64,000 bases of DNA, from IMG/VR virus record IMGVR_UViG_3300029305_004466; one strand, given 5' to 3'. The translations under genes were made by a program, and so were the position numbers. Shown here piece by piece: positions 1 through 64,000 of this stretch. This stretch comes from a virus. Taxonomy: Duplodnaviria; Caudoviricetes. Positions within the stretch are counted from its first letter, which is position 1. Each line of letters starts with the position of its first letter. Under the pieces are notes generated by a model. It did no database searches. It was not told the origin of the DNA and was given only the letters and a program-made list of their open reading frames with translations.

Positions 1-3000
1 TTTGCCTTTTTCTATAACAATATTGCCAACATAACAGAAACCTACATTATTAGAAACTTGACGCTTCAAAACTATAGTATTTTCTGTATTTGTTGCAGGT
101 AATTCATAGCTTATGTAAGAACAGTTTGAGTATATTGTATCCACGTAATCATCATTTATATACACTTCAACATTCCCGCCAGAGAAACTAACAGAAAAAG
201 ATACTTTGCTATCTTCTCTATTATAAGCATATAATTTAATATACGCTTCATTTCCTGTTACTGTTGAAGTGGTTGCCAGTACTTTCAATGTCTTATTTAC
301 ATAAAAATTACACAATTCATTTTCAATTTGACACTCTCCAGATTGTAAATTAGATTTTAAATCTTCGTATTCACATGTTATTTTATACTGAGCATTATGC
401 ATTACACTAGTTTCACCAAACCAACGGATTTGCCTAAATACTCTCAATGCTGGCTCAAGATATTCTGTACCTGAGTAACTTAATATAATATACGAATATA
501 TATAGTCCAGCATTAATTTTAATGAATCTACCATTGACATATTGCCAAACTTAAATATGTTTGCATACCATATTTGATAAAATTTCATAAATATATCATA
601 CATTAAATCTGCTGGAACGTCTATATAAATTATTCCAGTTTCTTCGTAATCTGGAGTAGGATGCTTTATAGGGTATTTTGCTATAAAGGTATTATCATCT
701 AATATCTTTATAGGTTTTCTAGGTCTCATTTTCTCTTTATCGAAAATAATATCTTCAAAAGTACTGTAATCAAAGTCTTTTTCTGGAAGTAATAATTCAT
801 CTAACCCATAGTATTCATAGTTCGGGTCAATTGGGTCTTCGTATTGATATACATAAGCCCAGTTATATGTTTTTACAACTGGTCTTTCCATATCTTTTAT
901 TGTCTTTTGCATTTGTTTTAGCTCTGAAACATATTTATTTGTTTCATATTGCTGCTTTGTGATAAAGATATAATCTCCCGTGTCTACATTTATTTCTTTT
1001 CGCTTAGAGGCGGGTAATACTGAATTTGTAAACACTTCTGTTTCAACAGCTTTATCAACAAATACTTCATCATTAGCAATAAATGCTTCATATATTTTAT
1101 CTACATCAATTTGCGTATTAGAAGCATTACCAATGTATATTTTTCTGTTAATCCATTCCTCTTTTTGAGTGAATCCATTTTTAAAGATGTTTACATAAAA
1201 TTCACTATTATTTAACGTAGTTTCTATACCGTCTTTATGTACATATACTTCTGTATATTCCATAAAACCTTTTTTAATAATTGTAATGTCAATATTCCCA
1301 TTTTCTATAGATGTACTTTTTGCACCCATTGTAAAGGTTACGTTATTTCTTTCTGTACCTACATATTTACTTATTTTTAAAATACTAATATCACTTTGAA
1401 TAAAAGCATTCTTATTTATAGTTACAAGTGTGTTACCAGCATAATATTTAGTATTTTTTAATATTTTATCGAATGTCAATTCTGAAAAGTTTAGCATTGT
1501 CTTTTTAGCGTTATTTGTCATCATAATTCCATGGTAATAATCTATGAAAGCTTTCTTTTGTTCGGTGATAATAAATATATTACCTAATGAATTCGCTTTT
1601 TCTTTATCTTTCTCAAGGAAAATTTTAGTTTCTGCGGAAAAACTATTCATAGAATTTGTGCTTATTGTCTGGCTATTATTATCTACAAAAGTATTTTTAC
1701 CCGCTAAGATAAATCCTATAGTATTATCATGACTTTCAATACCTAATGGTAAATATTTATCTGCTAAATTAATATCAGCATAAGTGATAGCAGTATTAAA
1801 TTTACCTTTATAAGCAAACCAATGTTTATCTTTTGCTGTGTCTTTTTTAAAAGCACTAAGCCATTTTTGTGTATTATCTATGTTTATTCCATTATCTCTA
1901 AGAGAGAGTTCGTAAAGATTATCAAGTATACTAAACCCAACTTTATCTCTGGCATTTATTATAATATTTTCGTTATTATTCATTTGTAATATTTTTGTTC
2001 TCTTAGAAAATGAGTCTGAAAAACTTTTCCAGAATACGCCTTTGTTTTCTTTACTTAAGAATTTCTCTTCATACATTAAAGAAATCTCGGCTATTTCTCT
2101 ATGCAAATAATATAAGATATTTTGCTTAAAAGTTTTTATTTGCACTTCTTGCATGAGTGCGTCTACATTATTCAGTACAGACTTTTTAATATCTTTTTCT
2201 AAACTTTTACTTTGAGATGTATAAGTATCTTTTACATCTTTAGCTAAAGCTTTATTCTTAAACTTATTTACATATTTTATATCTTTAAATATTGAATAGA
2301 TTCTTCTGAGAATTAGACTTTCTTTTTCAGAGTGGAAACCAAATAAGTCTTTATTCTTTATGCCCTTTTTGCTATCTTTGATAGAAGAGTATACTCTATA
2401 ATCAAGGTAAGCTATTTTATTTTGTTTTTGCCCTAACATTTCTTTAAAAATATGAGTATCATGTATATCTTTAAAAGATACTTTCATTTTATTTATATTA
2501 GTATATCTATTAGTATTTTTACGAACAGTAATCTGAGCGTAACAATTAGTATAATATTTTTTATCGTCAATCTTTGAACTTAATATATTATATACATATA
2601 AATGATTGTCGGTTCCAATTGCATATATTTCTTTATTCAGAAAAATCTTATCAGTTTCTCTTTGTCGTAATATTTTAATATCAAAAGTACACAGATGATT
2701 TATTTCACCTTGCCCCCACTTAATGCTAAAAGTTTGTAAATGATTAATATCGCCAGTTAACATGAAGTCCTTATATACATACAACGTTCCCAGAGGCTCA
2801 TACAGCGATTTTATTTCATTTACATATAAATTGTTAATGGGACCCTCTAAAAACCTATTCTGAGCAATTCTGAGATGTTCTTGAGGGTATAAATCTTTGA
2901 CTGTTATTTGTGTAGAGAGAATTGTATCTTTAGCTTTCTTTTTTAATTCTGGAGTTTTATATATATTTAAAATAATCGGGAAATCATTTAAAAACAATTC

Positions 3001-3648
3001 ATCGAAAGTGTCTAATAATAAAGTTCCTCTTTTTGCTTGTTGTATTTTAGTTATAGTTATCTTTTTTGGGGCATCCTTTTTATTAATGGCATTAACGTTA
3101 TATACATTTAATATGCCGATTCTTTCTTTTAGTAAAAATTCTCTTATTATATCTATATTGTTATCTTTTTCATGAAGCATATTGTATTCATAACAATTAG
3201 TATTATTATCTCTGCTATTTATTGACACTCCTTCTGTGAATACATGAGTTTTGTTATCACTCTTTAAAAGAGGGTTATTCATAAAAACATTTGTATTTAA
3301 TGCCCTTTGTTCTAAGGATATATATCGGTTTTGTGTTATTTGCTTATCTAAAAGTTCTAAAGATACTTTTGTATTGCTTATTTCAAGATTTATAGGTTTA
3401 GAGAACCACGCTTGGTCTTCTCTTAAAGTTATATCTCTATCTCTTTTACTTAAAAGCAGCTCTCTGCATTTATAATAAAAAATGCCCCTTTCTCTTTTAC
3501 CGACAAAGATAGGGGCATTGAATTTACGCAAATCAGAGAAGATGTCTCTGTCATAGGTAAAAGCATATTCATTTGTCGCAACGTATGAATATTCAAATGG
3601 CTGAATTCTACCTATGACAGGCGAATTAAATTCAAAATTATAATTCAT
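1..3648 (-). CDS. Large putative virion structural protein (>1216 aa, runs off the window edge)
   Basis: Absent from the ORF track. ATG at 3648 with GGAGA RBS; frame reads MNYNFEFNSPVIGRIQPFEYSY... and the same frame is open at the window edge (...GFCYVGNIVIEKGK). Only the ends were checked by hand. Lies in the structural operon. Confidence 0.7.
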   Translation of the reverse strand, partial: MNYNFEFNSPVIGRIQPFEYSYVATNEYAFTYDRDIFSDLRKFNAPIFVGKRERGIFYYKCRELLLSKRDRDITLREDQAWFSKPINLEISNTKVSLELLDKQITQNRYISLEQRALNTNVFMNNPLLKSDNKTHVFTEGVSINSRDNNTNCYEYNMLHEKDNNIDIIREFLLKERIGILNVYNVNAINKKDAPKKITITKIQQAKRGTLLLDTFDELFLNDFPIILNIYKTPELKKKAKDTILSTQITVKDLYPQEHLRIAQNRFLEGPINNLYVNEIKSLYEPLGTLYVYKDFMLTGDINHLQTFSIKWGQGEINHLCTFDIKILRQRETDKIFLNKEIYAIGTDNHLYVYNILSSKIDDKKYYTNCYAQITVRKNTNRYTNINKMKVSFKDIHDTHIFKEMLGQKQNKIAYLDYRVYSSIKDSKKGIKNKDLFGFHSEKESLILRRIYSIFKDIKYVNKFKNKALAKDVKDTYTSQSKSLEKDIKKSVLNNVDALMQEVQIKTFKQNILYYLHREIAEISLMYEEKFLSKENKGVFWKSFSDSFSKRTKILQMNNNENIIINARDKVGFSILDNLYELSLRDNGINIDNTQKWLSAFKKDTAKDKHWFAYKGKFNTAITYADINLADKYLPLGIESHDNTIGFILAGKNTFVDNNSQTISTNSMNSFSAETKIFLEKDKEKANSLGNIFIITEQKKAFIDYYHGIMMTNNAKKTMLNFSELTFDKILKNTKYYAGNTLVTINKNAFIQSDISILKISKYVGTERNNVTFTMGAKSTSIENGNIDITIIKKGFMEYTEVYVHKDGIETTLNNSEFYVNIFKNGFTQKEEWINRKIYIGNASNTQIDVDKIYEAFIANDEVFVDKAVETEVFTNSVLPASKRKEINVDTGDYIFITKQQYETNKYVSELKQMQKTIKDMERPVVKTYNWAYVYQYEDPIDPNYEYYGLDELLLPEKDFDYSTFEDIIFDKEKMRPRKPIKILDDNTFIAKYPIKHPTPDYEETGIIYIDVPADLMYDIFMKFYQIWYANIFKFGNMSMVDSLKLMLDYIYSYIILSYSGTEYLEPALRVFRQIRWFGETSVMHNAQYKITCEYEDLKSNLQSGECQIENELCNFYVNKTLKVLATTSTVTGNEAYIKLYAYNREDSKVSFSVSFSGGNVEVYINDDYVDTIYSNCSYISYELPATNTENTIVLKRQVSNNVGFCYVGNIVIEKGK

Positions 3649-3676
3649 CTAAACATCTCCATTATTTTATATTTTA

Positions 3677-5110
3677 TTAGTTAGTTCCCGTACCGCCTGT
3701 ATCTGGGGCTGGAGCTGGGGTTTCTGGTGTTAAGTTATCCAGTGAGAATCTATAGAACAATGTCATATAGCTTATTGCTCCGTCATATCCGTTAACGGAC
3801 ATTACACATCTAAGAACAAGTTTAGTCTTAGTTGGGATTGAACCCGGGTCTAATGTAAGCGTCATGCTGTTATTGTTCTGCTGTAAACCAGCTGAAGAGT
3901 ATTCTGTTGGAGGAATTGCAACTGGAGTTGTATCAACTGTATCAGGGTCAATAGTGTGCCAATTAATACTTGTAACTTTGATACCAGACTTAGTTAAAGC
4001 ATTGGATGCCGTAATTGTTGCAATACCGTTTGCAGTATACATATCAAGAACAGAAGAATTTTCGCCTGTAGTATCGAAGAATATTGTTCTTTCAGATGTA
4101 TCATTAATTGTTGCCAATGAGAAAATAGTATTATACTTAATATCCTTAAGATTGAACATGGATACATTTTCAGTCATGTAATCTACTATTTCTTTATTGG
4201 TTAATGCAAGTGAAAGTGTCTTTAACTTAAATGTTACAGAATCAATAACATTTTCTACACCTTCAATATTAATGGAAGCCTTTAATGTAAGACCGCCAAT
4301 ACGATAATAAGTTTTACCATAAGCACTCTCTACTTTGGAATTTACAATATCTAATACGGAATCCTTAACTAAAATATCTTTTTGTTCATACATTTCGGTA
4401 TAAGTAGGTCTTGTAATTGTACCAGAAGTAGGAGAATCAGAAGTATCAATACGATACTTGTTTTCTATAAAAGGACTTAACGCATCTTCAGTAACAGTCC
4501 ATGTTACCTTAATAGGGTTTTCCACTAAGTCATTCGTAATTGTCTTAACGAGATTCAATGGATAAACTACATTATACATACCATTTGTATTAGGGTCTGA
4601 AGATTCAGTTGCGTTTTTACCTTTAATAGTATCCCATGTAAGAGTATTAAGTGCAACCTGCACAAGTTCTTCTGCTGTGTAAGGTTCAATACTAACTGTG
4701 ATACTTCTTTCAGCTGCTGCGTTATTTTTGGTAACTCTAATTGTTAAAGTACCAACTACCGCATTTGCACCATAAGGTGGGCGTTTAACAACAATACCAT
4801 CGCTATTGAAGTAATCACTAATATTATCGCCGTCAACATCATATTTAATAGCAGTTCCATTGTCACCTTTATCTGGCATATAAGCAGTAAGGTTGGAAGT
4901 AATACCAGTAACACCATTTTCAAGTAATCTATCTGAAACGGTATTAAGGTCTATTGTTACAGCCTGTTCGTCTGTAAGACCCGGCTTCTTGACCATACAT
5001 TTAAAAAACTGATAAGCTGTATAGTGAGCTTTAGGACTTGTTACTCTGGCTCTTAATGTAACACCAGTTTGTTCATCCTGTTGTGTAACAACACCAACAA
5101 AATTAGCCAT
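3677..5110 (-). CDS. Putative virion structural protein (Thr/Val-rich, beta-rich)
   Basis: 477-aa ORF with GGAGG RBS; position downstream of the head genes. Confidence 0.6.
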   Translation of the reverse strand: MANFVGVVTQQDEQTGVTLRARVTSPKAHYTAYQFFKCMVKKPGLTDEQAVTIDLNTVSDRLLENGVTGITSNLTAYMPDKGDNGTAIKYDVDGDNISDYFNSDGIVVKRPPYGANAVVGTLTIRVTKNNAAAERSITVSIEPYTAEELVQVALNTLTWDTIKGKNATESSDPNTNGMYNVVYPLNLVKTITNDLVENPIKVTWTVTEDALSPFIENKYRIDTSDSPTSGTITRPTYTEMYEQKDILVKDSVLDIVNSKVESAYGKTYYRIGGLTLKASINIEGVENVIDSVTFKLKTLSLALTNKEIVDYMTENVSMFNLKDIKYNTIFSLATINDTSERTIFFDTTGENSSVLDMYTANGIATITASNALTKSGIKVTSINWHTIDPDTVDTTPVAIPPTEYSSAGLQQNNNSMTLTLDPGSIPTKTKLVLRCVMSVNGYDGAISYMTLFYRFSLDNLTPETPAPAPDTGGTGTN

Positions 5111-5139
5111 AGAAATTCCTCCGTTCTATTTTTTAAAAT

Positions 5140-5170
5140 ATAGGGCTTCGAGAAATCGAAGCCCTATTTA
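5140..5170 (-). terminator. Stem-loop between structural genes (possible terminator)
   Basis: Inverted repeat ATAGGGCTTCG-AGAAAT-CGAAGCCCTAT; T-rich tail on the minus strand. Confidence 0.5.
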
Positions 5171-5173
5171 TTA

Positions 5174-8100
5174 TTACAGTGCTTCAGAAGTAAAGCTTAC
5201 GCTTATGTTTGCGTCTTGAGTTACTTTGTTTAAAGTAATAATATAATTATCACCGTCTTGTGTCAAACCTTCTTTTGTTATTTTGTTTATGCTTCCATCG
5301 GCAAAAACGATTTCAACAGAATCAATTTCCCAACCATTATCAGGTTTAACTGATGCTACATAATCTTCGCCATGGTTAACAATAGTGATAGGCACTGTGT
5401 TAAGTATACCAGAACCAGTTGTAATACCAATTCTTACTTCACATGGGTATTTGATTAAATCCCGTGTTATATCACAAGTAGCAAATCTCTTAATTAACGC
5501 TTGGTCTTCATTTTCTTGTACTTCATATACGATGAATTTATAACCCGGACGAGCATTTTCAAGTCTGAGTTCCTGTGTACCACTTTCAGCAGTGATTTCT
5601 CCACAATAAGGAACACCTTCAACGCCATAGAAGTAATCGTCTGTTGCATAAACTCCTTCGTTATTAGGAGGTGTCATTCTTACACGAATAACAGCGTCAT
5701 TATTAATAGTAGGAATTTCAGGAACAACACCATAGTAAATCTTATTGGATGTAGTGTTTGCGGTAAATGCGGTTACATCAAAGTTAACCTTACTTGCTAA
5801 CTTACTACCAATGAAACTAGCAACTGGTGTTAATGCAGATGCATCAATTTCTTCACCAACAAGAGGAGTATTTTCGTCACCAGTAAGTCCAGTAGATACT
5901 ACACATAAACTGATTGGGCTATAATCTGTCTTATTGGTTTCGGTAACTGACCACTTACTATTATCTACGATATCCCATAATACCGTAGAACCATTTGAAG
6001 TTTTAGCTAACGGATAAATGTTATTGGAAATTCCCCACCATGATTCATCAGCCAACAGTTTAAGTTCATCAATTGCAATTGCAACAATTTTCTGTTCATC
6101 ACTGTAGTCTGGCTCAATTTCATTCTTCTTAATGGCAACACCATATCTTGCATTTGGTGAATCACTTAATGGAGAGTAAGGAGCTGAAATTGGGAAGTAT
6201 ACATATGTTTCTTCGTATTCTTCTGGTTCTTTTTCGAAGTCCTTGTTAATAACAAGTTCATCAAATGGGAACAAGCTTGCACTGTCAATAACAAGCATAT
6301 CATTCAGCATACCTCTTGGACCATCATTACCATGAGTAATCTTAATTCTATCGGCATAATATTCATTGGTGTACATTGATTTACCGTACATAACCTTGGA
6401 CATATATTCTTCAGTTGTTGTAAACATCATATGATGCTTCTGATAATATGCCTTTGATTGTGTATGATACATCATAACAGAAGTTGTACCGTCAGATGTA
6501 TTTAAACCATAAGTATCGGTCTTTTTAACATCAATAACGTTACCAAACATGTCACGTTCTACACCACTGGTTAATACTATTTTTTCTTCATAGTATGGAT
6601 AACCAATGTATAATGTGTAGTTTGAATCATAAGCCTGATGAATAGTAATTACAGCTTGATTTTCTTCTACATAGTTAATCTTGTACACTGTCTTTAATTC
6701 AGTGATAGGAAGATTATTACCATCTAAGATAATGTATTTAGGCCACAGTTCTTTATTGTAGAAACGTCCTTCCGGAAGTTTTACATAGTATTCTGTAGTA
6801 TTATCAAGACAGCGAATAGAATAAGCACTCTGTAAGAACGTATTAAACTCAGGAGAGGCATAATTAGTTCCAACGAAATCAATTGTGCTGTAATTCTTTT
6901 CTCTTGTTAATTCACTCTTACAAGGTTCTGTGCTTGAAGAAACGAACAGAGCAAAGTTGCCTGCCGTATCATTAATTGAAAAATCGAAAGAATCAATTTT
7001 ACCACAATAACAAGCGGATACGAGATGTCTTTCTCTTGAATAATCAAGAGAAGGATTACCCATTACGATTAAGTTGAATCTGTCGTTATTGGTATTAATC
7101 CAGTAACGTACTTTAGTTTCGCCATTTAAGCCTGCTGTCTGTAAAGGAACAAGTAAAGTGCCATCAGATACAGCATTTATTGAAACGTCAGCATCAATTT
7201 CGTCCTGATAGATTTCTTCAAAGTCCTGATACCAAGAAAGTTTACACCAGTCAGACACATGAGCTCTTTGAACAACTACTTCACCTTTATCGTTGTATGT
7301 TGTTACAGAAGGACCATTTCCTTCTTCATTTAAGTCATCATACAAACGCATTAACAGATAGTGGTTATTCAGCATATATGTTCTTTCGGAAACATCGCTA
7401 GTTGCGGATTTTTCTACGTCATATCTGATTACGATGTGACCATTCTTAACAATATCGCCTGTAATTGTTGAGAATAAAATACCACGGTTATTTAAAACAT
7501 TAGGGTCATATGACCACAAACTCTTATCCAATGGAATATAAACACCTTCGATATAATATTCAGGGACAATCTTTGTAATGATATTATCATTTGCATCAGC
7601 CTCTTTGACTACATATGTGCCAGAAACTGTATATACATCTTTACTGGTTATAGCTTCAACAGAAAAGATAAAACTTGTATCATCTTCATATACAGCTTGG
7701 AATTTCAATGTTGTGAAGTTCTGGAACTGATTATCATCAACATTTAATGCTTCTCTAATTGCTGAATATAATTCGTTATCTTTTGCTTTAATTTCAAGGA
7801 TTTGAGTCTTATCAAAAACCAAATCAGCAGTAGCTGCACCCGGAATTGTTGGAGCATAGAATCCTTCTTTTTCAGCGTTCTCACCGTAAATAGCGATAAC
7901 TTTAGAAATCATGAGTCTAAACTGAGCCATTGAGGTATACTTAATGGTCTGTTTGTTAATTTCGTCAGAAGTAGAAATAGTACAACAACCATTACCCGGA
8001 AGTGTGATTATTTCTTCAACACGTTTTGTAACGCTTAATGCATCCTGATACATATCTTTTGTAATTACCTTAGGAATAACGCCTTCTTTTTCACAATCAA

Positions 8101-8530
8101 GAGGATATTCTTCAGGGTTTGCAACATAAGTAGGCTTATAGATTTCAAGATACATGGTTAATGATTCTTTTAACTCATCGCTATCCTGTAATAAGTCACC
8201 GGAAGTCTTTTTAATCTCTGTCGGAGTTGTTGTTGTTTTCAGAATAACCGTATCAGAGATTTGACTAATCTGGTTCAGAATCTTAGCCTGATACTCTTCT
8301 GGGGACATATTATCAGCATCTACATTAATTGTAGTGTCTGGCTTTGGATAAGCAATATCCCAGTTCTTTTTCTGTAAAACGAATGATGGAAGCAGAGTAT
8401 TACCGTTTACATCTTTGACTTCGTTTGAGCACACACCAATGGATAAAACCTTAGCGAGCTCTTTTACTATGTCCTTAGTAGAACAAAGACCTTCGTGATA
8501 TCTATACGCCTTGTATTTCTGTTCAGACAT
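5174..8530 (-). CDS. Large virion structural protein with possible C-terminal Ig/InlB-like repeat
   Basis: 1118 aa; C-terminus VNHGEDYVASVKPDNGWEIDSV...NKVTQDANISVSF resembles a beta-sandwich repeat; structural context. Confidence 0.55.
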   Translation of the reverse strand: MSEQKYKAYRYHEGLCSTKDIVKELAKVLSIGVCSNEVKDVNGNTLLPSFVLQKKNWDIAYPKPDTTINVDADNMSPEEYQAKILNQISQISDTVILKTTTTPTEIKKTSGDLLQDSDELKESLTMYLEIYKPTYVANPEEYPLDCEKEGVIPKVITKDMYQDALSVTKRVEEIITLPGNGCCTISTSDEINKQTIKYTSMAQFRLMISKVIAIYGENAEKEGFYAPTIPGAATADLVFDKTQILEIKAKDNELYSAIREALNVDDNQFQNFTTLKFQAVYEDDTSFIFSVEAITSKDVYTVSGTYVVKEADANDNIITKIVPEYYIEGVYIPLDKSLWSYDPNVLNNRGILFSTITGDIVKNGHIVIRYDVEKSATSDVSERTYMLNNHYLLMRLYDDLNEEGNGPSVTTYNDKGEVVVQRAHVSDWCKLSWYQDFEEIYQDEIDADVSINAVSDGTLLVPLQTAGLNGETKVRYWINTNNDRFNLIVMGNPSLDYSRERHLVSACYCGKIDSFDFSINDTAGNFALFVSSSTEPCKSELTREKNYSTIDFVGTNYASPEFNTFLQSAYSIRCLDNTTEYYVKLPEGRFYNKELWPKYIILDGNNLPITELKTVYKINYVEENQAVITIHQAYDSNYTLYIGYPYYEEKIVLTSGVERDMFGNVIDVKKTDTYGLNTSDGTTSVMMYHTQSKAYYQKHHMMFTTTEEYMSKVMYGKSMYTNEYYADRIKITHGNDGPRGMLNDMLVIDSASLFPFDELVINKDFEKEPEEYEETYVYFPISAPYSPLSDSPNARYGVAIKKNEIEPDYSDEQKIVAIAIDELKLLADESWWGISNNIYPLAKTSNGSTVLWDIVDNSKWSVTETNKTDYSPISLCVVSTGLTGDENTPLVGEEIDASALTPVASFIGSKLASKVNFDVTAFTANTTSNKIYYGVVPEIPTINNDAVIRVRMTPPNNEGVYATDDYFYGVEGVPYCGEITAESGTQELRLENARPGYKFIVYEVQENEDQALIKRFATCDITRDLIKYPCEVRIGITTGSGILNTVPITIVNHGEDYVASVKPDNGWEIDSVEIVFADGSINKITKEGLTQDGDNYIITLNKVTQDANISVSFTSEAL

Positions 8531-8555
8531 TTTATTTTCCTCCTATCTTTATTTA

Positions 8556-9056
8556 TTAAACACCGCTATCGTCATCTGGTACTACGGGTAAAGCGGGTGT
8601 AATAACATCTTCGTCTTCAGGTTCTTGTTTTACATATTCTCCATCAACTAACATACGGATGCCCATCCATACTTTTTTTGATGTGCCTGAAACATTATTA
8701 AACTCCAAACGGAATTTTGTTTTAGGTTCAAGTACATATACATAAGTTGAAGTTCCTATGAAAAGACCCTCTTTTACTTCTGTAGGATACCAAGTTTCAA
8801 ACCATAATTCATCGTTTACATATAAATTATAATAGTCTTCTTCTCCATATCCACTGCACGTAATTACTAATGCGAGTAGTTCTGCATTTTCGTCTGGTGA
8901 TTCGTACTCTAAATAATATACGCCTTGAAGTGCAGGAAGTGTCATTGCTACCATTTTATTGTAAGGTCTAGATAATTGTGCAAAATTCTTTATTTGCTCT
9001 ATATATTTGACCTTATCAACTTCACCGCCTACTTGATAATTAGTTACGAATGCCAT
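8556..9056 (-). CDS. Putative virion structural protein
   Basis: 166-aa ORF in the structural operon. Confidence 0.5.
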   Translation of the reverse strand: MAFVTNYQVGGEVDKVKYIEQIKNFAQLSRPYNKMVAMTLPALQGVYYLEYESPDENAELLALVITCSGYGEEDYYNLYVNDELWFETWYPTEVKEGLFIGTSTYVYVLEPKTKFRLEFNNVSGTSKKVWMGIRMLVDGEYVKQEPEDEDVITPALPVVPDDDSGV

Positions 9057-9069
9057 TTACACTTACCCC

Positions 9070-10149
9070 CTAATTATCTATAAAGTATCTAACCTCAACA
9101 CCGTAGTCTTCTTCCTCATTCTCAGTATCTTCTGGGAAAGTCGGGAGCTCTTCACCTTCAAGATTAGGTGTAAATATTATATATGTACAATCATTATCTG
9201 AGTCATATATAACGGTCCAAGTTCCTTCTGGTTCTCCATGTTCATAGGTGCTGTCATCTTCTTCATCGAATGCTTCACCAATAAAATAGGATTCATTTAT
9301 ATCAAATTGGTCTTCTTTCAATTCTCCTCTTATTTTAACATAAGCAATATTTGTTTTCAAACTATTACTTAAGCTATTATCAGCAGGGAAAATTTCTAAT
9401 ATTTCTAGCTCGTCTTCTATGTCTGCTAAGAAATCTGCCAAGTATATTTCTTCAGATTGGTCGTCTTGTGCGATAACAGCGTCAGTCACTTCTTTAATAA
9501 AGAACTGGCAAGGGTCACTCCATTCTCCACCTTCTGATTTAACTCTTACATAGTATATACCTTCTTTATAAGATATAGATGGCGTGAATGTTATAATATC
9601 ATCCTCTTCGTTAACCACAAAAGTTTCATATAACAATACTTCGAATTTATTTGACTTTGAAATCTGCATAATATATGAAGGAGCTTGTTGGGATTTCCAC
9701 TGTATCTCTGGAATTGAATTTGAAATCATACCGAATGTTGGTGATACGATTTCACATTTCGAATAACTCTTAGTTATTTCTGTATTAAAAGCAAATACAT
9801 ATTTCTTTAAAAGTCTATTTCCAGTGATATCTGTTATCGTATTATTTAATACAACGATATAACGTGTATCCACGTTCAGTGGCTCTTTTGGTACGAATGT
9901 TATAACTCTATCAGCATATGTCATTGTACCTTTTACGATATTGAATTTTTCACTTGCTTTAAGGCTTGTTACACCGTTATAAACTCCATCATAATCTTCA
10001 AATACGACTATAGAGTTATTCAGCGTTGACCGATTAATGTCCCCGCTGAATTTAATCTCTATAGGTTTATTCACATTTACACTTGTTTGATGTGCTTCTG
10101 GAGTTGTTGATATAACGGATAACCCTAAAGTTTCATTGCCGTTATTCAT
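9070..10149 (-). CDS. Ig-like (Big_5/SbsA-type) domain virion protein
   Basis: VISTTPEAHQTSVNVNKPIEIKFSGDINRSTL...ITFVPKEPLNVDTRYIVVLNNTITDITGNRL matches the bacterial Ig-like pattern. Confidence 0.7.
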   Translation of the reverse strand: MNNGNETLGLSVISTTPEAHQTSVNVNKPIEIKFSGDINRSTLNNSIVVFEDYDGVYNGVTSLKASEKFNIVKGTMTYADRVITFVPKEPLNVDTRYIVVLNNTITDITGNRLLKKYVFAFNTEITKSYSKCEIVSPTFGMISNSIPEIQWKSQQAPSYIMQISKSNKFEVLLYETFVVNEEDDIITFTPSISYKEGIYYVRVKSEGGEWSDPCQFFIKEVTDAVIAQDDQSEEIYLADFLADIEDELEILEIFPADNSLSNSLKTNIAYVKIRGELKEDQFDINESYFIGEAFDEEDDSTYEHGEPEGTWTVIYDSDNDCTYIIFTPNLEGEELPTFPEDTENEEEDYGVEVRYFIDN

Positions 10150-10164
10150 GTTATTAACTCCTTA

Positions 10165-10641
10165 TTAGTTTTGAGCTCTTCTGCCTCTCTTTTTCTTTTC
10201 TGTTGCCTCTTCAGCTTCAGATTCTTCAGATTCAGCATCTTCAACTTTTTCAGTTTCAGATTCTGTTTCTTCTGTCTTTGCATCAGGTTCTGCATCAGGT
10301 TGAGATTCTGCTTCAGGCTCTACATTAGCAGCCGCTTCTGGAGCCTGAGATGATTCTTCTGGCTCTTGGGTAGCTGGTTCCTGAGCTGGTGTTAACTCCG
10401 GGAGTTTAACTTCTTCTTTCTTTTCTTCCTTTTTAACGCCTACAACGTTTCCTGTTTCTAAGTCAACAACACCGTTTACATCAATAAGAGTCTTACCTTT
10501 AATTCCTCTTAAAATATAATTGCTAACCCTGTCAGCGAAACCAACAGGGTTAGCAATTGTTAAGTGCAGCTTAGTTACAGGACAGAAGAATGCATAGTTA
10601 CCCGGTTTCTTTGAATTTAATCTAAGTTCGATAGTAGCCAT
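10165..10641 (-). CDS. Hypothetical head-associated protein with acidic low-complexity tail
   Basis: 158 aa, directly downstream of the MCP; E/A/P-rich C-terminus. Confidence 0.55.
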   Translation of the reverse strand: MATIELRLNSKKPGNYAFFCPVTKLHLTIANPVGFADRVSNYILRGIKGKTLIDVNGVVDLETGNVVGVKKEEKKEEVKLPELTPAQEPATQEPEESSQAPEAAANVEPEAESQPDAEPDAKTEETESETEKVEDAESEESEAEEATEKKKRGRRAQN

Positions 10642-10666
10642 TACTTTTCCTCCGTTCTACAGCTAA

Positions 10667-11842
10667 TTAATTATTCAGAATGATAGTTCTTTCTGGTGTT
10701 GCGAAGGACTTAGCCATGCTAATGTTCTTAGCAGAGCAGATTGCACGACCTTCGTTGTAAGTACCGAAACCATAACGTTCGATAACCTTAACGTTATTGA
10801 GGTCTCTTGCTGGGTCACGGAATTCTTCAGTCTTGAGGTCTTCCTTAACAATCTGAACACCTACGTTGTTAGCATCTACACAGAACATATCGAAGGTCTT
10901 GTTAACCTTGTCGATAGGAGCGAATGGAGATAAGCTAACGTTAAATGCAAATGGGATACGACCCTGAATGGATTCAGGACCAAGCTTGAACTGAGCGTTT
11001 GGCATTTCTCTCTTAACTTCACGGTCAAATGGAGCAGTAAGAGAACCAGTTAAGCCGTTACGAGCAAATACAGTCCATACTAACGGATGCATGATTAAGT
11101 CTGTTGGAGTATACTCGTTGTTGTATACACAGATGATTAAGTCAAGTAAATCGTCAATGGACATAGTATCGTTTGGATTGCCTTCAAAGTCAAGACCAGT
11201 AGTACCTGCTTCTGGGAACTGACCTCTTAAGCTGTTATCAAATACTGTCCAACCATGACGCTTCCATTCGTCAAATGCCTTCTGCTCTTTAAGACGAGCC
11301 ATTGCTCTACCTGCCTCAGATAAGAGAACAGAGATAAGGTCGAATTCCAAATCCTTCTGAAGTTCGTCAGTATACTGAATTCTGACACCACTCTTACCAA
11401 CATGGATAAGAGAATTCTTTGCCAGATTCCAGTCTACGCTTTCTTCTGGGATTTCCTGACCTTCGGCAACGTCATGAGCTCTCATAACACCGATGGACGG
11501 GAACATAACAGCCTGACCATTCTTAAGTCTAATCTTCTTATAGAACTTAGAAGCAAGATATACAGGGTCAGCAGCCTTTCTCATAGTACCGATGATAATT
11601 CTTGGAATTAACACCTTAGCCTGTGGAGAAGCTACGAAATCCTTGAATGTAAAGCCCGGTACGTTCTTACCGTCAAGAACTTTAGTGAATGCATCAAATA
11701 CCTTGGCATCGTTTTCTGTCATCTGATAATCTTCGATATCGGAATCTGTAAGTGGTAAGCCTCTTTCCAGCTTATCCTGAATGGACTTCTGAAGCTCTGC
11801 ATTACGAGATTCCATTTGGTCTAAAACATTTAAAATACTCAT
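10667..11842 (-). CDS. Major capsid protein (HK97-fold)
   Basis: 391 aa; AHDVAEGQEIPE and K-x-G-V-R-I-Q-Y-T-D-E segments, C-terminal ERYGFG; strongly biased codons; order portal-protease-decoration-MCP. Confidence 0.85.
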   Translation of the reverse strand: MSILNVLDQMESRNAELQKSIQDKLERGLPLTDSDIEDYQMTENDAKVFDAFTKVLDGKNVPGFTFKDFVASPQAKVLIPRIIIGTMRKAADPVYLASKFYKKIRLKNGQAVMFPSIGVMRAHDVAEGQEIPEESVDWNLAKNSLIHVGKSGVRIQYTDELQKDLEFDLISVLLSEAGRAMARLKEQKAFDEWKRHGWTVFDNSLRGQFPEAGTTGLDFEGNPNDTMSIDDLLDLIICVYNNEYTPTDLIMHPLVWTVFARNGLTGSLTAPFDREVKREMPNAQFKLGPESIQGRIPFAFNVSLSPFAPIDKVNKTFDMFCVDANNVGVQIVKEDLKTEEFRDPARDLNNVKVIERYGFGTYNEGRAICSAKNISMAKSFATPERTIILNN

Positions 11843-11897
11843 GTTAGATTTCCTCCTTGATTATGGTTAGGTGCGGGGGCTTTGCCCCCGCCCTGTA

Positions 11898-13097
11898 TTA
11901 TTTTTTAAGTAATACGAACACTTCGCCCTGTACGCCCTTGAAATCGGAGTAGGAAGGTGTGCCGTAATGCATTGCCTTATATGTTGCAGTAACTGTCTGT
12001 TCGCCAGTAGCCTGAGCAGGAAGCTTAACAGAAATCTTACCAGTTGTGTAGTTGATTGTTACGTTAGCTGCATCTACTACAGTACCTTCAATCTTAACTA
12101 CAACACCCTGCTGTAAGTTCTTTAACTTACCGCCTGCAAAGTCAACAGCTTGGAACTGAACTACAGTATCTTTTGCTGTGCCAGCATCAATAGTACCGAT
12201 AGTCATATCAGTGTACTCTGTATCGTTCTTACCGAAGCCATCGTAGTTACCAGAGCCATCGTGGAGACCCGGAATACCAGTTGGGTTAGTAAGTAACTGA
12301 GACTGATAATTCTGGAAGATTGTGTTGCCTTCAGCGTAGGTAGGGTCGAATGGATAACCTTCGTCAGTTGGCAGATTGGATACGCCAGAACGGTTCATGA
12401 ACTGGTCGTCGTCCTTTCTGTACTGTTCTTCCCATAACATCCACTGTAACCAACCAGTAGGTTCAGCGTTAAGGTCGGAAGCAAGAACCTGACCAACAAC
12501 TTCGTGATAAGAATCCTTAGTTGGGTCCCATTTAGTAAGACGACCAGAAGCAGTAGCCTTTAAGTAGTCACCAGCTTCACACTTACCGATTACAGCACCC
12601 CAAGGCATTCTGTTTTCAACGGAGATAGCAAGTTCTTCCTCAAGTAAGCCTTCCTTAGAAACAGCAGCCGCAGGAGTGAATCCCGGCATGTAAGGAAGTC
12701 TAACATATTCCATAGTGATAATGGATGGCTGATTACCACCGAATCTATCCATCTGGAACCAGTCCTTAGTGAAGTTGTATGGAGCCATACCTACTGTGTT
12801 GCCGTTAAGAGCAAGACCCGGAAGTGTAATAGTTGTAAGGTACTTGTTAGAAACGAAATCCTTAACAGACTTAGAAACACCTACTACACGACCCTTAGGA
12901 ATAACTACTTCTTCCATACCCGGACCGCCATACTGATAATTGAATAATACACCATCTTTGAATACTCCACTCATAGTCTTATCCATGAATGTTGGGTCGA
13001 GAATCCACTTTTCGGCTGGAGACATATGACCAGAACGAACTAATGCGGTATTACTTCTTGAACCCTGTTGGTTTTCATAACCTCTAAATAAAGCCAT
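11898..13097 (-). CDS. Capsid-associated (decoration/minor head) protein
   Basis: Start reassigned to MALFRGY (AGGAGG RBS); between protease and MCP; highly expressed codon bias. Confidence 0.6.
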   Translation of the reverse strand: MALFRGYENQQGSRSNTALVRSGHMSPAEKWILDPTFMDKTMSGVFKDGVLFNYQYGGPGMEEVVIPKGRVVGVSKSVKDFVSNKYLTTITLPGLALNGNTVGMAPYNFTKDWFQMDRFGGNQPSIITMEYVRLPYMPGFTPAAAVSKEGLLEEELAISVENRMPWGAVIGKCEAGDYLKATASGRLTKWDPTKDSYHEVVGQVLASDLNAEPTGWLQWMLWEEQYRKDDDQFMNRSGVSNLPTDEGYPFDPTYAEGNTIFQNYQSQLLTNPTGIPGLHDGSGNYDGFGKNDTEYTDMTIGTIDAGTAKDTVVQFQAVDFAGGKLKNLQQGVVVKIEGTVVDAANVTINYTTGKISVKLPAQATGEQTVTATYKAMHYGTPSYSDFKGVQGEVFVLLKK

Positions 13098-13116
13098 TTT
13101 AGTTTCCTCCTTTTGA

Positions 13117-14637
13117 TTATCGTGAAATCTTATTAACCATGTCATTTACATAGTCATCAATAGATTTCTTTTTATTTGAATCTTCAACTTTTTTCTGTTC
13201 CTTAGAATCTTCTGCCTTAGGCTCTACAGTGTTACCATCAGCGTCTGTAACAGTCGAGTTTGGCTCTCCTGCATTTGCCAAGGTAGGATTCTGTGCCTGA
13301 CCTATAGTTCTCTGAGAATCAGTTGTTGAAGTTTCGTTCTTTTTAGCTGCATCGAAAGCATCCTGTAAATCTTTCATTGAAAGACCAATTAATTCTTTCT
13401 GTCTTTCAGAAGAATTTGAATCTTCTAATTTCTTTTGAGAAATTTCTAATTCAATAATCTGGTCTGCAATTAACTTCTTGTTAGCAAGTGCTAATTCGAT
13501 ACACTGGTCTTTCATAGCAATGGAATCCTGAACAGCTTCTTCCTTTGCTTTTTCAGCGTCTGCTAATTTGGTTTCAGCTTCTTCTTTTGCTTTGTTAGCA
13601 TCAGCAAGCTGTTTCTCTAAATCAGCAATCTTGTTGTTTGCATCTTCTAATTGCTTTGCAACATCTTCAGTATTGTCTTTGGTTTCAGGGGTTTCAGCAT
13701 CAGACTTAGCATCTTCTGCTTTAGCCTCAGGTGTTGATGTATTTGCATCAGTTGCCTGAGCAGCGGTGTTAGTACCTAATAATTCATCAATCATCGCAAC
13801 CAGTTTATTTCTCTGGTCGGTTGATTGAGATGAAGTATTTGGGTTGTTCTTTCCTCCCATGTCTCCGACTCCTTCCTTATTTTTTTCATCTTTATTTTCT
13901 TTATCTTCATCTGTGATAACTGTAACCTTAACAACCTGAGCAAAGTCATCTGCTGGGTTGTTAACTGTAGAAACTTCATGATAAGTAATATCTTTAGCTC
14001 CCCAGTAACATACTTGGTCTTTGTAGGTTTCACCTCTCCAGTGACCACAGAAATTGAATTTACCGTCTTTGAGAATTGTTTTACCACATACATTACATGT
14101 AACAGTTCCCATTGAACCACCAATACTTACTGTACTATAACGCCCATCTAAGAATTTTTCAATAGCATCTTTATCAGTTACTCTTGTTACAAGATGGATT
14201 GCACTTCTTTCATCAGTTAATGCAGAAGGTCCAAACCATGATTGTTTTGTTCTTCCTAAAGGCTCTGAATAAGAATCGTGGTTTTTTAACATTGGCTTTG
14301 GAAATGGATTCATGAAAGTTTCTGCATCCTTTTCCATGCTGTCTTCGTAATAAACACAGTAGTTATGGTTTTTACCAGAGTGAGTTGCTTCTGTTTCAAC
14401 ATCAAGTGCTATGATATTTTTCTTACCGGAAGCAGAATCTTTTAACAACTGTGTTACGTCAACAGCTTCACCTTTTGCGTCAACAAATTTGACTTTGTTC
14501 TCTACACGAATTCTTTCTCTTGAATCGCTAATGTTGCGAACATCTTTTTCACCGACATCGCCATTAAAATCAAAAATTTTCATATCATCTACTGAAAACT
14601 CTTTATTATTGGCATCGGTAATTTTGATTATTGCCAT
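13117..14637 (-). CDS. Prohead protease with C-terminal coiled-coil scaffold
   Basis: PMLKNHD...PLGR...DGRYSTVSIG...C-x2-C...CGH...EVSTVNNPAD protease motifs followed by an A/E/K coiled coil. Confidence 0.8.
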   Translation of the reverse strand: MAIIKITDANNKEFSVDDMKIFDFNGDVGEKDVRNISDSRERIRVENKVKFVDAKGEAVDVTQLLKDSASGKKNIIALDVETEATHSGKNHNYCVYYEDSMEKDAETFMNPFPKPMLKNHDSYSEPLGRTKQSWFGPSALTDERSAIHLVTRVTDKDAIEKFLDGRYSTVSIGGSMGTVTCNVCGKTILKDGKFNFCGHWRGETYKDQVCYWGAKDITYHEVSTVNNPADDFAQVVKVTVITDEDKENKDEKNKEGVGDMGGKNNPNTSSQSTDQRNKLVAMIDELLGTNTAAQATDANTSTPEAKAEDAKSDAETPETKDNTEDVAKQLEDANNKIADLEKQLADANKAKEEAETKLADAEKAKEEAVQDSIAMKDQCIELALANKKLIADQIIELEISQKKLEDSNSSERQKELIGLSMKDLQDAFDAAKKNETSTTDSQRTIGQAQNPTLANAGEPNSTVTDADGNTVEPKAEDSKEQKKVEDSNKKKSIDDYVNDMVNKISR

Positions 14638-14651
14638 ATTGAACTCCTTTC

Positions 14652-16505
14652 TTATGAACCATCAATGTATATGGTAGCGTTCATTTTACATTTCAGATAA
14701 TTCGTAATGGAATCTCCGAATAAGTTAACTCTAATTGTAACCATGTCACTAACACTACCTTTTGATGTTGAATATATATTGACACCAGTTAAGTCATCAT
14801 GTATATTCTGACAAAGTTTTACGGAGTTCTTGATAAGCATTTCATCAACGACTTTGATTAAGGATTCGTCTTCGATTTTTGCTTTTACTGTATACGAAAT
14901 GTCTTTAATATGTTTTGCTACTATACTTTCAACATTGGATTGTAATATTTGTTGTCTATTAGTATAACAATTTATTACATATTTGTCCATTTCATCATTG
15001 ATTTTATTTACATTATCTTTTATGAGACCGATAATAGCATTGTAATTATCTTTTCCTGAGGATGAAGACTTCTTAGTAGGAGTACGTCCTCCAGAATTTT
15101 TCTCTTTGTTGTTTGTTTCTTTACTTCCTGTACCGCCATTAGCTGAAGCAGTAGCTTTAGCCGTCTGCACATCAAGTTCAGCTTGAAGTTTAAGTGTTTC
15201 TCTCGTAATGAGTTCAACAAATAATTTCTCTCTGTCACCATCAGCAATAGGGTCCATACCAAGTAAGTCACGCATTTCATCTTCAGTAATCGCATTGTGT
15301 TCATATTTATAAATGGCGTGAACTTCTTTCTTGATTTTAACATCTACGTCATTATCGTGGAATTTAAGTTCAGCGATTTGGTCTGGATTAAGTACTGGGT
15401 CATATCCGCCTTCCATTAAGATTTCTTTTACTATGAATGAGTTAAAGAACATCTCAATGATTTTGGTAATAGCACGGATTCTGTCAGCCATTTCTGATGT
15501 CATATTGTCACCAGTAGAACGATTGGCTGTATCACCACGACCCCACATAATAGCAGGAATGCCCATACCAGAGAATACTCTATCTTCCATATACCTTAAA
15601 TATGGTTCTGCGTCAATAACTTTATCAGAAGCAATAGGAGTTATTGTAACTCTTTCTGTAGTAACAATACCACCTTCAACATCCATATTGTTGATTTCTT
15701 CGATAATCTTATCCACTTCCGCTTCCGTACCCGGCTGGTCCTCTGTACCAACTTTTACATGATGGAATGGATAAATATTACGATACATCATTTTAAGAAC
15801 GTTTTCTTCTGCTTGTCTTAATGCTCGTATATCATCAAGGACTGGCACTAAGAAACTTGTTCCGTATGCATTACCTTTTGGTCTTTTGTAATAGAAATGG
15901 ATTACATCTTCAGGATTAAATTCCTGTTCACCTGCATCTGTTTCCTGTTTCCACTTACTAATAACGCCATGCTCATCTCTCATTACAGTCATTGTAGAAG
16001 GATTAGCACAGAAATAACCTACAACAGGTTCTTTTCCTGCAAGCCCTTGAACATTAACACCTTGAGGTAATAAGTTAACGTCATTACTTCTTGACTTAAC
16101 AATCATACAGTTTCCGTATTTAACTAAGTCTTCCGCAATATCCATTAAGAATTGATTTGTCGGAGTACTTGTCGCTTCTGCTATGTATTCAAGCCTAAGC
16201 TTTAAATAGTCAACTGTATTAGTGTCTTTCCCGTAAAAACTATACCCTTCTTTAAAAATCTGGTCAACATATTTATCAACACCTTGACGTACATAAGAAT
16301 CTGTATCGTAGGCATTTTGTATGTCTTCCATATTAAAATCTGGTTCTTCAAAGTCTGTATCATCAGTAGTCTTATAAACAAGCTGTTTAATAAACTCTGA
16401 TGCTAATTCTCTTTGTCCCCCAGAAGAAGCGTCCTTAGAAACAGGTGCTGCGGGAAGGAGTTCTTTGAAAAATGTATTGGCTATGAACCGTTTGATTTTA
16501 TTCAT
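14652..16505 (-). CDS. Portal protein
   Basis: 617 aa; DLVKYGNC, FNPEDVIHF...YGTS, ITEDEMRDLLGMDP; lies between terminase and protease. Confidence 0.85.
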   Translation of the reverse strand: MNKIKRFIANTFFKELLPAAPVSKDASSGGQRELASEFIKQLVYKTTDDTDFEEPDFNMEDIQNAYDTDSYVRQGVDKYVDQIFKEGYSFYGKDTNTVDYLKLRLEYIAEATSTPTNQFLMDIAEDLVKYGNCMIVKSRSNDVNLLPQGVNVQGLAGKEPVVGYFCANPSTMTVMRDEHGVISKWKQETDAGEQEFNPEDVIHFYYKRPKGNAYGTSFLVPVLDDIRALRQAEENVLKMMYRNIYPFHHVKVGTEDQPGTEAEVDKIIEEINNMDVEGGIVTTERVTITPIASDKVIDAEPYLRYMEDRVFSGMGIPAIMWGRGDTANRSTGDNMTSEMADRIRAITKIIEMFFNSFIVKEILMEGGYDPVLNPDQIAELKFHDNDVDVKIKKEVHAIYKYEHNAITEDEMRDLLGMDPIADGDREKLFVELITRETLKLQAELDVQTAKATASANGGTGSKETNNKEKNSGGRTPTKKSSSSGKDNYNAIIGLIKDNVNKINDEMDKYVINCYTNRQQILQSNVESIVAKHIKDISYTVKAKIEDESLIKVVDEMLIKNSVKLCQNIHDDLTGVNIYSTSKGSVSDMVTIRVNLFGDSITNYLKCKMNATIYIDGS

Positions 16506-16556
16506 GTTTATTTCACCATCCCGTTTTTCAAAATTTTAATATACGTTATTTAGGCA

Positions 16557-17585
16557 TTAAGTGTAGCTAATTGTAGCATAAACCTTTCTTAACTGTTGTT
16601 TTTCTGCCATTAATTTTTCCATAGAATTCACAAAAAAGGAATTCCCCATCAATGTTTTATTTATATTTTCAATTGAGTTGTCTGTTTCTTTTTCAAAAAA
16701 AGATATTTTAGATAATAAGTAACTTCCTTCTCTAGAGGTTTCTGATACTGTATTATAGAATTCATTTAAGTCTTTTCGTTTAATATAGTAATTATATAAC
16801 GCTTTTCTCGTAGTATCAATACTTTGTTGCATATCATATGAATTACTTCTTGCGTTTATTTCGTCATCTACCTCCAAAAAGAGACGTTGTATCATAGGAG
16901 TTAATATTGGATTATTCACACCATTTTCATCTCTTAAATATGCAACTTGCTCTAATTTAGTACATGCTTCATCTATTTTTACGCTATATGTATTTATGGA
17001 TTTATTCAATACTGAATCAACGGATAATGCTAAATAGTTAATGCCTTTTCCCTGCTTTTCTTTTTCTACAAGCACGGCAGTCATTTCAGCATCTTTTTGC
17101 TTGCATTCTTCGTTTGTAATATTTGAAGTACCATAGTATAAAATTTTTAAAGTATCGCTAATAATATTTATTCTCTCTTTTTCGTTTTCCAGTAATTCGA
17201 TAATTTCTGGGATTTGGCTTTTGCCAATATTTGCTTTATGTGCGTTAAGAAATTCTTTAGCATATTCATTATTTTTTGCTCTTAACGCATTTACAAAAGA
17301 GTTAATATTTGAATATGTATCATGTGTTTCATTATCGAACTCTTTGCATAATCTGTCAATCATTTCGTTTATGATGTCGATATTTTCATTTAAGTTTTCC
17401 AGTACAGCATTAGGTAAATTATTTAAAAAACTTTTTAGTGTAGTTGAATAACTAGCCTTATTAATGTATTGATTGATATTAATAGGCTCTGTTTGTTCAA
17501 CTGGCTTATTGAATTTTTCGTATTTAAGATTGGGACGGTATCCTATGACCGCCCCAGAATCTATTAATTGTTCTTTGATTTCCAT
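16557..17585 (-). CDS. Hypothetical protein (helical)
   Basis: 342-aa ORF coupled to the terminase stop codon. Confidence 0.55.
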   Translation of the reverse strand: MEIKEQLIDSGAVIGYRPNLKYEKFNKPVEQTEPININQYINKASYSTTLKSFLNNLPNAVLENLNENIDIINEMIDRLCKEFDNETHDTYSNINSFVNALRAKNNEYAKEFLNAHKANIGKSQIPEIIELLENEKERINIISDTLKILYYGTSNITNEECKQKDAEMTAVLVEKEKQGKGINYLALSVDSVLNKSINTYSVKIDEACTKLEQVAYLRDENGVNNPILTPMIQRLFLEVDDEINARSNSYDMQQSIDTTRKALYNYYIKRKDLNEFYNTVSETSREGSYLLSKISFFEKETDNSIENINKTLMGNSFFVNSMEKLMAEKQQLRKVYATISYT

Positions 17586-19489
17586 TAAAAAGACCTCCTC
17601 TGGAATGATGGAACTCTTTTATTTTGCCTTCGAACTGGAGTAATACTGATAATACCTTCTTTTTCGGAAGTTTTAATTATCTTTACAAAAGGCTCTTCTT
17701 GGTTTTCACCAATTTCACGGCTCTTAACATGCTCATCTCTTGAATCCAGAGTTCCAATAAATACTGTTTTGATAGAATAAACTTGCTTTAATAAGCTACC
17801 ATACTTTTGCTCAAATAGCAATAGGGCAAGATTCATGGCATCAATTGCGTGTTCATTCTCATCTGTATAGACAGGCATACCAGTACTACTTATGGATTTT
17901 ACTCTATATTCTTCTAATTGAGAAATCATTGATTTATCTGAAGGGTCAAGAATAACTTTACCTTTTTCAAATAAATTAACTGAGTTGTTAACCATGAATG
18001 GCTTAAGGTGTTTCTGGTCTTTTTTCTTAGTATATGGGTCACGAACTTCAATCTTTTGAGAGAATTGATAACCAATAACCTTATCTGCTAAGCCAGTTTC
18101 AGGATGTTCCATACCATATTTATGAAGCATTTCTAATTGTACTTCACCGTAACCACGGTCAATACCTATCCAATCAAACTGGTATTCATCATTCAGTTCT
18201 ATGATTTTGTTCATTGCATTGACGTAAGTAAAATCAGAACGTGGAACTTCTATTCTGAATAACATCTTAAACATAGGAACAATGCGTCCTTCATGGTCTT
18301 GATGGAATCTATCAAGTTCCATGCATACCATATTTGTTGCTGCTGAATATTTATCCCAGTCAACTCCAAGTATTCTAATATTTTGCCCATGCGTTCTTGT
18401 AAGATAAGATTTCCTATCTTCTTTGGACCATTTAGTAATGTATCTATATTTAAGGCGTTCACCTTCCATAATAGCTGCATTGATGAATTTCTTCTGGTAT
18501 ACACCCATTTCTTCTTCACCGAATTCAGCCATAACTTCTTGAGTATATCTCATGTCAGATAATTCATCTCTAATATCTTCAAGATAAGTTTGTTGAGTAT
18601 CTGGATTTATCTTTAATAATTCTTTATTAACGTTGGATGGAGCATATACTTCTGTCCAACCATTACCTTCGCCAATCGCTTTTTCTTCTACTTGATAACC
18701 ACTGAAGCGATTATTTTTAATATCTTCTGCTGTTGGGAAATATCTCTTAGAGGCATTAATACACCAACGGTAATATTCTTCGTGCTTACCAGATGGCGTG
18801 GAAGCACAGATAAGTCTAATACGTTCTGGAGCTTCATTTCTAATATTTAAGATATTCGTAATCTGATTAGAACCTATGTAGTCGCACTCGTCAAGGATAA
18901 GTAAATCTGCTCTTTGACCACGAGTAGAGTTAGCACCGCCAGATGAGTTGTTAGCACCTGCGGTTAAACCTAAAATATTAGAAACAATACCATTAATAGT
19001 AAGGTTTAAATTATGATGTACGTCTCTTGTTATTAATGACTTTAACACCGGAGACATCTCAATCAACTGGTGTAAACGCTTGAAGATTAAGTCAATCTGC
19101 GTTTCATATGGAGTTGCTATAATAATATCGTATTGGTTATTCGGACCTCTATTATATTGTGTGTACGCAAACCATAAAATAAGTACACACATAGAGTCTG
19201 ATTTACCAAGTCTTCGTCCAAGTCTTAATACAAGCTTTTTAGAACGCTTACCTTCTTGGATAATTACATCTTGATAATCTCTAGCTTCCCAGTCAAGATA
19301 AACTTTAGCCCATAATACAGGGTTGTTTGTAATTGTATATTCCAACGCTTCTTTGAAATTTAACCCGTATTGCTTTTGAACAAAATCTACCTTTTTGACT
19401 ATATTCTTATCTAAAGGAATCAAAAGATTCATTATCTGATTGCATTCTATATCATTTAATTGTCCTATTGTTTGTGCTACAGCTGCCAT
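17585..19489 (-). CDS. terL: Terminase large subunit
   Basis: Walker A LGRRLGKS, Walker B LLILDE, ASTP coupling motif, nuclease LGVDW and HAIDA. Confidence 0.92.
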   Translation of the reverse strand: MAAVAQTIGQLNDIECNQIMNLLIPLDKNIVKKVDFVQKQYGLNFKEALEYTITNNPVLWAKVYLDWEARDYQDVIIQEGKRSKKLVLRLGRRLGKSDSMCVLILWFAYTQYNRGPNNQYDIIIATPYETQIDLIFKRLHQLIEMSPVLKSLITRDVHHNLNLTINGIVSNILGLTAGANNSSGGANSTRGQRADLLILDECDYIGSNQITNILNIRNEAPERIRLICASTPSGKHEEYYRWCINASKRYFPTAEDIKNNRFSGYQVEEKAIGEGNGWTEVYAPSNVNKELLKINPDTQQTYLEDIRDELSDMRYTQEVMAEFGEEEMGVYQKKFINAAIMEGERLKYRYITKWSKEDRKSYLTRTHGQNIRILGVDWDKYSAATNMVCMELDRFHQDHEGRIVPMFKMLFRIEVPRSDFTYVNAMNKIIELNDEYQFDWIGIDRGYGEVQLEMLHKYGMEHPETGLADKVIGYQFSQKIEVRDPYTKKKDQKHLKPFMVNNSVNLFEKGKVILDPSDKSMISQLEEYRVKSISSTGMPVYTDENEHAIDAMNLALLLFEQKYGSLLKQVYSIKTVFIGTLDSRDEHVKSREIGENQEEPFVKIIKTSEKEGIISITPVRRQNKRVPSFQRRSF

Positions 19490-19504
19490 TTAAATCCACC
19501 CTAA

Positions 19505-19978
19505 TTAAGTATAATCTCTTGAAGATTTTAAATAATTTCTTGCTTCGTTTCCGAGTACAGAGTTAACATTCTGTCCATTAGTTCTTAACTGATTTATCGC
19601 CCTTTGTCGCATAGTATATCCTGCTCCAGACATATTGAAATACCCAGAACCCATTCGCCCTGAGCCAGTGTATTTCATTTGTTTTTGAAGCTCTGCATTT
19701 TGCTTTGAAGTTCCGATTATCATATCATAACCTGCGGTAGCGGCAAAGTATGCAATTTGTGCCTTACCACCCAATAAAGCACCAACGCCAAAATCCATAG
19801 CTGTTTTTCCTATAGTGGTGGTTATACTATCGCCTTGTTTTCTTGATTCACTAAATGTACTGGCTGTTCCATACAAATCCATTCCAGTACCTACCACTGT
19901 ACCAAGCGTAGGAAGACTAGTTAACCCTATTTTAGATGCACTCTGTAGCACCTTATTTTTAATCATGCTTATAGCCAT
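19505..19978 (-). CDS. Gly/Ala-rich hypothetical protein (possible internal virion protein)
   Basis: 157 aa with amphipathic Gly-rich helices. Confidence 0.5.
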   Translation of the reverse strand: MAISMIKNKVLQSASKIGLTSLPTLGTVVGTGMDLYGTASTFSESRKQGDSITTTIGKTAMDFGVGALLGGKAQIAYFAATAGYDMIIGTSKQNAELQKQMKYTGSGRMGSGYFNMSGAGYTMRQRAINQLRTNGQNVNSVLGNEARNYLKSSRDYT

Positions 19979-19980
19979 AA

Positions 19981-20475
19981 TTATCCCTCTCTCATATTAT
20001 GCAAAGCAAATACTATATCACCACTAACACCAAATTGATTAGGATTGTCAAATGTGTTTTGCACTATATCTTGCATTACTTCTGGATTTCCTCTGGAAAC
20101 TCTATTTATATTTTGGGCAAATCCAGTGCCATCATAGGAAACAAGTCTATCGAGATTATCACCTATTGATACTTTGCCAACTCTTTGTGCTTTTCCAAGT
20201 CCTTCATTTGAAATAGCATCAATAGTGCTCATTGCCATTGTACCACCCGTTAATAAGCCTATTCCAACCCCTGTTAACTTTTTTCCAGCTAATCTTTCAT
20301 ATAATGAAGCATCTTTAAGCTCTTCTTCGGTAATGTCTCTTATTAATGACTTACCTAATTTAGCACCACCTTTTACTGTGCCACCAGCAAGTCCAATTGC
20401 ACCTTTACCTAAAGCTCCAAAGGTTTTTTCTCCAATTGTTCCAGTAACATCAATAGCTTTTCGTATTAAACCCAT
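19981..20475 (-). CDS. Gly-rich hypothetical protein (possible internal virion protein)
   Basis: 164 aa. Confidence 0.5.
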   Translation of the reverse strand: MGLIRKAIDVTGTIGEKTFGALGKGAIGLAGGTVKGGAKLGKSLIRDITEEELKDASLYERLAGKKLTGVGIGLLTGGTMAMSTIDAISNEGLGKAQRVGKVSIGDNLDRLVSYDGTGFAQNINRVSRGNPEVMQDIVQNTFDNPNQFGVSGDIVFALHNMREG

Positions 20476-20479
20476 AATA

Positions 20480-21247
20480 TCACTCCTTAGGTTCGATTAA
20501 TGAATTTAACTCTGTGTTATCTTCATATGCATCGGCTTCATTTGACATATCATCAAAGTCAATAGTATCTATATCTATAATAGTCTGTTCTCGAATAGCC
20601 TTTTGCACTTCTTGGAAAATCTTAATAGCATTTTCAGTAGGGCTTGCAGACTGGCTTCTATCACTAGCCTTATCTTTTCTAGTAGCATTTAACTGATTAA
20701 GGATTTTTACCTTCTTATCCTGTAATACAAGTAAATGTTCTGACTCTGGAGAAATAATATCTCCATAATAAGGTTTACATTTCTTATCTATATCTAATAA
20801 TGTTTTGCCCATGAAATCGCCAGACATAGCTATTTTATTTTCGCATCTCATTTGTTGCACTTCTATGGTAACTAAATCTTTAATTAAAGTAGCATCTACT
20901 AATTCTTCATCTGCAATCATATCTCCACTGGTATTTAAACCAAAATGAAGACAATACTGATTAAATCTGGCTATAATAGCACCGATTTCCATAGGACATC
21001 TTTGCCCTTTAATTCTATTTGCTACATCAACAGTACAGACATCTTTATAAGGACAGTCTTGCTCTTGACATATAATAGGAACAGAAGCAAACATACCATG
21101 CTTAGAAGAACGTATCATAGCAGATTTGCTTATTTCCTGTATAAGAGCAGGATTCAGTCCCCACATTTGGGTCATCGCTGCATTATCATCTACCTTACCT
21201 ATATTTATAATAGGCTGTTTTTGCTTTGTAATAACTTCATCTGCCAT
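20480..21247 (-). CDS. Hypothetical Cys-containing protein (candidate small terminase)
   Basis: 255 aa; C-x4-CPY-x3-C...RCPME cluster plus helical C-terminus; upstream of terL. Function inferred from position only. Confidence 0.4.
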   Translation of the reverse strand: MADEVITKQKQPIINIGKVDDNAAMTQMWGLNPALIQEISKSAMIRSSKHGMFASVPIICQEQDCPYKDVCTVDVANRIKGQRCPMEIGAIIARFNQYCLHFGLNTSGDMIADEELVDATLIKDLVTIEVQQMRCENKIAMSGDFMGKTLLDIDKKCKPYYGDIISPESEHLLVLQDKKVKILNQLNATRKDKASDRSQSASPTENAIKIFQEVQKAIREQTIIDIDTIDFDDMSNEADAYEDNTELNSLIEPKE

Positions 21248-21255
21248 TTTATCAC

Positions 21256-21585
21256 CTATTCACACTTTATATATTTTATATTAGAAAATGCACTGTATTG
21301 GTCGTTTTCATATACAGCTCTTACTTTGTATTCATACTCGTTGAATTTCTTAACTGTTTCATCTACATACATTTTACATTTCAATAATTTATTCCTAAGG
21401 TGTGTATTTCTAGGGAATCTAAGAAATGTAAATGGAGTATCTAAATCTTTTATATCAACGGTATCTAATAAATTACCATTTCTATATATCTCGTATGAGA
21501 GTGCAGTTTCATCGTGCTCCCATACGAGATATCCTTTATTTTCTGAGCATATATATGCAATTGTAAAAAGTACTGGTGTTATCAT
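21256..21585 (-). CDS. Fibronectin type III-like small protein
   Basis: LVW...SYEIYRNG...YVDETV...YEYKVRAV...SAFSN is an Fn3 pattern. Confidence 0.6.
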   Translation of the reverse strand: MITPVLFTIAYICSENKGYLVWEHDETALSYEIYRNGNLLDTVDIKDLDTPFTFLRFPRNTHLRNKLLKCKMYVDETVKKFNEYEYKVRAVYENDQYSAFSNIKYIKCE

Positions 21586-21596
21586 AATCTATCTCC

Positions 21597-22337
21597 CTAA
21601 ATAAAAGGTATACCTGCAATATCACGCTCTCCATATTCATTGGTAATAGGATTTCCGCCTTGGAGCCCTCTGACTACCATACTACCACCTAAATATGCTC
21701 CACCAACAACCCCTGCTCTAATTCTATTTGTCTTTTTGTCATTGGTTGCAAAGTAATATCGTGGGTCTTTACCTTGTAAACTATATGCCTTTTTAGCTAA
21801 CCATTCCTTAGAAGAATCATCTAAAAAGTTGTCTACTATTTTATTTCCGCCTATTTTATTCTTCATGTCTTTTATGTATTTATCATGAATTGCACCTGCC
21901 GGAGCACCTTTTATCTGTCCTGCTATGGAAATCTGTTTAGCTTCAGCCTCTTGCAGATATGCCAAATAGTCTTTATCACCAAATCTATCTGAAATATCAG
22001 ATGCTATTTCTCTTGCTTCTTCGATATTTCCTGATGCTATTTTTTGTTTTAAAGTGCTATAAGAACTGGCATATTCTGCATTCGTTCTGGCTTCAGAGTT
22101 ATTGAACGTTCTCTGAAAATCGTCCATATTCAAATTACTCATTACAGTATTCTTTCTTGCCATACTTCTTCTGGCAACATTAGCAAGCTCGTCTGAAGAT
22201 TGTGCTATATAGGTATTGTAACCGTCTTGCAAACTTTCCACGGTAACGTTTTTGGAGATATTTCTTGCATAAGTCATTGCAGAATCCCCATATTTACCTA
22301 TCTTACCTTTTAAAAATTCCATTATATTAGTTGCCAT
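21597..22337 (-). CDS. Hypothetical protein
   Basis: Start trimmed to MATNIME; Gly-rich C-terminus GERDIAGIPFI. Confidence 0.5.
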   Translation of the reverse strand: MATNIMEFLKGKIGKYGDSAMTYARNISKNVTVESLQDGYNTYIAQSSDELANVARRSMARKNTVMSNLNMDDFQRTFNNSEARTNAEYASSYSTLKQKIASGNIEEAREIASDISDRFGDKDYLAYLQEAEAKQISIAGQIKGAPAGAIHDKYIKDMKNKIGGNKIVDNFLDDSSKEWLAKKAYSLQGKDPRYYFATNDKKTNRIRAGVVGGAYLGGSMVVRGLQGGNPITNEYGERDIAGIPFI

Positions 22338-22338
22338 A

Positions 22339-22713
22339 TCAACCACCCTTTGCAAAAGAATACTGTCCTCTATTCTCGTGCGGCTTAGAGGAAGAGCGTC
22401 CATAGTTTATTTTGTTCTTCATATTTTTATATACATTATCATTTGTCATTGGCTTATTTGATGGAATTAAAGTTCTACCATAGACATCGTATCCACTGGC
22501 AGCCATCTTTGCCTGCATATCAACAGTACCCCTAGTTAACATATCATATGATAAAGTTCCGCCATGATTTTCTTTAGAATATTTAGATTTACTTGCCTCT
22601 ATTTCCATTCTAATGTAGGAGCTTATCTGATTTTTAAACGTTGGGTCCTGTATGATTTGATATATCAATTCCTGCAATTGGTCTCTTTGTGTTTGAAATG
22701 GAGTATAAAACAT
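22339..22713 (-). CDS. Hypothetical protein
   Basis: 124 aa with GGAGG RBS. Confidence 0.5.
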   Translation of the reverse strand: MFYTPFQTQRDQLQELIYQIIQDPTFKNQISSYIRMEIEASKSKYSKENHGGTLSYDMLTRGTVDMQAKMAASGYDVYGRTLIPSNKPMTNDNVYKNMKNKINYGRSSSKPHENRGQYSFAKGG

Positions 22714-22724
22714 GGCTCTACCTC

Positions 22725-23717
22725 CTAGAAATCATCGTCTTCAAGAAGCTCAGAAGCACCCCAAACAGTACCAACAACCGCAGCCGTTGAAATAACTGGA
22801 TGCTTTTTCATATGACCCCACAAGCCAATGCCATCTTTACCTGTACCATTATTAACAACACTTTGTGCCACTTCTAAATCATTATCGCCATCTATAATTT
22901 CTCCAGATGAACCTCTTTGTACTTTTGGAGTATAACCGAGTCTTTTATTTACTTGGTCATATCTTTGTTGCCGTTCTTGCATATAAGCTTCATAAGCTGT
23001 TCTTTCTTTGCGATTTCCATTCCTATCTCTTTTTGGGTATTTTTTTTCTAATTCTGCATCTATTTGTTCATAATCTTTAATTCTTTTTTGTGTAAGTCTG
23101 TCATTAATTGAACCAGTTAATCCTTGTGTTGGACCGCTAACCACTTCACCATTTTCGTATTTATATCTTTGAGGACCAGATGTTTCACCGACTCTTCTGT
23201 ATTGCGGAATTCCATCTATAGGAGTATCTCCATTAAAAGCATTGGCAACATCTGCATCTACATCATATACTTCACCTTCAAGACTTAAAAGATTTTCTTT
23301 TTTCTTTTTTAGCATTTCATCTTTTCGTCTTTTTTTACTAGCTAAATTTTTACGAGTAGTTAAATTAGCTTTTTTTGCAATTCGCTCATAGCCAATTGCA
23401 TAAGTATTGCCTTCTAAAGCAATATTATCTAGGCTTTTTACATTATTAAAATTTATTTCATAACCAAAATCTTCGCCTATTTTTCCTATTACTTTATTCC
23501 AATCGTAATCTGTAGATTTTATTTTCTTTTTTACGCCAGCAACTGAACTGTCTATTGCTCTCGCACTATCGCCAGCCAAGAATAACGACTTATTGCTCTC
23601 TAAAAAATTATCAAAATAGGTATTTAAAATTTTATCGTCTACCTTTGTTACTCCACCAGCGAGTATACCCTTTTTAAAAAAGGCTAAAGCATCGCTTTTT
23701 AGAAAATTTTTAGCCAT
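22725..23717 (-). CDS. Hypothetical protein with C-terminal hydrophobic segment
   Basis: 330 aa with GGAGG RBS. Confidence 0.55.
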   Translation of the reverse strand: MAKNFLKSDALAFFKKGILAGGVTKVDDKILNTYFDNFLESNKSLFLAGDSARAIDSSVAGVKKKIKSTDYDWNKVIGKIGEDFGYEINFNNVKSLDNIALEGNTYAIGYERIAKKANLTTRKNLASKKRRKDEMLKKKKENLLSLEGEVYDVDADVANAFNGDTPIDGIPQYRRVGETSGPQRYKYENGEVVSGPTQGLTGSINDRLTQKRIKDYEQIDAELEKKYPKRDRNGNRKERTAYEAYMQERQQRYDQVNKRLGYTPKVQRGSSGEIIDGDNDLEVAQSVVNNGTGKDGIGLWGHMKKHPVISTAAVVGTVWGASELLEDDDF

Positions 23718-23728
23718 GGTTATCCCTC

Positions 23729-23980
23729 CTAATTAACTGAAGGTCGTAACAAATTATACTTCCTCTCAGCAAAATCCATTTCTTTCTTAACTTTCTTCAT
23801 CTGTCTTGAAATCTTAATCTTTTTAATTACATTATAGAACTTCAAGCTACAGTACTCTCTAAATAATCTCTGATATTCAAAGGTATTTTCTCTAAATGAC
23901 AGTCTGTACTTTTCTGATAAATCCTCAATCTTTTTATCTACTCTTTCGTATGGGTTCGTTTGCTTTGCTAAAATTGCCAT
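23729..23980 (-). CDS. Hypothetical protein
   Basis: 83 aa with GGAGG RBS. Confidence 0.5.
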   Translation of the reverse strand: MAILAKQTNPYERVDKKIEDLSEKYRLSFRENTFEYQRLFREYCSLKFYNVIKKIKISRQMKKVKKEMDFAERKYNLLRPSVN

Positions 23981-24006
23981 AATTAAATCCTCCTATTAAA
24001 TATACG

Positions 24007-24309
24007 TTAACATGTAATACCTTTGTCAGCTAACATCTTGTTATATTTTGCACTTTCAGTAATTTCACATTCTGGACAGAATATTTTATCTGATTCATTG
24101 CGTTTTATAAAGAATTCCTTGTCGCATTTCATACATTTACATGGTTTATCTTTACGGTTTTCTCTATTTGCTATAGGTATATTGTTGGTTTTACGGATTC
24201 TTTGGACAGAAACTCTAGCATAACCCAGTTGTTCCCCTATCTCTGAATCGGACAAACCTTCTTCTTGTGACATTCTTCTGATTTGTTCTACTATTAAACT
24301 CTTTGCCAT
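24007..24309 (-). CDS. HTH plus zinc-ribbon DNA-binding protein
   Basis: GLSDSEIGEQLGYARVSVQRIR helix-turn-helix; CMKC...FCPEC. Confidence 0.7.
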   Translation of the reverse strand: MAKSLIVEQIRRMSQEEGLSDSEIGEQLGYARVSVQRIRKTNNIPIANRENRKDKPCKCMKCDKEFFIKRNESDKIFCPECEITESAKYNKMLADKGITC

Positions 24310-24417
24310 TTGTTTTCAACTCCTTATGTTTTTGATACTTAATGTTACAATAAGTGTATCATATATTGTTAAAAAATAAAAGCAAAAATAATAGCAGGGA
24401 AACCCTGCTACGTTTTA

Positions 24418-24654
24418 TCATATAATATGTAAATGTTGTAATATTTCCATCTTAAGCTCTTTATCCGTTACGACCATCAGTTTATTTTTAGTTTCTTTTG
24501 TGGATTTTACCTCAACGAATACCTTTTCAGGGCCTATTTTTACTCCGGCATACTCAAGTGCTTGTTTCATAACTTCAATCGCCTTTTTTGTCCCTACCAT
24601 TACTTGGTAGCATTCTGCTACCATTTCATCAAACTGCTCTGTGTCCTTGTTCAT
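24418..24654 (-). CDS. Hypothetical protein
   Basis: 78 aa with GGGAG RBS. Confidence 0.5.
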   Translation of the reverse strand: MNKDTEQFDEMVAECYQVMVGTKKAIEVMKQALEYAGVKIGPEKVFVEVKSTKETKNKLMVVTDKELKMEILQHLHII

Positions 24655-24733
24655 TTAATCGCTCTCCCTTAATATGAAAAATTTTATATATATTTTTTTA
24701 GGATGGGGCGAAGCCCCACGCTATATACGGTTT

Positions 24734-25003
24734 TTATATTAACCCCACCCTCTTTAATATTTCAAACTTTACGCCTTCATCCTTTAATAACGCCATCTTG
24801 TCTTTTCTGATGTATTTATTTGGAACGAATACGTTAAACCTGCGTTCCGCTGGCGTTAATGATTGCGTAGCAATCTTAATTGCTTCAGGATGAGCAAGAT
24901 ATACGTTTATTGCTCTTAAATTTTGCAATTTTTTGTATTCGCCATGGGCGAATGCTTTTAATTCCTCAAGATTTTCATTGAAATATATGCCATTGCTGCT
25001 CAT
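24734..25003 (-). CDS. Hypothetical protein
   Basis: Start trimmed to MSSNGIY (GAGGTG RBS); first gene of the leftward arm. Confidence 0.5.
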   Translation of the reverse strand: MSSNGIYFNENLEELKAFAHGEYKKLQNLRAINVYLAHPEAIKIATQSLTPAERRFNVFVPNKYIRKDKMALLKDEGVKFEILKRVGLI

Positions 25004-25207
25004 ATTTACCACCTCTAACACCATTGTAGCACATATTGGGGAAAATTGCAACATTTTGTTACAGCCGTATAGGGTATTTTTATATATATATTTTTGGGGG
25101 GACTTGGTTTAATATTATGAACTTTGATTCGAAGTTCGGAACCCCACCCTATTTTGAATGGGCAGGGTGAAACAACAAAATCTTATATTATGAAAGGAGT
25201 CATTATT

Positions 25208-25750
25208 ATGGCAAACAACATCACAGGTAGTATTATTATTACCAACAAGACAGCAGAACTCACAGAAGAGGAAAGAATGGAATGTCTTAAAAAGGCAATG
25301 GATAGAATTACATTCCTCGAAGGCGTTGACAAAACATGGAAGGACTATGAACATGATATGCGTATGCTCAAGGCTATTGAAGATGGTGAGTTAGAGCCAG
25401 AATTTATTGCTCTTCTCACATTATCTAATAGTGAAAGAGAGCACGTAGAGAAGAACATGGAATACTACAGAATAGGTAGTGGCTTACATGACGCTCTATA
25501 TGTTAATCCTATCCCAACTGTAGAGTCTAGTCTTAGCAACGAAGAAACAGAAAGATTCGTAGCTATGCTTGAGGCTGAAGAAGAGTCATATCCATGGGAT
25601 GATGATTGGTATGAACAGTGGAGGGATGAACAAGCGGCATTACCAGACTATGGCTGTATTGACATTGATTGGGATGCCATGGATAAAGTAGTTGAAGAAC
25701 TTGACCTCATATATGCTGATTATATTGACAAGGAATTACCGTTCAATTAA
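25208..25750 (+). CDS. Acidic hypothetical early protein
   Basis: Start MANNIT after GAAAGGAG; very D/E-rich C-terminus ending ELPFN. Confidence 0.6.
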   Translation: MANNITGSIIITNKTAELTEEERMECLKKAMDRITFLEGVDKTWKDYEHDMRMLKAIEDGELEPEFIALLTLSNSEREHVEKNMEYYRIGSGLHDALYVNPIPTVESSLSNEETERFVAMLEAEEESYPWDDDWYEQWRDEQAALPDYGCIDIDWDAMDKVVEELDLIYADYIDKELPFN

Positions 25751-25812
25751 TTAGCCTACAGCTCCCTAGTATACGGAGCTATATAAATAGTATACTACTA
25801 CCCCTATATACC

Positions 25813-25865
25813 CCCGTCTACATGGTATGAGTCCATGTACTGATGATGGCATGAGCCGAAACGGG
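25813..25865 (+). ncRNA. Hammerhead ribozyme (type III) #1
   Basis: CCCGUC^ / stem I UACAUGG-UAUGAGU-CCAUGUA / CUGAUGA / U-GGC-AUGA-GCC / GAAA-CGGG; full catalytic core; predicted cut after 25818. Confidence 0.88.
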
Positions 25866-25924
25866 ATTATCAGTAAACTACTACATATATGTACCCGTTG
25901 CATAACAAAGGAAAGGAGTTCACT

Positions 25925-26248
25925 ATGATGAACACAAATTTAATTAATTTCGCAACTAATAAGGCTATCAATGACCATGATGGTAGAAAAGATGAATTAG
26001 CTGGTGTATGTTTACTTGCTAATGGCTTACTCGGAGCTATCCCTGCTACAAATAAGGCGTTCAGTATCAATGAATTGTATGTGGGTAAAGATGGCATGGC
26101 ACACATTAGTACCAATTCTATCAGTGGTACAGTAATGCCTTGGAATGACCTTACTACAAAAGAGGGTATCAAGGAATTTAATGATACCCTTACATTTGAT
26201 TCTAATAAGATAGTAAAGGTTATCTTCATTAAGGTTGTAGAAGCTTAA
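25925..26248 (+). CDS. Hypothetical early protein between two hammerheads
   Basis: Start MMNTNL after GGAAAGGAG. Confidence 0.6.
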   Translation: MMNTNLINFATNKAINDHDGRKDELAGVCLLANGLLGAIPATNKAFSINELYVGKDGMAHISTNSISGTVMPWNDLTTKEGIKEFNDTLTFDSNKIVKVIFIKVVEA

Positions 26249-26281
26249 AGCTTATGGTCCTGAGCATGACCTTAAAAGGCT

Positions 26282-26338
26282 CCCGTCTATATAGGGTAGT
26301 GCCTATATACTGATGATGGCAGCTATAGCCGAAACGGG
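26282..26338 (+). ncRNA. Hammerhead ribozyme (type III) #2
   Basis: CCCGUC^ / UAUAUAGG-GUAGUG-CCUAUAUA / CUGAUGA / U-GGC-AGCUAUA-GCC / GAAA-CGGG; stem I covaries with copy #1; predicted cut after 26287. Confidence 0.88.
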
Positions 26339-26407
26339 ATTATCAGCTAACCTAACAAAAATACATATAACGTATACCCGTTATACGAAAAGAAAGGAGA
26401 TAGTATT

Positions 26408-26686
26408 ATGAGCTATCAGACAAACAATCAGGAAATCAAGGAAATGAGACACATCAGCTACAAGATTCAGAGTGCTGAAAGAAGAAAACAGAGAATTTAC
26501 AATGCCATCTGTACCGTATTAGGGTACATTGGTATGGCTATATTCTCTATAGTAACGGCTCTTTTCTTCATGTATGCATGGATTGAGGAAGACAGAAGAT
26601 GGAATCCACCTGTTCTCGATACGATTGATTATGTTAATCCATATGAGACACCTGATGAGGAACCTTGGTATGTACCAGAAGCATAA
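26408..26686 (+). CDS. Small membrane protein
   Basis: Single hydrophobic segment AICTVLGYIGMAIFSIVTALFFMYAW; strong RBS. Confidence 0.6.
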   Translation: MSYQTNNQEIKEMRHISYKIQSAERRKQRIYNAICTVLGYIGMAIFSIVTALFFMYAWIEEDRRWNPPVLDTIDYVNPYETPDEEPWYVPEA

Positions 26687-26702
26687 GAAAGGAGGAAATA
26701 TT

Positions 26703-27131
26703 ATGAGAAAATACGATAACTATATCAATGAAATGGAATATACCTATATAAGCGGTTACAGAGTATTTTTATCCGAACATTCTATTCAGCGTATTAATGA
26801 AAGAATGTACTCAAGACAGGATGCTATTGAGGACACAATTTGCGACATTGTTAAGGTTATTAGTAATGAATTCATGTATAAGTATTTGTCTTATAACATG
26901 GGAAATCGTAATAACTATGAGAATGTTGATGTACTGGTATTTGATGTTCCGAATAATAAGGTATATGCTCTTAGGCTTAAGCCATTTAAGAAGCACATCA
27001 TCCTTAAAACAGTTGGTAATAGCAAAACAAGCGAGTGGCTATATGCTAATAAAAGACAGAGAATGTGTTGGATTTATCCAGATGCATTTAAGTTTAGTAC
27101 TGCAAATGGCAACATTACATGGTGTAAATAA
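26703..27131 (+). CDS. Hypothetical protein
   Basis: Start MRKYD after AAGGAGG; contains SEHSIQRINER. Confidence 0.55.
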   Translation: MRKYDNYINEMEYTYISGYRVFLSEHSIQRINERMYSRQDAIEDTICDIVKVISNEFMYKYLSYNMGNRNNYENVDVLVFDVPNNKVYALRLKPFKKHIILKTVGNSKTSEWLYANKRQRMCWIYPDAFKFSTANGNITWCK

Positions 27132-27138
27132 AGGAGGA

Positions 27139-27726
27139 ATGATTATGAAGATTAAGAATTTATTCTATGGTTTAGTAGGTATGATTGCATATTATAAATA
27201 TGCTATGGAAAACAAGGTTGATGTTAAGGCAACAAAAGAAAACAAAGTAGATACAATAAATGTTAACGGTAAAGAAGTAAACATTCACTGTATTCCTGAC
27301 ATAAATAAATATGGTATCTATTATTGTGCAGTTGTTATTGTTCCATTTAATACTTTTATTGCAGTAGATGAGTACTTCTATGCATTCCCTGAAAAAGTAC
27401 AGCAGGCAATGATTTATCATGAAGCTGGGCATTACGCACATGGTCACTACAACAAAGGAATAAAGTATATGTGGAATGTGTATGTAGAATTAGGCAAGAT
27501 TAAACTCACTAAAAAGAACACTAATCTATTACAGGAGCTTACTTTATTAACCAGAGATATTAGAGATGAGTTTGAAGCAGACAAATATTCTATGGACAAT
27601 GTAGGTTCTGAAGCGGCAATTCAAATGTTATACATGCTCAATGAGTTAATATGCGTGAAAATGGGATATGAAACTACAGAGTATGTTGACAGATATAACA
27701 ACTTAATGAAAGGAGGTGAATTCTAA
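27139..27726 (+). CDS. Zinc metallopeptidase-like protein (HExxH)
   Basis: AMIYHEAGHY...EFEADKY zincin motif; start trimmed to the AAGGAGG RBS. Confidence 0.7.
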   Translation: MIMKIKNLFYGLVGMIAYYKYAMENKVDVKATKENKVDTINVNGKEVNIHCIPDINKYGIYYCAVVIVPFNTFIAVDEYFYAFPEKVQQAMIYHEAGHYAHGHYNKGIKYMWNVYVELGKIKLTKKNTNLLQELTLLTRDIRDEFEADKYSMDNVGSEAAIQMLYMLNELICVKMGYETTEYVDRYNNLMKGGEF

Positions 27727-28121
27727 TGATTAAGACAACAGATAAGAACTTTGAGTACAGTAATGCAAGATACTTCGGTAGCTACCGAAGAACAGGGCAG
27801 CCTTACAATCCATATAAGGCTCGTGAAGAAGCTAAGAAGAAGGAGGGTAAATATGGTTTCAGAAAATACTAAAGACCGAATCATTGAGTGTGATGCCAGA
27901 ATCAAAGCGTTGGAAGACTTAAAGACCAGATGCAACAATCCAGATGGTATTCAGATGCTTATTGATGACATGAAGGCACGAAAAGAAAAGCTGATTAAAG
28001 AATAATACATACTTGATATTCTATCCGTTATTTATTATCGGCTTTAAAAAAAATTTTCTCTTTGAAAGGAGGTGATGCTAGTGTGGCTCTGTATGACACA
28101 CCCAGAAGGGAGGTGAATACA

Positions 28122-28421
28122 ATGAAAGATTTATTATTGTCACAGACCACAAAAGAATGCAAAAGATTAAACTCTTGTGGAGATGTACTCATTGATATGC
28201 TACATAATAATAAACTGGATAACTTTGATAAGGCATCTATTGCTTATCTTAATATTCAGTTTAACAATCTACAAGAGATTGCCGGAGCTCTAGATATGGC
28301 TATATTAAATAGCTATGAGGACAGAGAGCTATTATTAACCATAATCCCATATATAAATGACTTCTCATTTATGGTAGCTTCATTTACGGGAAAGATAATG
28401 GAGTTAAAGGAGATGATTTAA
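28122..28421 (+). CDS. Hypothetical protein
   Basis: Start MKDLLL after GGAGGTG. Confidence 0.5.
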   Translation: MKDLLLSQTTKECKRLNSCGDVLIDMLHNNKLDNFDKASIAYLNIQFNNLQEIAGALDMAILNSYEDRELLLTIIPYINDFSFMVASFTGKIMELKEMI

Positions 28422-28422
28422 T

Positions 28423-28614
28423 ATGGAGATAGTTGTTGCACTAGGAGCCGTTATAGGCTTCTTTATTTTTGCAGTTTTTGTCATTCAGGTGTTATTTGAT
28501 GCGGAAATAGACGAACTGCGAAGAAAGGATAAACGATACTATTACAAGAAGTATCTTTATCATAGAAAAGAGGCTAAGAAAGCCTACAAAAAATACAAGA
28601 AAGGTAAAAGGTGA
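28423..28614 (+). CDS. Small membrane protein with basic tail
   Basis: N-terminal TM segment; K/Y-rich tail. Confidence 0.5.
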   Translation: MEIVVALGAVIGFFIFAVFVIQVLFDAEIDELRRKDKRYYYKKYLYHRKEAKKAYKKYKKGKR

Positions 28615-29843
28615 TTATCATGACAAGAATTACAGAACTGTTAAGCAAGGCATTTGAGGAACTTACAAACGAGGAATTAGTAGAGTTAAAGACTCTCTTA
28701 GCAGAAAATGACATTGATGTTGATGTTATTGATGCAGAAACTTTAGAAACCATTAAGAACATTTTTAAGGAGGAAGATACTATGACAAACGCAACTTTAT
28801 TCCAGATTAAGAGAGACGGTAACTTTGAGGCAAACTTTTCCAAGAACATGACTGCATCCATTAGAGGCGTTGGTTTTGTTCAGGTGAGTGAGATGGAAGC
28901 GGTACACACCTATGCATTCGATGAAGTGATTCATGAAAAGATTCTTGAGAGAGTATTCTGCGAAGCTCAGGATGGTGGTGCTTTCAACTATTCCATGTCC
29001 GTTGGTGATGTTGTTAATATTGGTGATGACTGGTACAGATGCACATCCGATGGTTGGGATAACATTAATGATGAAGTTTCTATTACTGAAGCTTTTGATT
29101 ACACATTAAATAATAAGGAGGAAGAAGAAATGAACACAGCAGGGGCAGTAAGAGAGGAAGTAGAAGTAACTATGGGCGATAAGGCAAAAGAATTTGCTGA
29201 GGCTAGAAAGGAGGACCTTGAAAAGCTTTCCGGTTTCGTGATTGAAAACGTTCCAGTGGTTAAAGCAGAGGTAGAAAAGATGCTTCAGATGCCTAGTGAC
29301 AAGCTTGGTGATTATATTGTAGCCAATGGTAGTAAGGTCATCGGCAACATCATTAAGGGTGTTAAGGATTTCGCTTCTAGTAAGAAGAAGGAAGCTAAAG
29401 ACTTCCCATTCTTTGCAGATGCAGTAACCGAGAGTGCAGAGAAGGCAGAGGCGTTCGTTAAAACCGTTGAAGAGATTACCGATGAAGAAGGCAAGAAAGG
29501 CTGGGGTAAGATTAAGAAGATTGTAAAAGCACTCATTGGTTGGATTCTTAAGATTGTCATTAAGATTGGTGCTGTCATCTTCAAAGTTGCGTTAACAATT
29601 GCTGTTGGTATAATCGCAATTGGTAGTGCAGCCGTATTAACAGCAGGTAGCGTAGCTGGTATTGCTTACAAGGAGGTTGCTAAGCCTGTATTCAATGGTG
29701 GAAAGAAGGTGGTAACTAAGGTAAAGGATAAGATTGTAGACATTAAGGACTCTTTCACAGACGATTTCGATGAGTTATTCGAAGAAGAATCCGATGAGCC
29801 ATCCGAAGAAGAGTCCGATGACTTTGAGGGTGATGAAGAGTAA
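28611..29843 (+). CDS. YodL-like domain protein with C-terminal membrane segment
   Basis: LERVF...YSMSVGDVVNIGDDWYRCTSDGW resembles the YodL motif; hydrophobic region near the C-terminus; acidic tail. Confidence 0.55.
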   Translation: MIIMTRITELLSKAFEELTNEELVELKTLLAENDIDVDVIDAETLETIKNIFKEEDTMTNATLFQIKRDGNFEANFSKNMTASIRGVGFVQVSEMEAVHTYAFDEVIHEKILERVFCEAQDGGAFNYSMSVGDVVNIGDDWYRCTSDGWDNINDEVSITEAFDYTLNNKEEEEMNTAGAVREEVEVTMGDKAKEFAEARKEDLEKLSGFVIENVPVVKAEVEKMLQMPSDKLGDYIVANGSKVIGNIIKGVKDFASSKKKEAKDFPFFADAVTESAEKAEAFVKTVEEITDEEGKKGWGKIKKIVKALIGWILKIVIKIGAVIFKVALTIAVGIIAIGSAAVLTAGSVAGIAYKEVAKPVFNGGKKVVTKVKDKIVDIKDSFTDDFDELFEEESDEPSEEESDDFEGDEE

Positions 29844-30119
29844 TCAGTAACTATTAACTAGGGCTTTTGGGTGGTTGGATGGGCGAAAGGATGGGTATCC
29901 GGTACAAATGATAACCATTACTAATGACAAAAGGATAAGTATTGACTTCTAAGTTGACACCAATGGAATTGCTTGAAATTCCGGGGGATGGTTGTCGTTT
30001 AACTATCTCAGGAAATGATAATTCCCTGAGCAAGGGCTATTATCTTTTCTGAGTGTGAGGTGTTCTCTCAGGCGAAGGAGAGACTGGCTTTTTAATTTAT
30101 GAAAGGAAGGAAAACTATT

Positions 30120-30932
30120 ATGGCACAGAAAGAAGTAAGAAACAATGTAACTATCAACACAGCAAACAACAATATGAGAGGAGAAAATGTTATGACAAAG
30201 GATATGTTAAGAGAGGAATTAAAGAAACATGGTATCGAGATAAGCAACGTTCAGTTCAAGAAGACAAAGCACGAGAGACTTGTGGAAATGTTAGGTGAAG
30301 CTATTCAGGCACAGGTCCCAGAACATGAGATTGATAAGGCTAAGGTCGGAGCTTTTGAGGACAAGACTCCTGTTATTCCGCCTGTTGATGCTCCGATTGG
30401 ATTTGATTTTAATATTAAGACTGTTGACACCGAGCATCTTCAAAAGATTTGTCACAATATTTGGCTTCGTTCTTATGAATGCACTAAATCACTCAGCGAG
30501 GAGAATATCGGCAAGAGAATGATTAAGAAGAGTACATTATACAGAGCAATCTATGACGCTTATAAGAAAGAAATAGGTAAGACCGAAGTGCCAGATATGT
30601 TTTATCAGCGTGTTAACTGGTTCCTTAAACATAATGGATTTATTTCCATCACGAAGTATGACAACAATGCATATGTAATCTTCGTAGAAGATAAGTGTAA
30701 AGGGTCCGTAAAAGTAACCACTAATACAGTAGCAAAGATTGATATTACATTCCATAATGCTGATGTTCAGACTGATGGTGTTGTTAGTATCAATAAGGAC
30801 TACACTACCGTTCACCATGGCACATATTGTATTGCAATGCTCAAGAATAATACCCATGACATCCGTGTGACAGTAACCAAGGAAGCAGATACAGCTAAGG
30901 TTAACGCTTTAGTTGATGCTTTATTAGCTTAA
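30120..30932 (+). CDS. Hypothetical protein
   Basis: Start MAQKEV after GAAAGGAAGG. Confidence 0.55.
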   Translation: MAQKEVRNNVTINTANNNMRGENVMTKDMLREELKKHGIEISNVQFKKTKHERLVEMLGEAIQAQVPEHEIDKAKVGAFEDKTPVIPPVDAPIGFDFNIKTVDTEHLQKICHNIWLRSYECTKSLSEENIGKRMIKKSTLYRAIYDAYKKEIGKTEVPDMFYQRVNWFLKHNGFISITKYDNNAYVIFVEDKCKGSVKVTTNTVAKIDITFHNADVQTDGVVSINKDYTTVHHGTYCIAMLKNNTHDIRVTVTKEADTAKVNALVDALLA

Positions 30933-31007
30933 TTAGTAGTTATGGGGCGGTATTCATTATCGCCCCTTAAATTAATATTATTATTTTATTTTAAGGAGGA
31001 TTTTATT

Positions 31008-31337
31008 ATGACAAAGAAGCAGATTAGAAACGTAAAGAAGGTAATGGCAATGGTTGAGAACAAGAAGTTTTATGGTGGTGATTTTGACAGAGAATACACA
31101 TCTGTTGTTGAAGGTCCGTTATTCCGTAGCCCATTTATCCCTAGAGAATCTCAGTTTATTTCAAGTGCCACTGTAAATCCAGATGGACTTTGCTGTTTTA
31201 AGTCTGATACACTTAGAGCTCTTGGCGTTACAGAAAGTAAGCCAGAAAAAGAAGTGTGTGTTAATGTTAACTATTGTGATATACGTGGTACTCTTGTTGT
31301 ACCAGAGCATGTTGCAAAGTATTTAAAGAGTATTTAA
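31008..31337 (+). CDS. Hypothetical protein
   Basis: AAGGAGGATTTTATTATG leader. Confidence 0.55.
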   Translation: MTKKQIRNVKKVMAMVENKKFYGGDFDREYTSVVEGPLFRSPFIPRESQFISSATVNPDGLCCFKSDTLRALGVTESKPEKEVCVNVNYCDIRGTLVVPEHVAKYLKSI

Positions 31338-31351
31338 AGGAGGATTTTATT

Positions 31352-31537
31352 ATGAAGATGACAAAGAAGATGACAAAGAAGCAGTTAAACAAGGTAAAAA
31401 AGATAATGAAAAAAGTTTATAATAAGATGATAAAAACCACTAGATTTTGTAATGGTTATGGTTATGATAACTACGGAGAAGAGATTCCATTTTGCGGAGA
31501 AAAGTGCCCACTTCTTTGTAATTGTTTTAATAAATAA
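31352..31537 (+). CDS. Small basic Cys-containing protein
   Basis: Same leader; N-terminus similar to the 31008 product. Confidence 0.5.
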   Translation: MKMTKKMTKKQLNKVKKIMKKVYNKMIKTTRFCNGYGYDNYGEEIPFCGEKCPLLCNCFNK

Positions 31538-31557
31538 CAATTAAGGAGGATTTTATT

Positions 31558-32133
31558 ATGAAGTTATATGATTTTGAAGAAAGTTTTGTAGTTGCATTAA
31601 GAGAATACACTAGTGAAGAGACTAAGGGCTCTTATGATACCGATGGTTTAAATATTTTTGATTTCAGCACTGAGACATTCAATATGAATTCTTATATTGC
31701 TGGTAACAAAATATCTGAGCATCATTACATTTTTGGATATACCAATCGCATGAGTGGTCTTTTGTATCTGGAAGAAGGTAAGCGTGTTTATAATTGCCGT
31801 AATTATGATGGCAAATTGTTTATTGCTTTTGTAACAACAAAGCATCACAAAATCAGTGATGAAATTTATGGCTTTAAGGCAACAGTTAATAAGGTTATAT
31901 TCTATGGTTCTGACAATTCCTATAGACTTGGTGAGCATAATTATCCTGTATTTGCCGGAGACCATATTGAATTCTATAGAGCTCATCAGAGTTATACAGA
32001 AAAACAGACTGATATCCCAGATTGTATTTGGGAGGATAAGACGAAAACACGTTACGTATGGGGTAAACCATTTATTTCTAAGATGCACGAAGATGTAGTT
32101 ATTGATTTCAATGATAATAAGGAGGTGAAATAA
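31558..32133 (+). CDS. Hypothetical protein
   Basis: Same leader; 191 aa. Confidence 0.55.
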   Translation: MKLYDFEESFVVALREYTSEETKGSYDTDGLNIFDFSTETFNMNSYIAGNKISEHHYIFGYTNRMSGLLYLEEGKRVYNCRNYDGKLFIAFVTTKHHKISDEIYGFKATVNKVIFYGSDNSYRLGEHNYPVFAGDHIEFYRAHQSYTEKQTDIPDCIWEDKTKTRYVWGKPFISKMHEDVVIDFNDNKEVK

Positions 32134-32277
32134 TATGTTAGATTGGTATTGGATTGAGGAAGGTGCTGTTTGTGTATTCACTGTTAATGATGAAGAGATT
32201 GAAAGATGTGATGATGATGAGTTTGATAAGGTGCATGATAGACTGGCATCTAAATATCCAACAAGGAGGTAATTATT

Positions 32278-32487
32278 ATGAATAGATTTAAGAAGGAATT
32301 AAAGAAACACGGTGTTATGTTAGAACATGAATACGACTATTTACCATATCCGGTTGGTGGTAATGTTGTTTTAGAGGGGGTGATTGTTAATGCAGAGACT
32401 GCTACAGTTGCTACTTACTACAATACTATTGCTCTCTTTGACCATTACGGCAGAGACTTTAGTGTTGTTGAGCAAGATTTCGATTAG
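32278..32487 (+). CDS. Hypothetical protein
   Basis: AAGGAGGT RBS; 69 aa. Confidence 0.5.
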   Translation: MNRFKKELKKHGVMLEHEYDYLPYPVGGNVVLEGVIVNAETATVATYYNTIALFDHYGRDFSVVEQDFD

Positions 32488-32652
32488 TCCAACCCTTCGG
32501 GACGGCTTCCCCCGTGGTGTACTGTCATGCAAGAGCCCCCCGCAAGGGGGGCGTTGGGGGGAGGCACGGCTTTTGGTTTGGGTTTCCCCCGTGAGGGGGA
32601 TGCAAGGGGGCGGTCTGGCTCTTGAAAAAGACACGGCTTTATATATGTCCAC

Positions 32653-32681
32653 TTGACGGGACATTATAGATATATTATAAT
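32653..32681 (+). promoter_or_regulatory. Sigma-A type promoter of the wHTH gene
   Basis: TTGACG-17 bp-TATAAT. Confidence 0.7.
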
Positions 32682-32723
32682 TGTCCTGTCGATGAGACAT
32701 AATAATAATTTAGGAGGTGTCCT

Positions 32724-33008
32724 ATGAACGAGACACAACAAAGAATATTTAACTTTATTAATTATTTATGCAACTCATGTTTATTACATGATGATAATGG
32801 TAATAAACTAAATAATATGCCTGTCCTGTTGACGAGACATGCCATTGCTAGAAAGTTATGTCTCTCCGAGAAGACAGTGCAAAGGAATTTGGATTGGCTT
32901 GTTAATAATAAACATATATATAGAATAAGTCTATCTGGTGTCTATATATATAATACTAAACCTATAACTAATGTTAATGATGTTATCTGTAGGATAAGGT
33001 ATAGTTAA
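32724..33008 (+). CDS. Winged-helix DNA-binding protein
   Basis: LTRHAIARKLCLSEKTVQRNLDWLVNNKHIYR. Confidence 0.75.
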   Translation: MNETQQRIFNFINYLCNSCLLHDDNGNKLNNMPVLLTRHAIARKLCLSEKTVQRNLDWLVNNKHIYRISLSGVYIYNTKPITNVNDVICRIRYS

Positions 33009-33705
33009 ATGTCCCTTCGGGAGGACATATTATTATAGATTAGATAGGTTATATAGATAATAGTATGTATTGGTATATATAAGATATATAATATAACCGT
33101 ATATCGAAGTCTATATTCGACTGCTTATATATAATATGTTGTTAAGAGTGCTTTGTATCTCTTAATTTTATTATATTATATATAGGCGGTTCGAGAGGAG
33201 GCTACCTGCCCTTTTGATACTTATTATTGGCTTTTACAATTAAAATTGTAACATTTATCATCTATATGTATCTATTATATATAGGTGTTCTTATATATGG
33301 CTATAGGCTATATAGGTATTCATCTTATATAGGGTATTAATAGGTATTCATTATCTATTATTATTCTCTATATATGATGTTGTTATATATTTTTTTAATA
33401 AGACTCTACGGAGATAAGGCTCTATTTATAGTATCTCTTAGGGTCTTTTTATTATATATATCTTTATACTTTACGACTAGTAATTGTTATATGATTACTG
33501 GTTGTTTTTATTCTATATTTCATTCATTTTGATGTTCTTTTTATTCAAAATGTGTGTTTAATATACATGTCACTTTTTGATTTAGTAGTTTTGTTGTTAA
33601 AGATTTTTACAACAGTGCTACATTATATTACTTTAATTTATGTGCATATGCCCTCCCGTTCGGGAGGGCTAAAATAATTTTTACTTTTGAAAGGAGTATT
33701 ATATT

Positions 33706-36700
33706 ATGAGTATTTTATTAACAATCAACGAATTACGTAGCAAGGTGTGGAACACAGTAAAGAATGCAGGTAAGCATACATGGAAGGATATTTGCTCCAT
33801 GAACCGTAAAGAGCTTGAGGATTTAAACGTTCCTAGCTATTTAGAGAAGTTTGCTGAATCCGAAACTATTGGTGGTGTTACTTTTACTGGTAAGAGACTT
33901 TCTCCTGCTATTGTTGAGGAGAACTACAAGAACATGTGCTCTAAGCTTTCTCAGTTTGAGATTGACAGAGCAAAGGCAGAGATTGAGGCTTCCGCTAAGA
34001 AGGCAGGATGTACACCTAACTTAACATGGCAGGAAATCTGGGCAACTCATAAGGATTTTCAGCACCGTGTATCTCACCAGAAGAGAGAGATTACTTCCCA
34101 GACTAAGGTGTGTGGATATAATATCACTCCAGATGAAAAGCGTGAGTATTACACAATGGATTTAAGCAAGAAAATGGAAGTTAAGGACATTGACCGCAAT
34201 ACCAATATTAAAGATTGGTTATTTGATGTTGCAGTTCCTTATGCTGATTTAATGGAAACAGCAGAGAATCTGGGTGTTAACTTAGTTACTTTTGACCCAG
34301 AAGGTTTTGAAGTTCCAGAGTGTGACAATAAAGACCAGATGCTTAAGCAGTTGTTAACTCATGCTTACAAGTACGGTATTATTGATGTATCTACTGGCGA
34401 TAAGTATTTCCCAGTAGGTTTATCTGCTTCCAAGGCACGTTCTGGTGGTGTTATTTGGCTTGCAAATACAGGTAACTGGGCAAACATGGAGAAGTTCCGT
34501 GCTCAGGTTCTTCATGTTACAGACGAAGAGTATGCAAACATGAAGAAAGACCCATGTGTTATCGCTAAGTTCGAGACTGGTTCTATCGGTATGAGAACAT
34601 CTAGCGTTATTAATGTATCTAAAGCTGGTGCTAAGCTTCGTGGTGATAACAGCGTTTTAAGCAACATCAGATGTAAAGTTGTTCCAGATATTGTTGCTGA
34701 AATCCCTCTTACAACATTAGAACCGAATAAGGGTGCTGTAGGTGCATTAAAGCCATTTGAATTCGTTATGAGCGAAAGAATATATGAAGTGAATTATTCG
34801 GACGGTTGTAGCTTAATTAAGTTACAGACATTCGTTGATATTCTTCATCAGGCTGGTGAAATTACTGATAAGCAGTATCAGACATTCACAACAAAGTGGC
34901 GTGAATATGGCTTTGATTCCAAGATGCTTATTGAGGATGAAGAATTATACAGATTCCTCACATCTAAGGATTTCAAATCCGTTATGCAGGTTCGTTTCTT
35001 CGGTGGTGTAAAGGGTATGGTTATCCCTGTTGCTGAAATGGACGGAGATGAAAGACTTGCTGAAGTGGACATGCTTGTTTTCAAGAAGTCTGCTAAGTAT
35101 ATCTCTAAAGACGCTCCGTTTGAAGTTATTAACTTCTCCAAAGCTAAAAAGGGTATGGCTATGCTGAACTTCCAGTTCATTCAGGCTACTGTTACAGACG
35201 GCAACGTACTTATTAAGGGTGCTCAGAGAGCTTTTGAAATCGTAAAGAATGCTCTTAATGACCCAGCTGGTGCTTTAAAGTTCATCGCAGGCGTTAGAAA
35301 CTTAAACGATGACGGTGAAGAATTAGCTACCAAGATTGCAAATGACTTAGAAGTAGAGCCACGTTTAGTTACTGAACATTACCATCATGCTCAGCTTCTT
35401 GAAAAGGTTAAGAAGTATGTGCATAACGTAGGTTTTGGTAAGATTCCTGTTGACGGTGCATTCCAGTATATTGTAACAGACCCATTAAACCTTTATCACA
35501 AGGCTATGGGTGATGAATTTGAATCTGCTCTTAATGCAGGTGAAATTTATTACAATGGTATTGACGGTATTCAGGCTGGTATGTGGAGAAGCCCAATGAT
35601 TCACTACAGCGAGCCTCAGAGAGCTCTTTGTAAGCATGTTGATTACCTCTGGATGTATAAGGACATTATTGTTCTTAATCCAAGAGATGCCATTGCACCT
35701 GCTCTCGGTGGTGCCGACTATGACGGAGACAAATTCTTACTTTTATTGGATAAAAATGACAATTCCTTTGAAAGTGATTTTGTTAAACAGATTCAGATGC
35801 CGGGTTATGTTATCTATGATGAAGGCAATACTGCTCCTAAGGTAGATAACAATATTGAAAACCGTATTAAGTATTATGTTGCTTTATCCACTCCTAACCG
35901 TACAGGACAGATTACAAACTGGGCAACCTGTATCACAGACTTAATGATTAACGAACAGTTAAAAGGCAATATGAAAGCCTACAACTGGTACAAGAGAGTT
36001 CTTGTTCGTTTAAGATTTGCTCAGGGTTGGGAAATCGACCTTCCTAAGACTGGTATCAGTGCAGACGGTCCACAGGGCGACATGCTTCCTACAAAGTATT
36101 GTAAGCCTTCTATGAAGCCACAGTGGTTTGTAGACATGAGAACCTTCGAAGGTAGAGAAGTTTCTACAACTGATAAAGACGGTAATAATATTGTTTATAC
36201 TGGCAACTCTCCAATGGAACAGTTACATCAGTATGCTATTCAGTTCTGGAATCAGATTGTTGCAGGATATATTGTAACACCTAGAACTATGCTTGATGTA
36301 TTCCGTGCAACCTTTAATCAGGTAGAAAGCAATGCTTTTGAATCCATTAAGGGTCAGGTTATTGAATATGAACGCCTTTACAGAACTGAAAGTAAGAATA
36401 TTAACGGCTTACTTGATGCAGGTGTTATTTCCGAGCAGGAACAGAAAGATATGTTCGAAAAGCTGATTGAAACACATCACACATCTCTTAATTCCTTACT
36501 GGGTGGCAATGTAACTACAGATGTTATTGCATATGCTTGTTACTATGCCGCAAACTTTAGAAAGGATAAGAATGATAATAATACCAAGGTTACTGGTAAG
36601 AGAAGTTATGGTTGGGTATGCTATTATGCTGAAACCTTAGCTCTTTTATACCGTAATAATAATGGTATGAGCCTTGTTGCACTTCCAGACAAGGAAATGG

Positions 36701-37347
36701 ATAATATTGAAATCGTTAATGGTGAATTACTTATTGACGGCAACTATATTAAGTCCGTAGAGTATCCAGACGGTTCTTATTCCATTAAGGTTATTGAGAA
36801 CAAGCCGTTTATCGTTGTTCCTAAAACTCTTCCAATTATTACAGAGGAAGAAAAGAGAAGTTTTGAAATTGCTTATGCTAATAAACAGTTCAGCTTCGAA
36901 TGTACTAAGTTTACTGCTTACAATCAGAAACTTAATTCCGAACAGTTTATTGAAACCATCAAGAATAATAGCAACAGCTTTGATGTTGTGTTATTAACAG
37001 ACGGTTCCGTAAACATTTGCATGAACGGTTTGGTTTACGCATCTATTATCGAGTGTCCTAAGGAGCTCGTCAATAAGAAAGTAACTCTTGTAAGTCATAG
37101 TGAATTGACATTCGTTCCTAAGGCTAAGAGAGCTACAACTCTTATGAAAGACGAAACTAATGCTTATAGCAAAATGTTACGCTTTACTGTAATGATTAAT
37201 GTTGGCGAAGAAATTAACACCAACATTACCATTGCACAGACACCGACATATTGCTCTAATAGCAATGCTGATTATGATTATGGCGTAGAAGACCCTTCTA
37301 TGTACTATGATTATGATGCTCTTGCTAAGATGTATGAAAACGAATAG
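33706..37347 (+). CDS. Single-subunit two-barrel RNA polymerase (SPbeta YonO / cellular RdRP-like)
   Basis: 1213 aa; SDG, QVRFFGGVKGM, WRSP and catalytic GGADYDGD (DxDGD) motifs in RdRP-family order. Confidence 0.85.
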   Translation: MSILLTINELRSKVWNTVKNAGKHTWKDICSMNRKELEDLNVPSYLEKFAESETIGGVTFTGKRLSPAIVEENYKNMCSKLSQFEIDRAKAEIEASAKKAGCTPNLTWQEIWATHKDFQHRVSHQKREITSQTKVCGYNITPDEKREYYTMDLSKKMEVKDIDRNTNIKDWLFDVAVPYADLMETAENLGVNLVTFDPEGFEVPECDNKDQMLKQLLTHAYKYGIIDVSTGDKYFPVGLSASKARSGGVIWLANTGNWANMEKFRAQVLHVTDEEYANMKKDPCVIAKFETGSIGMRTSSVINVSKAGAKLRGDNSVLSNIRCKVVPDIVAEIPLTTLEPNKGAVGALKPFEFVMSERIYEVNYSDGCSLIKLQTFVDILHQAGEITDKQYQTFTTKWREYGFDSKMLIEDEELYRFLTSKDFKSVMQVRFFGGVKGMVIPVAEMDGDERLAEVDMLVFKKSAKYISKDAPFEVINFSKAKKGMAMLNFQFIQATVTDGNVLIKGAQRAFEIVKNALNDPAGALKFIAGVRNLNDDGEELATKIANDLEVEPRLVTEHYHHAQLLEKVKKYVHNVGFGKIPVDGAFQYIVTDPLNLYHKAMGDEFESALNAGEIYYNGIDGIQAGMWRSPMIHYSEPQRALCKHVDYLWMYKDIIVLNPRDAIAPALGGADYDGDKFLLLLDKNDNSFESDFVKQIQMPGYVIYDEGNTAPKVDNNIENRIKYYVALSTPNRTGQITNWATCITDLMINEQLKGNMKAYNWYKRVLVRLRFAQGWEIDLPKTGISADGPQGDMLPTKYCKPSMKPQWFVDMRTFEGREVSTTDKDGNNIVYTGNSPMEQLHQYAIQFWNQIVAGYIVTPRTMLDVFRATFNQVESNAFESIKGQVIEYERLYRTESKNINGLLDAGVISEQEQKDMFEKLIETHHTSLNSLLGGNVTTDVIAYACYYAANFRKDKNDNNTKVTGKRSYGWVCYYAETLALLYRNNNGMSLVALPDKEMDNIEIVNGELLIDGNYIKSVEYPDGSYSIKVIENKPFIVVPKTLPIITEEEKRSFEIAYANKQFSFECTKFTAYNQKLNSEQFIETIKNNSNSFDVVLLTDGSVNICMNGLVYASIIECPKELVNKKVTLVSHSELTFVPKAKRATTLMKDETNAYSKMLRFTVMINVGEEINTNITIAQTPTYCSNSNADYDYGVEDPSMYYDYDALAKMYENE

Positions 37348-37354
37348 TTTTATA

Positions 37355-37393
37355 ACTACCTCAGTCCCATTCGGGACTGGGGTAGTATTTTTT
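37355..37393 (+). terminator. Intrinsic terminator after the RNAP gene
   Basis: ACTACCTCAGTCCC-ATTC-GGGACTGGGGTAGT followed by a T-run. Confidence 0.6.
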
Positions 37394-37407
37394 GAAAGGA
37401 GTACGTT

Positions 37408-37749
37408 ATGAATATTAACACGACTATTAATCATCTTGATATTGCATGGCAGAATAAAGAAATGGGTATGATAGTGAGAAAACACATTATCTGTAAAGAC
37501 GGCTTTGAACTATCTGTACAAGGTAGTAAATACCATTATTGTTACCCTAGAGAAACCCAGAAGTATTATAAAGAACTTGAAATAATGTGTGACATTTCTA
37601 TGGATAAGCCATTACTTGAACCTTATTATGACGGTTCGGTTTGCCCTTATGTTCCAGTTGCTGTTATTGAAAAAGTTATTCTTCATCACGGTGGCATTAA
37701 CTGGAACTTAACTCAGAAAAGGAGGAAAGAAAATGTATATTCCAGATAA
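37408..37749 (+). CDS. Phage hypothetical protein
   Basis: IICKDGFELSVQGSKYHYCYPR motif; strong RBS. Confidence 0.55.
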   Translation: MNINTTINHLDIAWQNKEMGMIVRKHIICKDGFELSVQGSKYHYCYPRETQKYYKELEIMCDISMDKPLLEPYYDGSVCPYVPVAVIEKVILHHGGINWNLTQKRRKENVYSR

Positions 37750-38083
37750 GATTTACCATGCTACAAAATGGGAGAATTTATTATCCATTATGGCTACTGG
37801 TCTTGAGCCAAGAAATATGGAGCATTTAATTTATTTTGCAGACAGTTTTGCAGGTGCAAATGTCTTTCTGTATTTGCATGGTGTTCCGTTAAACGACATT
37901 ATTGTTGTTGAAATAGATACGAAAGACCTTGATAAGGATTTATTTGATTATGGTGGAGACCATAATGAATCGTTCTTTAAAGATATAAAGGTTTATACGT
38001 ATCCAATAGTAATTTCTCCAAAACATATATCTGGTTATTTGCAAATAGACACTGATTCTTTGGATAAGAATTTATTCAAATAG
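37733..38083 (+). CDS. Putative ADP-ribosyltransferase-fold protein (Tpt1/KptA/DarT-like)
   Basis: IYHAT...LLSIMATGLEP...IYFA...VVEID...ISPKHI pattern of small ART-fold proteins. Confidence 0.55.
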   Translation: MYIPDKIYHATKWENLLSIMATGLEPRNMEHLIYFADSFAGANVFLYLHGVPLNDIIVVEIDTKDLDKDLFDYGGDHNESFFKDIKVYTYPIVISPKHISGYLQIDTDSLDKNLFK

Positions 38084-38093
38084 GAGGATTTTG

Positions 38094-38873
38094 ATGTTTT
38101 TTAGAGATGAATATGCTTTTCTTAGTAATATGTATGAAACTCCTGTAAGATTTATAAGAGAAGGTGTTCCATATACTTTTCGATGCGTTGAAAGTGCATT
38201 CCAAGCTTGCAAATGTCCTAGCAGAATGAATGAATTTCTTAACCTTAATGGTTATGATGCTAAGAAACTAGGCAGACAAGTAAAACTTAGACCAGACTGG
38301 GAAGACATTAAAATTGATTTAATGAAGTTCCTTTTGAAACTTAAGTTTAACCAGAATATCCTTTTAAAGACAAAGCTTGCAAACTTAAAAGGAGATATCG
38401 TTGAACATAATACATGGGGCGATAAATTCTGGGGAGTATATAATGGAGTTGGAGAAAACCATTTAGGTAAAATACTAATGGATTTAAGAGACTCTTATAA
38501 CCCATTTTATTGTCTGGTTGTTGGTTCTAGAAGTTTTAACGATTTTTCTTTGATGTGCGAAAAACTTGACTTTTTATTACGAGATAAGAAATATGTTACA
38601 ATCGTTTCTGGCGGTGCAGAAGGAGCTGATAAATTAGCTGAAAGATATGCCATAGAACATGGATATGAATTAAAAGTGTTTAATGCAGATTGGGATACTT
38701 ATGGTAAATCAGCAGGCTATAAACGTAATGAAGAAATGCATAATTTCATATCCGTCCCTTCGGGACGAGACAGAATTGTTGTAGCATTTTGGGACGGTTC
38801 TTCTAAAGGAACTGCCCATAGTTTTGAGCTTGCAACAAAATATAATAATCCTATTGAGGTTTATAAGTATTGA
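38094..38873 (+). CDS. NADAR domain fused to a YspA/SLOG-like (DUF2493) domain
   Basis: FLSNMY...VESAFQACK...AKKLGR...LRPDWE...KFNQN...WGDKFWG...GENHLGKILM (NADAR), then VVGSRSF...IVSGGAEGADKLAERYA...AGYKRN...AFWDGSSKGT. Confidence 0.85.
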   Translation: MFFRDEYAFLSNMYETPVRFIREGVPYTFRCVESAFQACKCPSRMNEFLNLNGYDAKKLGRQVKLRPDWEDIKIDLMKFLLKLKFNQNILLKTKLANLKGDIVEHNTWGDKFWGVYNGVGENHLGKILMDLRDSYNPFYCLVVGSRSFNDFSLMCEKLDFLLRDKKYVTIVSGGAEGADKLAERYAIEHGYELKVFNADWDTYGKSAGYKRNEEMHNFISVPSGRDRIVVAFWDGSSKGTAHSFELATKYNNPIEVYKY

Positions 38874-39025
38874 TAATTACCTTCGCTCCCATTCGGGAGC
38901 TTAATAGTAGTCATAATAGACTATTCCTTTCCTTCAACCCATGTACACTTTCGCAACAGCATGGGTTGTTGACAGTTCTGGCAGGCAGCTTCGCTGCCTG
39001 CCTTTTTTTATAAAGATTACCGGAG

Positions 39026-39301
39026 GTGTGGCTTTTGAACAGGCCAGTAATGAATTTAAAGAAACAAGAATATAAAGGTGTCCCACTGTTTCTAATTAAC
39101 AGAAACTATACAGGTTATAACGCTATGCGTTTTATGTTAGGTTCAAGAACATCTGGACAAAACATTTGGATACCTAATTGTTATCTACAAGAAGACGGAA
39201 CTTTAAAGACAAATATCAATATTGATTTTATCTTTAAAAAAGCATACTGGCAGAAGAAGTTTGAATATGCTAAAATAGATGTAAATCCGTTATTATGGTA
39301 A
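39026..39301 (+). CDS. Hypothetical protein
   Basis: 91 aa. Confidence 0.45.
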   Translation: MWLLNRPVMNLKKQEYKGVPLFLINRNYTGYNAMRFMLGSRTSGQNIWIPNCYLQEDGTLKTNINIDFIFKKAYWQKKFEYAKIDVNPLLW

Positions 39302-39313
39302 GGAGGTAAAAAC

Positions 39314-39640
39314 ATGGAAGAAATCTTAAGTACATTACAAGAGAATCATGCGTATGTTATTGCATCTGTTAATGGAGTAGGTAATTATGTTGGCAGAATC
39401 AAAGGCATAACATATGATGCAAACAATACTCCTATTATTGAGGTAGATATAGACAGTGTATCTTGTACAAAAACAATGCAAGTAAGCCAAACAGAAATTG
39501 AACTGTTAGCAAAAGACTGGTGCATTGAGCACGGTAAAACCTACAAAGGAAATGATGATAATGGTGTTTATTATATAAATGAAGATAGTACAACATCATA
39601 TCATAGTCTTATTGCAGAGGAGGCAACTAATGAAAATTAA
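39314..39640 (+). CDS. Hypothetical protein
   Basis: AGGAGGT RBS; 108 aa. Confidence 0.55.
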   Translation: MEEILSTLQENHAYVIASVNGVGNYVGRIKGITYDANNTPIIEVDIDSVSCTKTMQVSQTEIELLAKDWCIEHGKTYKGNDDNGVYYINEDSTTSYHSLIAEEATNEN

Positions 39641-39786
39641 ACCATATTTTAGCGTTAATTTCTGCTATAAGTGTAAAGCTCCAGTTCCGAGACTGGGGCT
39701 TTCTTTACGCACAAAAGCAGGCAATGTTTCTGTAAATACTCCTTTTATCTGCCCTAATTGCAGAAGAAAGAAAAAGAGGTGATTAT

Positions 39787-40017
39787 ATGAAACGTTATTT
39801 ATTACGTTGGAAATTCCATAAGTACAACATTGCGTTACAGGAAACAGGTGTAGAAGATAGAGAACAGTATTTTGATAAGTTCGAAGACCTTCTTAAATGT
39901 TATCGAGAAAAGAAAAAAGCAATGGTTGCAGGTTGTATTTATTACAATACCGATTTTGAAGTTTACACATTTGTTCTTGAAAAGCATGATATTGCTCAAC
40001 TTGATGCTTTATTATAG
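39787..40017 (+). CDS. Hypothetical protein
   Basis: GAGGTG RBS. Confidence 0.5.
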   Translation: MKRYLLRWKFHKYNIALQETGVEDREQYFDKFEDLLKCYREKKKAMVAGCIYYNTDFEVYTFVLEKHDIAQLDALL

Positions 40018-40028
40018 GAGGTGAAATC

Positions 40029-40355
40029 ATGTTAGATGCAAAACAAGTTATTGCAAAAATGAATGAGAGAGGCTTTACAGAAACTATGCGGTCTGTTAAA
40101 GACGGATATACTCCAGTTACTATTACATTCATGACCATGAGATTAGACGGTACAGACATTTCATGTACTGTTAACCTTGAAGAAGAAACTTTTGCTTTTA
40201 TGTGGGGCGTACCATGTTCTATCAACAGATTATCTACGCCACCTTGTAGCCCTGTTCTTGATGACAATCAGTTTAACCGTATTTATCGTAAGATACTTAA
40301 ACATGTACGGTTGTTGTACACTGAATTACAAAGAGAGGGTGATGTTCCATGTTAG
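40029..40355 (+). CDS. Hypothetical protein
   Basis: GGAGGTG RBS. Confidence 0.55.
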   Translation: MLDAKQVIAKMNERGFTETMRSVKDGYTPVTITFMTMRLDGTDISCTVNLEEETFAFMWGVPCSINRLSTPPCSPVLDDNQFNRIYRKILKHVRLLYTELQREGDVPC

Positions 40356-40843
40356 AACTCAGAGGTAATTACAATATTTTTGAATTACCGCAAAATCCAT
40401 CCGAGGCTATGTGTATTACAACAAATGGTATTGTAAAGAAAGACGGAAAAGCCGTTATGGGAGCAGGTATTGCAAAGCAAGCTAATTCTTTTTACCATAT
40501 TGATGACCTTTTAGGGAAATACATTACCCAGTATGGTAATCGTGCTTTTAATTTAGGTGTATATCCACGACTATATCTAAATAATAGCGTAGTATTCCGC
40601 CTTTTTACTTTTCCAACTAAACATCACTGGAAAGACGATAGCGATATTAATTTAATCGTCAAGTCATGTGAACAGTTGGTAGAAATGTGTGCCAAGTTTA
40701 GCATTACCAAATGCTATCTACCACCAGCAGGCTGTGGTTGTGGCAATCTTGACTACGAAACTACAGTTAAACCATGGATAAGTCAAATTCTTGACGATAG
40801 GTTTATAGTAGTTTTGTCGTCCCTTCGGGACGGAACCTTTTAA
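40349..40843 (+). CDS. Macrodomain (ADP-ribose hydrolase-like) protein
   Basis: CITTNG...AVMGAGIAKQA...FPTKHHW...LPPAGCGCGNL. Confidence 0.85.
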   Translation: MLELRGNYNIFELPQNPSEAMCITTNGIVKKDGKAVMGAGIAKQANSFYHIDDLLGKYITQYGNRAFNLGVYPRLYLNNSVVFRLFTFPTKHHWKDDSDINLIVKSCEQLVEMCAKFSITKCYLPPAGCGCGNLDYETTVKPWISQILDDRFIVVLSSLRDGTF

Positions 40844-40901
40844 GTCATATTGCCCCATTCGGGGCATTAATAGAAATATTACATGAGAAAGGAGTATAAT
40901 C

Positions 40902-41261
40902 ATGAAGATTAGCTTAAATTGCAAAGAGGTTTTAGCACTTAACAATATTATGGAAAGTGTAGAAAAGGATTCTGTAAAAGAACTTAGCGAATCCTTAAAG
41001 CGTAATAATCTTATCAAGGTTAGTCTTGATATTCCTACAAGTACTCTTAACGTTGACATTGACGAAGAGTATTCTGTAGAATTCCTTGAAGTGTACGGTA
41101 AGTACCTTGATGTTCTGATTAGTCAGGCAAAAACCATGTATAAGACCATGGTTCTGCTTACGGAAGAGACAGAAAAGGTTGTCGTTAAGCATATGGCTAA
41201 GAATGCCAAGAATGCTGAAGAAAAGACAGAAGAAACTTCTGAAGATACCAAGGAGGAATAA
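40902..41261 (+). CDS. Hypothetical protein
   Basis: GAAAGGAG RBS; 119 aa. Confidence 0.55.
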   Translation: MKISLNCKEVLALNNIMESVEKDSVKELSESLKRNNLIKVSLDIPTSTLNVDIDEEYSVEFLEVYGKYLDVLISQAKTMYKTMVLLTEETEKVVVKHMAKNAKNAEEKTEETSEDTKEE

Positions 41262-41502
41262 GACAATGCCAACATGTGCAAACTTAAGAGATATCCAGAG
41301 AGCAATCAGAGACAATTATGAATCTGATAATTACGGTTCTAGAGATGATTATCCAGACCATTATTATGATATTAAGCCTGCTTTAGAAAGAGAGGATGTA
41401 TTGTGTTCGGAACTCTTCTAATAACAGGTATTTGTTGCAAAGTGAGCCCCGTTTTGGGGCTCTTTTGCTTTTGTGTTTTAACTTTTAAGTGAGGTGAAAT
41501 AA

Positions 41503-41901
41503 ATGAATAGTCAGAAAAACTCTGTCATTCGGTGTCCTCAGTGCGGTAACGCTTGTAATAAAACAGAAACACCACTTACTCATGAGCATTCTATCGAATG
41601 CAGAGTTTGTGGCTATCAGGAAATAAACACCGTTGACAGTAAAGAAGTGTTTAAAGGATATGGTTCACTTGTAACAGATAGTATATCTGTAATATTCCAT
41701 GAGCCTATCTCTTTTGAAAAAGAACAGGAGATTTTACAAAGCATCTCCAATGTATCAAATGCTCTTTTTGTGAAATATACAGATGAGTTTGGTTTAACAG
41801 TTCTTAAAGGAGAACTTCCGCAAGATTTAACAGATGAAGAAGAAGAACAGATTAAACATCTGTTATCTGAACATGAATATTATAACAGTATACGTTATTA
41901 A
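41503..41901 (+). CDS. Zinc-ribbon protein
   Basis: CPQCG...ECRVCG. Confidence 0.55.
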   Translation: MNSQKNSVIRCPQCGNACNKTETPLTHEHSIECRVCGYQEINTVDSKEVFKGYGSLVTDSISVIFHEPISFEKEQEILQSISNVSNALFVKYTDEFGLTVLKGELPQDLTDEEEEQIKHLLSEHEYYNSIRY

Positions 41902-41962
41902 ATAACGCCCCGTTCGGGGCGTTTATAGTAGTTGTTATTTTTATAGAAAGGAGAGATACTCT

Positions 41963-42424
41963 ATGGAAACTGTAAAAGTTTCTGGTGCTGATTGCATCAA
42001 TGTAACCGTAACACCAATTGACGCTACTGCTGATACTCCTGTTGTAGAGGCTAAGGTAGAAGTTAATGATGAATTTCTTAATAAGTTCAGTGATGAACCA
42101 TTAACTGAAGACCCAGCAAAAGCTAAGAGAAAATTAAAGAACCTTATTAAGTTTCTCAAGTCTGATAAATTTGAAGACAGAGTTAATAGAGAGGCTTACA
42201 AGAGAGGCATTCCACCAAAACAGGTTGCTACTAATGCTATCTCCAAAGCCTTCGGCATCGTTGGCGATATCTTAGGTATTGCAGTTGATACTGTAAACCA
42301 TACTCTTAATGGGCTTATCACAATGTTAACAGATATTTTGCACGGTACTGTTAATATGATTACAAGAGCAGTAAATGCTTTATGTAGAATTCTCACTTTT
42401 AATCAGAGTGCTGTATGTGCATAA
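41963..42424 (+). CDS. Hypothetical protein
   Basis: 153 aa with strong RBS. Confidence 0.55.
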   Translation: METVKVSGADCINVTVTPIDATADTPVVEAKVEVNDEFLNKFSDEPLTEDPAKAKRKLKNLIKFLKSDKFEDRVNREAYKRGIPPKQVATNAISKAFGIVGDILGIAVDTVNHTLNGLITMLTDILHGTVNMITRAVNALCRILTFNQSAVCA

Positions 42425-42569
42425 CAACTAACGGCTCCCGTTCGGGAGCCTAATAGTAACTTTAAGTGCTCCCATTCGGGAGCTTAGTAGAAAATCAAAA
42501 CACTTTATTTTTGTGGGCTAACCCTTCCACAATAAATAACTAGGGTACGCATAAGGAGGCGTAATAATT

Positions 42570-43289
42570 ATGTTTAGAAGTAATGCAGAAGTTAGAACAG
42601 TATGGGTTAAGGATTTGGTTACAGAAAAGCGTCAGGGACCAAACGGTGAGTTTGATGCGAAGAGCATTTTATTCCGTGTTGCATCCAATCGTAACTATAC
42701 CCGTACAGTACTTAAGGACGGTCAGCAGGTTGAAGAGTATCCTACAGACTTTATCCTTTGCCGTGCTAACGGTAAGACAGCGGAAGTTATCGCTAACAAC
42801 TGTAAGGCAGTTGATGAGACAGGCAAGCCTATCAGCCGTCACTTAAATATTTACGGTCACATTGAAACTTTCGTACAGGACAGAACCTTTAAGGTTGAAA
42901 ATCTTCCTGTTGGTATCAATGGTCAGACCTACAATCTTACATTTGATACTACTCAGAAAGTTGACGGACACATCTTTATCGTTGATGAAGTTGAGTTCCT
43001 TGACCCTAAGCCACAGCCAAAGGTTGTCGCTAGTAACGGTGCTACAGTAAGCAATGTTCAGGTTCAGCCTGCTAATGTTGCTACTACTACCGCTACCGAT
43101 AACGCTAATGTTGCTGTAAATGCACAGCCAGCACAGGTTGCTGTTCAGCCTCAGGCTACAGAACAGACAACAACAGTTGCTTCACAGCCAGCACAGCCTC
43201 AGGCTACAGTTGCTCAGACTGTTGTTGCTGGTATGATGAACCCACCTACAGTTCCAGAGGGTTATACTGGAGAACATTGTGCGTGGTAA
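42570..43289 (+). CDS. ssb: Single-stranded DNA-binding protein (OB-fold)
   Basis: FRVASNRNY...TDFILCRANGKTAEVI...IYGHIET...IVDEVEFLD; Q/A/P-rich linker tail. Confidence 0.75.
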   Translation: MFRSNAEVRTVWVKDLVTEKRQGPNGEFDAKSILFRVASNRNYTRTVLKDGQQVEEYPTDFILCRANGKTAEVIANNCKAVDETGKPISRHLNIYGHIETFVQDRTFKVENLPVGINGQTYNLTFDTTQKVDGHIFIVDEVEFLDPKPQPKVVASNGATVSNVQVQPANVATTTATDNANVAVNAQPAQVAVQPQATEQTTTVASQPAQPQATVAQTVVAGMMNPPTVPEGYTGEHCAW

Positions 43290-43377
43290 TACCTTTAATG
43301 TAGTGTAAGATTTTGTTGCTTTTTCCTTCCAGTCGGGTTATACTTTATGTATAATACCGACTGGAAGGAGATTTTCT

Positions 43378-43935
43378 ATGAAAGAGGAAAGTAAAATGTT
43401 AGATATGAATCTGGAACAGACATTACTGGAAGACGAACACTTCAAGGAGGGTGCTAATGAATATGAAAGAATCATGGAGCAATCCATGGTAATTTCAGAG
43501 GAAATTACATCAGCACTTATAAAGGAGATTGTAAAGACAACCGAAACCGGAGAGAAGGCTAATACACTTACTCTTACAACAGCTATCGCTGCTACGGCAA
43601 AGACGCTTATTAACCTTGTATCTTATGTGTATGAAACAGAAGATGAGTTAAAAGACATTGTTCTTAAATCAAGAGAGGCAGTTGTTAATACTGTTATCCC
43701 AGCATTACTTAATCCACAGCCATGTGGTGAATGTCCAGAATGTAAGAATGGACAGCCATGTTCTAATCCTAATATGGATACAGAACTGTTGCAGACAAAA
43801 TCTCTCCCTGTTCTTTGTGCCGAAATCTTAGAATATGATTTATGGAACAAGACCATGTATATGTATACACAGGGAAGAGAATTATTAAGTCAAGACGGCT
43901 CCGGAGACAAGGCTCAGGAAGAAGGTGAGGCATAA
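43378..43935 (+). CDS. Hypothetical protein with Cys cluster
   Basis: PCGECPECKNGQPC. Confidence 0.55.
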   Translation: MKEESKMLDMNLEQTLLEDEHFKEGANEYERIMEQSMVISEEITSALIKEIVKTTETGEKANTLTLTTAIAATAKTLINLVSYVYETEDELKDIVLKSREAVVNTVIPALLNPQPCGECPECKNGQPCSNPNMDTELLQTKSLPVLCAEILEYDLWNKTMYMYTQGRELLSQDGSGDKAQEEGEA

Positions 43936-44402
43936 TGCTTACAGAAAGAATTTCAAATCAGTTAAACATAATGCCAGAGAAGTTTTACTTTGACACTTTA
44001 AGACCTTCGTTATACAAGGTTTTAGAAGTTATTAAATTTGACCCAATCCTTGTCAGCACATCTGAAGAAGTAATGAACAAAGCAGACGGTTATGCTGTTC
44101 GTAAAGAGTATAGCAATTTAAAAACAGTATTAGTTCCGTTATCCAATGTTATTTTAGGCAAGAACTATTTCAAAACAGATGCATTTGTTCGTGCAGACGA
44201 AGAAGAAAAAGCTCTTGTCCGTAAGTTATCCAAAGATATGCAGGATATACTTACAATACTTACTTGTACTGAAGAACCTGCTAAAAAAGAAGGTAAAGCA
44301 TCCAGAGAAAGATTAGGATATGACAGTACAAGAAAAGAAAACGTTGTTAAGGATTCTTACAAAGAACCAAAACAAAAGCCGAGAATACCAAATTATAATT
44401 AA
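43935..44402 (+). CDS. Hypothetical protein
   Basis: 155 aa, translationally coupled. Confidence 0.55.
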   Translation: MLTERISNQLNIMPEKFYFDTLRPSLYKVLEVIKFDPILVSTSEEVMNKADGYAVRKEYSNLKTVLVPLSNVILGKNYFKTDAFVRADEEEKALVRKLSKDMQDILTILTCTEEPAKKEGKASRERLGYDSTRKENVVKDSYKEPKQKPRIPNYN

Positions 44403-44421
44403 ATAAAAAGGAGACTTTATC

Positions 44422-45213
44422 ATGGATGGAATGCCAATTTTTAATTCTATTGAAGATGTAAAGTCCTATCTCAGCAGCACTGATGCACAGCACAGTGCTG
44501 CTGTTATTATGGGCGAAAAAGGACCAATACCTATACCTTTCACAGTTCTTGTAGAGAAATTAGGTATCGACAAAGCCGCAGAGTTTATCTTTGAAACTCA
44601 TGACAAAGGAAAAGAACATGGAATTTCAAAAGAAGAATACTTTGCTATGAAAGAAAAAGCTTTGAAAGACCCAGAATCTCTTACCGAAGAAGAAAAACAG
44701 ATTTTTGTCGTTGCTCACAACATCTTTGAAGGTAAAGACCATCATTTTGATGTAATGAATGATGTTTTAGCTATTGTAACAAAAACCTTTATGGATTTAG
44801 ATTACATTGGTCATTATGGTTCTTTACTGGCTGTATTTTTAACTATGGCTGAAGGTTTGTTAATCACAAATTCCGAAAAGCTTTCTGGTTATCATGAAAA
44901 TCCGGCTATTTACAAAGAAGTGTTGGAAAGTGCAAAAGCTCAGATTAGTTTCCCAGAAGATATGGATGATGAACTTCTTTTGCTTGGTCTGCTTGAAATA
45001 ATCGGAGACCGCTTTATTGTAAAAGATTCTCCTGTATCAAGAAGGAAGAGCGATTACAAAAAGTTTGCAGAAAGACTTGAACTTAATTCAGACATCATTA
45101 ACGATACCTTTTTAGGTAATGAAGAGAATTTTGAAAAAGAAAACCTTTCTGAAACTTCCGAAGAAAAAAGTAAAGTTATTGATGTTAGAAGTCGCATGAA
45201 GGGCTTAAGTTAA
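44422..45213 (+). CDS. Hypothetical protein
   Basis: 263 aa with AAGGAG RBS. Confidence 0.55.
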   Translation: MDGMPIFNSIEDVKSYLSSTDAQHSAAVIMGEKGPIPIPFTVLVEKLGIDKAAEFIFETHDKGKEHGISKEEYFAMKEKALKDPESLTEEEKQIFVVAHNIFEGKDHHFDVMNDVLAIVTKTFMDLDYIGHYGSLLAVFLTMAEGLLITNSEKLSGYHENPAIYKEVLESAKAQISFPEDMDDELLLLGLLEIIGDRFIVKDSPVSRRKSDYKKFAERLELNSDIINDTFLGNEENFEKENLSETSEEKSKVIDVRSRMKGLS

Positions 45214-45291
45214 TTCTTAAGCCCCTTCGGGGCTTTAATAGTATTTTTATTTTCTTTTAGTCCCTTCGGGACTTTAATAGTATTTTGGGTG

Positions 45292-45320
45292 TTGACACAC
45301 TTTTCTTATTGTGGTAACAT
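45292..45320 (+). promoter_or_regulatory. Sigma-A promoter heading the ncRNA/tRNA island
   Basis: TTGACA-17 bp-(TG)TAACAT. Confidence 0.7.
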
Positions 45321-45336
45321 TCCAATAACAAAATGT

Positions 45337-46004
45337 TACATATTGTATGTTAAGAAACATACATGAATAACCATGTGCATAAGATATCTAATCAATATCG
45401 TCATGGATAAGCCGTATGATAGAGAGAATCATGTGACTGATAGGTTGCATAGATGCTCCTTGTATTAGTAGTAATGTTAATACAGAAGAGGGGAACCCCT
45501 CAACATCAAGGTTTAGTGTATGTTTATACTGTTTGTTAGTGCAGAATGCTTTTGGCAGGAGCAATAGACGCTTACCCGAAAGGTAAGAAGAATCCATTAA
45601 AGCGGTAGCCTGAGAAACTATCACACCTAATGGAACTCTCAAACAATCCTGTTTGTCGTGAATGGAAGAAATTCCAGTATAACAAAAGCATCGCTGGTAG
45701 TAGCCCAAGACAATAAAAGATTTTATTTAATGAAAAAGTGAATCATATAAATAAAAACATTCTGAATGATGGGTGAGGCTTGGAGGTATCAGTCCTCTAT
45801 GAGTTTAAGGTTATAGCTAAGTATGACGAGTATGAGATGCCCTTCGAGGAGCATGTGATACCGCATGGCTGGTTGGCTAGGGTAAGAAGCTTACAGATGA
45901 CGATTTGTAGGTTCAGACTTATTCTCTCATTCGCATAATAAGCATAAGGTATAAACAATAGGATGAAGGTCCATTCTTGTATGTTTCTTAGGGTACAATA
46001 TGTA
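45337..46004 (+). ncRNA. Large ornate structured RNA (~670 nt; ROOL/GOLLD-like candidate)
   Basis: No credible ORF. 5' TACATATTGTA and TAAGAAACATACA (45337-45363) pair perfectly with 3' TGTATGTTTCTTA and TACAATATGTA (45978-46004). Follows a promoter and precedes the tRNA cluster. Confidence 0.7.
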
Positions 46005-46156
46005 CCTTGCGACTTTGAATTCGTGTTAAATGCGAGTTCCTTTCAAAGGTTTTTTCCAATAACATTCTAGTGTATAGACCTCTGTTTTCGGACATGTTCG
46101 CACACTGCTATTAGGGTTTTTGCATAGCTTAGGCTTTGGTAGCAGGAGAAAAACCT

Positions 46157-46228
<72 letters not shown>

Positions 46229-46543
46229 TTATCCTCTTAGTAACTTTGCAGAGTTATCTAAGAAAAAGACATAATTAAAGTCTTAGTAAAGTCCTGCAAG
46301 ACTGAAAAGACAATGACAACAACCTTGTGTCTTAGTGGTTCTAATTTGGTTGTAGATGTCAAAGGATTCTGTATCATGATGTGCTGACCTACCAATTTGT
46401 AGGGCTATGATGAGAAGTCTATAGTGGGACTCCTTCTCCAAGTCAGGCTATGTGCAGATGGTAAAAGAGTTGAACCTCACCTAACAGTTGCAGTTTGGCA
46501 GTTTGAATGGCAGCAGGGTGTTAATTAAGAAAAAACTGTCAAT

Positions 46544-46615
46544 GGCTCCTTGGTCAAGTGGTTAAGACATCGCCCTTTCACGGCGGTAACGCTGGTTCAA
46601 ACCCAGTAGGAGTCA
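46544..46615 (+). tRNA. tRNA-Glu(TTC)
   Basis: Cloverleaf; TCGCC-CT TTC AC-GGCGG. Confidence 0.92.
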
Positions 46616-46730
46616 TTTGGAGAAGAGGTAGGTAAGGTGGCAGGGATGGTTCCCATTGTGTTAGCAGTCGGTCAGAACGCTTTGACGGCAGTACCGCAGC
46701 TTAAAAATCAGTTTAGCTTCTCCAATACAT

Positions 46731-46804
46731 AGCGGGGTGGAGCAGTCCGGAAGCTCGTCAGGCTCATAACCTGAAGGTCGCAAGTTCAAATCTTGCCCCC
46801 GCCT
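46731..46804 (+). tRNA. tRNA-Met(CAT), initiator-like
   Basis: Cloverleaf; unpaired 1:72 (A-C); TCAGG-CT CAT AA-CCTGA. Confidence 0.88.
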
Positions 46805-46881
46805 CTGTAAGTTAATCCATTGACTTACACCTCACCTTATACCGCAGGCGTTCTTTGTAGCTTTCTCCTGCGGTATATAAT

Positions 46882-46967
46882 GGTAAGATGTCCGAGTGGC
46901 TTAAGGAGCTGGTCTTGAAAACCAGTGATGCGTAACTGCACCGTGAGTTCGAATCTCACTCTTACCG
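46882..46967 (+). tRNA. tRNA-Ser(TGA)
   Basis: Cloverleaf with long variable arm; CTGGT-CT TGA AA-ACCAG. Confidence 0.92.
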
Positions 46968-47182
46968 TTCTAAGTTCGAAAGGTCTTAGTTAAAAAACCT
47001 TAAACGTAAGGATTACAGAGGGCTATGGGTTGACGACCATAGAGCTTACGTTGTGAGAAAACCACAGGTGGCTAATCTGCTTTGTTCTATTAGCATGGAA
47101 AAATAGGAGAGTTAATTGAGCAATTTGTCTCACACAATATTGCTTAGGGCGGCAACCTCATGTCAAAGAAATAGCCAAACAC

Positions 47183-47268
47183 GGAGATTTACTCAAGTGG
47201 TTGAAGAGGAGGACTTGCTAAGTCTTTAGTATCGTAAGGTAGCGAAGGTTCGAATCCTTCAATCTCCG
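47183..47268 (+). tRNA. tRNA-Ser(GCT)
   Basis: Cloverleaf with long variable arm; AGGAC-TT GCT AA-GTCTT. Confidence 0.9.
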
Positions 47269-47514
47269 CTGAGCTGAGGTGCTAGAACTCAACTCTATGT
47301 AATAGACACACCTGTAAAAGATGTTTTGAGATTTAAGACTTCTTTTTGAAAGAAGCCACTGAATCAAAGTACATATCTACCTTGACCAGCTAGGTACGAC
47401 ATCAGTAGGAGGAAGTTACATAGATATGTTGGCAGTACGAAGAACTGTCTGCTTGGAAAATGAAGAATGATGGTCATTCCCGTTTCTACCATTTCTGTAC
47501 GTTAACAGAATTAA

Positions 47515-47588
47515 CGAGATGTAGGTCAGCTTGGTAGACCGCTTGATTTGGGTTCAAGAAGTCGCACGTTCGAATCGTGTCATCTCGA
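47515..47588 (+). tRNA. tRNA-Pro(TGG)
   Basis: Cloverleaf; CTTGA-TT TGG GT-TCAAG. Confidence 0.9.
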
Positions 47589-47664
47589 CTAGCCAGAACA
47601 GAAGACATTTCGAGTTCGGCAAGAAAAAACTACATAGTCTTCATTAAGAAAGGAGGAATGGTAT

Positions 47665-47868
47665 ATGATTATTATTGTTGGCGGATTGCTGTGTTGTATG
47701 CTGTTCTTCCTTGAAGAACGTGTAGGCACAATTACTATTATGAATGGAGTGCCAGAGATTAGTCTAACAGCGGTTAAGTGGCTTTTGAGGTTTAGTCACA
47801 TAAATTCTAACTACTGGCATCCTGAGCCCAGAGTGCTCACGACAGCTTTTGTAGGCGGATTTATATGA
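47665..47868 (+). CDS. Small hydrophobic protein
   Basis: AAGGAGG RBS; 67 aa inside the tRNA island. Confidence 0.4.
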   Translation: MIIIVGGLLCCMLFFLEERVGTITIMNGVPEISLTAVKWLLRFSHINSNYWHPEPRVLTTAFVGGFI

Positions 47869-48182
47869 ATAATGACCTCAAAGAAACCTACTACATTGTT
47901 GAAGTGAGCGTTTAATTATAGAATATAGAATATAAACTAAATTAACAGTCAACACCGACATTATGGCAGTGTCACAGTGAAGAAGGAAAACTTATAAAAC
48001 CCGTTAAGATATTAATCCCCACATATGATAAATTAGGGATTGTTCACTTAAATGGTTAGAAAGAAAGAATAAAATATGTTGACAAAGAGAGACGGCTTAA
48101 TGCCATTAAGCCATAGAACGAATAGAATGAATATTATGTAAACCGCCCCGGTCCCGGTTATGATGTCGGGGCGGTATTTTTT

Positions 48183-48294
48183 GGGACGATAGTTTAATTG
48201 GAAAAATACTGGCATTAGCAATAGCCCGGGATTGCTAGAGACGGAGTTGGAACACCGTATCACCAGAGACAGGAGTTCAATTCTCCGAGTCCCA
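48183..48294 (+). ncRNA. tRNA-like RNA with anticodon loop replaced by two hairpins
   Basis: GGGAC/GTCCC acceptor stem, D-arm, GGAG-TTCAATT-CTCC T-arm; CTGG/CCAG stem encloses ~50 nt. Confidence 0.65.
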
Positions 48295-48610
48295 CTTTCT
48301 CTTTCTGGGTTCCTGAATAGGAGTAGGCACTCATAATGCTTAGAATTCCTTTGTAAGAGAATATTAAAACTTCCATTATTGATACTGAGTATATTGTAAA
48401 CCTTGTTAATTGATGGACGAGGAGCAATTGTTATCTTTATCAATACAAAACCGATTTGATTCGGATAGGTAAATTGCCGAGGCAAGGTAAGTTATTAGTT
48501 TTGGTAGTCTAATAATAAAGAAGATGTGCTAAGAACAAGGATGGCGGTTGCATGATTAGCCATGGACAATGATTATGCAATGAGGCAGCAAATCGGTCTT
48601 AGCGACCTAT

Positions 48611-48684
48611 GGACCTTTAGCTCAGTTGGTTAGAGCGTCCGGCTCATAACCGGATGGTCGTAGGTTCGAGCCCTACAAGGTCCA
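48611..48684 (+). tRNA. tRNA-Ile2/Met(CAT)
   Basis: GGACCTTTAGCTCAGTTGGTTAGAGC...CT CAT AA...; body resembles Firmicute lysidine tRNA-Ile2. Confidence 0.88.
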
Positions 48685-48890
48685 CTATACCGAGGGATGG
48701 TAGACTGATATAACAGTGGATGACAGCAAAGTTTCGTCTGTCGAAGGGATAGGGGCAATACATGTTACCGCCTATCGTGTAGGTATAATATTACAAAGTG
48801 TATTCGAATGAGTATTCTGTTTAACGGAAGAAAGTCAATCTTAAATGTGAAATATCTATTGACGAGGATATAGTAACAGCTTTGTACTGT

Positions 48891-48960
48891 AGGACATTAG
48901 CTTAATGGTAAAGCACACGACTGATAATCGTGGTCAGCAGTTCGATTCTGTTATGTTCTA
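48891..48960 (+). tRNA. tRNA-Ile(GAT)
   Basis: CACGA-CT GAT AA-TCGTG; short variable loop. Confidence 0.8.
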
Positions 48961-49108
48961 TTCGGTGAAAAGCTGATAGATTACTGTCGATAGGGAGGCA
49001 GTTGCCCAGTGAAGGTAGCCGCCAGCTAACGCAGAGTAAATATGAGTATGGAGAACAAGTCCCCTATGATTTGCCATAAGCATACGAAATGGTTAGCTGG
49101 ATTAACCT

Positions 49109-49201
49109 CGGAGAGTAGCTCAGTGGGCAGAGCTTCTTGCTTAGAATGGGTAACTGCAAGTGAAATCCCGTTGGTCATGAGTTCGAATCTCATCTCTCCG
49201 T
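49109..49201 (+). ncRNA. tRNA-like RNA with pseudoknot in place of the anticodon arm
   Basis: CGGAGAG/CTCTCCG acceptor, GCTC/GAGC D-arm, ATGAG-TTCGAAT-CTCAT T-arm; middle CTTGC/GCAAG stem whose loop AATGGG can pair with CCCGTT. Confidence 0.7.
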
Positions 49202-49323
49202 CTTTGTAAAGGTAAGTTATGGATGCATAATACTAGGATGAAAGGACTTAACTTTAAATGTCAATCTTCAAAACAGTAAGCGACAGCCTTTACAAAATTG
49301 TATCTTGAAAGGAACATATTTTT

Positions 49324-49548
49324 ATGAATGTTGCATTTGCATCAAAAATTGCTAATCTTATTAAAACTGGTCATTATTGGTCATATGCACATATTGCTGA
49401 AGAGTTGCATATAAATAAAAACACAGTAGCTCGTATTGGGAAAATTTATAAAGATGCCCGATGGAGCATTTATAGTGTTGACCAATTAGCACAGAAGCAT
49501 CACGTTAGCAAAAATGTTATTCGGGCTATTCGTGGTACTAAAGTCTGA
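49324..49548 (+). CDS. Small tandem-HTH DNA-binding protein
   Basis: SYAHIAEELHINKNTVARI and SVDQLAQKHHVSKNVIRAI. Confidence 0.65.
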   Translation: MNVAFASKIANLIKTGHYWSYAHIAEELHINKNTVARIGKIYKDARWSIYSVDQLAQKHHVSKNVIRAIRGTKV

Positions 49549-49552
49549 AAAA

Positions 49553-49631
49553 GTGACACATAATTATTCACAAAAGGGTGAATAACTAATGTTTATTAGT
49601 TTGAAACGGGTTCAAATCCTGATGTGTCACC
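49553..49631 (+). ncRNA. Degenerate tRNA-like RNA
   Basis: GTGACACA/TGTGTCAC terminal stem and CGGG-TTCAAAT-CCTG T-arm; non-canonical D and anticodon hairpins. Confidence 0.45.
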
Positions 49632-50158
49632 TCAAGGGGCGATATATGAAAAAAGGTTTACTAAATCGCAAAGGGGCGGTTTTACTGCGGTAATAACTTT
49701 AATCATAATCACAGCTCCCGTGGGATAGATGGCTAAGGGATAGCTAAATCCCAATAGCAGGTTCCAATCGCAAGTTGTCCTGCCAAAAACCAAAAGGTTA
49801 TTGTGATAAGTATCATTTGTATGGAAACATACATGTGAGAAAAAACATCAGTGCTTGACATGCCAAAATACAAGCTGAATGAAGGTTGGTAAATGTATAC
49901 GCCAAAATACATAAGAGGTATATAAATATTAAAATAAATTGGATAATATTCATGATAAAACCGATTTAATATGTGAATTAACACAAGCAGTATATGTACC
50001 CGTTTGTCCAGTGAAGAATGAAGTATGTAACAAGTTGCATATACCATTGGATAGATTCAACCTTCAAGGTTGCCGTGAGACAAAAAGTAGGTATTTAGTA
50101 TGCAAAAGATATCAATGGCACGATAAATGAGTGAAATTCTCATCACTGATGTCAACTT

Positions 50159-50266
50159 GGAGAATTAGCTCAGTTGGCTAGAGCCCTACGAGGAGTTTCG
50201 ATTGGGTGAGCAATATGCTCCTAGACACCAGAAGAAACAGCCCCAGTTCGAATCTGGGATTCTCCA
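50159..50266 (+). ncRNA. tRNA-like RNA with expanded anticodon region
   Basis: GGAGAAT/ATTCTCC acceptor, GCTC-AGTTGGCTA-GAGC D-arm, CCCAG-TTCGAAT-CTGGG T-arm; AGGAG/CTCCT stem with loop GGTG able to pair with downstream CACC. Confidence 0.7.
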
Positions 50267-50631
50267 ATATGACGTTTTAGGGTTTGGGCTCTTACGTAGA
50301 GTTGTTGTCAAATACCCTCATCGCTTCTTATCAGGCGGAAAGAAAACGGGACAACAAGTAGAGGGGGCTGATAATCTCTTCGAAAGTACCGAATATCATT
50401 GATTCTAACAATTGCTAATGTTGCATGAAGCGTGTGCTTCTCTAGCTTCCAACTAGGGCTTAGCCGCTTATAGAATCACAAATGAATGAGTGTGGAAAAC
50501 TCAGGTAGGTGTAACCCCTACTATTCGGTTTGGAAGCATATACCCATTGTGCTTCTTGCCATTATGTGTAAGCCTTTTTTCGGCTAAAGAGAAGGAAACT
50601 CTTAAAAACCAAATTATAGCATTATACATCA

Positions 50632-50661
50632 TTGACACATTTTGTTGCAGTGGTGTATAAT
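50632..50661 (+). promoter_or_regulatory. Sigma-A promoter embedded in a long inverted repeat
   Basis: TTGACA-18 bp-TATAAT within TAGCATTATACATCATTG...CAGTGGTGTATAATGCTA. Confidence 0.55.
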
Positions 50662-50971
50662 GCTATTAGTTTTTATGGGAAGGAAACCCTATAATAAACC
50701 GTTAAGAAATTTTCATGTGGATATTTAAAACAAGAGCATGAAGGAGTCGGCATGGTAGCGAAAAAAGCCGAAAGCCTGTCTAATTTCACTTAAATGAAAG
50801 AAAGAAAAGACGAAAGGAAACCTCTACCAATCCCAGTCTAATATTTTGCAAAGGTATAAACTGAACCTGTTATCTATATATCCTAACATCTATACATTAG
50901 GTTTAAGTCGGGCCTGCATTAAAGTAGTCATTAAGTATAGAAATGTTTAAAACTACTGTATTGGACAACTT

Positions 50972-51102
50972 GCCGGAATATGCAAGCGGGTTGCAAGCAG
51001 CTATTTTTTAATAGTGAGTGAAACACATGAGTATAACTTGTGCTGTGACTGTCCTATGTGGGAGTAGGACATTAAAAGGGAGTTCGAATCTTCTATCCGG
51101 CA
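50972..51102 (+). ncRNA. tRNA(Leu-body)-like RNA with giant variable region
   Basis: GCCGGA/TCCGGC acceptor and GGGAG-TTCGAAT-CTTCT T-arm; no 7-nt anticodon loop; two extra hairpins. Confidence 0.6.
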
Positions 51103-51136
51103 CTTACATAATCTTATGGAAAGGAGAAAAATCACT

Positions 51137-51415
51137 ATGAACAAGACTGAATTAGTTAAGGTTATTGCTGATACTCAGGGTATTGCAGTGAAAGATGCTG
51201 AAAAGGCTATTAATGGCTTCATGGAAGTTGTTAAGACCGAAGTAGCAAAAGGCAATCCTGTACAGTTAGTTGGTTTTGGTACATTTACTGTAAGTAAACG
51301 TGCTGAAAAGACTGGTATCAATCCTCAGACTAAGGAAAAGATGGTTATTCCTGCTTGCAATGCACCTAAATTCAAAGCTGGCGAAAAGTTTAAGCAGATG
51401 GTTAAAGAAGCATAA
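51137..51415 (+). CDS. hup: HU family DNA-binding protein
   Basis: MNKTELV...VQLVGFGTFTVSKRAEKTGINPQTKEKMVIPA...PKFKAG. Confidence 0.95.
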   Translation: MNKTELVKVIADTQGIAVKDAEKAINGFMEVVKTEVAKGNPVQLVGFGTFTVSKRAEKTGINPQTKEKMVIPACNAPKFKAGEKFKQMVKEA

Positions 51416-51493
51416 TTTCCGGTAGTTAGCGGTGGACGTTTTTACTTTTCTATTTTCATCATCGCTTTATAAAACAAGGACAAGATAGATAGT

Positions 51494-51570
51494 TGTATGT
51501 GTAAGCTCAGTTGGGAGAGCTGGGGCGGAGAACCCGCCTTGTGCGAAGGTTCGAGTCCTTCCATGTGCAA
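51494..51570 (+). ncRNA. Pseudo-tRNA / tRNA-like RNA (GAA in loop, no U33)
   Basis: D-arm GCTC-AGTTGGGA-GAGC and T-arm GAAGG-TTCGAGT-CCTTC; anticodon arm GGGCG-GAGAACC-CGCCT is non-canonical. Confidence 0.55.
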
Positions 51571-51697
51571 TATTAGCCACTGGTATTATTTTAAATGTAA
51601 CCTAATAACCATTTTAAAAATCTTTGGTAGGCTACATAATCACACCTAACCACAATACTTAATGCCAGTGGTTACTTAAAAAAGGAGGAATTCAAAA

Positions 51698-51856
51698 ATG
51701 AACAGAAACAGAAAGTTAAGCACAGCTACCTATGGACCAAGACACGTACAGCCACACAACCCTTATTCTATGGCTACAAAGTCAGGTATGAAGAAGATGC
51801 ACACAGATAAGACTCGTGGCGGTAATCCTGATGGTAGAGCAAACAGAGATATGTAA
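51698..51856 (+). CDS. Small basic protein (52 aa)
   Basis: AAAGGAGG RBS; MNRNRKLSTATYGPRHVQPHNPYSM...; below the ORF-track cutoff. Confidence 0.55.
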   Translation: MNRNRKLSTATYGPRHVQPHNPYSMATKSGMKKMHTDKTRGGNPDGRANRDM

Positions 51857-51884
51857 TTACATAGCAGGTCTATGACCTGCAAAT

Positions 51885-51957
51885 GGGTCACTAGCTCAGT
51901 AGGTAGAGCACTAGACTTTTAATCTAGGTGTCACGGGTTCGAACCCCGTGTGGCTCA
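51885..51957 (+). tRNA. tRNA-Lys(TTT)
   Basis: Cloverleaf; CTAGA-CT TTT AA-TCTAG. Confidence 0.92.
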
Positions 51958-52042
51958 CTAGCCCCTTCGGGGCATTAATAGTAACTATTAATAGACGGGT
52001 TTACCGTCTTTTTTATTGGTTTTACAGAAAGGAAAGAGTATA

Positions 52043-52516
52043 ATGGAAAAAACAAAAGAATTGTGTAGCAAGATATACATGCATTGGTTCTTAGAAGAAA
52101 TGAAAGACCCCAAAATGCCTTACAAAGAAATTGATGAGGAATTTCTACAGAACTCTTTTATCACAAAGATTCTTCTTACAAAATTTAAATCGTTTGATGT
52201 TGATATTCATTTACCAATGCCTCTGTTAGCATTATTATCATTGTGTACAGATGAAAATCCGGGCATGTCTCAAATCATTCTTAAGGATTTACTTAATAGC
52301 ATTAAATCACGCATGGGAGCTATACCAAAAGGCTACGTTATTACGTCTACAGATTTTGCTTTTTGTTTCCCAAATAGTTTCCCTATAATTGCTAACGAGC
52401 AAATTTATGAGAAGTATATTAAATTATGGGATGGACAAAAACGTGAAAGACCAAATGAAATGGCAAGTGATAACTTGTGTGACACACCTGAATGGTGGAA
52501 AGAGGTTATGCAATGA
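52043..52516 (+). CDS. Hypothetical protein
   Basis: Start MEKTKE. Confidence 0.55.
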   Translation: MEKTKELCSKIYMHWFLEEMKDPKMPYKEIDEEFLQNSFITKILLTKFKSFDVDIHLPMPLLALLSLCTDENPGMSQIILKDLLNSIKSRMGAIPKGYVITSTDFAFCFPNSFPIIANEQIYEKYIKLWDGQKRERPNEMASDNLCDTPEWWKEVMQ

Positions 52517-52698
52517 AAAGAAAAGTAAACAGGTTTTTTAAGGCATTGTTGGCGGGGACAGCTGTTTTTGCAATAGCTACAACATTCGCATTACTTATTA
52601 GCTATTTTGTTAAGAACTCTTCAGCGATAGGCATCTTAGGAGTGATATTCATTCTTGTATTGGTAGTCGGTTATGCCTTAACTTCAGACCTGCCTTAA
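52513..52698 (+). CDS. Small two-TM membrane protein
   Basis: Two hydrophobic helices; GAGG RBS. Confidence 0.5.
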   Translation: MKRKVNRFFKALLAGTAVFAIATTFALLISYFVKNSSAIGILGVIFILVLVVGYALTSDLP

Positions 52699-52836
52699 AT
52701 AAAAAGGAGGAAAAGAGTATGAAAAAGAAGGATAAGAAACGCAAATGGAGTAATCGTGATAACATATTTGTTATTACAGCTATAATAATCCTGATAATTT
52801 CGACTGCACTAATTATTATACGTTAGGAGAAAAAAC

Positions 52837-53343
52837 ATGGCGATAATGGGTGAATGGATTCCGCATTGTGGATTCAAATCAAAAGCTGATGCTCACAAAG
52901 TAGCGTTAGAGCTTGAAAGCATCGGATATGATAATGGCACCGATGAATTTAATACACAAGAAATTGTAGATTTTGCACGTAATAATCCCACTTGTGAAAT
53001 TCATAAGTTATTAGAATGGGACGATAAAATAGCTGCTGAAGCTCATCGTAATGAGCAAGCGAGAGAGATTCTTCGTTTTCTTAAAATCACTGTTGTAACA
53101 ACACAGGAAGACAATCCAGTATTTCAGCCAACAAAAGTAAGATACTTTGTTAATACTGGTAAACATGATGGAACATATAAGAAAACTGAAGTCGTATTCC
53201 AGAATGCTAGTGAAGCAGACAGAATTATGGAAGGTATGAGGCGTGATGCTGAGAATTTTATTAACAGATATCAGATTTATGCTCATCTTAATCCGAATAT
53301 TCCTGCTGCTATTCAGGCATTACAAGCAGTAATCAATCCTTAA
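52837..53343 (+). CDS. Phage protein (IH..LEWDD..AAE..R..QAR motif); candidate accessory of the repeat/RAMP system
   Basis: 168 aa; ends immediately before the pentamer array. Confidence 0.6.
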   Translation: MAIMGEWIPHCGFKSKADAHKVALELESIGYDNGTDEFNTQEIVDFARNNPTCEIHKLLEWDDKIAAEAHRNEQAREILRFLKITVVTTQEDNPVFQPTKVRYFVNTGKHDGTYKKTEVVFQNASEADRIMEGMRRDAENFINRYQIYAHLNPNIPAAIQALQAVINP

Positions 53344-53353
53344 TAAGTTGATG

Positions 53354-53952
53354 TTTTCTCTTGCATATATATTGGCTTAAATGCCAATGACAATAAGGCA
53401 ATTCATTGCACATAATTTCATAACAGGACAGCACAAAATACGTCAACATAGGCTAAGACATGTTAGCTCACATGGCTCTTTTGAGCCAATATATATGTAA
53501 GAGAGGACAGGACAACTCAGTGCATTTTACCACAATGAATGACAATCTATAACATGACAGAGGGGCGAGGACACTCGCCCCATTTTTATAAGTATAAATA
53601 TTGGCTTTAATTAGTCAATGAATATATTACAATACAAATGCACGATAGCTTAATACTGAACAGAATAGCATAATGCATGATACAATAAAACACATGGCTC
53701 TTAGAGCCTTTATTTATGCTTATAAATAGTAGGATTATGAATACATATATTGGCTTTAATGGTCAATGAAAACAAAATAAGTAAGCTGATTATTGTACAG
53801 AACAGCCCAGCCCACTACAAAACAGTACAGGACAAAACAAATGGCTCTTAGAGCCTTTATATGTGTTCATAAACACAAGCACAAAGACAGCAGAATACAT
53901 GTCAGTGCAACATAGGATATTACAAAACATTTAAATCCTATCAAAAGATAGG
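53354..53952 (+). repeat. Array of hairpin-framed pentamer (N-Y-A-N-N) tracts; candidate guide RNAs
   Basis: Three cassettes with outer stem, ATTGGCTT..CAATG hairpin, tract and ATGGCTCTT(T/A)GAGCC hairpin (53354-53505, 53585-53726, 53735-53872), plus two free tracts (53507-53561, 53887-53936). A at unit position 3 in 16/16, 11/11, 13/14 and 10/10 units of tracts A, B, D, E. Confidence 0.85.
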
Positions 53953-53970
53953 TAGAAGGAGACACACATT

Positions 53971-54645
53971 ATGGCAACAAAGAAAAACACAACCCCAGAA
54001 GTACAGGTAGTAGAAACTGAATTACAGAATAAGATTCGTTTCGCTACAGCAACAATCACCATTCAGGGTGATAGCGATTTAATTCTTAACAAGATGAGAG
54101 ACAGTACTACACAGCAGCTTGCAGATAAGCAGGAAGGTAAAGTACAGGGTACTAAGGCTCCTGTTAATATGTATGAGCATCTTGTTGGTTCTATTCACTG
54201 GTTAAAGGGTGAAGAAACTAACTATACAGAAGAAGGATGGAAAAATGCATTAGCAAACAATACTCCGGGTTATCCATCTTCTGGTTTAAAGAAAGCTCTT
54301 TGCGATGCAGTTGTTCGTGTATTAGGTGAAACATATAGCACGAAATTTAATGCAAATATGCAGATTCTTGATAGTTTCCTGCCGATTAAGTTTGCGGCAA
54401 GCACATATGATAAGTCTTTATTTAGTCCACAGAAGGGCAGTCCTGTCCTTTGTTACAGAAATGTATTCAAAGACTGGGAAACAACTTTCACAATCAAGTA
54501 CATTCCAGATAACTATTCTCTGGACCAGATTCTTGAAGTTATCAATTGTGCAGGCTTTGCATGTGGTATTGGTAGCCACAGACCATCTAGTAAGGGCGGT
54601 TCCAATGGTATGTTCCATGTAGCAAAGGTTGTAGAAATGGTATAG
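53971..54645 (+). CDS. RAMP/Cas7-like RNA-binding protein (Vipr-like)
   Basis: N-terminal ITIQGDSDLILN strand, YPSSGLKKAL helix (RAMP PxSxxKG-like) and C-terminal Gly loop AGFACGIGSHRPSSKGGSNGMFHV; abuts the pentamer array. Confidence 0.75.
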   Translation: MATKKNTTPEVQVVETELQNKIRFATATITIQGDSDLILNKMRDSTTQQLADKQEGKVQGTKAPVNMYEHLVGSIHWLKGEETNYTEEGWKNALANNTPGYPSSGLKKALCDAVVRVLGETYSTKFNANMQILDSFLPIKFAASTYDKSLFSPQKGSPVLCYRNVFKDWETTFTIKYIPDNYSLDQILEVINCAGFACGIGSHRPSSKGGSNGMFHVAKVVEMV

Positions 54646-54652
54646 GTGTTTT

Positions 54653-55111
54653 ATGGCTGATTCAAAGAAAAGATTATATTCAAGAGAAACCATTAACAAG
54701 CATTACAGCGATTTTATTGAACAGGTAAAAACTTATAATGAAAAAGGCTTTCCTGATAAAATACTTGATGTTGTTATTTTTGGTTCGTACATTAATACAA
54801 ACAACCCTAAAATGCACGACTTGGATATAGGAATAAGATTTGAAAAACATCCAGAACTGTATGAGGATTACAAAAAGAAAATGTCAAAAGAGCAATTGGA
54901 GAAATATGCAAACAGATGTTTTTTGGACAGATTAGTAATACCTCATACAGAGGAAATTAGATTTTTAAAAGCAAAGCATGGAACTATTTCTCTATATGAT
55001 ATTGATTATGACAAAGAATATATCTTTAATGATAAACATTTGTACATAGTAAAAAATGGCGAGCTAATAGAAGATGCATTACCTATTCCTTTGAATTTGC
55101 AAACCAAATAA
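54653..55111 (+). CDS. Minimal nucleotidyltransferase (Pol-beta superfamily)
   Basis: VVIFGSY...DLDIGI motif. Confidence 0.75.
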   Translation: MADSKKRLYSRETINKHYSDFIEQVKTYNEKGFPDKILDVVIFGSYINTNNPKMHDLDIGIRFEKHPELYEDYKKKMSKEQLEKYANRCFLDRLVIPHTEEIRFLKAKHGTISLYDIDYDKEYIFNDKHLYIVKNGELIEDALPIPLNLQTK

Positions 55112-55119
55112 GGTGAAAA

Positions 55120-55332
55120 ATGATGAGTATTAACAAAAACCGTTATATAGGAAAAAAGATAGGTTTTTATTACGACAGTAAAAAAGCCGTACATGAAGTA
55201 GAAGCTATTATAAAAGACGTAAGTATTTTAGGTATACTGGTAAGAGTTACCAAAAGTAGTAATGTATTTTACAATGTAAGCAACCAGTATCTTATTCCGC
55301 TAAATGCAAGTTTTGTATACAAATTCTTATAA
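55120..55332 (+). CDS. Hypothetical protein
   Basis: 70 aa with AAGGTG RBS. Confidence 0.45.
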   Translation: MMSINKNRYIGKKIGFYYDSKKAVHEVEAIIKDVSILGILVRVTKSSNVFYNVSNQYLIPLNASFVYKFL

Positions 55333-55342
55333 GGAGGTACAT

Positions 55343-55591
55343 ATGTCACCGATTGAAATTCAGGAAATCACAAACAGAGTAAATGCTATGACTGAAGAAG
55401 AACAGGTTTTAGTCGCTTCTCTGTTACCTGTACAGCTTATGTTAGATGCAATTAATGCTAAGTATAACGCTGTTGCAGATGAATTAGATGAAATGAACGA
55501 ACTCATGAGAATTAAGAATAACCAGATTACAAGAGCAGCAGGTACTACAAGAACACTTACACATGTTCTTAATGAAATAGCGGCTGGTTAA
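55343..55591 (+). CDS. Hypothetical protein
   Basis: Start MSPIE after AAGGAGGT. Confidence 0.55.
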   Translation: MSPIEIQEITNRVNAMTEEEQVLVASLLPVQLMLDAINAKYNAVADELDEMNELMRIKNNQITRAAGTTRTLTHVLNEIAAG

Positions 55592-55598
55592 ATTTCTG

Positions 55599-55627
55599 TT
55601 GACACAAAATGTTACAAGCATTATAAT
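55599..55627 (+). promoter_or_regulatory. Consensus sigma-A promoter upstream of tRNA-Gln
   Basis: TTGACA-17 bp-TATAAT. Confidence 0.8.
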
Positions 55628-55858
55628 GTCATTATCCTTAATATGAGTTCATGAATTGGTTACTGTAATGCTCAGTATTAAATCATGGTTGCCTCTCGAT
55701 TGGCATTAAAAGGTCAGCCATAGCCAAAAACATTTCTACCTATCAGGTGGGTTAGGGGATTATCCCCGCTTACTAAAAAACTTTTGTACGCTGGAAGTTC
55801 CGTAGGGGTGTCTGTTAGCTTAGGGCGAAACAGAGGGTAGTTTATAAAGCGTACACCT

Positions 55859-55931
55859 TGGGCTATCGCCAAGCGGTAAGGCACAGCACTTTGACTGCTG
55901 CATTTCGTTGGTTCAAATCCAACTAGCCCAG
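55859..55931 (+). tRNA. tRNA-Gln(TTG)
   Basis: Cloverleaf; CAGCA-CT TTG AC-TGCTG. Confidence 0.92.
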
Positions 55932-56059
55932 TTCGAGATGAAAATCTCGCAGAAACCTTTATTATGTTGTTTGTTGATTAATAATATAATTCGTGTTTCT
56001 ACTTCCTTTCTGGCAGGGGCGTGTATAACGCCCCAATTTTATTATATGGAGGACATATC

Positions 56060-56497
56060 ATGAATGTTGAAGAATACATAAAACAACATGATGAAATAAA
56101 TTATTGTGAAGCTATTATTTATCCTGATGGTACTATAGAAGATGCTATTCCAAGTCATTTAGAAAAACTTAAAAAGATAACTAATCTACCAAGAAAAGTT
56201 CTTAATAAGATGATGCCTATGAATGCTTCTCCGGTAGATTGGTTATTAGGATATACAAAATGTATAGCAGTATGGTGGGGATTGTTTAAATACGATTCTA
56301 TAACACCTGAACAGTTAAATACCATCCAAGAATTAGTAAACCATGGAGTTATGCATGAACTTTCAAGAGGGTATGAAACAGATGAATATTTAAGATGTGC
56401 ATTAATTGATAAGTATTACAAAGGTGAAATATCATTTGAGGATATACCAGATAAGAGAAATGGAAAAATTTGCGTTACAAAGCAGACAACCACTTGA
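56060..56497 (+). CDS. Hypothetical protein
   Basis: Start MNVEEY after GGAGG; NYCEAIIYPDG...AIPSH. Confidence 0.55.
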   Translation: MNVEEYIKQHDEINYCEAIIYPDGTIEDAIPSHLEKLKKITNLPRKVLNKMMPMNASPVDWLLGYTKCIAVWWGLFKYDSITPEQLNTIQELVNHGVMHELSRGYETDEYLRCALIDKYYKGEISFEDIPDKRNGKICVTKQTTT

Positions 56498-56635
56498 CAT
56501 TATTTTCTTATAGGATTAATATAATAGTGGTTCGTTTGGTTGCATTTTTCATTTTTGGTATCTCCCTTCAATCCCCCTCTGCCGATTTCTTCGGTTAGAG
56601 GGGGATTTACTTTTATTAAATTTAGGAGGATAAAT

Positions 56636-56905
56636 ATGATAGATGTTTACTATGCTTTTGAAACAGAAAACAAACTTAGAGAGCCAGCATTAGTCTGGGT
56701 AGAAAAGTATTTTTATGACAAGTTTGGCTACTTCGATGATGGTGGTACAAATTTTGACAAAATAAATGATGCACTTTTGGACATTGGATGCTATGAACTT
56801 ATGGAAGCATGTTCAGGGATGCCAATGTCAGAAGAAGCAATGGTTTCTGCAATGCAGCTTAAAGGTTTTAATATGATTTTCAATCCAAATATTTTAGGAG
56901 GTTAA
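56636..56905 (+). CDS. Hypothetical protein
   Basis: Start MIDVYY after AGGAGG. Confidence 0.5.
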   Translation: MIDVYYAFETENKLREPALVWVEKYFYDKFGYFDDGGTNFDKINDALLDIGCYELMEACSGMPMSEEAMVSAMQLKGFNMIFNPNILGG

Positions 56906-56906
56906 T

Positions 56907-57257
56907 ATGGGAAGAAAAAATAATCGTTTAGTTGCAATACCAGATAAGAAATTTGACAAGTTTGTTAAATCTTTTATGGAAGAACAAAGGCAACAAAAAG
57001 AAGAAAAAGAACACAGAAGACCAATTTATTTCAGACCAGAACAAGATTACAGAAAAGAACGTCTTGAATATGCTATTCAGCAGTTAGAAGCTAATGGTAT
57101 TCCTTATCATGTTATTAACGAAGAAAAAACATTTATGGAATGTCAGAGAAAAAATTATCCTAATCAATGGATTAAATTCTATGCATCTTCAGGATACATT
57201 ATGGGTTCTGAATCCAGAGGTATTAGGTCATTAATCAATTTATTATTGGAGGTATAA
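56907..57257 (+). CDS. Hypothetical protein
   Basis: AGGAGG RBS; 116 aa. Confidence 0.55.
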   Translation: MGRKNNRLVAIPDKKFDKFVKSFMEEQRQQKEEKEHRRPIYFRPEQDYRKERLEYAIQQLEANGIPYHVINEEKTFMECQRKNYPNQWIKFYASSGYIMGSESRGIRSLINLLLEV

Positions 57258-57259
57258 TT

Positions 57260-57637
57260 ATGGTTTCATTTAAAGATTTAACTCCAGAAGAACAGCAATC
57301 TATACTTGCTGAAGCTCGTGAAATGGTTGAACAGGAAAACATTCAAAAGAATGCCAGAGCTGTGTTCGCTCAGAAGAAAAAAGAACTTACCGAAAAGAAT
57401 TTAGATGAGATTTATAAGGAATTTCATATTCTTGCTACTTCACATAAAAAGGCAATGCAACAGAAATATGTAGGTATGGTAAATATGCTTTACAGAATGA
57501 ATCGTATGGGACTTAGAGGCATTGATGCAACTGGTATAAATCAGATTACTACTCAGAGTGAATGGTTTGATTATGAGCAGATTGCAAATGCAACTAAGGA
57601 TTACATTATTTCATGTCATAAAAAGTTCATACCGTAG
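57260..57637 (+). CDS. Hypothetical protein
   Basis: GGAGGT RBS; 125 aa. Confidence 0.55.
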   Translation: MVSFKDLTPEEQQSILAEAREMVEQENIQKNARAVFAQKKKELTEKNLDEIYKEFHILATSHKKAMQQKYVGMVNMLYRMNRMGLRGIDATGINQITTQSEWFDYEQIANATKDYIISCHKKFIP

Positions 57638-57817
57638 GAGGAAATATGCTTAGTAATGTACTTACTGCCATTGGGATTGTTCTTGCAATTCCAGTGGCTT
57701 CTTTATTGTCTATATTTTTATTTTGTTGTTTAAAGGCATTAGTCGCTAAAGAAATTGAAAATATGGACAAAGAATTTGAACTTATCAACAATTTACTTAC
57801 AAACGAGGAGGTGCAAA

Positions 57818-58087
57818 ATGGCTGATACTAACATTGTTACGTTAAATACTAGCTCTTATAATCAGATAAAGAGCGATAACTTCCGTTTGGAAATGTTCGT
57901 AGAAAACATTTTACTTAATGCAAGATTATCTGATGACCATCAGAAACTTGAATTTGATAGTGATGATATTGTTACGGCATTAAATTTCTGTTTTGCAGAA
58001 AGATACAAAAAGAAGTTAGCTTATCTTAAAACACAATACAATCGTAATGGACTCTCAACTAAGAAGGAGGAAGAAGAAAATGGCTAA
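57818..58087 (+). CDS. Hypothetical protein
   Basis: Start MADTN after GAGGAGG. Confidence 0.5.
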   Translation: MADTNIVTLNTSSYNQIKSDNFRLEMFVENILLNARLSDDHQKLEFDSDDIVTALNFCFAERYKKKLAYLKTQYNRNGLSTKKEEEENG

Positions 58088-58532
58088 ATACAATATTTAT
58101 GCAGTTGCCTATGGTTTAGACCCAAAAACTAAAGAACCAGTAAGTGGTCTTAAATTCCGTGCTTGGGACGAATGTAAGCCTTATATTACTGGCGTTGAAG
58201 GAGCTAAATTTAAAGGCTTTTTAACTGAGGCTGAAGCTGATGTATGGTTAGCTAAAACAGCAGAAGTACAGACCGAAAAAGAGCCAATTAAAAAGACAGT
58301 TTCTGGTTCTTATGAGATGGACGCAGATAATATCAAGAAAGTAACAAAAGCATTGGAAGAGAATTATAACTCTTCTTGTACTAGCTTGTTACCTGATTTC
58401 GCTAAGACATGTGAAGAACTTGGTGTTAATCCTGTTTCTGTAGCATTAGCATTACAGATGCAGTTTGTTTCTCAGCAGAAGCTTTTAAAGACAATGAAAG
58501 CTACCGCTGAATCAGACTTACCATTTATTTAA
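58080..58532 (+). CDS. RNase H1 N-terminal (viroplasmin/hybrid-binding) domain protein without a catalytic domain
   Basis: YAVAYG...G...WDECKPYITGVEGAKFKGFLTEAEADVW; tail DLPFI. Confidence 0.75.
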   Translation: MAKYNIYAVAYGLDPKTKEPVSGLKFRAWDECKPYITGVEGAKFKGFLTEAEADVWLAKTAEVQTEKEPIKKTVSGSYEMDADNIKKVTKALEENYNSSCTSLLPDFAKTCEELGVNPVSVALALQMQFVSQQKLLKTMKATAESDLPFI

Positions 58533-58546
58533 AGGAGGGTAAACCA

Positions 58547-58756
58547 ATGGCAACCAAATGTGCTAGTTGTGTACACGAAGAAGTGTGCAGATACAGAGAG
58601 AACATGATAAAGTTCGAAGACCATATCAAAGAACAGACTAAGCTTATGGAATTCAGTAATTTTTCAGCAGATGTTAAATGTAATAACTTCAAATCTAAAA
58701 CAACTAAGGAAGAAGGAGTTACCATCCCGGCATTCATGCGTCCAATGGGAGGTTGA
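58547..58756 (+). CDS. Small Cys-rich protein
   Basis: CASCVHEEVC. Confidence 0.5.
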   Translation: MATKCASCVHEEVCRYRENMIKFEDHIKEQTKLMEFSNFSADVKCNNFKSKTTKEEGVTIPAFMRPMGG

Positions 58757-58757
58757 G

Positions 58758-59129
58758 ATGGCATTTAATTTTTCTACCTTAACAAAAATCGCTAAAGCAG
58801 TATTACAAGAATCTGGTATGAGTATGACAAGATTTGCTAAAATGCATAATCTACCATTTGGTAATATACAAAGAATGTTGAATCAAGATTATGATTACAG
58901 AATTTATTGTGACAATATGTATATTTTGATTAAAGAATTAAGTACGATTCCTGCAATTCAGAACCGTACTTTTGACTTTACACCATTTGTTACAGAGCCA
59001 GATGGACCAGAAATGATTGGATATTTCTTAGGTATTGCATACAGTGAAGACTTGGGGAAACTTTATACCAAAATTCAACTTACTGACCATATTAATGCGT
59101 TGACTGAAATTTTACGCAAAGTACAATAG
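58758..59129 (+). CDS. Putative HTH-containing protein
   Basis: GMSMTRFAKMHNLPFGNIQRMLN. Confidence 0.45.
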   Translation: MAFNFSTLTKIAKAVLQESGMSMTRFAKMHNLPFGNIQRMLNQDYDYRIYCDNMYILIKELSTIPAIQNRTFDFTPFVTEPDGPEMIGYFLGIAYSEDLGKLYTKIQLTDHINALTEILRKVQ

Positions 59130-59139
59130 GAGGCTAATA

Positions 59140-59322
59140 ATGGGAAAGAAAATTCAACAGTTTATATGCAGAGATATTGATAACTTGGTAGTAATCGAAG
59201 ATAGTGTTAACAAATTTATGGAAAAACATAATGTACTTGATATTAAAGTAAATGTTGTTAATACCAATATTCGTTATGGAGATTTTGCTATCATCTATAC
59301 AGTGGTTTATCAAGATGAATAA
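59140..59322 (+). CDS. Hypothetical protein
   Basis: GGAGG RBS; 60 aa. Confidence 0.5.
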   Translation: MGKKIQQFICRDIDNLVVIEDSVNKFMEKHNVLDIKVNVVNTNIRYGDFAIIYTVVYQDE

Positions 59323-59593
59323 ACCTGTAATAGGAGTTATTGGTAATCATGATGGAGTAAGACAAACATTGTCTGAAATGATAAAATCCAATGACCCTGA
59401 TTATCAAATAGTTCTTGATGAAGAACCATATATACCAAGAAAAAGAGTATGCTGTAACTGTGGTAATAACAAAAGAATCAAAGACGATAAAGGTATGGTT
59501 ATTGAAAACAGATGTGCTATTGATAACCATTACATAGGTTATTGTGAATGTTTTGACCACTGGTGTAACCGATGGAGAAAAGAAAGAAATTAA
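59315..59593 (+). CDS. Cys-rich hypothetical protein
   Basis: CCNCGN...C...C.C...C. Confidence 0.5.
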   Translation: MNKPVIGVIGNHDGVRQTLSEMIKSNDPDYQIVLDEEPYIPRKRVCCNCGNNKRIKDDKGMVIENRCAIDNHYIGYCECFDHWCNRWRKERN

Positions 59594-59615
59594 AAACAAG
59601 CAAATATGCTAGTGC

Positions 59616-60240
59616 AAAAGGACACAGTTTCCCCTACGAAAGGGGTGGAACTGTGTCCTTAAAACTTTATGCAAACATGCCATTAGCTTTTGGACAGTAT
59701 CTTCAGTCTGTATGACTCCTGATTCGTCTTCTCCTCAGGTACAGCGAATACCCAAACCTGTACAACACCCCCGTACAGGCAGACCCCTAAGTAATAACAA
59801 CCACTATATGCATCCATATAGGCTCCTGTGTTAAAACTATCCTTGGAATCAAGGTATAAGTCCCCATAAAAGGCGTTCCCTTAAACTACTCGAAACACCA
59901 GCCCTTGTTTATTCGGAAAGAAAAGGTCAAAGCTAGGAACCTCTCATCTACGCATGTAAGATACGCCATAACGTAGGGAACGGGATTTTCTGAATAGGCT
60001 CTCGTTTATCCACCACCGTTTTTTGTATCTGAGTTCGTCCTCTCAGTCATTTATTATACAGGTTCATTCCTGTCATACACAAACGAATAACAATAAGTTA
60101 TCAAAATGGGTGGCATAACTCTTATCGGTGGTGCTCCCCGTACCGTCATTTTCCTGTTAGGTTGGATTTTATATGCAGCTTCAGGATTATCTACATACTG
60201 ATAAGTTTATCACTAATCATTTTTGATGTGTATAATTTCT
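59616..60240 (-). ncRNA. Unclassified ~600-nt structured RNA (minus strand)
   Basis: No ORF of 60 aa or more; long-range helices 60011-60018/60126-60133 and 59874-59881/59975-59982; ends in a strong hairpin plus TTTT on the minus strand. Confidence 0.5.
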
Positions 60241-60327
60241 GCTATGTATACCCATGTCTGGGTAATTAAAAATAGTAGAGCAAGCCCCGGACATGGACCT
60301 ACTCTACTATTTTTAAGGAGAACTTTA

Positions 60328-60356
60328 TTGACACCATCAAATGTTAGTGGTATAAT
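60328..60356 (+). promoter_or_regulatory. Consensus sigma-A promoter (rightward)
   Basis: TTGACA-17 bp-(TG)TATAAT. Confidence 0.8.
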
Positions 60357-60398
60357 TTACTCAAATAGTTACTGAACAGGTGCGTGTTCGGTTTCTAT

Positions 60399-60434
60399 AT
60401 CCTCTAACAATTGCAGTTGTTAGAGGATTTTTTT
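60399..60434 (+). terminator. Intrinsic terminator defining a ~70-nt sRNA
   Basis: ATCCTCTAACAA-TTGCAG-TTGTTAGAGGAT followed by a T-run. Confidence 0.7.
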
Positions 60435-60450
60435 ATGCTCTTTTATTAGG

Positions 60451-60479
60451 ATTATATAGTACGATTTCTGATAAGTCAA
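60451..60479 (-). promoter_or_regulatory. Sigma-A promoter (leftward), convergent with the 60328 promoter
   Basis: Minus strand TTGACT-17 bp-TATAAT. Confidence 0.7.
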
Positions 60480-60564
60480 GAGCAAAGATTTGTGAATATA
60501 ATTATTCCTTTCGGAATATTTTTAATATATTTTTCATTTTAAAGAAGAAGAAAGGTTTATCAAA

Positions 60565-61038
60565 ATGGAGGTAAATGTAAATATGATAGAGATTTATGAT
60601 TATGCTGATTTAGGTAATAAACGTTCTTGGGATTATAGTATGAACGGTAAAACACCTAAAGAAGATGGTATTGCACCAATCTGTACTACAGATAAAGAAA
60701 TAGAAATGGGTGATGTATTAGTAATTAATAAAAAAGCATATTCCATTTGTGCGTTAACATGCAAAGGACAAAAATGCAGAATGGCTTTTGTTCACGCTAT
60801 TACTAATAGACATTTTCTTGATTTCATTAACGATACTGATGAACCAGAAAGTATTTATGATGAAGATGTTTTAATATGTCCTTACTGTGGTAACAACGAA
60901 GAATCGTTTGAATTACCTGATGAGAATGAAGAACACAAATGTCCTAACTGTGGAAGCATTTTTGCTTATGAAAGAATAGTATCTGTTACTTATGATAGCC
61001 GACCTGTTAAAAAAACAGATTCAATTATTGTATTGTAG
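60565..61038 (+). CDS. Zinc-ribbon protein
   Basis: ICPYCG...KCPNCGSIF. Confidence 0.55.
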   Translation: MEVNVNMIEIYDYADLGNKRSWDYSMNGKTPKEDGIAPICTTDKEIEMGDVLVINKKAYSICALTCKGQKCRMAFVHAITNRHFLDFINDTDEPESIYDEDVLICPYCGNNEESFELPDENEEHKCPNCGSIFAYERIVSVTYDSRPVKKTDSIIVL

Positions 61039-61046
61039 GAGGTATT

Positions 61047-61253
61047 ATGGCAAACACAATAAGAACTTCAAACTCTAAAATGTTTGTTACTTGGAGACAA
61101 AGTGTGACAAAATCAGACGGGCATGTATTAAACTTGACATTACATGGTCCAAACGATACTATAATAGGTAAGGCAAAGCTAACTGCTGACCAGCTTGCCA
61201 ACTATGTATTAAAAAAGAACGGAATTGCTATTCCAGAAAAGGAGGAAACATGA
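61047..61253 (+). CDS. Hypothetical protein
   Basis: GGAGGT RBS. Confidence 0.5.
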
Positions 61254-62917
61254 AACAGGAAGAGAAAAAGAAAAAAACAGGGAGCATAGCTACCAAACTT
61301 ACCGCATTGGCAATAGCCGCAATGATAACAGTTGTCACTATTACATCAGGTGCAGGAGCAGTTCTTGTAGGCAGTAAAATGATGAATGGCAGAAAAGATT
61401 ACTTAGGATTAGCAACATATACAATAGCAGTAGAAACATCTATGATGAGTGAAGAAAATACATCAGCTGAAACAATACAAAAGTTATTGGATAATTTCAA
61501 AAAAGAAAATACCGCAGATGTAACTATTTTTGCTTATAACGAAAGAAAATTCACCACTTTAGAAGGTGTAAAAGTTGGTTCAACAATGGATGGCGAAATA
61601 TGGAAAGCTATTCAATATGGCGACCCTTATTTTAATAAGGCAACGTATATAAATGGTATTAAATATTACGCCTATTACAAGCCTATCATGATAAATGGTG
61701 AATGTGTTGGTGCTATCTTTGCAGGTTTACCAGCAAAGGAAGTAGATAATTCTATTGGCATAGCAATGGCTAACATGATGATGATTGGTATATTGGGCAA
61801 TTTAATTTTTATTACGATATTTTTAAAATTCTCTCGTAGAATAGCAATGAAACTTAGCAGATTAAAACAAGTGATAGATATATTGACAGCCAACAATTTA
61901 TCTGTAAAGTTTGAAAGATATACAAAAATGAGAGATGAAATTGAAGAAATTAGTAATGAAGCAGCTGATTTTACCGTTCAACTCCATGGCATGATTGAAG
62001 ATATTGCTATTTTAGCTGATGCATTAGATAAAGTAGCAACTATACTTGGTGAAGGAATGATGACAGCTAATAATAGCTCTACTGAGATTTCTGAAGCCGT
62101 TGACAGTATTGCAAAAGGTGCTGAAAACCAAACTGACGATACACAAAATATTACAGAACGTATCGAAGAAATGGGTCGTCATATTGATAATATGAAAGAC
62201 TTTGTAGACATCTTATCGGCAACTGCTACAAGAATGCAGAAAATCGAAGAAGAAACCTTTAAAAATATGCAATTGGCAGAAAGAGAAAATACAGTTATCA
62301 AAACAGACATCGAAGAAGTAAATAAACAGATTGATGTTACAAACCAAAGCATGGAAGAAATTAGAGGTTTTGTTGGTACTATCAATAATATTGCAAAGCA
62401 AACTAATCTGTTATCTCTTAACGCTTCTATTGAAGCTGCAAGAGCAGGTGAGCAAGGTAGAGGATTTGCAGTAGTTGCAGAAGAGGTTAAGAACTTAGCA
62501 GAACAAAGTGCTAAGTCTGCTACACAGATTGAAGAAACAATAACCACTTTGTTAAATGGTTATGAAATGATTATTCAGAAAATGCTTGTAACAACAGAAA
62601 ACATCCAAAAGCAGAATGAACAAATCATTAAGACTAAGGATGCTTTTGTTACACTGGATAACGACACCAAGGATACAGCAAAACAGGTTGAGGAAATCAC
62701 AAAAGCCGCAAGCTCTCTTGATAACATGAAGAGATATATTGTAGACAGTATTTGTTCTTTATCCGCAGTAAGTGAAGAAAATTCTGCTGCCACACAGCAA
62801 ACTACAGCTTCTGTATTGCAGTTAAATGAAATTATTGCAGAAGCGGCTAATAGTGCTCAAGAAGTAGAAGAAAAAGCAAAAGCATTAAAAGAATACGTTA
62901 GTATATTTAAACTGTAA
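61250..62917 (+). CDS. Methyl-accepting chemotaxis protein (TM-Cache-TM-HAMP-MA)
   Basis: Signalling hairpin [40 protein letters not shown]; two TM helices flanking a Cache-like YYAYYKPI...GAIFAG sensor. Confidence 0.93.
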
Positions 62918-62967
62918 TTATGAAGGGGCATCTTTGGATGCCCTTTTTATTATGAAATGGAGGTAAT

Positions 62968-63588
62968 ATGGTACTATTTAGTACAAAAGTACTTATACAG
63001 CCCAAAGATGTCTATGAATATTTTCTGGAACATAAAGATGGTTTAGAAAACAGAATGGACATTATAGCGGAAAGTAATACAGATGACTTCAGTAAGAAGT
63101 CTTTTTTGTTTTTAACAACCGATTTCGAAGAAAAAGGTCAATTATTTCTTTCCCTTGAAGCTCCAGATGTAATTGTTGATAGTGAAACATGTACCGATAT
63201 TAGTGATGTAGAGAAAACAGTAGAAGATTTCATAAAGCAGTTGGATAAATTACAACCAATTGTTTTAATGGAAGATGACTATGGACCATTCTTAGAAAAT
63301 AATATATGTAATGCAATTAGTAAACACTGTTTATTTCCCGAACACTTTGACATTGCAATAATGCGAGGTACTAAAACTGAATTTACTAATGACCCACATA
63401 TCTTTTATATCTATAATAGATTAGAAAGTGGCACTATTGGTCGTATTTTAACAAACGATGATGATATAATCATAGATTTAATATTTTATGAACAACATCT
63501 TCATCGTTTTAGTTTAGATGTATTAGACCTTAGAGAAGAACTTGTGGGTTATAAATTAGAAATTCAAATGAAGGAGCAGGAAACATGA
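62968..63588 (+). CDS. Acidic hypothetical protein
   Basis: 206 aa with GGAGGT RBS. Confidence 0.55.
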   Translation: MVLFSTKVLIQPKDVYEYFLEHKDGLENRMDIIAESNTDDFSKKSFLFLTTDFEEKGQLFLSLEAPDVIVDSETCTDISDVEKTVEDFIKQLDKLQPIVLMEDDYGPFLENNICNAISKHCLFPEHFDIAIMRGTKTEFTNDPHIFYIYNRLESGTIGRILTNDDDIIIDLIFYEQHLHRFSLDVLDLREELVGYKLEIQMKEQET

Positions 63589-63705
63589 AATCTAACAATC
63601 CTAAATATCCTTGCAAAGGCTGCGTATATTTTAAAACGTGTGGCTCATCAACAAGAACACATCCTTGCAATGGAAGACAATTAAAATCAGAAAGGAAGAA
63701 AAATA

Positions 63706-64000
63706 ATGCCAGATATTATCCAACAGCTTGAAGCTGGTAAAAAAATGCAGGAAGAAGAAGGCATTGATGCCGCTTCCCTTAGAACTAAGATTGGTTCTGA
63801 TGAAGAAGAGCCTCAGAAAGAAAAGAAAAAGCGTGGCAGAAAAAAGAAAGAAGAGCCCGTTGAACAACAGGAACAACCACCTGTAACAGATGAGGACCCA
63901 TTCGCTCAAGCTGAGAGAATGATGAAAGAAAATGAAACAAAAGAAGAAGTCCCTAAAGACGTAGAAAATCCAGAATTCGATTTTAATGATTATTATGAAA
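63706..64000 (+). CDS. Hypothetical protein (partial, runs off the window)
   Basis: ATG at 63706 after GAAAGGAAG; MPDIIQQLEAGKK... Confidence 0.5.
   Translation, partial: MPDIIQQLEAGKKMQEEEGIDAASLRTKIGSDEEEPQKEKKKRGRKKKEEPVEQQEQPPVTDEDPFAQAERMMKENETKEEVPKDVENPEFDFNDYYE

What the first reader, a model, noticed from the sequence alone, without database searches (positions are those of the whole stretch)
25813..26345. Two type III hammerhead ribozymes bracket a single early gene
Seen: two complete hammerhead cores with covarying stem I, each followed by GATTATCAG and later a TACCCGTT that could sequester the AACGGG strand of stem III. Inference: self-cleavage at 25818 and 26287 would cut the first rightward transcript into monocistronic pieces, excising a ~470-nt RNA carrying ORF 25925 that could in principle circularise.
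Basis: partly seen in the sequence, partly recalled or inferred. Interest (0 to 1): 0.7.

Follow-up and report, generated by a model that had tools for sequence, protein, structure and literature searches.

The report
Two hammerhead ribozymes flanking phage gene
Two self-cutting hammerhead RNA motifs do flank a small gene at the start of the rightward operon of a roughly 210-kb gut phage and most likely cut the transcript into separate messages, a layout known in phages since 2011, with no support for an RNA circle.

Summary
Two complete type III hammerheads lie on the + strand. They would cut after C25818 and C26287. A strict core pattern hits only these two sites in 64 kb, with none expected by chance. 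With a homologue in a related 208-kb phage, 7 of 16 base pairs change compensatorily. Rfam scores are below threshold (about 23 bits against a cut-off of 48.5).

Each ribozyme begins a paralogous leader of about 110 nt. GAUUAUCAG is the reverse complement of the catalytic core CUGAUGA(U). This box recurs behind type III hammerheads of at least five other phage contigs. [quoted passage not shown]

Best reading: the ribozymes cut the early transcript between genes A, B and C. Each downstream message keeps a structured 5'-OH leader, much like the synthetic RiboJ insulator.

Nothing supports circularisation. A natural strain lacks gene A and the first hammerhead, and relatives carry one hammerhead or none.

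Clustered hammerheads flanking phage genes were described by Perreault et al. in 2011. This scan has noted them on many other genomes. This is a new member of a known kind. No RNA data were available.

The parts
25208..25750 (+). Gene A: 180 aa, unknown function. It is the first rightward gene after the strand switch.
   Evidence: ORF with an AAAGGAG ribosome-binding site. No Pfam or PHROG match. Absent, together with HH1, from a natural strain variant.
25760..25794 (+). Hairpin AGCUCC/GGAGCU followed by AUAUAAAUAGUAUAC, lying in the 3' UTR of gene A.
   Evidence: Sequence and fold. It resembles the recurrent hairpin + TAATAGTA element seen further downstream in the window.
25813..25865 (+). 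Hammerhead 1 (type III). The predicted cut is between C25818 and U25819.
   Evidence: Complete core and three helices. 89.4 bits with the custom model. Rfam Hammerhead_3 gives 22.8 bits, below threshold. Loop I (UAUGAGU) and loop II (AUGA) fit a populated phage class.
25866..25873 (+). Anti-core box 1, AUUAUCAG. It is complementary to CUGAUGAU (25840-25847).
   Evidence: 8 pairs including one G-U. This helix has 0.87-0.94 probability in two of three modelled 3' product lengths and 0.53 in the third. Homologous boxes occur in other phages.
25888..25904 (+). Leader hairpin 1. Stem UAUGU/GCAUA; loop ACCCGUU, complementary to AACGGG (25860-25865).
   Evidence: The stem covaries with hairpin 2. A strain variant changes U25892 to C, turning the U-G pair into C-G.
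25925..26248 (+). Gene B: 107 aa, member of a conserved small-protein family of unknown function.
   Evidence: Homologues at 74-85% identity. 72 representative clusters found with a profile. No Pfam match. Confident model (pLDDT 91.8) with no clear PDB match.
26281..26339 (+). Hammerhead 2 (type III). The predicted cut is between C26287 and U26288.
   Evidence: Complete core and three helices. 76.3 bits with the custom model. Unchanged in a strain about 1.6% divergent.
26339..26346 (+). Anti-core box 2, AUUAUCAG. It is complementary to CUGAUGAU (26310-26317).
26371..26387 (+). Leader hairpin 2. Stem CGUAU/AUACG; loop ACCCGUU.
   Evidence: A strain variant (A26370 to T, plus deletion of 26371) keeps five pairs.
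26408..26686 (+). Gene C: 92 aa, predicted membrane segment, unknown function.
   Evidence: ORF with ribosome-binding site. Weak match to phrog_21405.

Best explanation
The window is part of an uncultured tailed phage of about 210 kb from animal gut.

Shown from sequence: two type III hammerhead motifs lie in the first two intergenic spaces of its rightward block of small genes.

Inferred mechanism:
1. Each ribozyme folds as it is transcribed and cuts itself after the GUC site. This separates the messages of genes A, B and C.
2. The upstream piece ends in a 2',3'-cyclic phosphate, behind a hairpin.
3. The downstream piece starts with a 5'-hydroxyl that is base-paired at the foot of stem I.

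Each ribozyme is the first part of a conserved leader of about 110 nt that belongs to the gene after it. The order is hammerhead, anti-core box AUUAUCAG, small hairpin with loop ACCCGUU, Shine-Dalgarno sequence, start codon.

I infer that once the short stem III has come apart, the box pairs with the used catalytic core. This locks the product into a stack of hairpins at the 5' end. That stack would fix the leader structure, shield the 5' end from exonucleases, and leave the ribosome site free. The synthetic RiboJ insulator (hammerhead plus hairpin) works this way. The ACCCGUU loop may hold the freed stem III strand.

The pair of ribozymes is not a unit: each acts at its own gene junction.
For: Motif:
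- Core, cut site and the three helices are complete.
- Compensatory changes support stems I and III.
- The custom model finds only these two in the window, at 89 and 76 bits; the next hit scores 19. It finds one homologue in a relative (80.5 bits).
- An extra residue between A9 and G10.1 is a known natural variant. A U at that place raised the cleavage rate 3-4 fold in the CChMVd hammerhead (PMC3705267).
- HH1's loops (UANNAGU with ANGA) match a class of 14 among 91 parsed phage hammerheads in which the two loops co-occur.

Context:
- Both lie in intergenic spaces, in the same sense as the genes, just before a ribosome-binding site.
- Many IMG/VR phage hammerheads sit the same way. Contigs with 2-5 hammerheads 0.3-2 kb apart are frequent.
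- Such clusters cleaved in vitro, and one of them (A. tumefaciens) also in vivo (PMC3088659).

Leader module:
- The two leaders align from stem III to the start codon. Changes concentrate in stem I, in the loops and in the hairpin stem.
- The box-core helix is among the most probable pairings in most modelled 3' products.
- UCAUCAG or a near copy follows stem III in G001, twice in L182, and in L238, L102 and L003.
- In a set retrieved without regard to the box, 2 of 75 hammerheads carry the perfect 7-mer, against about 0.05 expected. None was found in control windows.
- Strain variants keep the leader hairpins paired.
- RiboJ raises mRNA and protein levels (PMC6206723).
Against: - There is no RNA evidence at all; no RNA run is listed for this phage.
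- Rfam scores are far below the curated thresholds.
- Nearest-neighbour folding puts the active fold 2-3 kcal/mol above competing folds once the downstream sequence is present. Stem III probability falls to about 0 in the long uncleaved constructs. Cleavage may therefore be partial or conditional, although these models ignore hammerhead tertiary contacts.
- The ACCCGUU element is not general: 0 of 82 other phage hammerheads have an equivalent.
- The anti-core box is a minority feature.
- The promoters of this phage are unknown, so it is not shown that genes A, B and C share one transcript.
Confidence: 0.62

Rival explanations
1. Conditional or attenuated ribozymes. The anti-core box and the ACCCGUU decoy hairpin hold most transcripts in an uncleaved, inactive fold. 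Cleavage happens only in a short co-transcriptional window, or when a factor (protein, ribosome traffic or temperature) frees the core. The ratio of polycistronic to processed RNA would then be tuned.
For: - Both competitor elements are conserved between the two leaders.
- The anti-stem III pairing has 0.86-0.93 probability in long uncleaved HH1 constructs.
- The three folds lie within about 3 kcal/mol of each other for HH1 and within about 6 for HH2.
- Synthetic 'anti-ribozyme' switches use the same principle (title and abstract of PMC12033390 only, listed).
- Perreault et al. raise regulated cleavage for phage hammerheads.
Against: - The box always lies 3' of stem III, on the product that becomes the next message. 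It was never found in the upstream control windows. That position fits a role after cleavage.
- The decoy is absent from all 82 other phage hammerheads examined and from the homologue in G001.
- The energy model omits loop-loop tertiary contacts, which favour the active fold.
Confidence: 0.2
2. Excision and circularisation. The 469-nt RNA between the two cuts (5'-OH at U25819, cyclic phosphate at C26287) is joined into a circular message for gene B. The joining would be done by the reverse hammerhead reaction or by an RtcB-type ligase.
For: - The two hammerheads share an identical stem III while stem I differs. The 3' end of the excised RNA could therefore rebuild a full hammerhead with the 5' end, with a 6-pair stem III.
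- The same pattern (two copies, same stem III, different stem I) occurs in L182.
- The ends have the right chemistry for RtcB.
Against: - A natural strain lacks HH1 and gene A but keeps gene B and HH2.
- G001 has a single hammerhead and G002 none.
- In other multi-hammerhead contigs the stem III sequences differ between copies, for example L117 and L008.
- Perreault et al. searched for circular or spliced products from such clusters and detected none.
- No RNA data exist here.
Confidence: 0.07
3. The motifs are inactive relics or chance look-alikes and do not cleave.
For: Rfam scores are below gathering thresholds. There is an extra U in the core strand. Stem II is short, with 3 pairs.
Against: - Zero matches expected by chance.
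- Compensatory changes maintain the helices across about 60-65% protein-identity distance.
- No substitution in either motif in the strain variants; the one indel, in the C run at the 5' edge of HH1, still leaves three C to pair.
- The extra U is a known active variant and recurs in other phage hammerheads.
Confidence: 0.06

Closest known systems
Clustered hammerhead ribozymes flanking single genes or short gene blocks in prophages (Perreault et al. 2011, PLoS Comput Biol, PMC3088659)
   Same: - Several co-oriented hammerheads lie in intergenic spaces of phage DNA and flank genes of varied and mostly unknown function.
- The proposed role is processing of long phage transcripts into gene-length mRNAs.
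- Circular products were considered there too.
   Different: - Here the carrier is an uncultured jumbo phage of about 210 kb rather than a prophage.
- The two copies carry a shared 3' leader (anti-core box plus decoy hairpin), which I did not find in the passages of that paper that I searched.
- Activity is untested here.
Type III hammerhead ribozyme family (Rfam RF00008)
   Same: - Core CUGAUGA ... GAAA and a GUC cut site.
- Stems I and II are closed by loops and stem III is open.
- Loop pairs fit a populated phage class.
   Different: - One extra U lies between A9 and G10.1.
- Stem II has 3 pairs.
- The helices are AT-rich.
- Scores are about 23 bits against the curated 48.5.
RiboJ synthetic insulator (sTRSV hammerhead plus a 23-nt hairpin before the RBS; described in PMC6206723)
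   Same: - The order of parts: type III hammerhead, then a hairpin, then the ribosome-binding site.
- Cleavage removes whatever lies upstream and leaves a standard structured 5' leader. In RiboJ this raises mRNA and protein levels.
   Different: - This is a natural element.
- It has an added box complementary to the catalytic core.
- The hairpin loop is complementary to the stem III strand.
- No expression data exist.
CChMVd (+) hammerhead with an extra residue between A9 and G10.1 (De la Pena and Flores 2001, as summarised in PMC3705267)
   Same: An additional nucleotide occupies the same core position. In that ribozyme, a U there raised the trans-cleaving rate 3-4 fold.
   Different: That is a viroid ribozyme acting in rolling-circle replication, not in a DNA phage mRNA.

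Membership tests
Hammerhead ribozyme, type III | Conserved core C3 U4 G5 A6 N7 G8 A9 and G12 A13 A14 | tested here: met
   CUGAUGA at 25840-46 and 26310-16. GAAA at 25858-61 and 26331-34.
Hammerhead ribozyme, type III | A15.1-U16.1 pair, with an H17 residue at the cut site | tested here: met
   U25817-A25861 with C25818. U26286-A26334 with C26287.
Hammerhead ribozyme, type III | Three helices around the core, with stems I and II closed by loops and stem III open | tested here: met
   The minimum-energy and centroid folds of both minimal motifs have this shape.
Hammerhead ribozyme, type III | Standard pairs next to the core (1.1-2.1 and 10.1-11.1) | tested here: met
   U-A closes stem I. G-C closes stem II if U25847 and U26317 are read as an insertion after A9. 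That insertion is a known natural variant.
Hammerhead ribozyme, type III | Helices supported by compensatory changes among homologues | tested here: met
   7 of 16 pairs have changes on both sides and 97.9% of cells are paired. None of 500 shuffles reaches this. Only three sequences were compared.
Hammerhead ribozyme, type III | Score at or above Rfam's gathering threshold for RF00008 | tested here: not met
   HH1 scores 22.8 bits against 48.5. HH2 matches only partly, to RF02276, at 24 bits against 37. This is a curated score, not a biochemical property.
Hammerhead ribozyme, type III | Loop I-loop II tertiary contact, needed for fast cleavage at cellular Mg2+ | tested here: inconclusive
   HH1 (UAUGAGU with AUGA) fits a class in which UANNAGU co-occurs with ANGA in at least 12 of 14 cases. 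HH2 could form a 4-pair GUAG/CUAU contact, seen in the sequence only.
Hammerhead ribozyme, type III | Self-cleavage that yields a 2',3'-cyclic phosphate and a 5'-OH | not testable with these tools
   No RNA run holds the stretch. An in vitro transcription assay is needed.
Clustered phage hammerheads flanking genes (Perreault 2011) | Two or more co-oriented hammerheads within a few kb, in intergenic spaces of phage DNA | tested here: met
   Phage identity: portal and large terminase. The two motifs are 470 nt apart, on either side of gene B.
Hammerhead-bounded circular RNA (viroid-like or retrozyme-like) | Ends of the excised unit can rebuild one hammerhead across the junction | tested here: met
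   Stem III is identical in both copies, so the 26281-26287 strand can pair with 25861-25866. This is in silico only.
Hammerhead-bounded circular RNA (viroid-like or retrozyme-like) | A circular molecule is detected, or the unit is conserved as a pair | tested here: not met
   No RNA data. The pair is not conserved: one strain lacks HH1, G001 has one hammerhead and G002 has none.

The most novel reading that the evidence does not exclude
A subset of phage type III hammerheads carries a built-in 'anti-ribozyme': a box directly 3' of stem III that is the reverse complement of the catalytic core (UCAUCAG, here AUUAUCAG). In this phage a second decoy, a hairpin loop, mimics the substrate strand of stem III. 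Together they would form a natural conformational switch. It would either shut the ribozyme off after one cut and build a protective 5' cap-like structure on the message, or gate cleavage. I did not find this feature described in the papers searched.
Probability: 0.25. Interest if true: 0.55.

Novelty: new member of a known kind. Interest (0 to 1): 0.3.

Why it matters
The biological role of bacterial and phage hammerheads is still called largely elusive (review PMC6765202).

This locus adds a clean, testable case. It has two ribozymes at the head of an early-looking operon of a jumbo gut phage. A conserved leader behind each suggests what happens after the cut. A natural strain lacking one of the two offers a ready comparison.

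If the anti-core box proves functional, it would explain how a spent ribozyme is turned into a stable, standard 5' leader. It would also supply a natural design for ribozyme insulators.

The bracketing layout itself is ordinary.

Tried and rejected
- Rfam at gathering thresholds lists no hammerhead in the window. With permissive filters over the whole window, none appears either.
- blastn of 24800-27800 against 50,697 phage records gave no match.
- Pfam and PHROGs on genes A-E and neighbours gave nothing usable.
- Loci scans with gene A and gene B proteins in IMG/VR found no relatives. The scan of JGI metagenomes with the gene B alignment also found none.
- No whole genome is held for this window.
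- No RNA holder is listed among the public runs, so cleavage ends and back-junctions could not be looked for.
- Test for a general anti-stem III decoy behind phage hammerheads: 0 of 82. I rejected it as a family feature.
- The extra U and the anti-core box do not go together in the unbiased set: 5 extra-U candidates, none with the box.
- Most hits of the box-containing pattern scan were not type III hammerheads by my parser.
- Gene B gave no features hit in the protein Atlas, no Foldseek PDB match at E <= 0.001, and a best VIA-align Z of 3.1. Its alignments were too diverged for loci scans. It was not found in the five related phage records.
- The flanking proteins of the G001 hammerhead show no similarity to the window's 410-aa ORF.
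- The consensus scan calls leader hairpin 2 a terminator on the minus strand. I set this aside because no leftward gene lies nearby and hairpin 1 has no T run.
- Sigma-70-like promoter matches were no more frequent than in shuffles.

Full report
**What is there**

On the + strand there are two complete type III hammerhead motifs.

- HH1: stem III CCCGU/ACGGG (25813-17 with 25861-65), a GUC site with the cut after C25818, stem I of 7 pairs (25819-25 with 25833-39, loop UAUGAGU), core CUGAUGA (25840-46), one extra U (25847), stem II GGC/GCC with loop AUGA, then GAAA.
- HH2: the same plan, with a 6-pair stem III (26281-86 with 26334-39), the cut after C26287, stem I of 8 pairs (loop GUAGUG), and stem II with loop AGCUAUA.

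A strict core pattern matches these two sites and nothing else in 64 kb, with none in 100 shuffles. Each minimal motif folds into the hammerhead as minimum-energy and centroid structure.

Rfam does not report them at its thresholds. Permissive search gives Hammerhead_3 at 22.8 bits for HH1 (threshold 48.5) and a partial type II match of 24 bits for HH2. The AT-rich helices, the 3-pair stem II and the extra U probably account for the low scores.

**What the carrier is**

The window belongs to a tailed phage. Portal (14652-16505, minus strand) and large terminase (17585-19489, minus strand) have clear PHROG matches. A ROOL RNA and a tRNA array lie downstream. Earlier notes of this scan describe the genome as about 210 kb.

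Near-identical DNA occurs in animal faecal and bovine gut metagenomes. Leftward virion genes end near 25.05 kb. Rightward small genes with AAAGGAG ribosome sites begin at 25208.

The order of parts is:
- gene A (25208-25750)
- HH1
- gene B (25925-26248)
- HH2
- gene C (26408-26686)
- further small genes

None has a named family. That these are early genes is inferred from their position only.

**Are the ribozymes real**

A related 208-kb phage (G001, portal 64% identical) has one homologous hammerhead at a different intergenic site. It has stem III UGCUGU/ACAGCA, stem I GUAGCGG/CCGUUAC, the same stem II and loop, and UU instead of U after A9.

- On the three sequences, 97.9% of cells pair and 7 of 16 pairs change on both sides. 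None of 500 shuffles reaches this, and slid controls give 27-44% paired.
- A covariance model built from them finds only HH1 (89 bits) and HH2 (76 bits) in the window; the next hit scores 19. It finds one hit in G001 and none in a 213-kb relative.
- An added residue between A9 and G10.1 is a known natural variant. A U there raised the rate 3-4 fold in the CChMVd ribozyme (PMC3705267). The same extra U recurs in other phage hammerheads.
- Among 91 phage type III hammerheads parsed from IMG/VR loci, 14 have loop I UANNAGU. At least 12 of these have loop II ANGA. HH1 and the G001 copy fit this pair exactly, which suggests a conserved loop-loop contact.
- Strain variants laid on the stretch show no substitution in either motif. 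With about 1.6% divergence this is weak evidence.

Cleavage itself is not shown.

**The leader behind each ribozyme**

The two regions align from stem III to the start codon, but not upstream of it. Three elements are identical in both.

1. GAUUAUCAG. AUUAUCAG is the reverse complement of the core plus the extra U (CUGAUGAU): 8 pairs, one of them G-U.
   - In models of the 3' cleavage product, this helix is among the most probable pairings at most lengths modelled: 0.87-0.94 for HH1 at two of three lengths, 0.92 for the shortest HH2 product, falling to 0.09 for the longest.
   - The G001 copy has GCAUCAG (6 pairs).
   - An unrelated contig, L182, has two hammerheads 1 kb apart. Both have the extra U, the same stem III and a following UCAUCAG. 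L238, L102 and L003 also carry UCAUCAG.
   - In 75 hammerheads retrieved without regard to this box, 2 carry the perfect 7-mer directly after stem III, against about 0.05 expected. None was found in control windows on either side.
2. ACAUAUA. I have no specific reading for it.
3. UACCCGUU. It forms the 7-nt loop ACCCGUU of a 5-pair hairpin whose stem differs by compensatory changes: UAUGU/GCAUA at 25888-25904, and CGUAU/AUACG at 26371-26387. The hairpin ends 5-6 nt before the Shine-Dalgarno sequence.
   - Strain variants keep the pairing: U25892 to C turns a U-G pair into C-G, and a change at 26370-71 leaves five pairs.
   - This decoy is peculiar to this phage: none of 82 other phage hammerheads has an equivalent within 70 nt.

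**How it most likely works**

The best-supported reading is the published one for phage hammerhead clusters. Self-cleavage cuts a long transcript between genes (PMC3088659). In that work the clusters cleaved in vitro, and one of them (from A. tumefaciens) also in vivo.

Many IMG/VR hammerheads lie the same way, directly before a ribosome site and often just after a strong hairpin. Contigs with 2-5 copies are common.

I add an inference. Each ribozyme belongs to the leader of the gene after it. After the cut the 5'-OH nucleotide is paired at the foot of stem I. The spent core pairs with the box and the small hairpin stands before the ribosome site, so the message begins with three stacked hairpins. 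This is the architecture of the synthetic RiboJ insulator, which raises mRNA and protein levels (PMC6206723).

A hairpin followed by AAATAGTA lies 30 nt upstream of HH1. It resembles a hairpin + TAATAGTA element that recurs downstream in the window. If that element is a terminator or promoter signal, HH1 may trim a short leader rather than separate A from B. Both are forms of processing.

**Rivals**

- Conditional or attenuated cleavage. Nearest-neighbour energies place the active, anti-core and anti-stem III folds within about 3 kcal/mol for HH1 and about 6 for HH2. Long uncleaved constructs favour the competitors. The models ignore tertiary contacts, so this is not decisive. I give this rival 0.2.
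- The circle. It has one point in its favour: stem III is identical in the two copies, so the ends of the 469-nt piece could rebuild a hammerhead. The same pattern is seen in L182. Several points count against it:
  - A contig from another sample joins 25191 to 25911 through a shared 9-nt ribosome-site sequence. It thus lacks gene A, HH1 and leader 1 while keeping gene B and HH2.
  - G001 has one hammerhead and G002 none.
  - Gene B is absent from the relatives.
  - Other multi-copy contigs have differing stem III sequences.
  - Perreault et al. looked for circles and found none.
  I give it 0.07.
- Dead relics. This is unlikely given the covariation (0.06).

**Comparison and novelty**

The closest known system is the clustered prophage hammerheads of Perreault et al. 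2011. The motifs meet every sequence and structure criterion of type III hammerheads that I could test, except the curated Rfam score. Activity could not be tested.

This scan has already recorded hammerheads bracketing phage genes or RNAs on many other genomes, with the same conclusion. The finding is therefore a new member of a known kind.

The core-complementary box is the one feature I did not find described. Two literature searches, a targeted reading of the 2011 paper and a look-up in the scan's own notes showed no precedent. That is a limited search, not proof of novelty.

**Limits**

- The rest of the phage genome was not available.
- There are no RNA data.

Noticed in passing
window 25192-25910: A contig from another gut sample joins 25191 directly to 25911 through a shared 9-nt ribosome-site sequence. 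That strain therefore lacks gene A, hammerhead 1 and leader 1. Gene B then follows the leader of gene A.
   Followed up: partly
window 49991-50004: A second exact copy of the 14-mer TATATGTACCCGTT, which holds the 5' arm and loop of leader hairpin 1, lies in the tRNA-rich region. No hammerhead is beside it. About 0.0005 such matches are expected by chance.
   Followed up: no
window 38885-38909, 40851-40875, 41904-41930, 42433-42458, 45219-45282, 51961-51983; also 25760-25792: A recurrent GC hairpin with a TTCG-type loop is followed directly by TAATAGTA, always on the + strand. A looser copy (hairpin AGCUCC/GGAGCU, then AAATAGTA) lies 30 nt upstream of hammerhead 1. It may be a phage polymerase terminator or promoter signal.
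   Followed up: partly
window 25925-26248: Gene B belongs to a family of small proteins with 72 representative clusters and near-invariant H18, N49, D56, S62, G68 and N86. It has no Pfam match. Its AlphaFold model is confident (pLDDT 91.8) and beta-rich, with no clear PDB match (best Z 3.1).
   Followed up: partly
L182:7375-7445 and 8421-8491 (IMGVR_UViG_3300046778_000118): An unrelated phage contig has two type III hammerheads about 1 kb apart that bracket three small ORFs. Both have the extra U after A9, the same stem III (UAGAGU/ACUCUA), different stems I, and UCAUCAG just after stem III.
   Followed up: partly
IMG/VR loci L040, L117/L015, L028, L039, L061, L065, L079: Phage contigs carry 3-5 type III hammerheads spaced 0.3-2 kb apart. 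Many lie directly after a strong GC hairpin and directly before a ribosome-binding site.
   Followed up: no
IMG/VR loci, 91 parsed type III hammerheads: Loop I UANNAGU goes with loop II ANGA in at least 12 of 14 cases. This suggests a conserved loop-loop contact class among phage hammerheads.
   Followed up: partly
window 29844-30098: A 255-nt gene-free stretch after the 410-aa ORF contains G-rich runs and several inverted repeats. It may be a structured RNA. Rfam found nothing there.
   Followed up: no
window 25816-25862: Other contigs in the same gut metagenomes match only this 40-47 nt part of hammerhead 1, with 5-6 differences, and have unrelated flanks. These are similar hammerheads in other contexts or other phages.
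   Followed up: no
window 45347-45991 and 46157-55931: A full-length ROOL RNA (305 bits) is followed by an array of at least 12 tRNA genes.
   Followed up: no

What the first reader, a model, noticed from the sequence alone, without database searches (positions are those of the whole stretch)
52837..54645. Candidate RNA-guided system: RAMP/Cas7-like gene plus an array of NYA-NN pentamer guide cassettes (VIPR-like, different scaffold)
Seen: the ~600 bp between ORF 52837 and the RAMP-like ORF 53971 holds five tracts with strict 5-nt periodicity (e.g. ACAgg ACAgc ACAaa ATAcg TCAac ATAgg). Position 3 is almost always A, position 2 a pyrimidine, and positions 4-5 vary freely. Three tracts sit in a conserved scaffold (outer stem, ATTGGC..CAAT hairpin, GGCTCTT.GAGCC hairpin); the other two end in their own hairpins. 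The adjacent protein has RAMP hallmarks, including a C-terminal Gly loop GIGSHRPSSKGGSNGMF. Knowledge (recalled, to be verified): recently described phage VIPR systems pair a RAMP protein with GGY-NN pentamer RNAs whose NN dinucleotides read a gapped DNA target. Inference: this is such a system, with a degenerate ACA/NYA scaffold instead of GGY and multiple separately processed guides. It has no cas1, no nuclease and no conventional repeats.
Basis: partly seen in the sequence, partly recalled or inferred. Interest (0 to 1): 0.97.

Follow-up and report, generated by a model that had tools for sequence, protein, structure and literature searches.

The report
Phage VIPR system with AYA-NN guides
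A roughly 210 kb gut phage carries a VIPR-type RNA-guided system whose guide RNAs use A-Y-A instead of the published G-G-Y spacer letters, and one guide spells the first two letters of each codon of a conserved DNA polymerase motif found in rival phages.

Summary

**The RNA array**
- The 627 nt between ORF 52837 and ORF 53971 carries five + strand tracts of 9-16 pentamers of the form A-Y-A-N-N.
- Nothing comparable exists elsewhere in the window on either strand.

**The protein**
- The 224-aa protein matches the solved SUSP1 Vipr protein by sequence (E 5e-5 for the single sequence, 7e-7 for the profile).
- Its predicted structure is a Cas7-like RAMP.
- 84 related loci keep the same order: a 168-aa accessory gene, then an AYA-NN array, then vipr.

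**The targets**
- I read tract 1 with the published VIPR rule (two bases read, one skipped).
- It matches 14 consecutive codons of the family-A DNA polymerase motif MFQFYGANRTGRWA.
- A 9-unit core gave at least 107 IMG/VR hits, against 0-3 for five comparable 9-unit patterns.
- The 14-unit pattern gave 55 hits in bacterial genomes, almost all Clostridia and other Bacillota.
- Guides from relatives decode to polymerase motif B and to a helicase motif in the same phage group.
- Complete relatives of the carrier phage lack these target genes.
- Tract 2 fits C5-methyltransferase motif X only if one U:G wobble is allowed.
- Tracts 3-5 remain undecoded.

**What differs from published VIPR**
- The scaffold is AYA, not GGY.
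- The G-loop triplet is S-H-R, not D-W-R.
- The guides sit in stem-closed cassettes.

**Verdict:** a new variant of a known kind.

The parts
52837..53343 (+). 168-aa accessory gene (vap-like candidate), no known family
   Evidence: tblastn finds it upstream of the array in 81 of 84 vipr loci. No Pfam or PDB sequence match; PHROG 15946, function unknown. AF2 model pLDDT 78.6. Only weak winged-helix-like fold matches, Z 5.3-6.1, so inconclusive.
53352..53509 (+). vrRNA cassette 1: about 30-bp closing stem around guide tract 1
   Evidence: Inverted repeat 53352-53381 / 53480-53509, 87% complementary. MFE -56.4 kcal/mol, z -7.9. The stem shows covariation across 11 cassettes.
53393..53472 (+). Guide tract 1, 16 AYA-NN units; units 2-15 decode to family-A DNA polymerase codons MFQFYGANRTGRWA (sense strand)
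53497..53561 (+). Guide tract 2, 13 units, nearly invariant in close relatives; candidate target is C5-methyltransferase motif X (antisense), with one rU:dG wobble
53562..53588 (+). 8-bp GC hairpin plus T run, intrinsic-terminator-like, capping tract 2
   Evidence: fold. The stem differs between relatives but stays paired.
53585..53726 (+). vrRNA cassette 2 (closing stem, conserved scaffold) with guide tract 3 at 53640-53694; target not found
53735..53872 (+). vrRNA cassette 3 with guide tract 4 at 53797-53841; target not found
53887..53952 (+). Guide tract 5 (53887-53931, 9 units, conserved in relatives) plus its own 3' hairpin at 53937-53952, just before the vipr ribosome-binding site; target not found
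53971..54645 (+). vipr gene: 224-aa single-RRM RAMP (Cas7-like) with G-loop G-I-G-S-H-R
   Evidence: phmmer E 4.9e-5 and profile E 7.3e-7 to PDB 36pp 'SUSP1 Vipr protein'. AF2 pLDDT 83.2. Foldseek and VIA top matches are Csm3/Cmr4/Cas7, Z up to 11.7. tblastn E 4e-9 to Gordonia phage UmaThurman gp39, which sits beside a canonical GGY-NN array.

Best explanation
This is a VIPR (Viral Interference Programmable Repeat) system of a roughly 210 kb phage of gut or rumen Clostridia. It is a non-canonical variant.

Inferred mechanism:
- The + strand of 53352-53960 is transcribed into five vrRNAs.
- In each vrRNA, Vipr protomers (53971-54645) bind one pentamer apiece. They sequester the fixed A-Y-A trinucleotide and expose the two variable bases.
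- The exposed dinucleotides pair with double-stranded DNA in the published two-read, one-skipped register. A guide can therefore be written against codon positions 1-2 of a conserved protein motif and ignore wobble variation.
- Tract 1 is addressed to the TGR-motif region of the family-A DNA polymerase gene of competing phages (Heliusvirales-like phages and prophages of Clostridia and other Bacillota). Tract 2 is probably addressed to C5-methyltransferase motif X.
- Binding is inferred to block transcription or replication of the rival, as shown for SUSP1 VIPR, because the locus encodes no nuclease.
- Three guides are delivered as cassettes closed by a long stem of 24 bp or more. This stem is a plausible RNase III processing site or a structural cap.
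- The conserved 168-aa gene is the accessory partner; its role is unknown.

Shown here: protein homology and fold, the repeat logo, family-wide synteny, stem covariation, the gapped-code target matches, and absence of the target genes in complete relatives.

Inferred: transcription, RNP assembly, DNA binding, silencing, and processing.
For: **Protein**
- Sequence match to the solved SUSP1 Vipr over the thumb-to-G-loop region.
- RAMP fold.
- Homology across 95% of its length to a Gordonia phage protein that sits next to a canonical GGY-NN array.

**RNA**
- Across 78 unique loci, 352 AYA-NN tracts lie on the + strand within 1.25 kb upstream of vipr. Only 8 lie downstream and 4 on the - strand.
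- Logo: A 0.80, Y 0.95, A 0.97. Positions 4 and 5 have entropy 1.96 and 1.94 bits.
- Among close relatives the scaffold is conserved while the tracts of cassettes 1-3 are hypervariable.

**Code**
These are 88 distinct sequences that differ at the skipped bases.
- All lie in frame in PF00476 / phrog_17 DNA polymerases.
- Units left out of the search pattern also match: 25 hits match 14 of 16 units.
- Five comparable 9-unit patterns gave 0, 0, 0, 2 and 3 hits.
- The 14-unit pattern (28 fixed bases) has 55 exact hits in species-representative genomes, almost all Bacillota.
- The guide has the sense of the coding strand, so it cannot act on the mRNA.

**Family generality**
- Guides of relatives decode by the same rule on the same phages. 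L003 gives 13 units antisense to polymerase motif B. L001 gives 8 units sense to the same motif. L083 gives 10 units on a helicase motif.
- Other skip lengths reach at most 8-9 units.

**No self-targeting**
- No match in the window.
- Two 100%-complete relatives lack PF00476 and PF00145.

**Changed specificity**
- The SUSP1 residues that read G1 and G2 (D177, W178; paper 10.64898/2026.04.26.720927) are S202 and H203 here. R138 and R179 are kept as R163 and R204.
- All 79 close homologues in which the G-loop motif was found have [S/A/C][G/H/R][R/T/K], 73 of them SGR, SHR or AHR. None has Trp or an acidic residue there. Distant representatives mostly have [D/E]WR.

**Strand**
- Conserved G:U pairs in the closing stem would be A:C mismatches on the other strand.
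Against: - Nothing shows that the array is transcribed or that the protein binds it.
- Three of five guides (tracts 3, 4, 5) found only chance-level matches.
- Tract 2 has no exact target. It fits C5-methyltransferase motif X only if one U:G wobble is allowed, and that motif is near-universal, so this assignment is weaker.
- A conserved guide of the 44%-identity clade found nothing.
- The defining GGY consensus of published VIPR is not met.
- The accessory protein has no recognisable fold, so the output of the system (silencing or something else) is inferred by analogy only.
- The window's own full genome was not available. Absence of self-targets therefore rests on the window plus two relatives.
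Confidence: 0.9

Rival explanations
1. The system is VIPR-like in recognition but destroys or nicks its target instead of silencing it. The nuclease would be supplied by the 168-aa accessory protein or recruited from the host.
For: Published types III-V carry nuclease or helicase accessories. The accessory here is conserved in 81 of 84 loci and has no assigned function.
Against: No nuclease family or motif was detected in the accessory protein. Its weak fold matches are winged-helix-like DNA binders, not nucleases. Phage-borne published systems with DNA-binding accessories act by repression.
Confidence: 0.12
2. The tracts are antisense-type regulators that pair with RNA (mRNA of rivals or of the phage itself), not with DNA.
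For: Tract 2 is antisense to the methyltransferase coding strand, and the L003 guide is antisense to polymerase motif B. RAMP backbones of type III CRISPR systems target RNA.
Against: Tract 1, the L001 guide and the L083 guide have the sense of the coding strand and cannot pair with the mRNA. Use of both strands is what DNA targeting predicts and what was reported for SUSP1 VIPR.
Confidence: 0.04
3. The ACA-rich tracts are not guides at all. They would be a protein sponge or decoy (for example for an ACA-specific endoribonuclease or an RNA chaperone) or a structured leader of the vipr mRNA, and the polymerase match would be a coincidence.
For: Three of five tracts have no identified target. 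ACA is a known recognition triplet of MazF-type toxins (my own knowledge, not tested).
Against: A 28-base gapped match found 55 times in genomes and at least 107 times in viral contigs cannot be chance, given 0-3 hits for control patterns. Independent guides of relatives hit the same phages. The variable positions are exactly the two that a VIPR guide exposes.
Confidence: 0.02
4. The locus is a decaying or inactive remnant of a VIPR system.
For: The repeat is degenerate in this clade (A-Y-A with exceptions, and 6-nt units in places). Three guides are undecoded.
Against: The protein ORF is intact. The three-part order is kept in 81 of 84 loci across 42-96% protein identity, and the protein has 13 invariant columns. 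The stems show compensatory changes. Guides keep perfect 14-unit matches to live targets.
Confidence: 0.03

Closest known systems
Type II VIPR of Escherichia phage SUSP1 and the Pseudomonas fulva prophage (bioRxiv 10.64898/2026.04.26.720920 and 10.64898/2026.04.26.720927)
   Same: A single small RAMP protein with G-loop and thumb. Arrays of roughly 100-150 nt RNAs made of 5-nt units with three fixed and two hypervariable bases. The two-read, one-skipped target code, with skipped bases on codon wobble positions. Both DNA strands used. Phage-borne, with targets in competing mobile elements and none in self. One small accessory gene. No cas1/cas2, no CRISPR array.
   Different: Fixed trinucleotide A-Y-A rather than G-G-Y. 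G-loop S-H-R (S/A-G/H-R in the family) in place of D-W-R. Guides lie upstream of vipr, between the accessory gene and vipr. Three guides are enclosed by long covarying stems instead of carrying a 3' pseudoknot tail. The accessory gene has no detectable similarity to anything named. Sequence similarity to SUSP1 Vipr is confined to about 50-60 C-terminal residues.
Non-canonical VIPR-like arrays listed in bioRxiv 10.64898/2026.10.21.760802 (GAC/NN, CAC/NN, WGT/NN, TGH/NN; 21 clusters)
   Same: Period-5 arrays with a non-GGY fixed trinucleotide next to a Vipr-like fold. The commonest unit here, ACA-NN, reads TGT-NN on the opposite strand, which is compatible with both WGT/NN and TGH/NN. That study oriented sequences without reference to the gene (80% success), so this family may be among its clusters.
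   Different: That work gives motifs and predicted folds only. It reports no targets, no test of the code, no scaffold structure and no accessory gene. I could not see its Fig. S10, so identity with this family is unverified.
Gordonia phage UmaThurman gp39 locus (NC_031249)
   Same: A homologous protein (26% identity over 95% of the query, E 4e-9) in a phage, with an adjacent pentamer array.
   Different: Canonical GGY-NN units, G-loop E-W-R, and the array downstream of the gene. In the record the array is annotated as a protein-coding gene (gp40).
Cas7 backbone subunits of class 1 CRISPR effectors (Csm3, Cmr4, Cas7)
   Same: The best structural matches: Foldseek E 2e-7, VIA Z 11.7 with 154 residues aligned at 4.0 A rmsd. 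One protomer per fixed RNA interval, with a thumb that interrupts pairing.
   Different: A 5-nt rather than 6-nt interval. Three guide bases are displaced against one target base. No repeat-spacer array, no Cas5, Cas6, Cas10 or Cas3, and no adaptation genes.

Membership tests
VIPR system | Vipr protein: a minimal single-RRM RAMP with G-loop and thumb, homologous to described Viprs | tested here: met
   PDB 36pp SUSP1 Vipr: phmmer E 4.9e-5, profile E 7.3e-7. tblastn E 4e-9 to a protein beside a canonical GGY array. Cas7-like fold.
VIPR system | Adjacent non-coding tracts of tandem 5-nt units with three constrained and two hypervariable positions | tested here: met
   Positions 4 and 5 have 1.96 and 1.94 bits of entropy; positions 1-3 have 0.99, 1.10 and 0.27 bits.
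VIPR system | Fixed trinucleotide is GGY (or the published G-containing relaxations NNNGG, YNNNG, NNNNG) | tested here: not met
   The fixed trinucleotide is A-Y-A, with G at 0.11, 0.01 and 0.02 at the three positions. The published alternatives are listed.
VIPR system | NN dinucleotides specify a target in the NN-x register (1-nt skip rule) | tested here: met
   Shown bioinformatically for tract 1 and for three guides of relatives. Other skip lengths stay at background. Not tested biochemically.
VIPR system | Invariant structured 3' tail capping each vrRNA (a pseudoknot in the SUSP1 clade) | tested here: inconclusive
   A conserved 3' element (GGCTC..GAGCC) exists, but it is predicted to pair with the 5' element as part of a closing stem with covariation in 12 of 24 pairs. 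Tracts 2 and 5 end in simple hairpins. No pseudoknot was tested.
VIPR system | Accessory vap gene in the locus | tested here: inconclusive
   A 168-aa gene is conserved in 81 of 84 loci. Homology to vap1-6 could not be tested because no vap sequences were at hand. It has no Pfam or PDB match.
VIPR system | Viral carrier; targets lie in competing mobile elements and not in self | tested here: met
   The identical protein occurs on contigs up to 210 kb. Relatives are complete 208 and 213 kb viral genomes. Targets lie in Heliusvirales-like phages and in Bacillota genomes. No self match.
VIPR system | vrRNAs are expressed, co-purify with Vipr, and the RNP binds double-stranded DNA and represses transcription | not testable with these tools
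   Needs small-RNA sequencing, pull-down, binding and reporter assays.
CRISPR-Cas (class 1) | Repeat-spacer array plus cas gene set (Cas5/Cas6/large subunit, adaptation genes) | tested here: not met
   The repeat scan of 53300-54000 found no long direct repeats with spacers. No Rfam CRISPR or other family between 52000 and 55500. The four ORFs next to the array that were scanned are a nucleotidyltransferase and proteins without a family.

The most novel reading that the evidence does not exclude
This family is a distinct, so far uncharacterised VIPR type with three features.

- It has an orthogonal RNA scaffold: A-Y-A, read by an S-[H/G]-R G-loop instead of D-W-R.
- Its guides are delivered as stem-closed cassettes that a double-strand-specific RNase could excise.
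- Its guides are written against amino-acid motifs: polymerase TGR motif and motif B, a helicase motif, and methyltransferase motif X. A single guide could then act on a whole order of rival gut phages (Heliusvirales-like) despite synonymous drift.

If so, it supplies a second, non-cross-reacting programmable DNA-binding scaffold. It would also be a natural example of protein-motif-level nucleic-acid targeting.
Probability: 0.55. Interest if true: 0.85.

Novelty: new variant of a known kind. Interest (0 to 1): 0.78.

Why it matters
VIPR was described only in 2026, and all functional and structural work concerns GGY/NN guides.

- **The scaffold is exchangeable.** A clade with a G-free scaffold and matching changes in the two G-loop residues that read G1 and G2 shows that the scaffold letters can be swapped. 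That bears on how the RAMP-RNA interface evolved. It also offers an orthogonal pair for engineering.
- **The decoded targets show the biological logic directly.** By skipping the wobble base, one guide matches 88 or more different polymerase gene sequences. This gives a large phage a broad weapon against a widespread lineage of gut phages.
- **It is testable.** The finding yields a concrete pair (carrier phage against Heliusvirales-like phages of Clostridia) and exact target sites.

Tried and rejected
**Searches that found nothing for the array or the proteins**
- Rfam found nothing between 52000 and 55500.
- Pfam found nothing for the Vipr protein or the accessory protein.
- No whole genome is held for the window.

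**Target searches that stayed at chance level**
- Self-target scans of the window with skip lengths 0-3 were at background for all five guides.
- Tract 4: 3 viral hits and 2 metagenome hits, none extending beyond the searched units.
- Tract 3: 2 related hits in a tail-terminator gene of a GC-rich phage, 10 contiguous units, judged chance or unresolved.
- Tract 5: 0 hits.
- Tract 2 strict core: 0 hits.
- A conserved guide of the 44%-identity clade: 0 hits.
- Tracts 2-5 scored against 1.36 Mb of polymerase-bearing target loci: background.
- Tracts 3-5 against about 1.8 Mb (the same loci plus the methyltransferase loci): background, apart from a recurrent 20/30 match for tract 4 that is no better than the permuted-guide null.

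**Accessory protein**
- Foldseek gave no match at E 0.001 or better.
- VIA gave only Z 5.3-6.1 winged-helix-like and helical-hairpin matches.
- The Atlas gave only unnamed viral clusters.

**Structure libraries**
- The solved Vipr entry is absent from the fold libraries, so no direct structural superposition with Vipr was possible.

**Ideas considered and dropped**
- Diversity-generating retroelement or retron RNA: no reverse transcriptase and no template/variable repeat pair.
- Replication iterons: strand-specific G:U pairs and the gapped coding match argue for an RNA guide.
- Hammerhead-interspersed array: no Rfam hit.

**Not done**
- I did not run a complex prediction. The report does not claim that the accessory binds Vipr, and filament assembly is poorly suited to that test.
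Full report
**Observation**

The 627 nt between the stop codon of ORF 52837-53343 and the start codon of ORF 53971-54645 contains five + strand tracts of pentamers fitting N-Y-A-N-N.

| Tract | Coordinates | Units | Units fitting N-Y-A |
|---|---|---|---|
| 1 | 53393-53472 | 16 | 15 |
| 2 | 53497-53561 | 13 | 11 |
| 3 | 53640-53694 | 11 | 10 |
| 4 | 53797-53841 | 9 | 9 |
| 5 | 53887-53931 | 9 | 8 |

(Counts.)

- The same scan over all 64 kb and both strands finds only broken chains elsewhere, with at most 8 fitting units.
- Only 2.6% of 2000 shuffles of the region produce even one chain with 8 fitting units.
- A detector that knows nothing about the motif places its three best 45-nt windows of the whole window, and four of the best eight, in this region.
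- Three cassettes (53352-53509, 53585-53726, 53735-53872) are bracketed by 25-30 nt inverted repeats. They fold with z-scores of -7.9, -4.6 and -5.3 against shuffles.
- Tract 2 ends in an 8-bp GC hairpin followed by a T run. Tract 5 ends in a 6-bp hairpin just before the vipr ribosome-binding site.

**The protein**

- The 224-aa product has no Pfam family.
- It matches the chain named 'SUSP1 Vipr protein' in PDB entry 36pp. The single sequence gives E 4.9e-5 and a 35-sequence family profile gives E 7.3e-7. The match covers the thumb-to-G-loop segment.
- The AlphaFold model (pLDDT 83.2, pTM 0.78) finds Csm3, Cmr4 and other Cas7 subunits as its best matches. Foldseek gives E 2e-7. VIA gives Z 11.7 with 154 residues aligned at 4.0 A.
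- An exhaustive HMMER search finds 1122 cluster representatives at E 0.001 or better, so the protein belongs to a large superfamily.
- One named relative is gp39 of Gordonia phage UmaThurman (26% identity over 95% of the query, E 4e-9). It sits next to a textbook GGY-NN array, which the GenBank record annotates as a protein-coding gene.

**What is already known**

- VIPR systems were described in 2026. They comprise a Vipr RAMP, vrRNAs of 9-16 YNNGG units with a structured 3' tail, a two-read, one-skipped DNA code, targets in competing phages and satellites, and seven types with vap accessory genes. Relaxed repeats NNNGG, YNNNG and NNNNG occur in some types (10.64898/2026.04.26.720920).
- The cryo-EM study shows that G1 is read by H17 and D177, and that G2 is held by R138 and W178. 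Y3 sits in a pocket that includes R179 (10.64898/2026.04.26.720927).
- A later preprint lists 21 clusters of Vipr-associated period-5 arrays with non-GGY cores (GAC, CAC, WGT, TGH). It reports no targets and no mechanism for them (10.64898/2026.10.21.760802).

**Family-wide anatomy**

- 228 IMG/VR stretches encode relatives. I kept 80 of them and added 4 loci from other assemblies.
- In 78 unique loci, 352 AYA-NN tracts lie on the gene's strand within 1.25 kb upstream of vipr. Eight lie downstream and four on the opposite strand.
- Position 1 was not used to select tracts, and it is A in 80% of units. Positions 2 and 3 are Y (95%) and A (97%). Positions 4 and 5 carry 1.96 and 1.94 bits of entropy.
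- Between the window and its 86% and 96% relatives, the cassette scaffold is nearly invariant while tracts 1, 3 and 4 are replaced. Tracts 2 and 5 are conserved.
- The 168-aa upstream ORF is found in 81 of 84 loci. The nucleotidyltransferase gene just downstream of vipr in the window is found in none.
- The unit is therefore: accessory gene, then array, then vipr.

**Cassette structure**

- Eleven cassettes sharing the scaffold fold alike. An outer stem of 13-16 bp is followed by a 2-nt internal loop, then an 8-bp stem formed by the conserved 5' and 3' elements, then a short inner stem. The pentamer tract lies in the enclosed loop.
- In the alignment fold, 12 of 24 pairs show compensatory double changes and almost none are broken. 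Conserved U:G pairs fit only the + strand.
The data do not decide between the two for the inner part.
- Pairing of the flanks is general in the family. The median duplex energy for cognate flanks is -31.6 kcal/mol, against -14.1 for non-cognate flanks. 62% of cognate pairs reach -25 or better, against 10% of non-cognate pairs.
- A stem this long is a classical substrate for RNase III. That is an inference.

**The code and the targets**

I wrote the NN dinucleotides of tract 1 with one free base between them.

Five other 9-unit patterns returned 3, 2, 0, 0 and 0.
- The 107 sites comprise 88 distinct sequences that differ at the free positions. All are in frame, with the free base at the wobble position, in the motif G(M/L)(F/L)QFYGANRTGRWAGR..Q.QNLP.
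- The genes are family-A DNA polymerases: PF00476 at E 1e-21 and phrog_17 at E 1e-141.
- Units that were not part of the pattern match too. Every hit has 11-14 of 16 units, and 25 hits have units 2-15.
- The 14-unit pattern (28 fixed bases, chance expectation about 1e-5) occurs 55 times in one-genome-per-species bacterial assemblies. Nearly all are Lachnospiraceae, Oscillospiraceae, Acutalibacteraceae, Syntrophomonadaceae, streptococci and other Bacillota, and several are from rumen or gut samples.
- Named phages with this polymerase include Ruminococcus and Oscillospiraceae phages classed as Ca. Heliusvirales. They match 12-13 of 16 units.
- Heliusvirales is a widespread intestinal phage lineage (PMC11283538).
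- The guide has the sense of the coding strand. It can therefore pair only with the template DNA strand, not with the mRNA.

**Generality**

I scored all 172 unique guides of the family against the target-phage DNA already fetched.

| Guide | Units matched | Strand | Motif | Sites |
|---|---|---|---|---|
| L003 | 13 consecutive | antisense | polymerase motif B, RQKGKIAELALGYGG | 56 |
| L001 | 8 | sense | same motif | 28 |
| L083 | 10 | sense | helicase motif HPASAGHGLNLQ | 22 |

- Skip lengths 0, 2 and 3 give runs of at most 8, 9 and 7 units.
- Several guides from different carriers thus converge on the replication genes of one phage group. This parallels the convergence of SUSP1 guides on its satellite.

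**Tract 2**

- The strict pattern has no match.
Allowing one guide U opposite a target G gives 51 matches. All are antisense to (I/M)QIGNAVPP, motif X of C5 cytosine methyltransferases. One hit matches all 13 units counting the wobble.
- This is far above background. However, it rests on one tolerated wobble and on a near-universal motif. I rate the assignment at about 0.5.

**No self-targeting**

- The window has no significant match to any guide and no polymerase A or C5 methyltransferase gene.
- The two closest relatives are complete genomes of 213 and 208 kb. They have neither PF00476 nor PF00145.

**Why the scaffold differs**

- In the alignment to SUSP1 Vipr, R138 and R179 are kept as R163 and R204.
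- D177 and W178, the residues that read G1 and stack on G2, are S202 and H203 here.
- The G-loop motif was found in 79 close homologues. All have [S/A/C][G/H/R][R/T/K] at this triplet, and 73 of them have SGR, SHR or AHR. None has Trp or an acidic residue there. Among the more distant representatives (P0131-P0230), [D/E]WR is the commonest triplet, 44 of the 78 in which the motif was found.
- The GGY-bearing Gordonia phage protein has EWR.
- The change in RNA letters therefore goes with a change in exactly the residues that touch them. This is a correlation, not a test.

**Accessory protein**

- It has no family and no solved relative.
- The model (pLDDT 78.6) has an N-terminal alpha/beta part and a C-terminal helical hairpin.
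- Weak matches at Z 5.3-6.1 are mostly winged-helix DNA binders (forkhead, Z-alpha, Fur). They are below the level at which a fold can be called.

**Verdict**

- The finding is real, and it works like VIPR: same protein family, same unit length, same gapped code, same kind of targets.
- It fails one defining feature of the published family, the GGY consensus. It also differs in G-loop, array position and guide packaging.
- I file it as a new variant of a known kind. It is possibly the same family as one of the unnamed WGT/NN or TGH/NN clusters of the October 2026 preprint, because ACA reads TGT on the other strand.
- Expression, RNP formation, DNA binding, the silencing outcome and cassette processing are all inferred.
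- I reached the tract 1 decoding independently before reading the scan's earlier notes. Those notes record the same reading on this same window.

Noticed in passing
window 54653-55111 (+): A 152-aa nucleotidyltransferase-domain ORF (PF01909, E 4.4e-6) starts 8 nt after the vipr stop codon. It is absent from all 84 related vipr loci, so it is variable cargo rather than part of the system.
   Followed up: partly
L309 3143-3466 (Gordonia phage UmaThurman, NC_031249 33362-33685): The stretch annotated as hypothetical protein gp40 is a run of canonical GGY-NN pentamers directly downstream of the Vipr homologue gp39. It is probably a vrRNA array mis-annotated as a CDS.
   Followed up: partly
window 46156-55932 (+): Eleven tRNA genes flank the locus (Asn, Glu, Met x2, Ser x2, Pro, Ile, Leu, Lys, Gln). 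This fits a large phage genome. The identical Vipr protein occurs on contigs up to 210 kb.
   Followed up: no
window 53620-53640; L001 and L002 tract 2 region (alignment A2): Register slips: tract 3 seems to contain one 6-nt unit near its 5' end. The relatives' copies of tract 2 carry a 1-nt insertion that makes a 6-nt unit. Whether Vipr tolerates a bulged unit is unknown.
   Followed up: no
L084 1986-2050: A guide of a 65%-identity relative matches 8-9 units at the very end of a gene, including its stop codon (T-D/E-F-Y-K-K-D-stop), in 13 of the polymerase-bearing phage loci. I did not identify the gene.
   Followed up: no
window 53696-53718 and 53843-53865 (+): The conserved 3' element GGCTCTTAGAGCC followed by a T-rich run scores as a weak intrinsic terminator. 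The same T-rich run also forms the 3' arm of the closing stem. Termination and long-range pairing would therefore be mutually exclusive.
   Followed up: no
L081, L084 and the P0007 contig: Some relatives have 0.5-1.2 kb gene-free gaps downstream of vipr as well. My scan found few AYA-NN tracts there, and I did not examine what those gaps hold.
   Followed up: no

What the first reader, a model, noticed from the sequence alone, without database searches (positions are those of the whole stretch)
53393..53472. Guide tract A decodes to the phage DNA polymerase motif MFQFYGANRTGRWA when every third (wobble) base is skipped
Seen: the 16 variable dinucleotides are AG AT TT CA TT TA GG GC AA CG AC GG AG TG GC CA. 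Read as codon positions 1-2, units 2-15 are compatible with M-F-Q-F-Y-G-A-N-R-T-G-R-W-A. Knowledge: G(M/L)(F/L)QFYGANRTGRWAGR is a conserved motif of the family-A DNA polymerases of many Firmicute phages and prophages. Inference: 14 consecutive compatible codons are unlikely by chance. The guide would target a competing phage's polymerase gene through a non-contiguous code that ignores synonymous third positions, so silent mutations would not allow escape. The motif is not in any ORF of this window.
Basis: partly seen in the sequence, partly recalled or inferred. Interest (0 to 1): 0.95.

Follow-up and report, generated by a model that had tools for sequence, protein, structure and literature searches.

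The report
Phage VIPR guide against rival polymerase
An uncultivated ~210-kb phage carries a CRISPR-related "VIPR" guide RNA whose spaced letter pairs spell, codon by codon, a catalytic motif of the DNA polymerase gene of rival Bacillota phages. The gapped code is already in 2026 preprints, but this clade uses A-Y-A rather than G-G-Y as the constant triplet, and the target is new.

Summary
Window 53393-53472 holds 16 pentamers of the form N-Y-A + NN, with A at position 3 in all 16.

- **Target match:** read with one skipped base between dinucleotides, units 2-15 match 104 IMG/VR contigs and 55 bacterial contigs exactly. All 159 sites are in frame in G(M/I)(F/L)QFYGANRTGRWAGR..QNLP of a family-A DNA polymerase.
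- **Controls:** the same dinucleotides in shuffled order gave 0 hits, a 2-nt skip gave 0, and a reversed pattern gave 0 in 301 genomes.
- **Known kind:** this is a VIPR system (bioRxiv 10.64898/2026.04.26.720920, .720927, 2026.10.15.759431). The adjacent 224-aa gene is a Cas7-like RAMP, and its only sequence match in the PDB is the SUSP1 Vipr protein.
- **What differs from print:** the constant triplet is A-Y-A rather than GGY, with Ser-His in place of the G-loop Asp-Trp that reads the two guanines. The guide sits in the loop of a long covarying hairpin. The host is a jumbo phage that uses a family-C polymerase, so it has no self-target.
- **Convergence:** guides in sister phages hit motifs A and B of the same polymerase gene.

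RNA expression, RNP formation and silencing are inferred, not shown. The scan has noted VIPR variants before, on other DNA.

The parts
52837..53343 (+). 168-aa conserved accessory gene (vap-like), directly upstream of the guide array
   Evidence: A homolog lies upstream of the array, on the vipr strand, in 80 of 83 related loci. It has no Pfam family and matches phrog_15946, of unknown function. The AF2 model (pLDDT 78) has no significant PDB fold match.
53352..53509 (+). Cassette 1: long closing hairpin (arms 53352-53381 and 53480-53509) with guide tract A in its loop
   Evidence: 30-nt inverted repeat, 87% complementary. MFE -56.4 kcal/mol, z = -7.9. In 10 cassettes, 13 of 24 pairs show compensatory changes, and the invariant U-G pairs only work on the + strand.
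53393..53472 (+). Guide tract A: 16 pentamers N-Y-A + NN. The NN of units 2-15 (53401-53467) spell MFQFYGANRTGRWA at codon positions 1-2.
53502..53561 (+). Tract B: 12 pentamers outside a cassette
   Evidence: Parsed. One IMG/VR hit, antisense in C5 methyltransferase motif X (QYIQIGNAVPP), allowing one U:G wobble.
53562..53589 (+). Intrinsic terminator after tract B
   Evidence: 8-bp stem with 7 GC pairs, followed by a T-run.
53585..53726 (+). Cassette 2 (guide C, with one 6-nt unit)
   Evidence: No target found.
53735..53872 (+). Cassette 3 (guide D)
   Evidence: No target found.
53882..53952 (+). Tract E (about 9-11 pentamers) followed by a small hairpin at 53937-53952, just before the vipr ribosome-binding site
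   Evidence: Its NN series is conserved in L108 and L109. Only one, chance-level, IMG/VR hit.
53971..54645 (+). vipr gene: 224-aa Cas7-like RAMP protein
   Evidence: The only PDB sequence hit is the SUSP1 Vipr protein, 36pp_D (E=4.9e-5 with the single sequence, 4.1e-6 with the profile). The AF2 model (pLDDT 82) matches Csm3, Cmr4, type VII Cas7 and Cascade Cas7 at E about 5e-7.

Best explanation
Tract A is the guide part of a VIPR-type RNA (vrRNA) encoded next to its Vipr protein.

What is shown:
- The RNA is read from the + strand.
- Each pentamer has a constant A-Y-A triplet and two free bases.
- Fourteen consecutive free dinucleotides equal codon positions 1-2 of the TGR/QNLP catalytic-core motif of a family-A DNA polymerase gene.
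- That gene is carried by ~50-65 kb phages and prophages of Bacillota.

What is inferred from the solved SUSP1 VIPR structures:
- One Vipr protomer binds each pentamer and hides the constant triplet.
- The NN pairs are presented to double-stranded DNA.
- The guide pairs with the template strand of the rival polymerase gene, flipping out every third (wobble) base.
- The resulting filament and R-loop block expression of the rival's replication enzyme.

Because the guide has the sense of the coding strand, it cannot pair with the polymerase mRNA. The target must therefore be DNA. The carrier phage replicates with a family-C polymerase and has no matching site, so it is not hit by its own guide.
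For: - **Periodicity:** the pentamer structure and NN list are as described.
- **Target match:** 104 + 55 exact gapped matches, all in frame in the polymerase motif, against 0 for the shuffled order, 0 for a 2-nt skip and 0 for the reversed pattern in 301 genomes.
- **Target gene:** PF00476, E=4e-21. Its relatives are annotated DNA polymerases of Oscillospiraceae, Ruminococcus, Streptococcus and Erysipelothrix phages.
- **Wobble breadth:** 99 distinct 41-mers, with a mean of 6 differences over the 13 skipped positions.
- **Vipr homology:** the only PDB sequence hit is SUSP1 Vipr, over the thumb and G-loop region. The fold is Cas7-like.
- **Family-wide arrays:** 297 IMG/VR loci encode relatives. 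In the 83 loci held, 147 distinct tracts give a logo of A 75% / C 64% or T 24% / A 96% / N / N.
- **Convergence on one gene:** L108's first cassette spells QKGKIAELALGYGGS (motif B; 30/30 interior bases, shuffles at most 24/34). The L118 clade spells ADFSAIEARVIAWF (motif A; 27/28, 141 hits). L180 spells AMGALEMGL.
- **Strand:** covariation and U-G pairs place the RNA on the + strand.
- **No self-target:** none in the window or in complete genomes of close relatives, which have PF07733 but not PF00476.
- **Co-occurrence:** the same JGI sample, 3300024268, holds both this phage (L105) and a target contig (L034).
- **Mechanism in print:** read.
Against:
- No biochemical evidence shows that this Vipr binds A-Y-A units or DNA.
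- The host of the carrier phage is unknown, so co-infection with the target phages is inferred only from co-occurrence in one sample.
- Guides C, D and E of the same array found no target.
- The outcome of binding (silencing, a replication block or cleavage) is not known for this clade, and its accessory protein has no recognisable fold.
Confidence: 0.82

Rival explanations
1. It is the same VIPR guide and the same target, but the effect is not transcriptional silencing. The filament might block replication forks, or recruit the conserved 168-aa accessory protein (or another factor) to damage the rival genome.
For: The VIPR preprint reports types whose accessory genes are nucleases or helicases. 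Here the conserved accessory protein, present in 80/83 loci, has no identified fold, so an enzymatic role is not excluded.
Against: The accessory protein matches no nuclease or helicase family in Pfam or PHROGs. The only experimentally characterised VIPRs act by binding and repression.
Confidence: 0.12
2. The array is a protein-binding RNA of the TRAP type. A ring or filament protein would bind the repeated A-Y-A triplets, and the dinucleotides would be meaningless spacers.
For: The period-5 layout of triplets separated by 2-nt spacers resembles the TRAP binding sites of the Bacillus trp leader (from my own knowledge, not tested here).
Against: Meaningless spacers would not spell 14 consecutive codons of one conserved motif in 159 loci, with 0 hits for the shuffled, 2-nt-skip and reversed controls. 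Sister guides would not spell other motifs of the same gene.
Confidence: 0.02
3. The guide is a decoy or a regulator rather than a weapon. It might redirect another element's Vipr, or tune the phage's own genes.
For: Satellite-encoded solo vrRNAs that redirect a phage's VIPR to decoy sites are in print (abstract of 10.64898/2026.10.15.759431).
Against: This array sits beside its own vipr gene and conserved accessory gene. There is no matching site in the window or in complete relatives' genomes at <=3 mismatches. The site is an essential catalytic motif of foreign phages, not a repetitive host sequence.
Confidence: 0.04

Closest known systems
Type II VIPR of Escherichia phage SUSP1 and the Pseudomonas fulva prophage (bioRxiv 10.64898/2026.04.26.720920; structures in 10.64898/2026.04.26.720927; PDB 36pp)
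   Same: - A phage-encoded single RAMP protein with sequence homology over the thumb and G-loop.
- Guide RNAs made of pentamers, each with a constant triplet plus NN.
- Targets matched with one skipped base that falls on the wobble position.
- Targets lie in rival mobile elements, with no self-target.
- A small conserved accessory gene sits in the locus.
   Different: - The constant triplet is A-Y-A (logo A/C>T/A), not GGY.
- The G-loop reads G-S-H-R-P where SUSP1 has G-D-W-R-P. D177 and W178 are the residues that read the two guanines.
- The guide sits in the loop of a 25-30 bp hairpin formed by its 5' and 3' flanks, rather than being followed by a 3' pseudoknot tail.
- The gene order is accessory gene, array, vipr.
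- The carrier is a ~210-kb phage.
- The target is a DNA polymerase gene rather than a satellite recombinase or lysogeny regulators.
Divergent VIPR arrays with non-canonical repeat units (bioRxiv 10.64898/2026.10.21.760802, 21 clusters; and the NNNGG / YNNNG / NNNNG variants of the first VIPR preprint)
   Same: Period-5 arrays lie next to Vipr-like folds, and the fixed triplet is not GGY.
   Different: The triplets named in the text are GAC, CAC, WGT and TGH, and the first preprint's variants all keep a G. A-C-A / A-Y-A is not named in the text I could read; the figures are not held. No targets were decoded for those clusters in the passages I read.
Wobble-aligned VIPR targeting of a catalytic core (SUSP1 vrRNA4 on the satellite excision recombinase; bioRxiv 10.64898/2026.10.15.759431)
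   Same: The guide reads only the amino-acid-determining positions of a catalytic motif of an essential gene of a competitor, so synonymous third-position changes do not help the target escape.
   Different: The gene (family-A DNA polymerase), the hosts (Bacillota) and the footprint (14 codons here against 6) all differ. Here the target class is shared by guides from several distantly related VIPR phages.
Class 1 CRISPR backbone proteins (Cas7 / Csm3 / Cmr4)
   Same: The protein has the same fold (Foldseek E about 5e-7). Pairing between guide and target is interrupted periodically.
   Different: There is no CRISPR array, no other cas genes, no spacer-repeat structure and no 6-nt periodicity. 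Here the guide has 5-nt units with 2 paired bases, and the target has 3-nt units.

Membership tests
VIPR (Vipr + vrRNA) | Vipr protein: a minimal RAMP with an RRM core, thumb and glycine-rich loop, homologous to described Vipr proteins | tested here: met
   The only PDB sequence hit is the SUSP1 Vipr protein 36pp_D (E=4.9e-5 with the sequence, 4.1e-6 with the profile), residues 158-206 against 133-181. The AF2 model matches Cas7-family chains at E about 5e-7.
VIPR (Vipr + vrRNA) | Tandem pentamer repeats with a constant triplet and a hypervariable NN, encoded beside vipr | tested here: met
   16 units in tract A. 147 distinct tracts in 83 related loci have near-uniform bases at positions 4-5. 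Guides differ between phages whose Vipr proteins are 86-96% identical.
VIPR (Vipr + vrRNA) | Canonical constant triplet GGY (or the published G-containing variants NNNGG, YNNNG, NNNNG) | tested here: not met
   The constant triplet is N-Y-A here and A-Y-A across the clade. The G-loop residues that read the guanines in SUSP1 (D177, W178) are Ser-His here. This makes it a variant, not a canonical member.
VIPR (Vipr + vrRNA) | Natural targets obey the 1-nt skip rule, with the skipped base on the wobble position and targets in other mobile elements | tested here: met
   104 + 55 exact matches at a 1-nt skip, all in frame. The 2-nt skip gave 0 and the shuffled order gave 0. Local scoring of the sister-clade guides gave top scores of 27/28 and 17/18 at 1-nt skip, against 14-21 under the other skip rules and shuffles, although the means over all 147 tracts do not separate the rules.
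VIPR (Vipr + vrRNA) | No self-targeting | tested here: met
   The window has no site at <=3 mismatches. Complete genomes of relatives whose Vipr proteins are 96% and 86% identical have none either.
VIPR (Vipr + vrRNA) | Conserved structured 3' tail capping the repeat tract (a pseudoknot in the SUSP1 clade) | tested here: inconclusive
   A conserved 3' element (GGCTC..GAGCC) exists, but it pairs with a conserved 5' element to close a long hairpin. No pseudoknot was tested.
VIPR (Vipr + vrRNA) | Accessory vap gene in the locus | tested here: inconclusive
   A conserved 168-aa gene lies upstream in 80/83 loci. Its fold is unassigned. There is only a weak, sub-threshold resemblance of residues 14-120 to winged-helix domains (Z 5.3-5.7). 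Relatedness to vap1-6 could not be tested because no sequences are held.
VIPR (Vipr + vrRNA) | The vrRNA is expressed, co-purifies with Vipr, and the RNP binds dsDNA and silences | not testable with these tools
CRISPR-Cas class 1 | CRISPR repeat-spacer array and further cas genes (Cas5/Cas6, large subunit, adaptation module) | tested here: not met
   There is no tandem repeat array of CRISPR type in 50-58 kb. The neighbouring genes have no Cas families.

The most novel reading that the evidence does not exclude
The A-Y-A clade may be a distinct VIPR type with three special properties:
1. Its handle pocket has been re-specified, with Ser-His replacing the guanine-reading Asp-Trp.
2. Its guides are released from long hairpin cassettes, for example by a double-strand-specific RNase.
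3. Its units may be 5 or 6 nt long without shifting the target register.

Its members, from jumbo phages to ~50-90 kb phages, would then share a strategy of shutting down the family-A DNA polymerase of rival temperate phages. Different phages would aim at different catalytic motifs (TGR/QNLP, motif A, motif B) of the same gene.
Probability: 0.45. Interest if true: 0.65.

Novelty: new variant of a known kind. Interest (0 to 1): 0.5.

Why it matters
- **Generality of the code.** The gapped VIPR code seems to work with a constant triplet that has no guanine. The protein changes sit exactly at the two residues that read the guanines in the solved structure. This gives a natural experiment on how the handle is recognised, and a possible second, orthogonal handle for engineering.
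- **A new target class.** The targets are the catalytic motifs of a replication polymerase. Guides from distantly related phages converge on the same gene, which argues that these matches are selected rather than accidental.
- **A large, untested clade.** The clade has 297 IMG/VR loci from uncultivated phages and has not been examined experimentally.

Tried and rejected
- **Rfam:** only sub-threshold chance matches over 52500-54500.
- **Tandem Repeats Finder:** it does not report the pentamer tracts.
- **Phage GenBank collection:** no DNA relative of the locus. At the protein level only distant Gordonia phage hits (26% identity).
- **Own genome:** none is held for the window, so complete genomes of close relatives were used instead.
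- **Other guides:** C, D and E found no exact IMG/VR target. Nothing above shuffles appeared in the 1.0 Mb of target loci, the related VIPR loci or the window. The single guide-E hit is at chance level and not in a clear ORF.
- **Accessory protein:** no Pfam family, no significant Foldseek PDB match, and only middling VIA-align scores.
- **Downstream nucleotidyltransferase gene (54653-55111):** rejected as part of the system, because it occurs only in near-identical contigs.
- **Three-base reading:** rejected by inspection. The first handle base does not follow the common wobble base of the targets.
- **Literature limits:** the supplementary tables of the VIPR preprint are not held. Whether this clade is among its 667 loci could not be checked.

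Full report
**1. The observation**

Window 53393-53472 parses into 16 five-base units. The longest exact run of A at period 5 in the 64-kb window is 17 and lies here. Outside 53300-54000 the longest is 9, and 200 shuffles of the window reach at most 13.

Four further tracts of the same kind fill the 627-nt gap between two + strand genes. Three tracts (A, C, D) lie inside cassettes closed by long inverted repeats. Two (B, E) follow cassettes 1 and 3 and end at hairpins. The one after B is a strong intrinsic terminator.

**2. The decoding claim**

I built the pattern from units 2-15 with one free base between dinucleotides, giving 28 fixed bases. It matched 104 IMG/VR contigs exactly and 55 stretches of bacterial and archaeal genome contigs. 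Every hit examined is in frame in ..G(M/I)(F/L)QFYGANRTGRWAGR..QNLP...

- A representative ORF (L007, 670 aa) is a family-A DNA polymerase (PF00476, E=4e-21).
- Its relatives are annotated DNA polymerases of ~50-65 kb phages of Oscillospiraceae, Ruminococcus, Acutalibacteraceae, Christensenellales, Streptococcus (Javan prophages), Erysipelothrix and Terrisporobacter.
- The genome hits are mostly Lachnospiraceae, Oscillospiraceae and other Clostridia.

Controls:
- The same 14 dinucleotides in shuffled order gave 0 hits.
- The same order with a 2-nt skip gave 0 hits.
- An 18-base gapped pattern from another guide gave 1 hit, which shows that 28 fixed bases lie far beyond chance.
- In 301 genomes of one Clostridia family, the pattern found 22 sites in 21 genomes at <=2 mismatches. 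The same pattern read backwards found none.

The two end units do not match: AG and CA against the Gly codons GG, although unit 1 shares one of its two bases with GG. The last unit before the 3' element is A-rich in all cassettes and is probably part of the scaffold.

**3. What the locus is**

A first-reader note on this window used the word VIPR, and the literature search found the system. VIPR systems pair a minimal RAMP protein (Vipr) with vrRNAs made of GGY/NN pentamers. The NN pairs recognise dsDNA with one skipped base per unit. The skipped base usually falls on the wobble position, and either strand can be targeted. Targets are rival phages and satellites.

Cryo-EM shows one protomer per unit. 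The GGY triplet is sequestered by the thumb and G-loop (H17, R138, D177, W178, R179), and a gapped R-loop forms.

The 224-aa gene at 53971-54645 has one sequence match in the whole PDB, and it is the SUSP1 Vipr protein (E=4.9e-5; 4.1e-6 with a family profile). The match covers the thumb Tyr-Arg and the G-loop. Its AF2 model (pLDDT 82) matches Csm3, Cmr4, type VII Cas7 and Cascade Cas7. So this is a VIPR locus.

**4. How it differs from the published systems**

- **Constant triplet.** It is N-Y-A here. Across 147 distinct tracts from 83 related loci the logo is A 75% / C 64% or T 24% / A 96% / N / N. The detector required A at position 3 and mostly Y at position 2, so only position 1 and the variability of positions 4-5 are unbiased. 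The first preprint lists only G-containing variants. A later preprint names GAC, CAC, WGT and TGH. A-Y-A is not named in any text I could read.
- **Handle-reading residues.** In the alignment to SUSP1 Vipr, the G-loop G-D-W-R-P becomes G-S-H-R-P (G-S-G-R in more distant members). The changed residues are the two said to read G1 and G2. The thumb Arg and the loop Arg are kept.
- **Scaffold.** The 5' and 3' flanks of each cassette pair with each other. RNAalifold on 10 cassettes from the window and two sister phages gives 24 pairs, 13 of them with compensatory double changes. Two U-G pairs would be A-C mismatches on the other strand, which fixes the RNA on the + strand. Cassette 1 folds at -56.4 kcal/mol, z = -7.9.
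- **Accessory gene.** A 168-aa gene upstream of the array is conserved in 80 of 83 loci, but it has no assignable fold.
- **Carrier phage.** Close relatives are complete 208-kb (direct terminal repeats) and 213-kb genomes.

**5. Direction and self-avoidance**

The RNA is + strand, and its NN series equals the coding strand of the polymerase gene. It therefore pairs with the template DNA strand and cannot pair with the mRNA.

Guide B has the opposite orientation. It matches, with one U:G wobble allowed, the antisense of C5-methyltransferase motix X (QYIQIGNAVPP) in one IMG/VR contig. Mixed orientations fit DNA targeting, as published.

The window has no polymerase-motif site. The complete genomes of relatives have no PF00476 or PF00136 gene and no site at <=3 mismatches. 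They encode a 1159-1169 aa family-C polymerase (PF07733, E=1.5e-72). The phage therefore aims at an enzyme class it does not use.

**6. Corroboration from other members of the clade**

I extracted all tracts from the related loci and scored them against the polymerase-bearing loci at skips of 0-3 and after shuffling. Three further guides stood out, and only at the 1-nt skip:

| Source of guide | Vipr identity to this phage | Peptide spelled | Polymerase motif | Score |
|---|---|---|---|---|
| L118 clade | 43% | ADFSAIEARVIAWF | motif A | 27/28, 141 sites |
| L180 | about 42% | AMGALEMGL | not assigned | 19/22 |
| L108, first cassette | 86% | QKGKIAELALGYGGS | motif B | 30/30 interior bases; shuffles at most 24/34 |

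The L108 cassette is the positional counterpart of cassette 1 here. It reaches its score by reading straight through two 6-nt units. Three different catalytic motifs of one gene are thus targeted by different phages.

This comparison is conditional on loci that were chosen by guide A, so it shows convergence on the gene, not prevalence.

**7. The wobble argument**

The 159 exact targets are 99 different 41-mers. They differ on average at 6 of the 13 skipped positions, and at up to 12. The commonest single 41-mer covers only 7 of them. One gapped guide therefore covers what a contiguous guide could not.

Escape by silent change is not fully closed. Natural sites with 1-2 mismatches often differ by an Arg CGN/AGR switch (silent), or by Thr to Ser and Trp to Phe.

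**8. Ecology**

The identical 627-nt array occurs in two other metagenome assemblies. One of them, JGI sample 3300024268, also yielded a target contig (L034). The host of the carrier phage was not determined.

**9. Verdict**

- The principle is already in 2026 preprints: the gapped code, wobble skipping and the targeting of a competitor's catalytic core.
- New here are the A-Y-A handle with matching G-loop substitutions, the hairpin-cassette scaffold, the polymerase target class with convergence across the clade, and tolerance of 6-nt units.
- Expression, RNP assembly and the effect on the rival phage are inferred.
- The scan has recorded VIPR variants with other non-canonical triplets on other DNA. 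None of those notes was tested here.

Noticed in passing
window 53502-53561: Tract B, read antisense with the 1-nt skip and one U:G wobble, matches C5 DNA methyltransferase motif X (..SQYIQIGNAVPPLLA..) in one IMG/VR contig (L188:2017-2048). A single hit for about 21.5 fixed bases is suggestive but weak.
   Followed up: partly
window 53882-53931; L108:2407-2461; L109:2410-2459: Guide E (AG GC AT TG GT AC GG TT AA) is conserved in three jumbo phages whose other guides differ. No target was found: the single IMG/VR hit is at chance level.
   Followed up: partly
L108:1763-1928: The first cassette of a sister phage contains two 6-nt units. Its dinucleotides nevertheless stay in register with 15 consecutive codons of polymerase motif B, so an extra base in the constant part does not shift the target register.
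   Followed up: yes
L118:2231-2300; L180:2247-2301: Guides of distant clade members (Vipr about 43% identical, 50-90 kb phages) spell ADFSAIEARVIAWF (polymerase motif A) and AMGALEMGL in the same target phages.
   Followed up: yes
window 54653-55111: A 152-aa nucleotidyltransferase (PF01909, E=4e-6) lies directly after vipr. It is present only in near-identical contigs, not in L108, L109 or more distant loci, so it is probably not part of the system.
   Followed up: partly
L248, L250, L251 (Anaerocolumna sedimenticola chromosome, G005): One bacterial chromosome carries three copies of the targeted polymerase motif, one exact and two with a Thr-to-Ser mismatch. This suggests several related prophages in one host.
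   Followed up: no
NC_031249.1:32720-33340 (Gordonia phage UmaThurman gp39) and Gordonia phage Pipp gp42: These are the only GenBank phage records with a protein-level match to this Vipr (26% identity, E=4e-9). Both are annotated as hypothetical protein. They may be VIPR loci in cultivated actinophages.
   Followed up: no
window 48183-51570: A first-reader note reports six tRNA-shaped RNAs with aberrant anticodon arms upstream of this locus. I did not examine them.
   Followed up: no

Follow-up and report, generated by a model that had tools for sequence, protein, structure and literature searches.

VIPR (Viral Interference Programmable Repeat), described in 2026, silences genes under the guidance of RNA; its best-studied representatives, of type II, are those of Escherichia phage SUSP1 and a Pseudomonas fulva prophage (bioRxiv 10.64898/2026.04.26.720920,.720927, 2026.10.15.759431). 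A minimal Cas7-like protein acts with RNAs composed of (GGY+NN) pentamers, one protomer per repeat, and the NN dinucleotides pair with DNA under a 1-nt-skip rule that leaves out every third target base. In nature the targets lie in coding sequences belonging to rival mobile elements, the skipped base being the wobble position, and the published threshold for a target is an NN identity of at least 80% (bioRxiv 10.64898/2026.04.26.720920,.720927). The published set comprises 664-667 Vipr proteins of seven types, and the published guide RNA (vrRNA) is a discrete species of ~100 nt that co-purifies with Vipr. The natural targets published are a satellite recombinase, prophage regulators and other vipr genes; a methylase is not among them. 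Earlier descriptions (2026) were confined to GGY-type guides in Proteobacterial phages.

We describe here a locus of this general kind in a 64 kb stretch of viral DNA (the window), where tandem 5-nt units, each consisting of a 3-nt handle and two hypervariable bases, lie in an intergenic array beside a gene for a minimal RAMP protein. Since that protein has a Cas7/Csm3-like RAMP fold, the locus fits VIPR. Its handle is N-Y-A, mostly ACA, both in the window and in its relatives; this is neither GGY nor one of the published G-ending variants, and the locus is therefore classed as a VIPR variant. The subject of this report is one of the tracts, tract B, which is very probably a VIPR-type guide.

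The likeness to described VIPR loci extends to several features. [quoted passage not shown] The reading of targets, on either strand, skips one base at the codon wobble position and gives in-frame matches of 10-15 consecutive units; the codons targeted in rival mobile elements are conserved and important for catalysis, and different guides converge on one element. However, the first base of the handle is free and its last base is always A, whereas published handles are GGY, NNNGG, YNNNG and NNNNG. Three of the guides are enclosed in cassettes with stems of 25-30 bp and two inner hairpins, and tract B, which follows such a cassette, ends in a plain hairpin terminator rather than in a pseudoknot tail as in SUSP1. 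The constant 5' GG GG units also appear to take part in pairing here, and the phage that carries the locus is a jumbo phage (~210 kb) of Firmicute communities in the gut.

Class 1 CRISPR systems (type I Cascade and type III Csm/Cmr) share the Cas7/Csm3 fold of the RAMP protein, and VIPR resembles them in having one protomer per RNA repeat and a thumb-like element that interrupts the guide-target duplex at regular intervals. In contrast to these systems, the locus has no CRISPR array, spacer acquisition genes or other cas genes, and two of every five guide bases pair rather than five of every six. VIPR guides are moreover hard-wired and evolve by point mutation. Coordinates of the locus and of matched targets are collected in Table 1.

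Table 1. Features of the locus in the window, with targets matched by two guides
Feature	Coordinates	Strand	Remarks
168-aa gene directly upstream of array	52837..53343	+	phrog_15946; candidate accessory (vap-like) gene
Cassette 1: outer stem around tract A	53352..53509	+	inverted repeat I1 = 53352-53381 with 53480-53509; tract A (53386-53470) is the neighbouring guide
Constant leader ATGTA AGAGA GGACA GGACA	53495..53514	+	same in 7 orthologues, including L009 with a different guide
Tract B, proposed guide	53507..53561	+	11 pentamer units, NYA handle + NN; read directly
3' hairpin (8 bp, 7 GC) and T-run	53562..53588	+	terminator and/or structured 3' tail of guide RNA
Cassettes 2 and 3 (tracts C, D) and tract E	53585..53934	+	tract E just upstream of RAMP gene
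224-aa Vipr-like RAMP gene	53971..54645	+	presumed guide-binding protein
Polymerase targets of tract A (53386-53470)	G407 near 36141; G408 near 31928; PV036412 near 41182; PV036439 near 9985		
L009 guide	L009:1476-1545		capsid targets L019:4550-5743(-), G407 near 17858, G408 near 14749, PV036412 near 22360

The RAMP protein and its neighbourhood

An AlphaFold2 model of the RAMP protein (pLDDT 85.6) was compared with the PDB using Foldseek, and the top 50 structures were all Csm3, Cmr4 or Cas7 subunits (best Csm3/Cas7 match E 3.8e-7, probability 1.00). A Pfam search gave no match for either this gene or the 168-aa gene upstream of the array. We found 81 homologues of the RAMP protein, many of them on ~210 kb contigs from gut metagenomes, and two relatives that are complete measure 208 and 213 kb. 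Five residues (G195, F196, G199, G201 and G213) in a glycine-rich stretch close to the C-terminus are invariant in 41 homologues. Annotated relatives in phages are limited to hypothetical proteins from Gordonia phages (26% identity, E 4e-9), for example UmaThurman gp39 (NC_031249.1:32720-33340). A distant RAMP clade (43-46% identity, L165-L242; L166:1360-1460) occurs on gut phage contigs of ~50-90 kb with shorter arrays and a stricter RCA handle, and its guides match the same Heliusvirales-like targets.

The gene upstream of the array, 166-168 aa in length, is syntenic in the relatives L001, L002, L004 and L007. Just after the RAMP gene, a gene at 54653-55111 encodes a small protein of the nucleotidyltransferase fold (PF01909, 4.4e-6), a position that is not kept in all relatives. 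The VIPR locus is preceded, at a distance of a few kb, by a ROOL RNA (305 bits) and eleven tRNA genes (45347-49201, 51885-51957, 55859-55931).

Relatives have similar intergenic arrays, and in the 165 distinct tracts collected from 91 related loci the NN positions vary while the YA positions are constant. A loose scan of the window found five period-5 tracts, all on the + strand and within 53386-53934. The pentamer periodicity is not a composition effect. A strict test, which asks for 11 consecutive units ending in A with at least 10 of them in YA, was passed by tracts A and B only, and by none in 40 first-order Markov surrogates. In contrast to the other guides, tract E (53880-53934) hardly differs in any of the close relatives, even at handle position 3, which suggests a regulatory or self-directed role.

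Structure and conservation of tract B

Read directly from 53507 to 53561, tract B consists of the units ACA-GG ACA-AC TCA-GT GCA-TT TTA-CC ACA-AT GAA-TG ACA-AT CTA-TA ACA-TG ACA-GA. The final base of the handle is A in 11 of 11 units, preceded by a pyrimidine in 10. An earlier reading of the letters alone (the original prediction) had given the same 11 dinucleotides, GG AC GT TT CC AT TG AT TA TG GA. The codon reading of their reverse complement, S-(Q/H)-Y-(I/M)-(Q/H)-(I/M)-G-(N/K)-T-V-P, is arithmetically correct, and the skip logic used in that prediction is the published mechanism (bioRxiv 10.64898/2026.04.26.720920,.720927). The unit before its proposed start is also GG, giving a GG GG pair. 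The tract begins where the 3' arm of the 30-nt inverted repeat enclosing tract A ends, and the constant leader up to 53509 doubles as the 3' arm of the outer stem of cassette 1.

Tract B had further been said to have a terminator-like 3' end, and a hairpin at 53562-53581, folding at -18.6 kcal/mol, is indeed present and followed by ATTTTT. A GC-rich hairpin occupies this position in 7/7 orthologues (-12.6 to -19.3 kcal/mol), with stem sequences that differ but compensate. A scan of 53344-53970 at Rfam gathering thresholds found no known RNA family. In two bovine-gut RNA libraries, low-depth assembled contigs from a related strain cover the region corresponding to 53372-53554 (cassette 1 and tract B); their ends and strand are unreadable and DNA carry-over is possible, so these contigs cannot prove transcription.

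Seven positional orthologues of tract B were parsed. Those of the window, L164, L163, L007 and L001 have one common core, AC GT TT CC A(T/C) TG (A/G)T TA, whereas L004 has GC instead of GT and L009 carries a different guide. Another relative, L002, has no tract B. The GG GG pair and the final GA beside the hairpin are constant across all the orthologues, that of L009 included. Within the pentamers, positions 1-2 are conserved, position 3 is free (ATGAA, ACAAA, ATTTA, ACTTA) and positions 4-5 stay YA, which fixes the register that the original prediction had assumed. This pattern is as expected if positions 1-2 are read and positions 4-5 are held by the protein. Most relatives (L164, L163, L007, L001 and the bovine-gut strain compared) have a 6-nt unit, TTTCTA, in place of the regular TTTTA at 53525-53529 of the window. 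Single 6-nt units also occur in other tracts, which suggests that the filament of protein accommodates a bulge of one base in the handle.

Methylase motif X as a candidate target

C5-cytosine DNA methylases (PF00145) end in motif X (...Q-x-G-N-A/S-V-P...), and the decoded guide corresponds to this motif as it stands in real genes. The evidence leans modestly towards the reading that tract B targets motif X in rival phages or host defence islands, as originally proposed. Matches reach 23/24 in methylases, and those in genomes fall mostly in motif X; the proposal had nevertheless not foreseen a competing match to tail-fibre genes (see below).

The exact 11-unit R pattern occurs in three viral contigs, in each case within motif X of a C5-methylase (PF00145). 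The gapped search that had been suggested thus bore out the expected location in viruses (3/3), whereas in 596 Gb of prokaryotic genomes the literal 11-unit R pattern had no match. A 10-unit pattern had 24 matches in the same genomes, 23 of them in motif X and all with GCN, in keeping with the expectation that matches would fall in methylases. The best methylase match, in L101, reads SQYIQIGNAVPP and scores 23/24 over 12 units (PF00145 at 3.3e-82). Its sole mismatch is the one-base T-for-A difference that had been pointed out beforehand, the predicted U·G. At the 22/24 level there are 12 further sites, of which 11 are methylases, including those of two Ruminococcus flavefaciens strains. The Ruminococcus flavefaciens methylase reads AQYIQIGNAVPP at the matched motif; that of strain 007c (L261) scores 22/24 (PF00145 at 2.5e-57).

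Shuffled guides run on individual contigs and a reversed-pattern control served as nulls. The matches exceed shuffled controls, as the original prediction required: the best site scores 23/24 in the contig G409 against a shuffled maximum of 17, and in the gut contig G408 motif X is the contig-wide best site for every tract-B orthologue, above the shuffled maxima (20/24 versus 17 for the window's guide). Allowing up to 3 mismatches in 24, a search of 401 Clostridia genomes gave two matches, both in motif X, versus one with the reversed pattern; with up to 1 mismatch in 18, a search of 251 Clostridia genomes gave four matches, one of them meaningful. Numbers this small do not decide between the candidate targets.

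The best methylase matches occur in both host restriction-modification and phage contexts. L101 is a provirus fragment in which the methylase lies beside an HhH-GPD glycosylase and a PLD-family nuclease, and L261:44-7999 is a DISARM-like island with a DEAD helicase, an MZB/DUF1998 protein, the C5-methylase and an SNF2 helicase. No C5-methylase (PF00145) was found in the two complete jumbo-phage relatives, and within the 64 kb window no self-match of tract B rises above shuffles.

The window's guide specifies ACN (Thr) where the methylases found have GCN (Ala), and full Watson-Crick complementarity to methylases is therefore not reached, G standing where the guide U would require A. Scans of viral, genome and metagenome contigs turned up no methylase with the literal ACN pattern; over 10 units, the exact Thr pattern has only two matches in metagenome contigs, identical to each other, non-coding and with an in-frame stop. 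For the window's guide, Vipr would thus have to tolerate an rU·dG wobble at every methylase site, a tolerance that is not reported in the VIPR preprints (bioRxiv 10.64898/2026.04.26.720920,.720927). The U is kept in five related lineages, which probably represents one shared ancestral state.

GCN is specified by the L004 lineage only. Its guide has C for U and so matches GNAV without a wobble. The 8-unit core of L004 has at least 119 viral matches; ~115 lie in motif X (YKQ[IM]GNAV), no tail fibre is among them, and with the constant GG GG included the guide matches YKQIGNAVPP at 20/20. Extended to 11 units so as to include the Leu codon, it has no viral match. For the core of the window's guide with G for A at the Thr/Ala codon, there are 27 matches in IMG/VR, eight in C5-methylases and 11 from a family of 131-aa proteins. 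This family (L080, L086, L090-L092, L095, L099 and L103-L105), which has no Pfam assignment, contains YMQMGNAV, matched by the tract-B core at 15/16, and lies on viral contigs of 31-36% GC that come mostly from the dataset of the Vipr relatives.

Guide convergence on Heliusvirales-like phages

We scanned whole contigs with the 165 distinct guide tracts from the 91 loci, using shuffled guides as the null. Two methylase-bearing gut contigs, G407 and G408, have 14 and 12 guide sites, versus 0-2 with shuffled guides, and carry two or three C5-methylase genes each. Genes tiled by these sites include those for the family A polymerase and the capsid protein. Tract A of the window matches the polymerase at 22/22, extending in G407 to 15 consecutive codons (GMFQFYGANRTGRWA). 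Guides from at least seven other Vipr-bearing phages tile the same 500 bp of the polymerase gene.

The guide in the tract-B slot of L009 matches genes for HK97-type major capsid proteins (PF05065) in frame at 10/11 units (20/22), with a chance expectation of ~6e-6 in a 3.5-Mb local set. The match is in the guide sense, GGYLVP[DE]EY (GGYLVPDEYD), and includes the constant GG GG. Together the polymerase and capsid matches indicate that the skip code works for the NYA guide family.

The G408 polymerase shares 86% identity with its counterpart in phage NatCom_43819 and 75% with the one in Ruminococcus phage NatCom_28274; both phages belong to Ca. Heliusvirales and are themselves convergent guide targets. 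Guides of the NYA family thus converge on Heliusvirales-like gut phages of ~45-59 kb, carriers of C5-methylases among them. The two contigs with the best methylase matches, G409 and G410, are not matched by other guides, and neither of the two named Heliusvirales phages has a significant tract-B site (17/24, the null level).

Alternative explanations

The most serious rival places the real target in phage tail fibres, at a Y-(I/M)-Q-I-G-K-T-V motif in the C-terminal tip domain (~135 aa, ending ...TYEAA). Only 8-9 variable units would then pair, and the likeness to motif X would be a one-base coincidence. We consider this unlikely, although the literal 8-unit core speaks for it: among 69 matches in IMG/VR, none is in a methylase and 37 are in frame in one tail-fibre domain family, all at the same place ~105-112 aa from the C-terminus and reading Y(I/M)QIGKTV. 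Three tail-fibre genes match the nine variable units at 18/18 with no wobble, and one tail-fibre-like gene (L246) reaches 22/24. Variants of the guide in relatives also find this family, with YTQIGKTV in ~35 of 42 matches and YIQVGKTV in ~7 of 14. However, the same changes (I to T and I to V) are found in methylases too; being common to both families they do not discriminate, and we have withdrawn variant tracking as support for tail fibres. No tail-fibre gene is matched by the L004 orthologue, none of the 37 matches comes from the dataset that holds most of the Vipr relatives, and the tail-fibre loci are mostly at 40-69% GC, versus 35.4% for the window. In five complete or nearly complete tail-fibre contigs, sites of other guides are no more frequent than those of shuffled guides. 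A guide-sense reading of tract B, G-G-T-V-F-P-I-W-I-Y, was rejected, as it occurs only in antisense frames of tail-fibre genes and in one small repeated ORF.

The flanks of the core bear on the same choice. Among methylases (n=110) and the tail-fibre family (n=56), respectively, the specified TC at -2 is present at a frequency of 0.19 versus 0.16, CA at -1 at 0.40 versus <0.05, CC at +1 at 0.83 versus 0, and CC at +2 at 0.36 versus 0. The tail-fibre flanks are thus at chance level; CC never occurs at +1 or +2, and K/R stands where the guides specify Q/H, L or Y. The GG GG units, being constant, may serve as scaffold alone, although they are part of the capsid match of the L009 guide; if neither they nor the final GA pair, tail-fibre genes match at 18/18 and methylases at 17/18. 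The wobble, the best-matching contigs that other guides leave unmatched, the null-level tract-B scores in the two named Heliusvirales phages and this 18/18 together hold our preference for the methylase target to a level only a little better than even. Two further readings seem less probable still. Tract B may be a guide of broad or dual range without a single intended target, in which U pairs with A or G so as to cover both GN(A)V and GK(T)V, or any gene with the motif. At the NN level the two motifs differ by one base, and both families pass the published threshold of at least 80% NN identity; we nevertheless judge this reading improbable, as convergence is seen only on the methylase-bearing phage group. 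Very improbable, in our view, is a tract B without any target, as a degenerate or trailing piece of cassette 1 or a transcribed spacer before the terminator, whose matches would reflect a common motif. Tract B does lie outside the stem-enclosed format of tracts A, C and D, and L002 manages without it. But its NN positions are conserved across lineages while the free handle position varies, a spacer would not be expected to match, in frame and over 10 to 12 codons, the motif that a gene family conserves best, and the guide in the L009 slot has its own independent capsid match.

Proposed mechanism

The explanation that we favour, with somewhat better than even confidence, is that tract B and the Vipr protein are aimed at methylase motif X. 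It builds on the observed repeat anatomy, RAMP fold, NN conservation pattern, in-frame matches and guide convergence; from these we infer that the RNA is expressed and processed, that the protein binds it, that the wobble is tolerated and that silencing is the outcome. Tract B would form the variable part of a vrRNA of the ~210 kb gut jumbo phage. Copies of the adjacent Cas7-like Vipr protein would bind one pentamer each, hold the N-Y-A handle and present the two bases that follow it. The dinucleotides would pair with double-stranded DNA, with every third target base skipped, so that the guide would read the first two positions of the codons in a coding sequence and block its transcription. 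On the coding strand of motif X, tract B would read S-Q-Y-(I/M)-Q-(I/M)-G-N-A-V-P-P, with 11 of 12 units fully paired and one rU·dG wobble where the Ala codon stands. The target is likely to be carried by the ~45 kb Heliusvirales-like phages of gut Firmicutes, at which other NYA guides are aimed too, and also by methylases in proviral restriction-modification or DISARM-like islands.

Implications

In this locus, which belongs to jumbo phages from Firmicute communities of the gut, the noncontiguous VIPR code operates with another handle, NYA. The codons at which its guides are directed are the best conserved ones in the polymerase, capsid and probably methylase genes of the abundant Ca. Heliusvirales. 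Tract B offers a clean natural test case both for the tolerance of rU·dG wobbles by Vipr and for the part that constant units play in target choice.

A more far-reaching idea, which we regard as doubtful, is that the guide serves as a counter-defence or epigenetic weapon of the phage, with a Vipr filament on motif X shutting off C5-methylase operons. If so, restriction-modification or DISARM-like islands of the host would be silenced, as in Ruminococcus flavefaciens, where the methylase lies between a DrmA/DrmB-like pair and an SNF2 helicase, and the progeny DNA of rival Heliusvirales-like phages would be left unmethylated and exposed to restriction. The fixed 5' GG-GG anchor would then amount to a built-in, PAM-like requirement for CCNCC beside the target. 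A methylase target, if real, would add a new class of natural VIPR targets and link RNA-guided silencing with the restriction-modification arms race.
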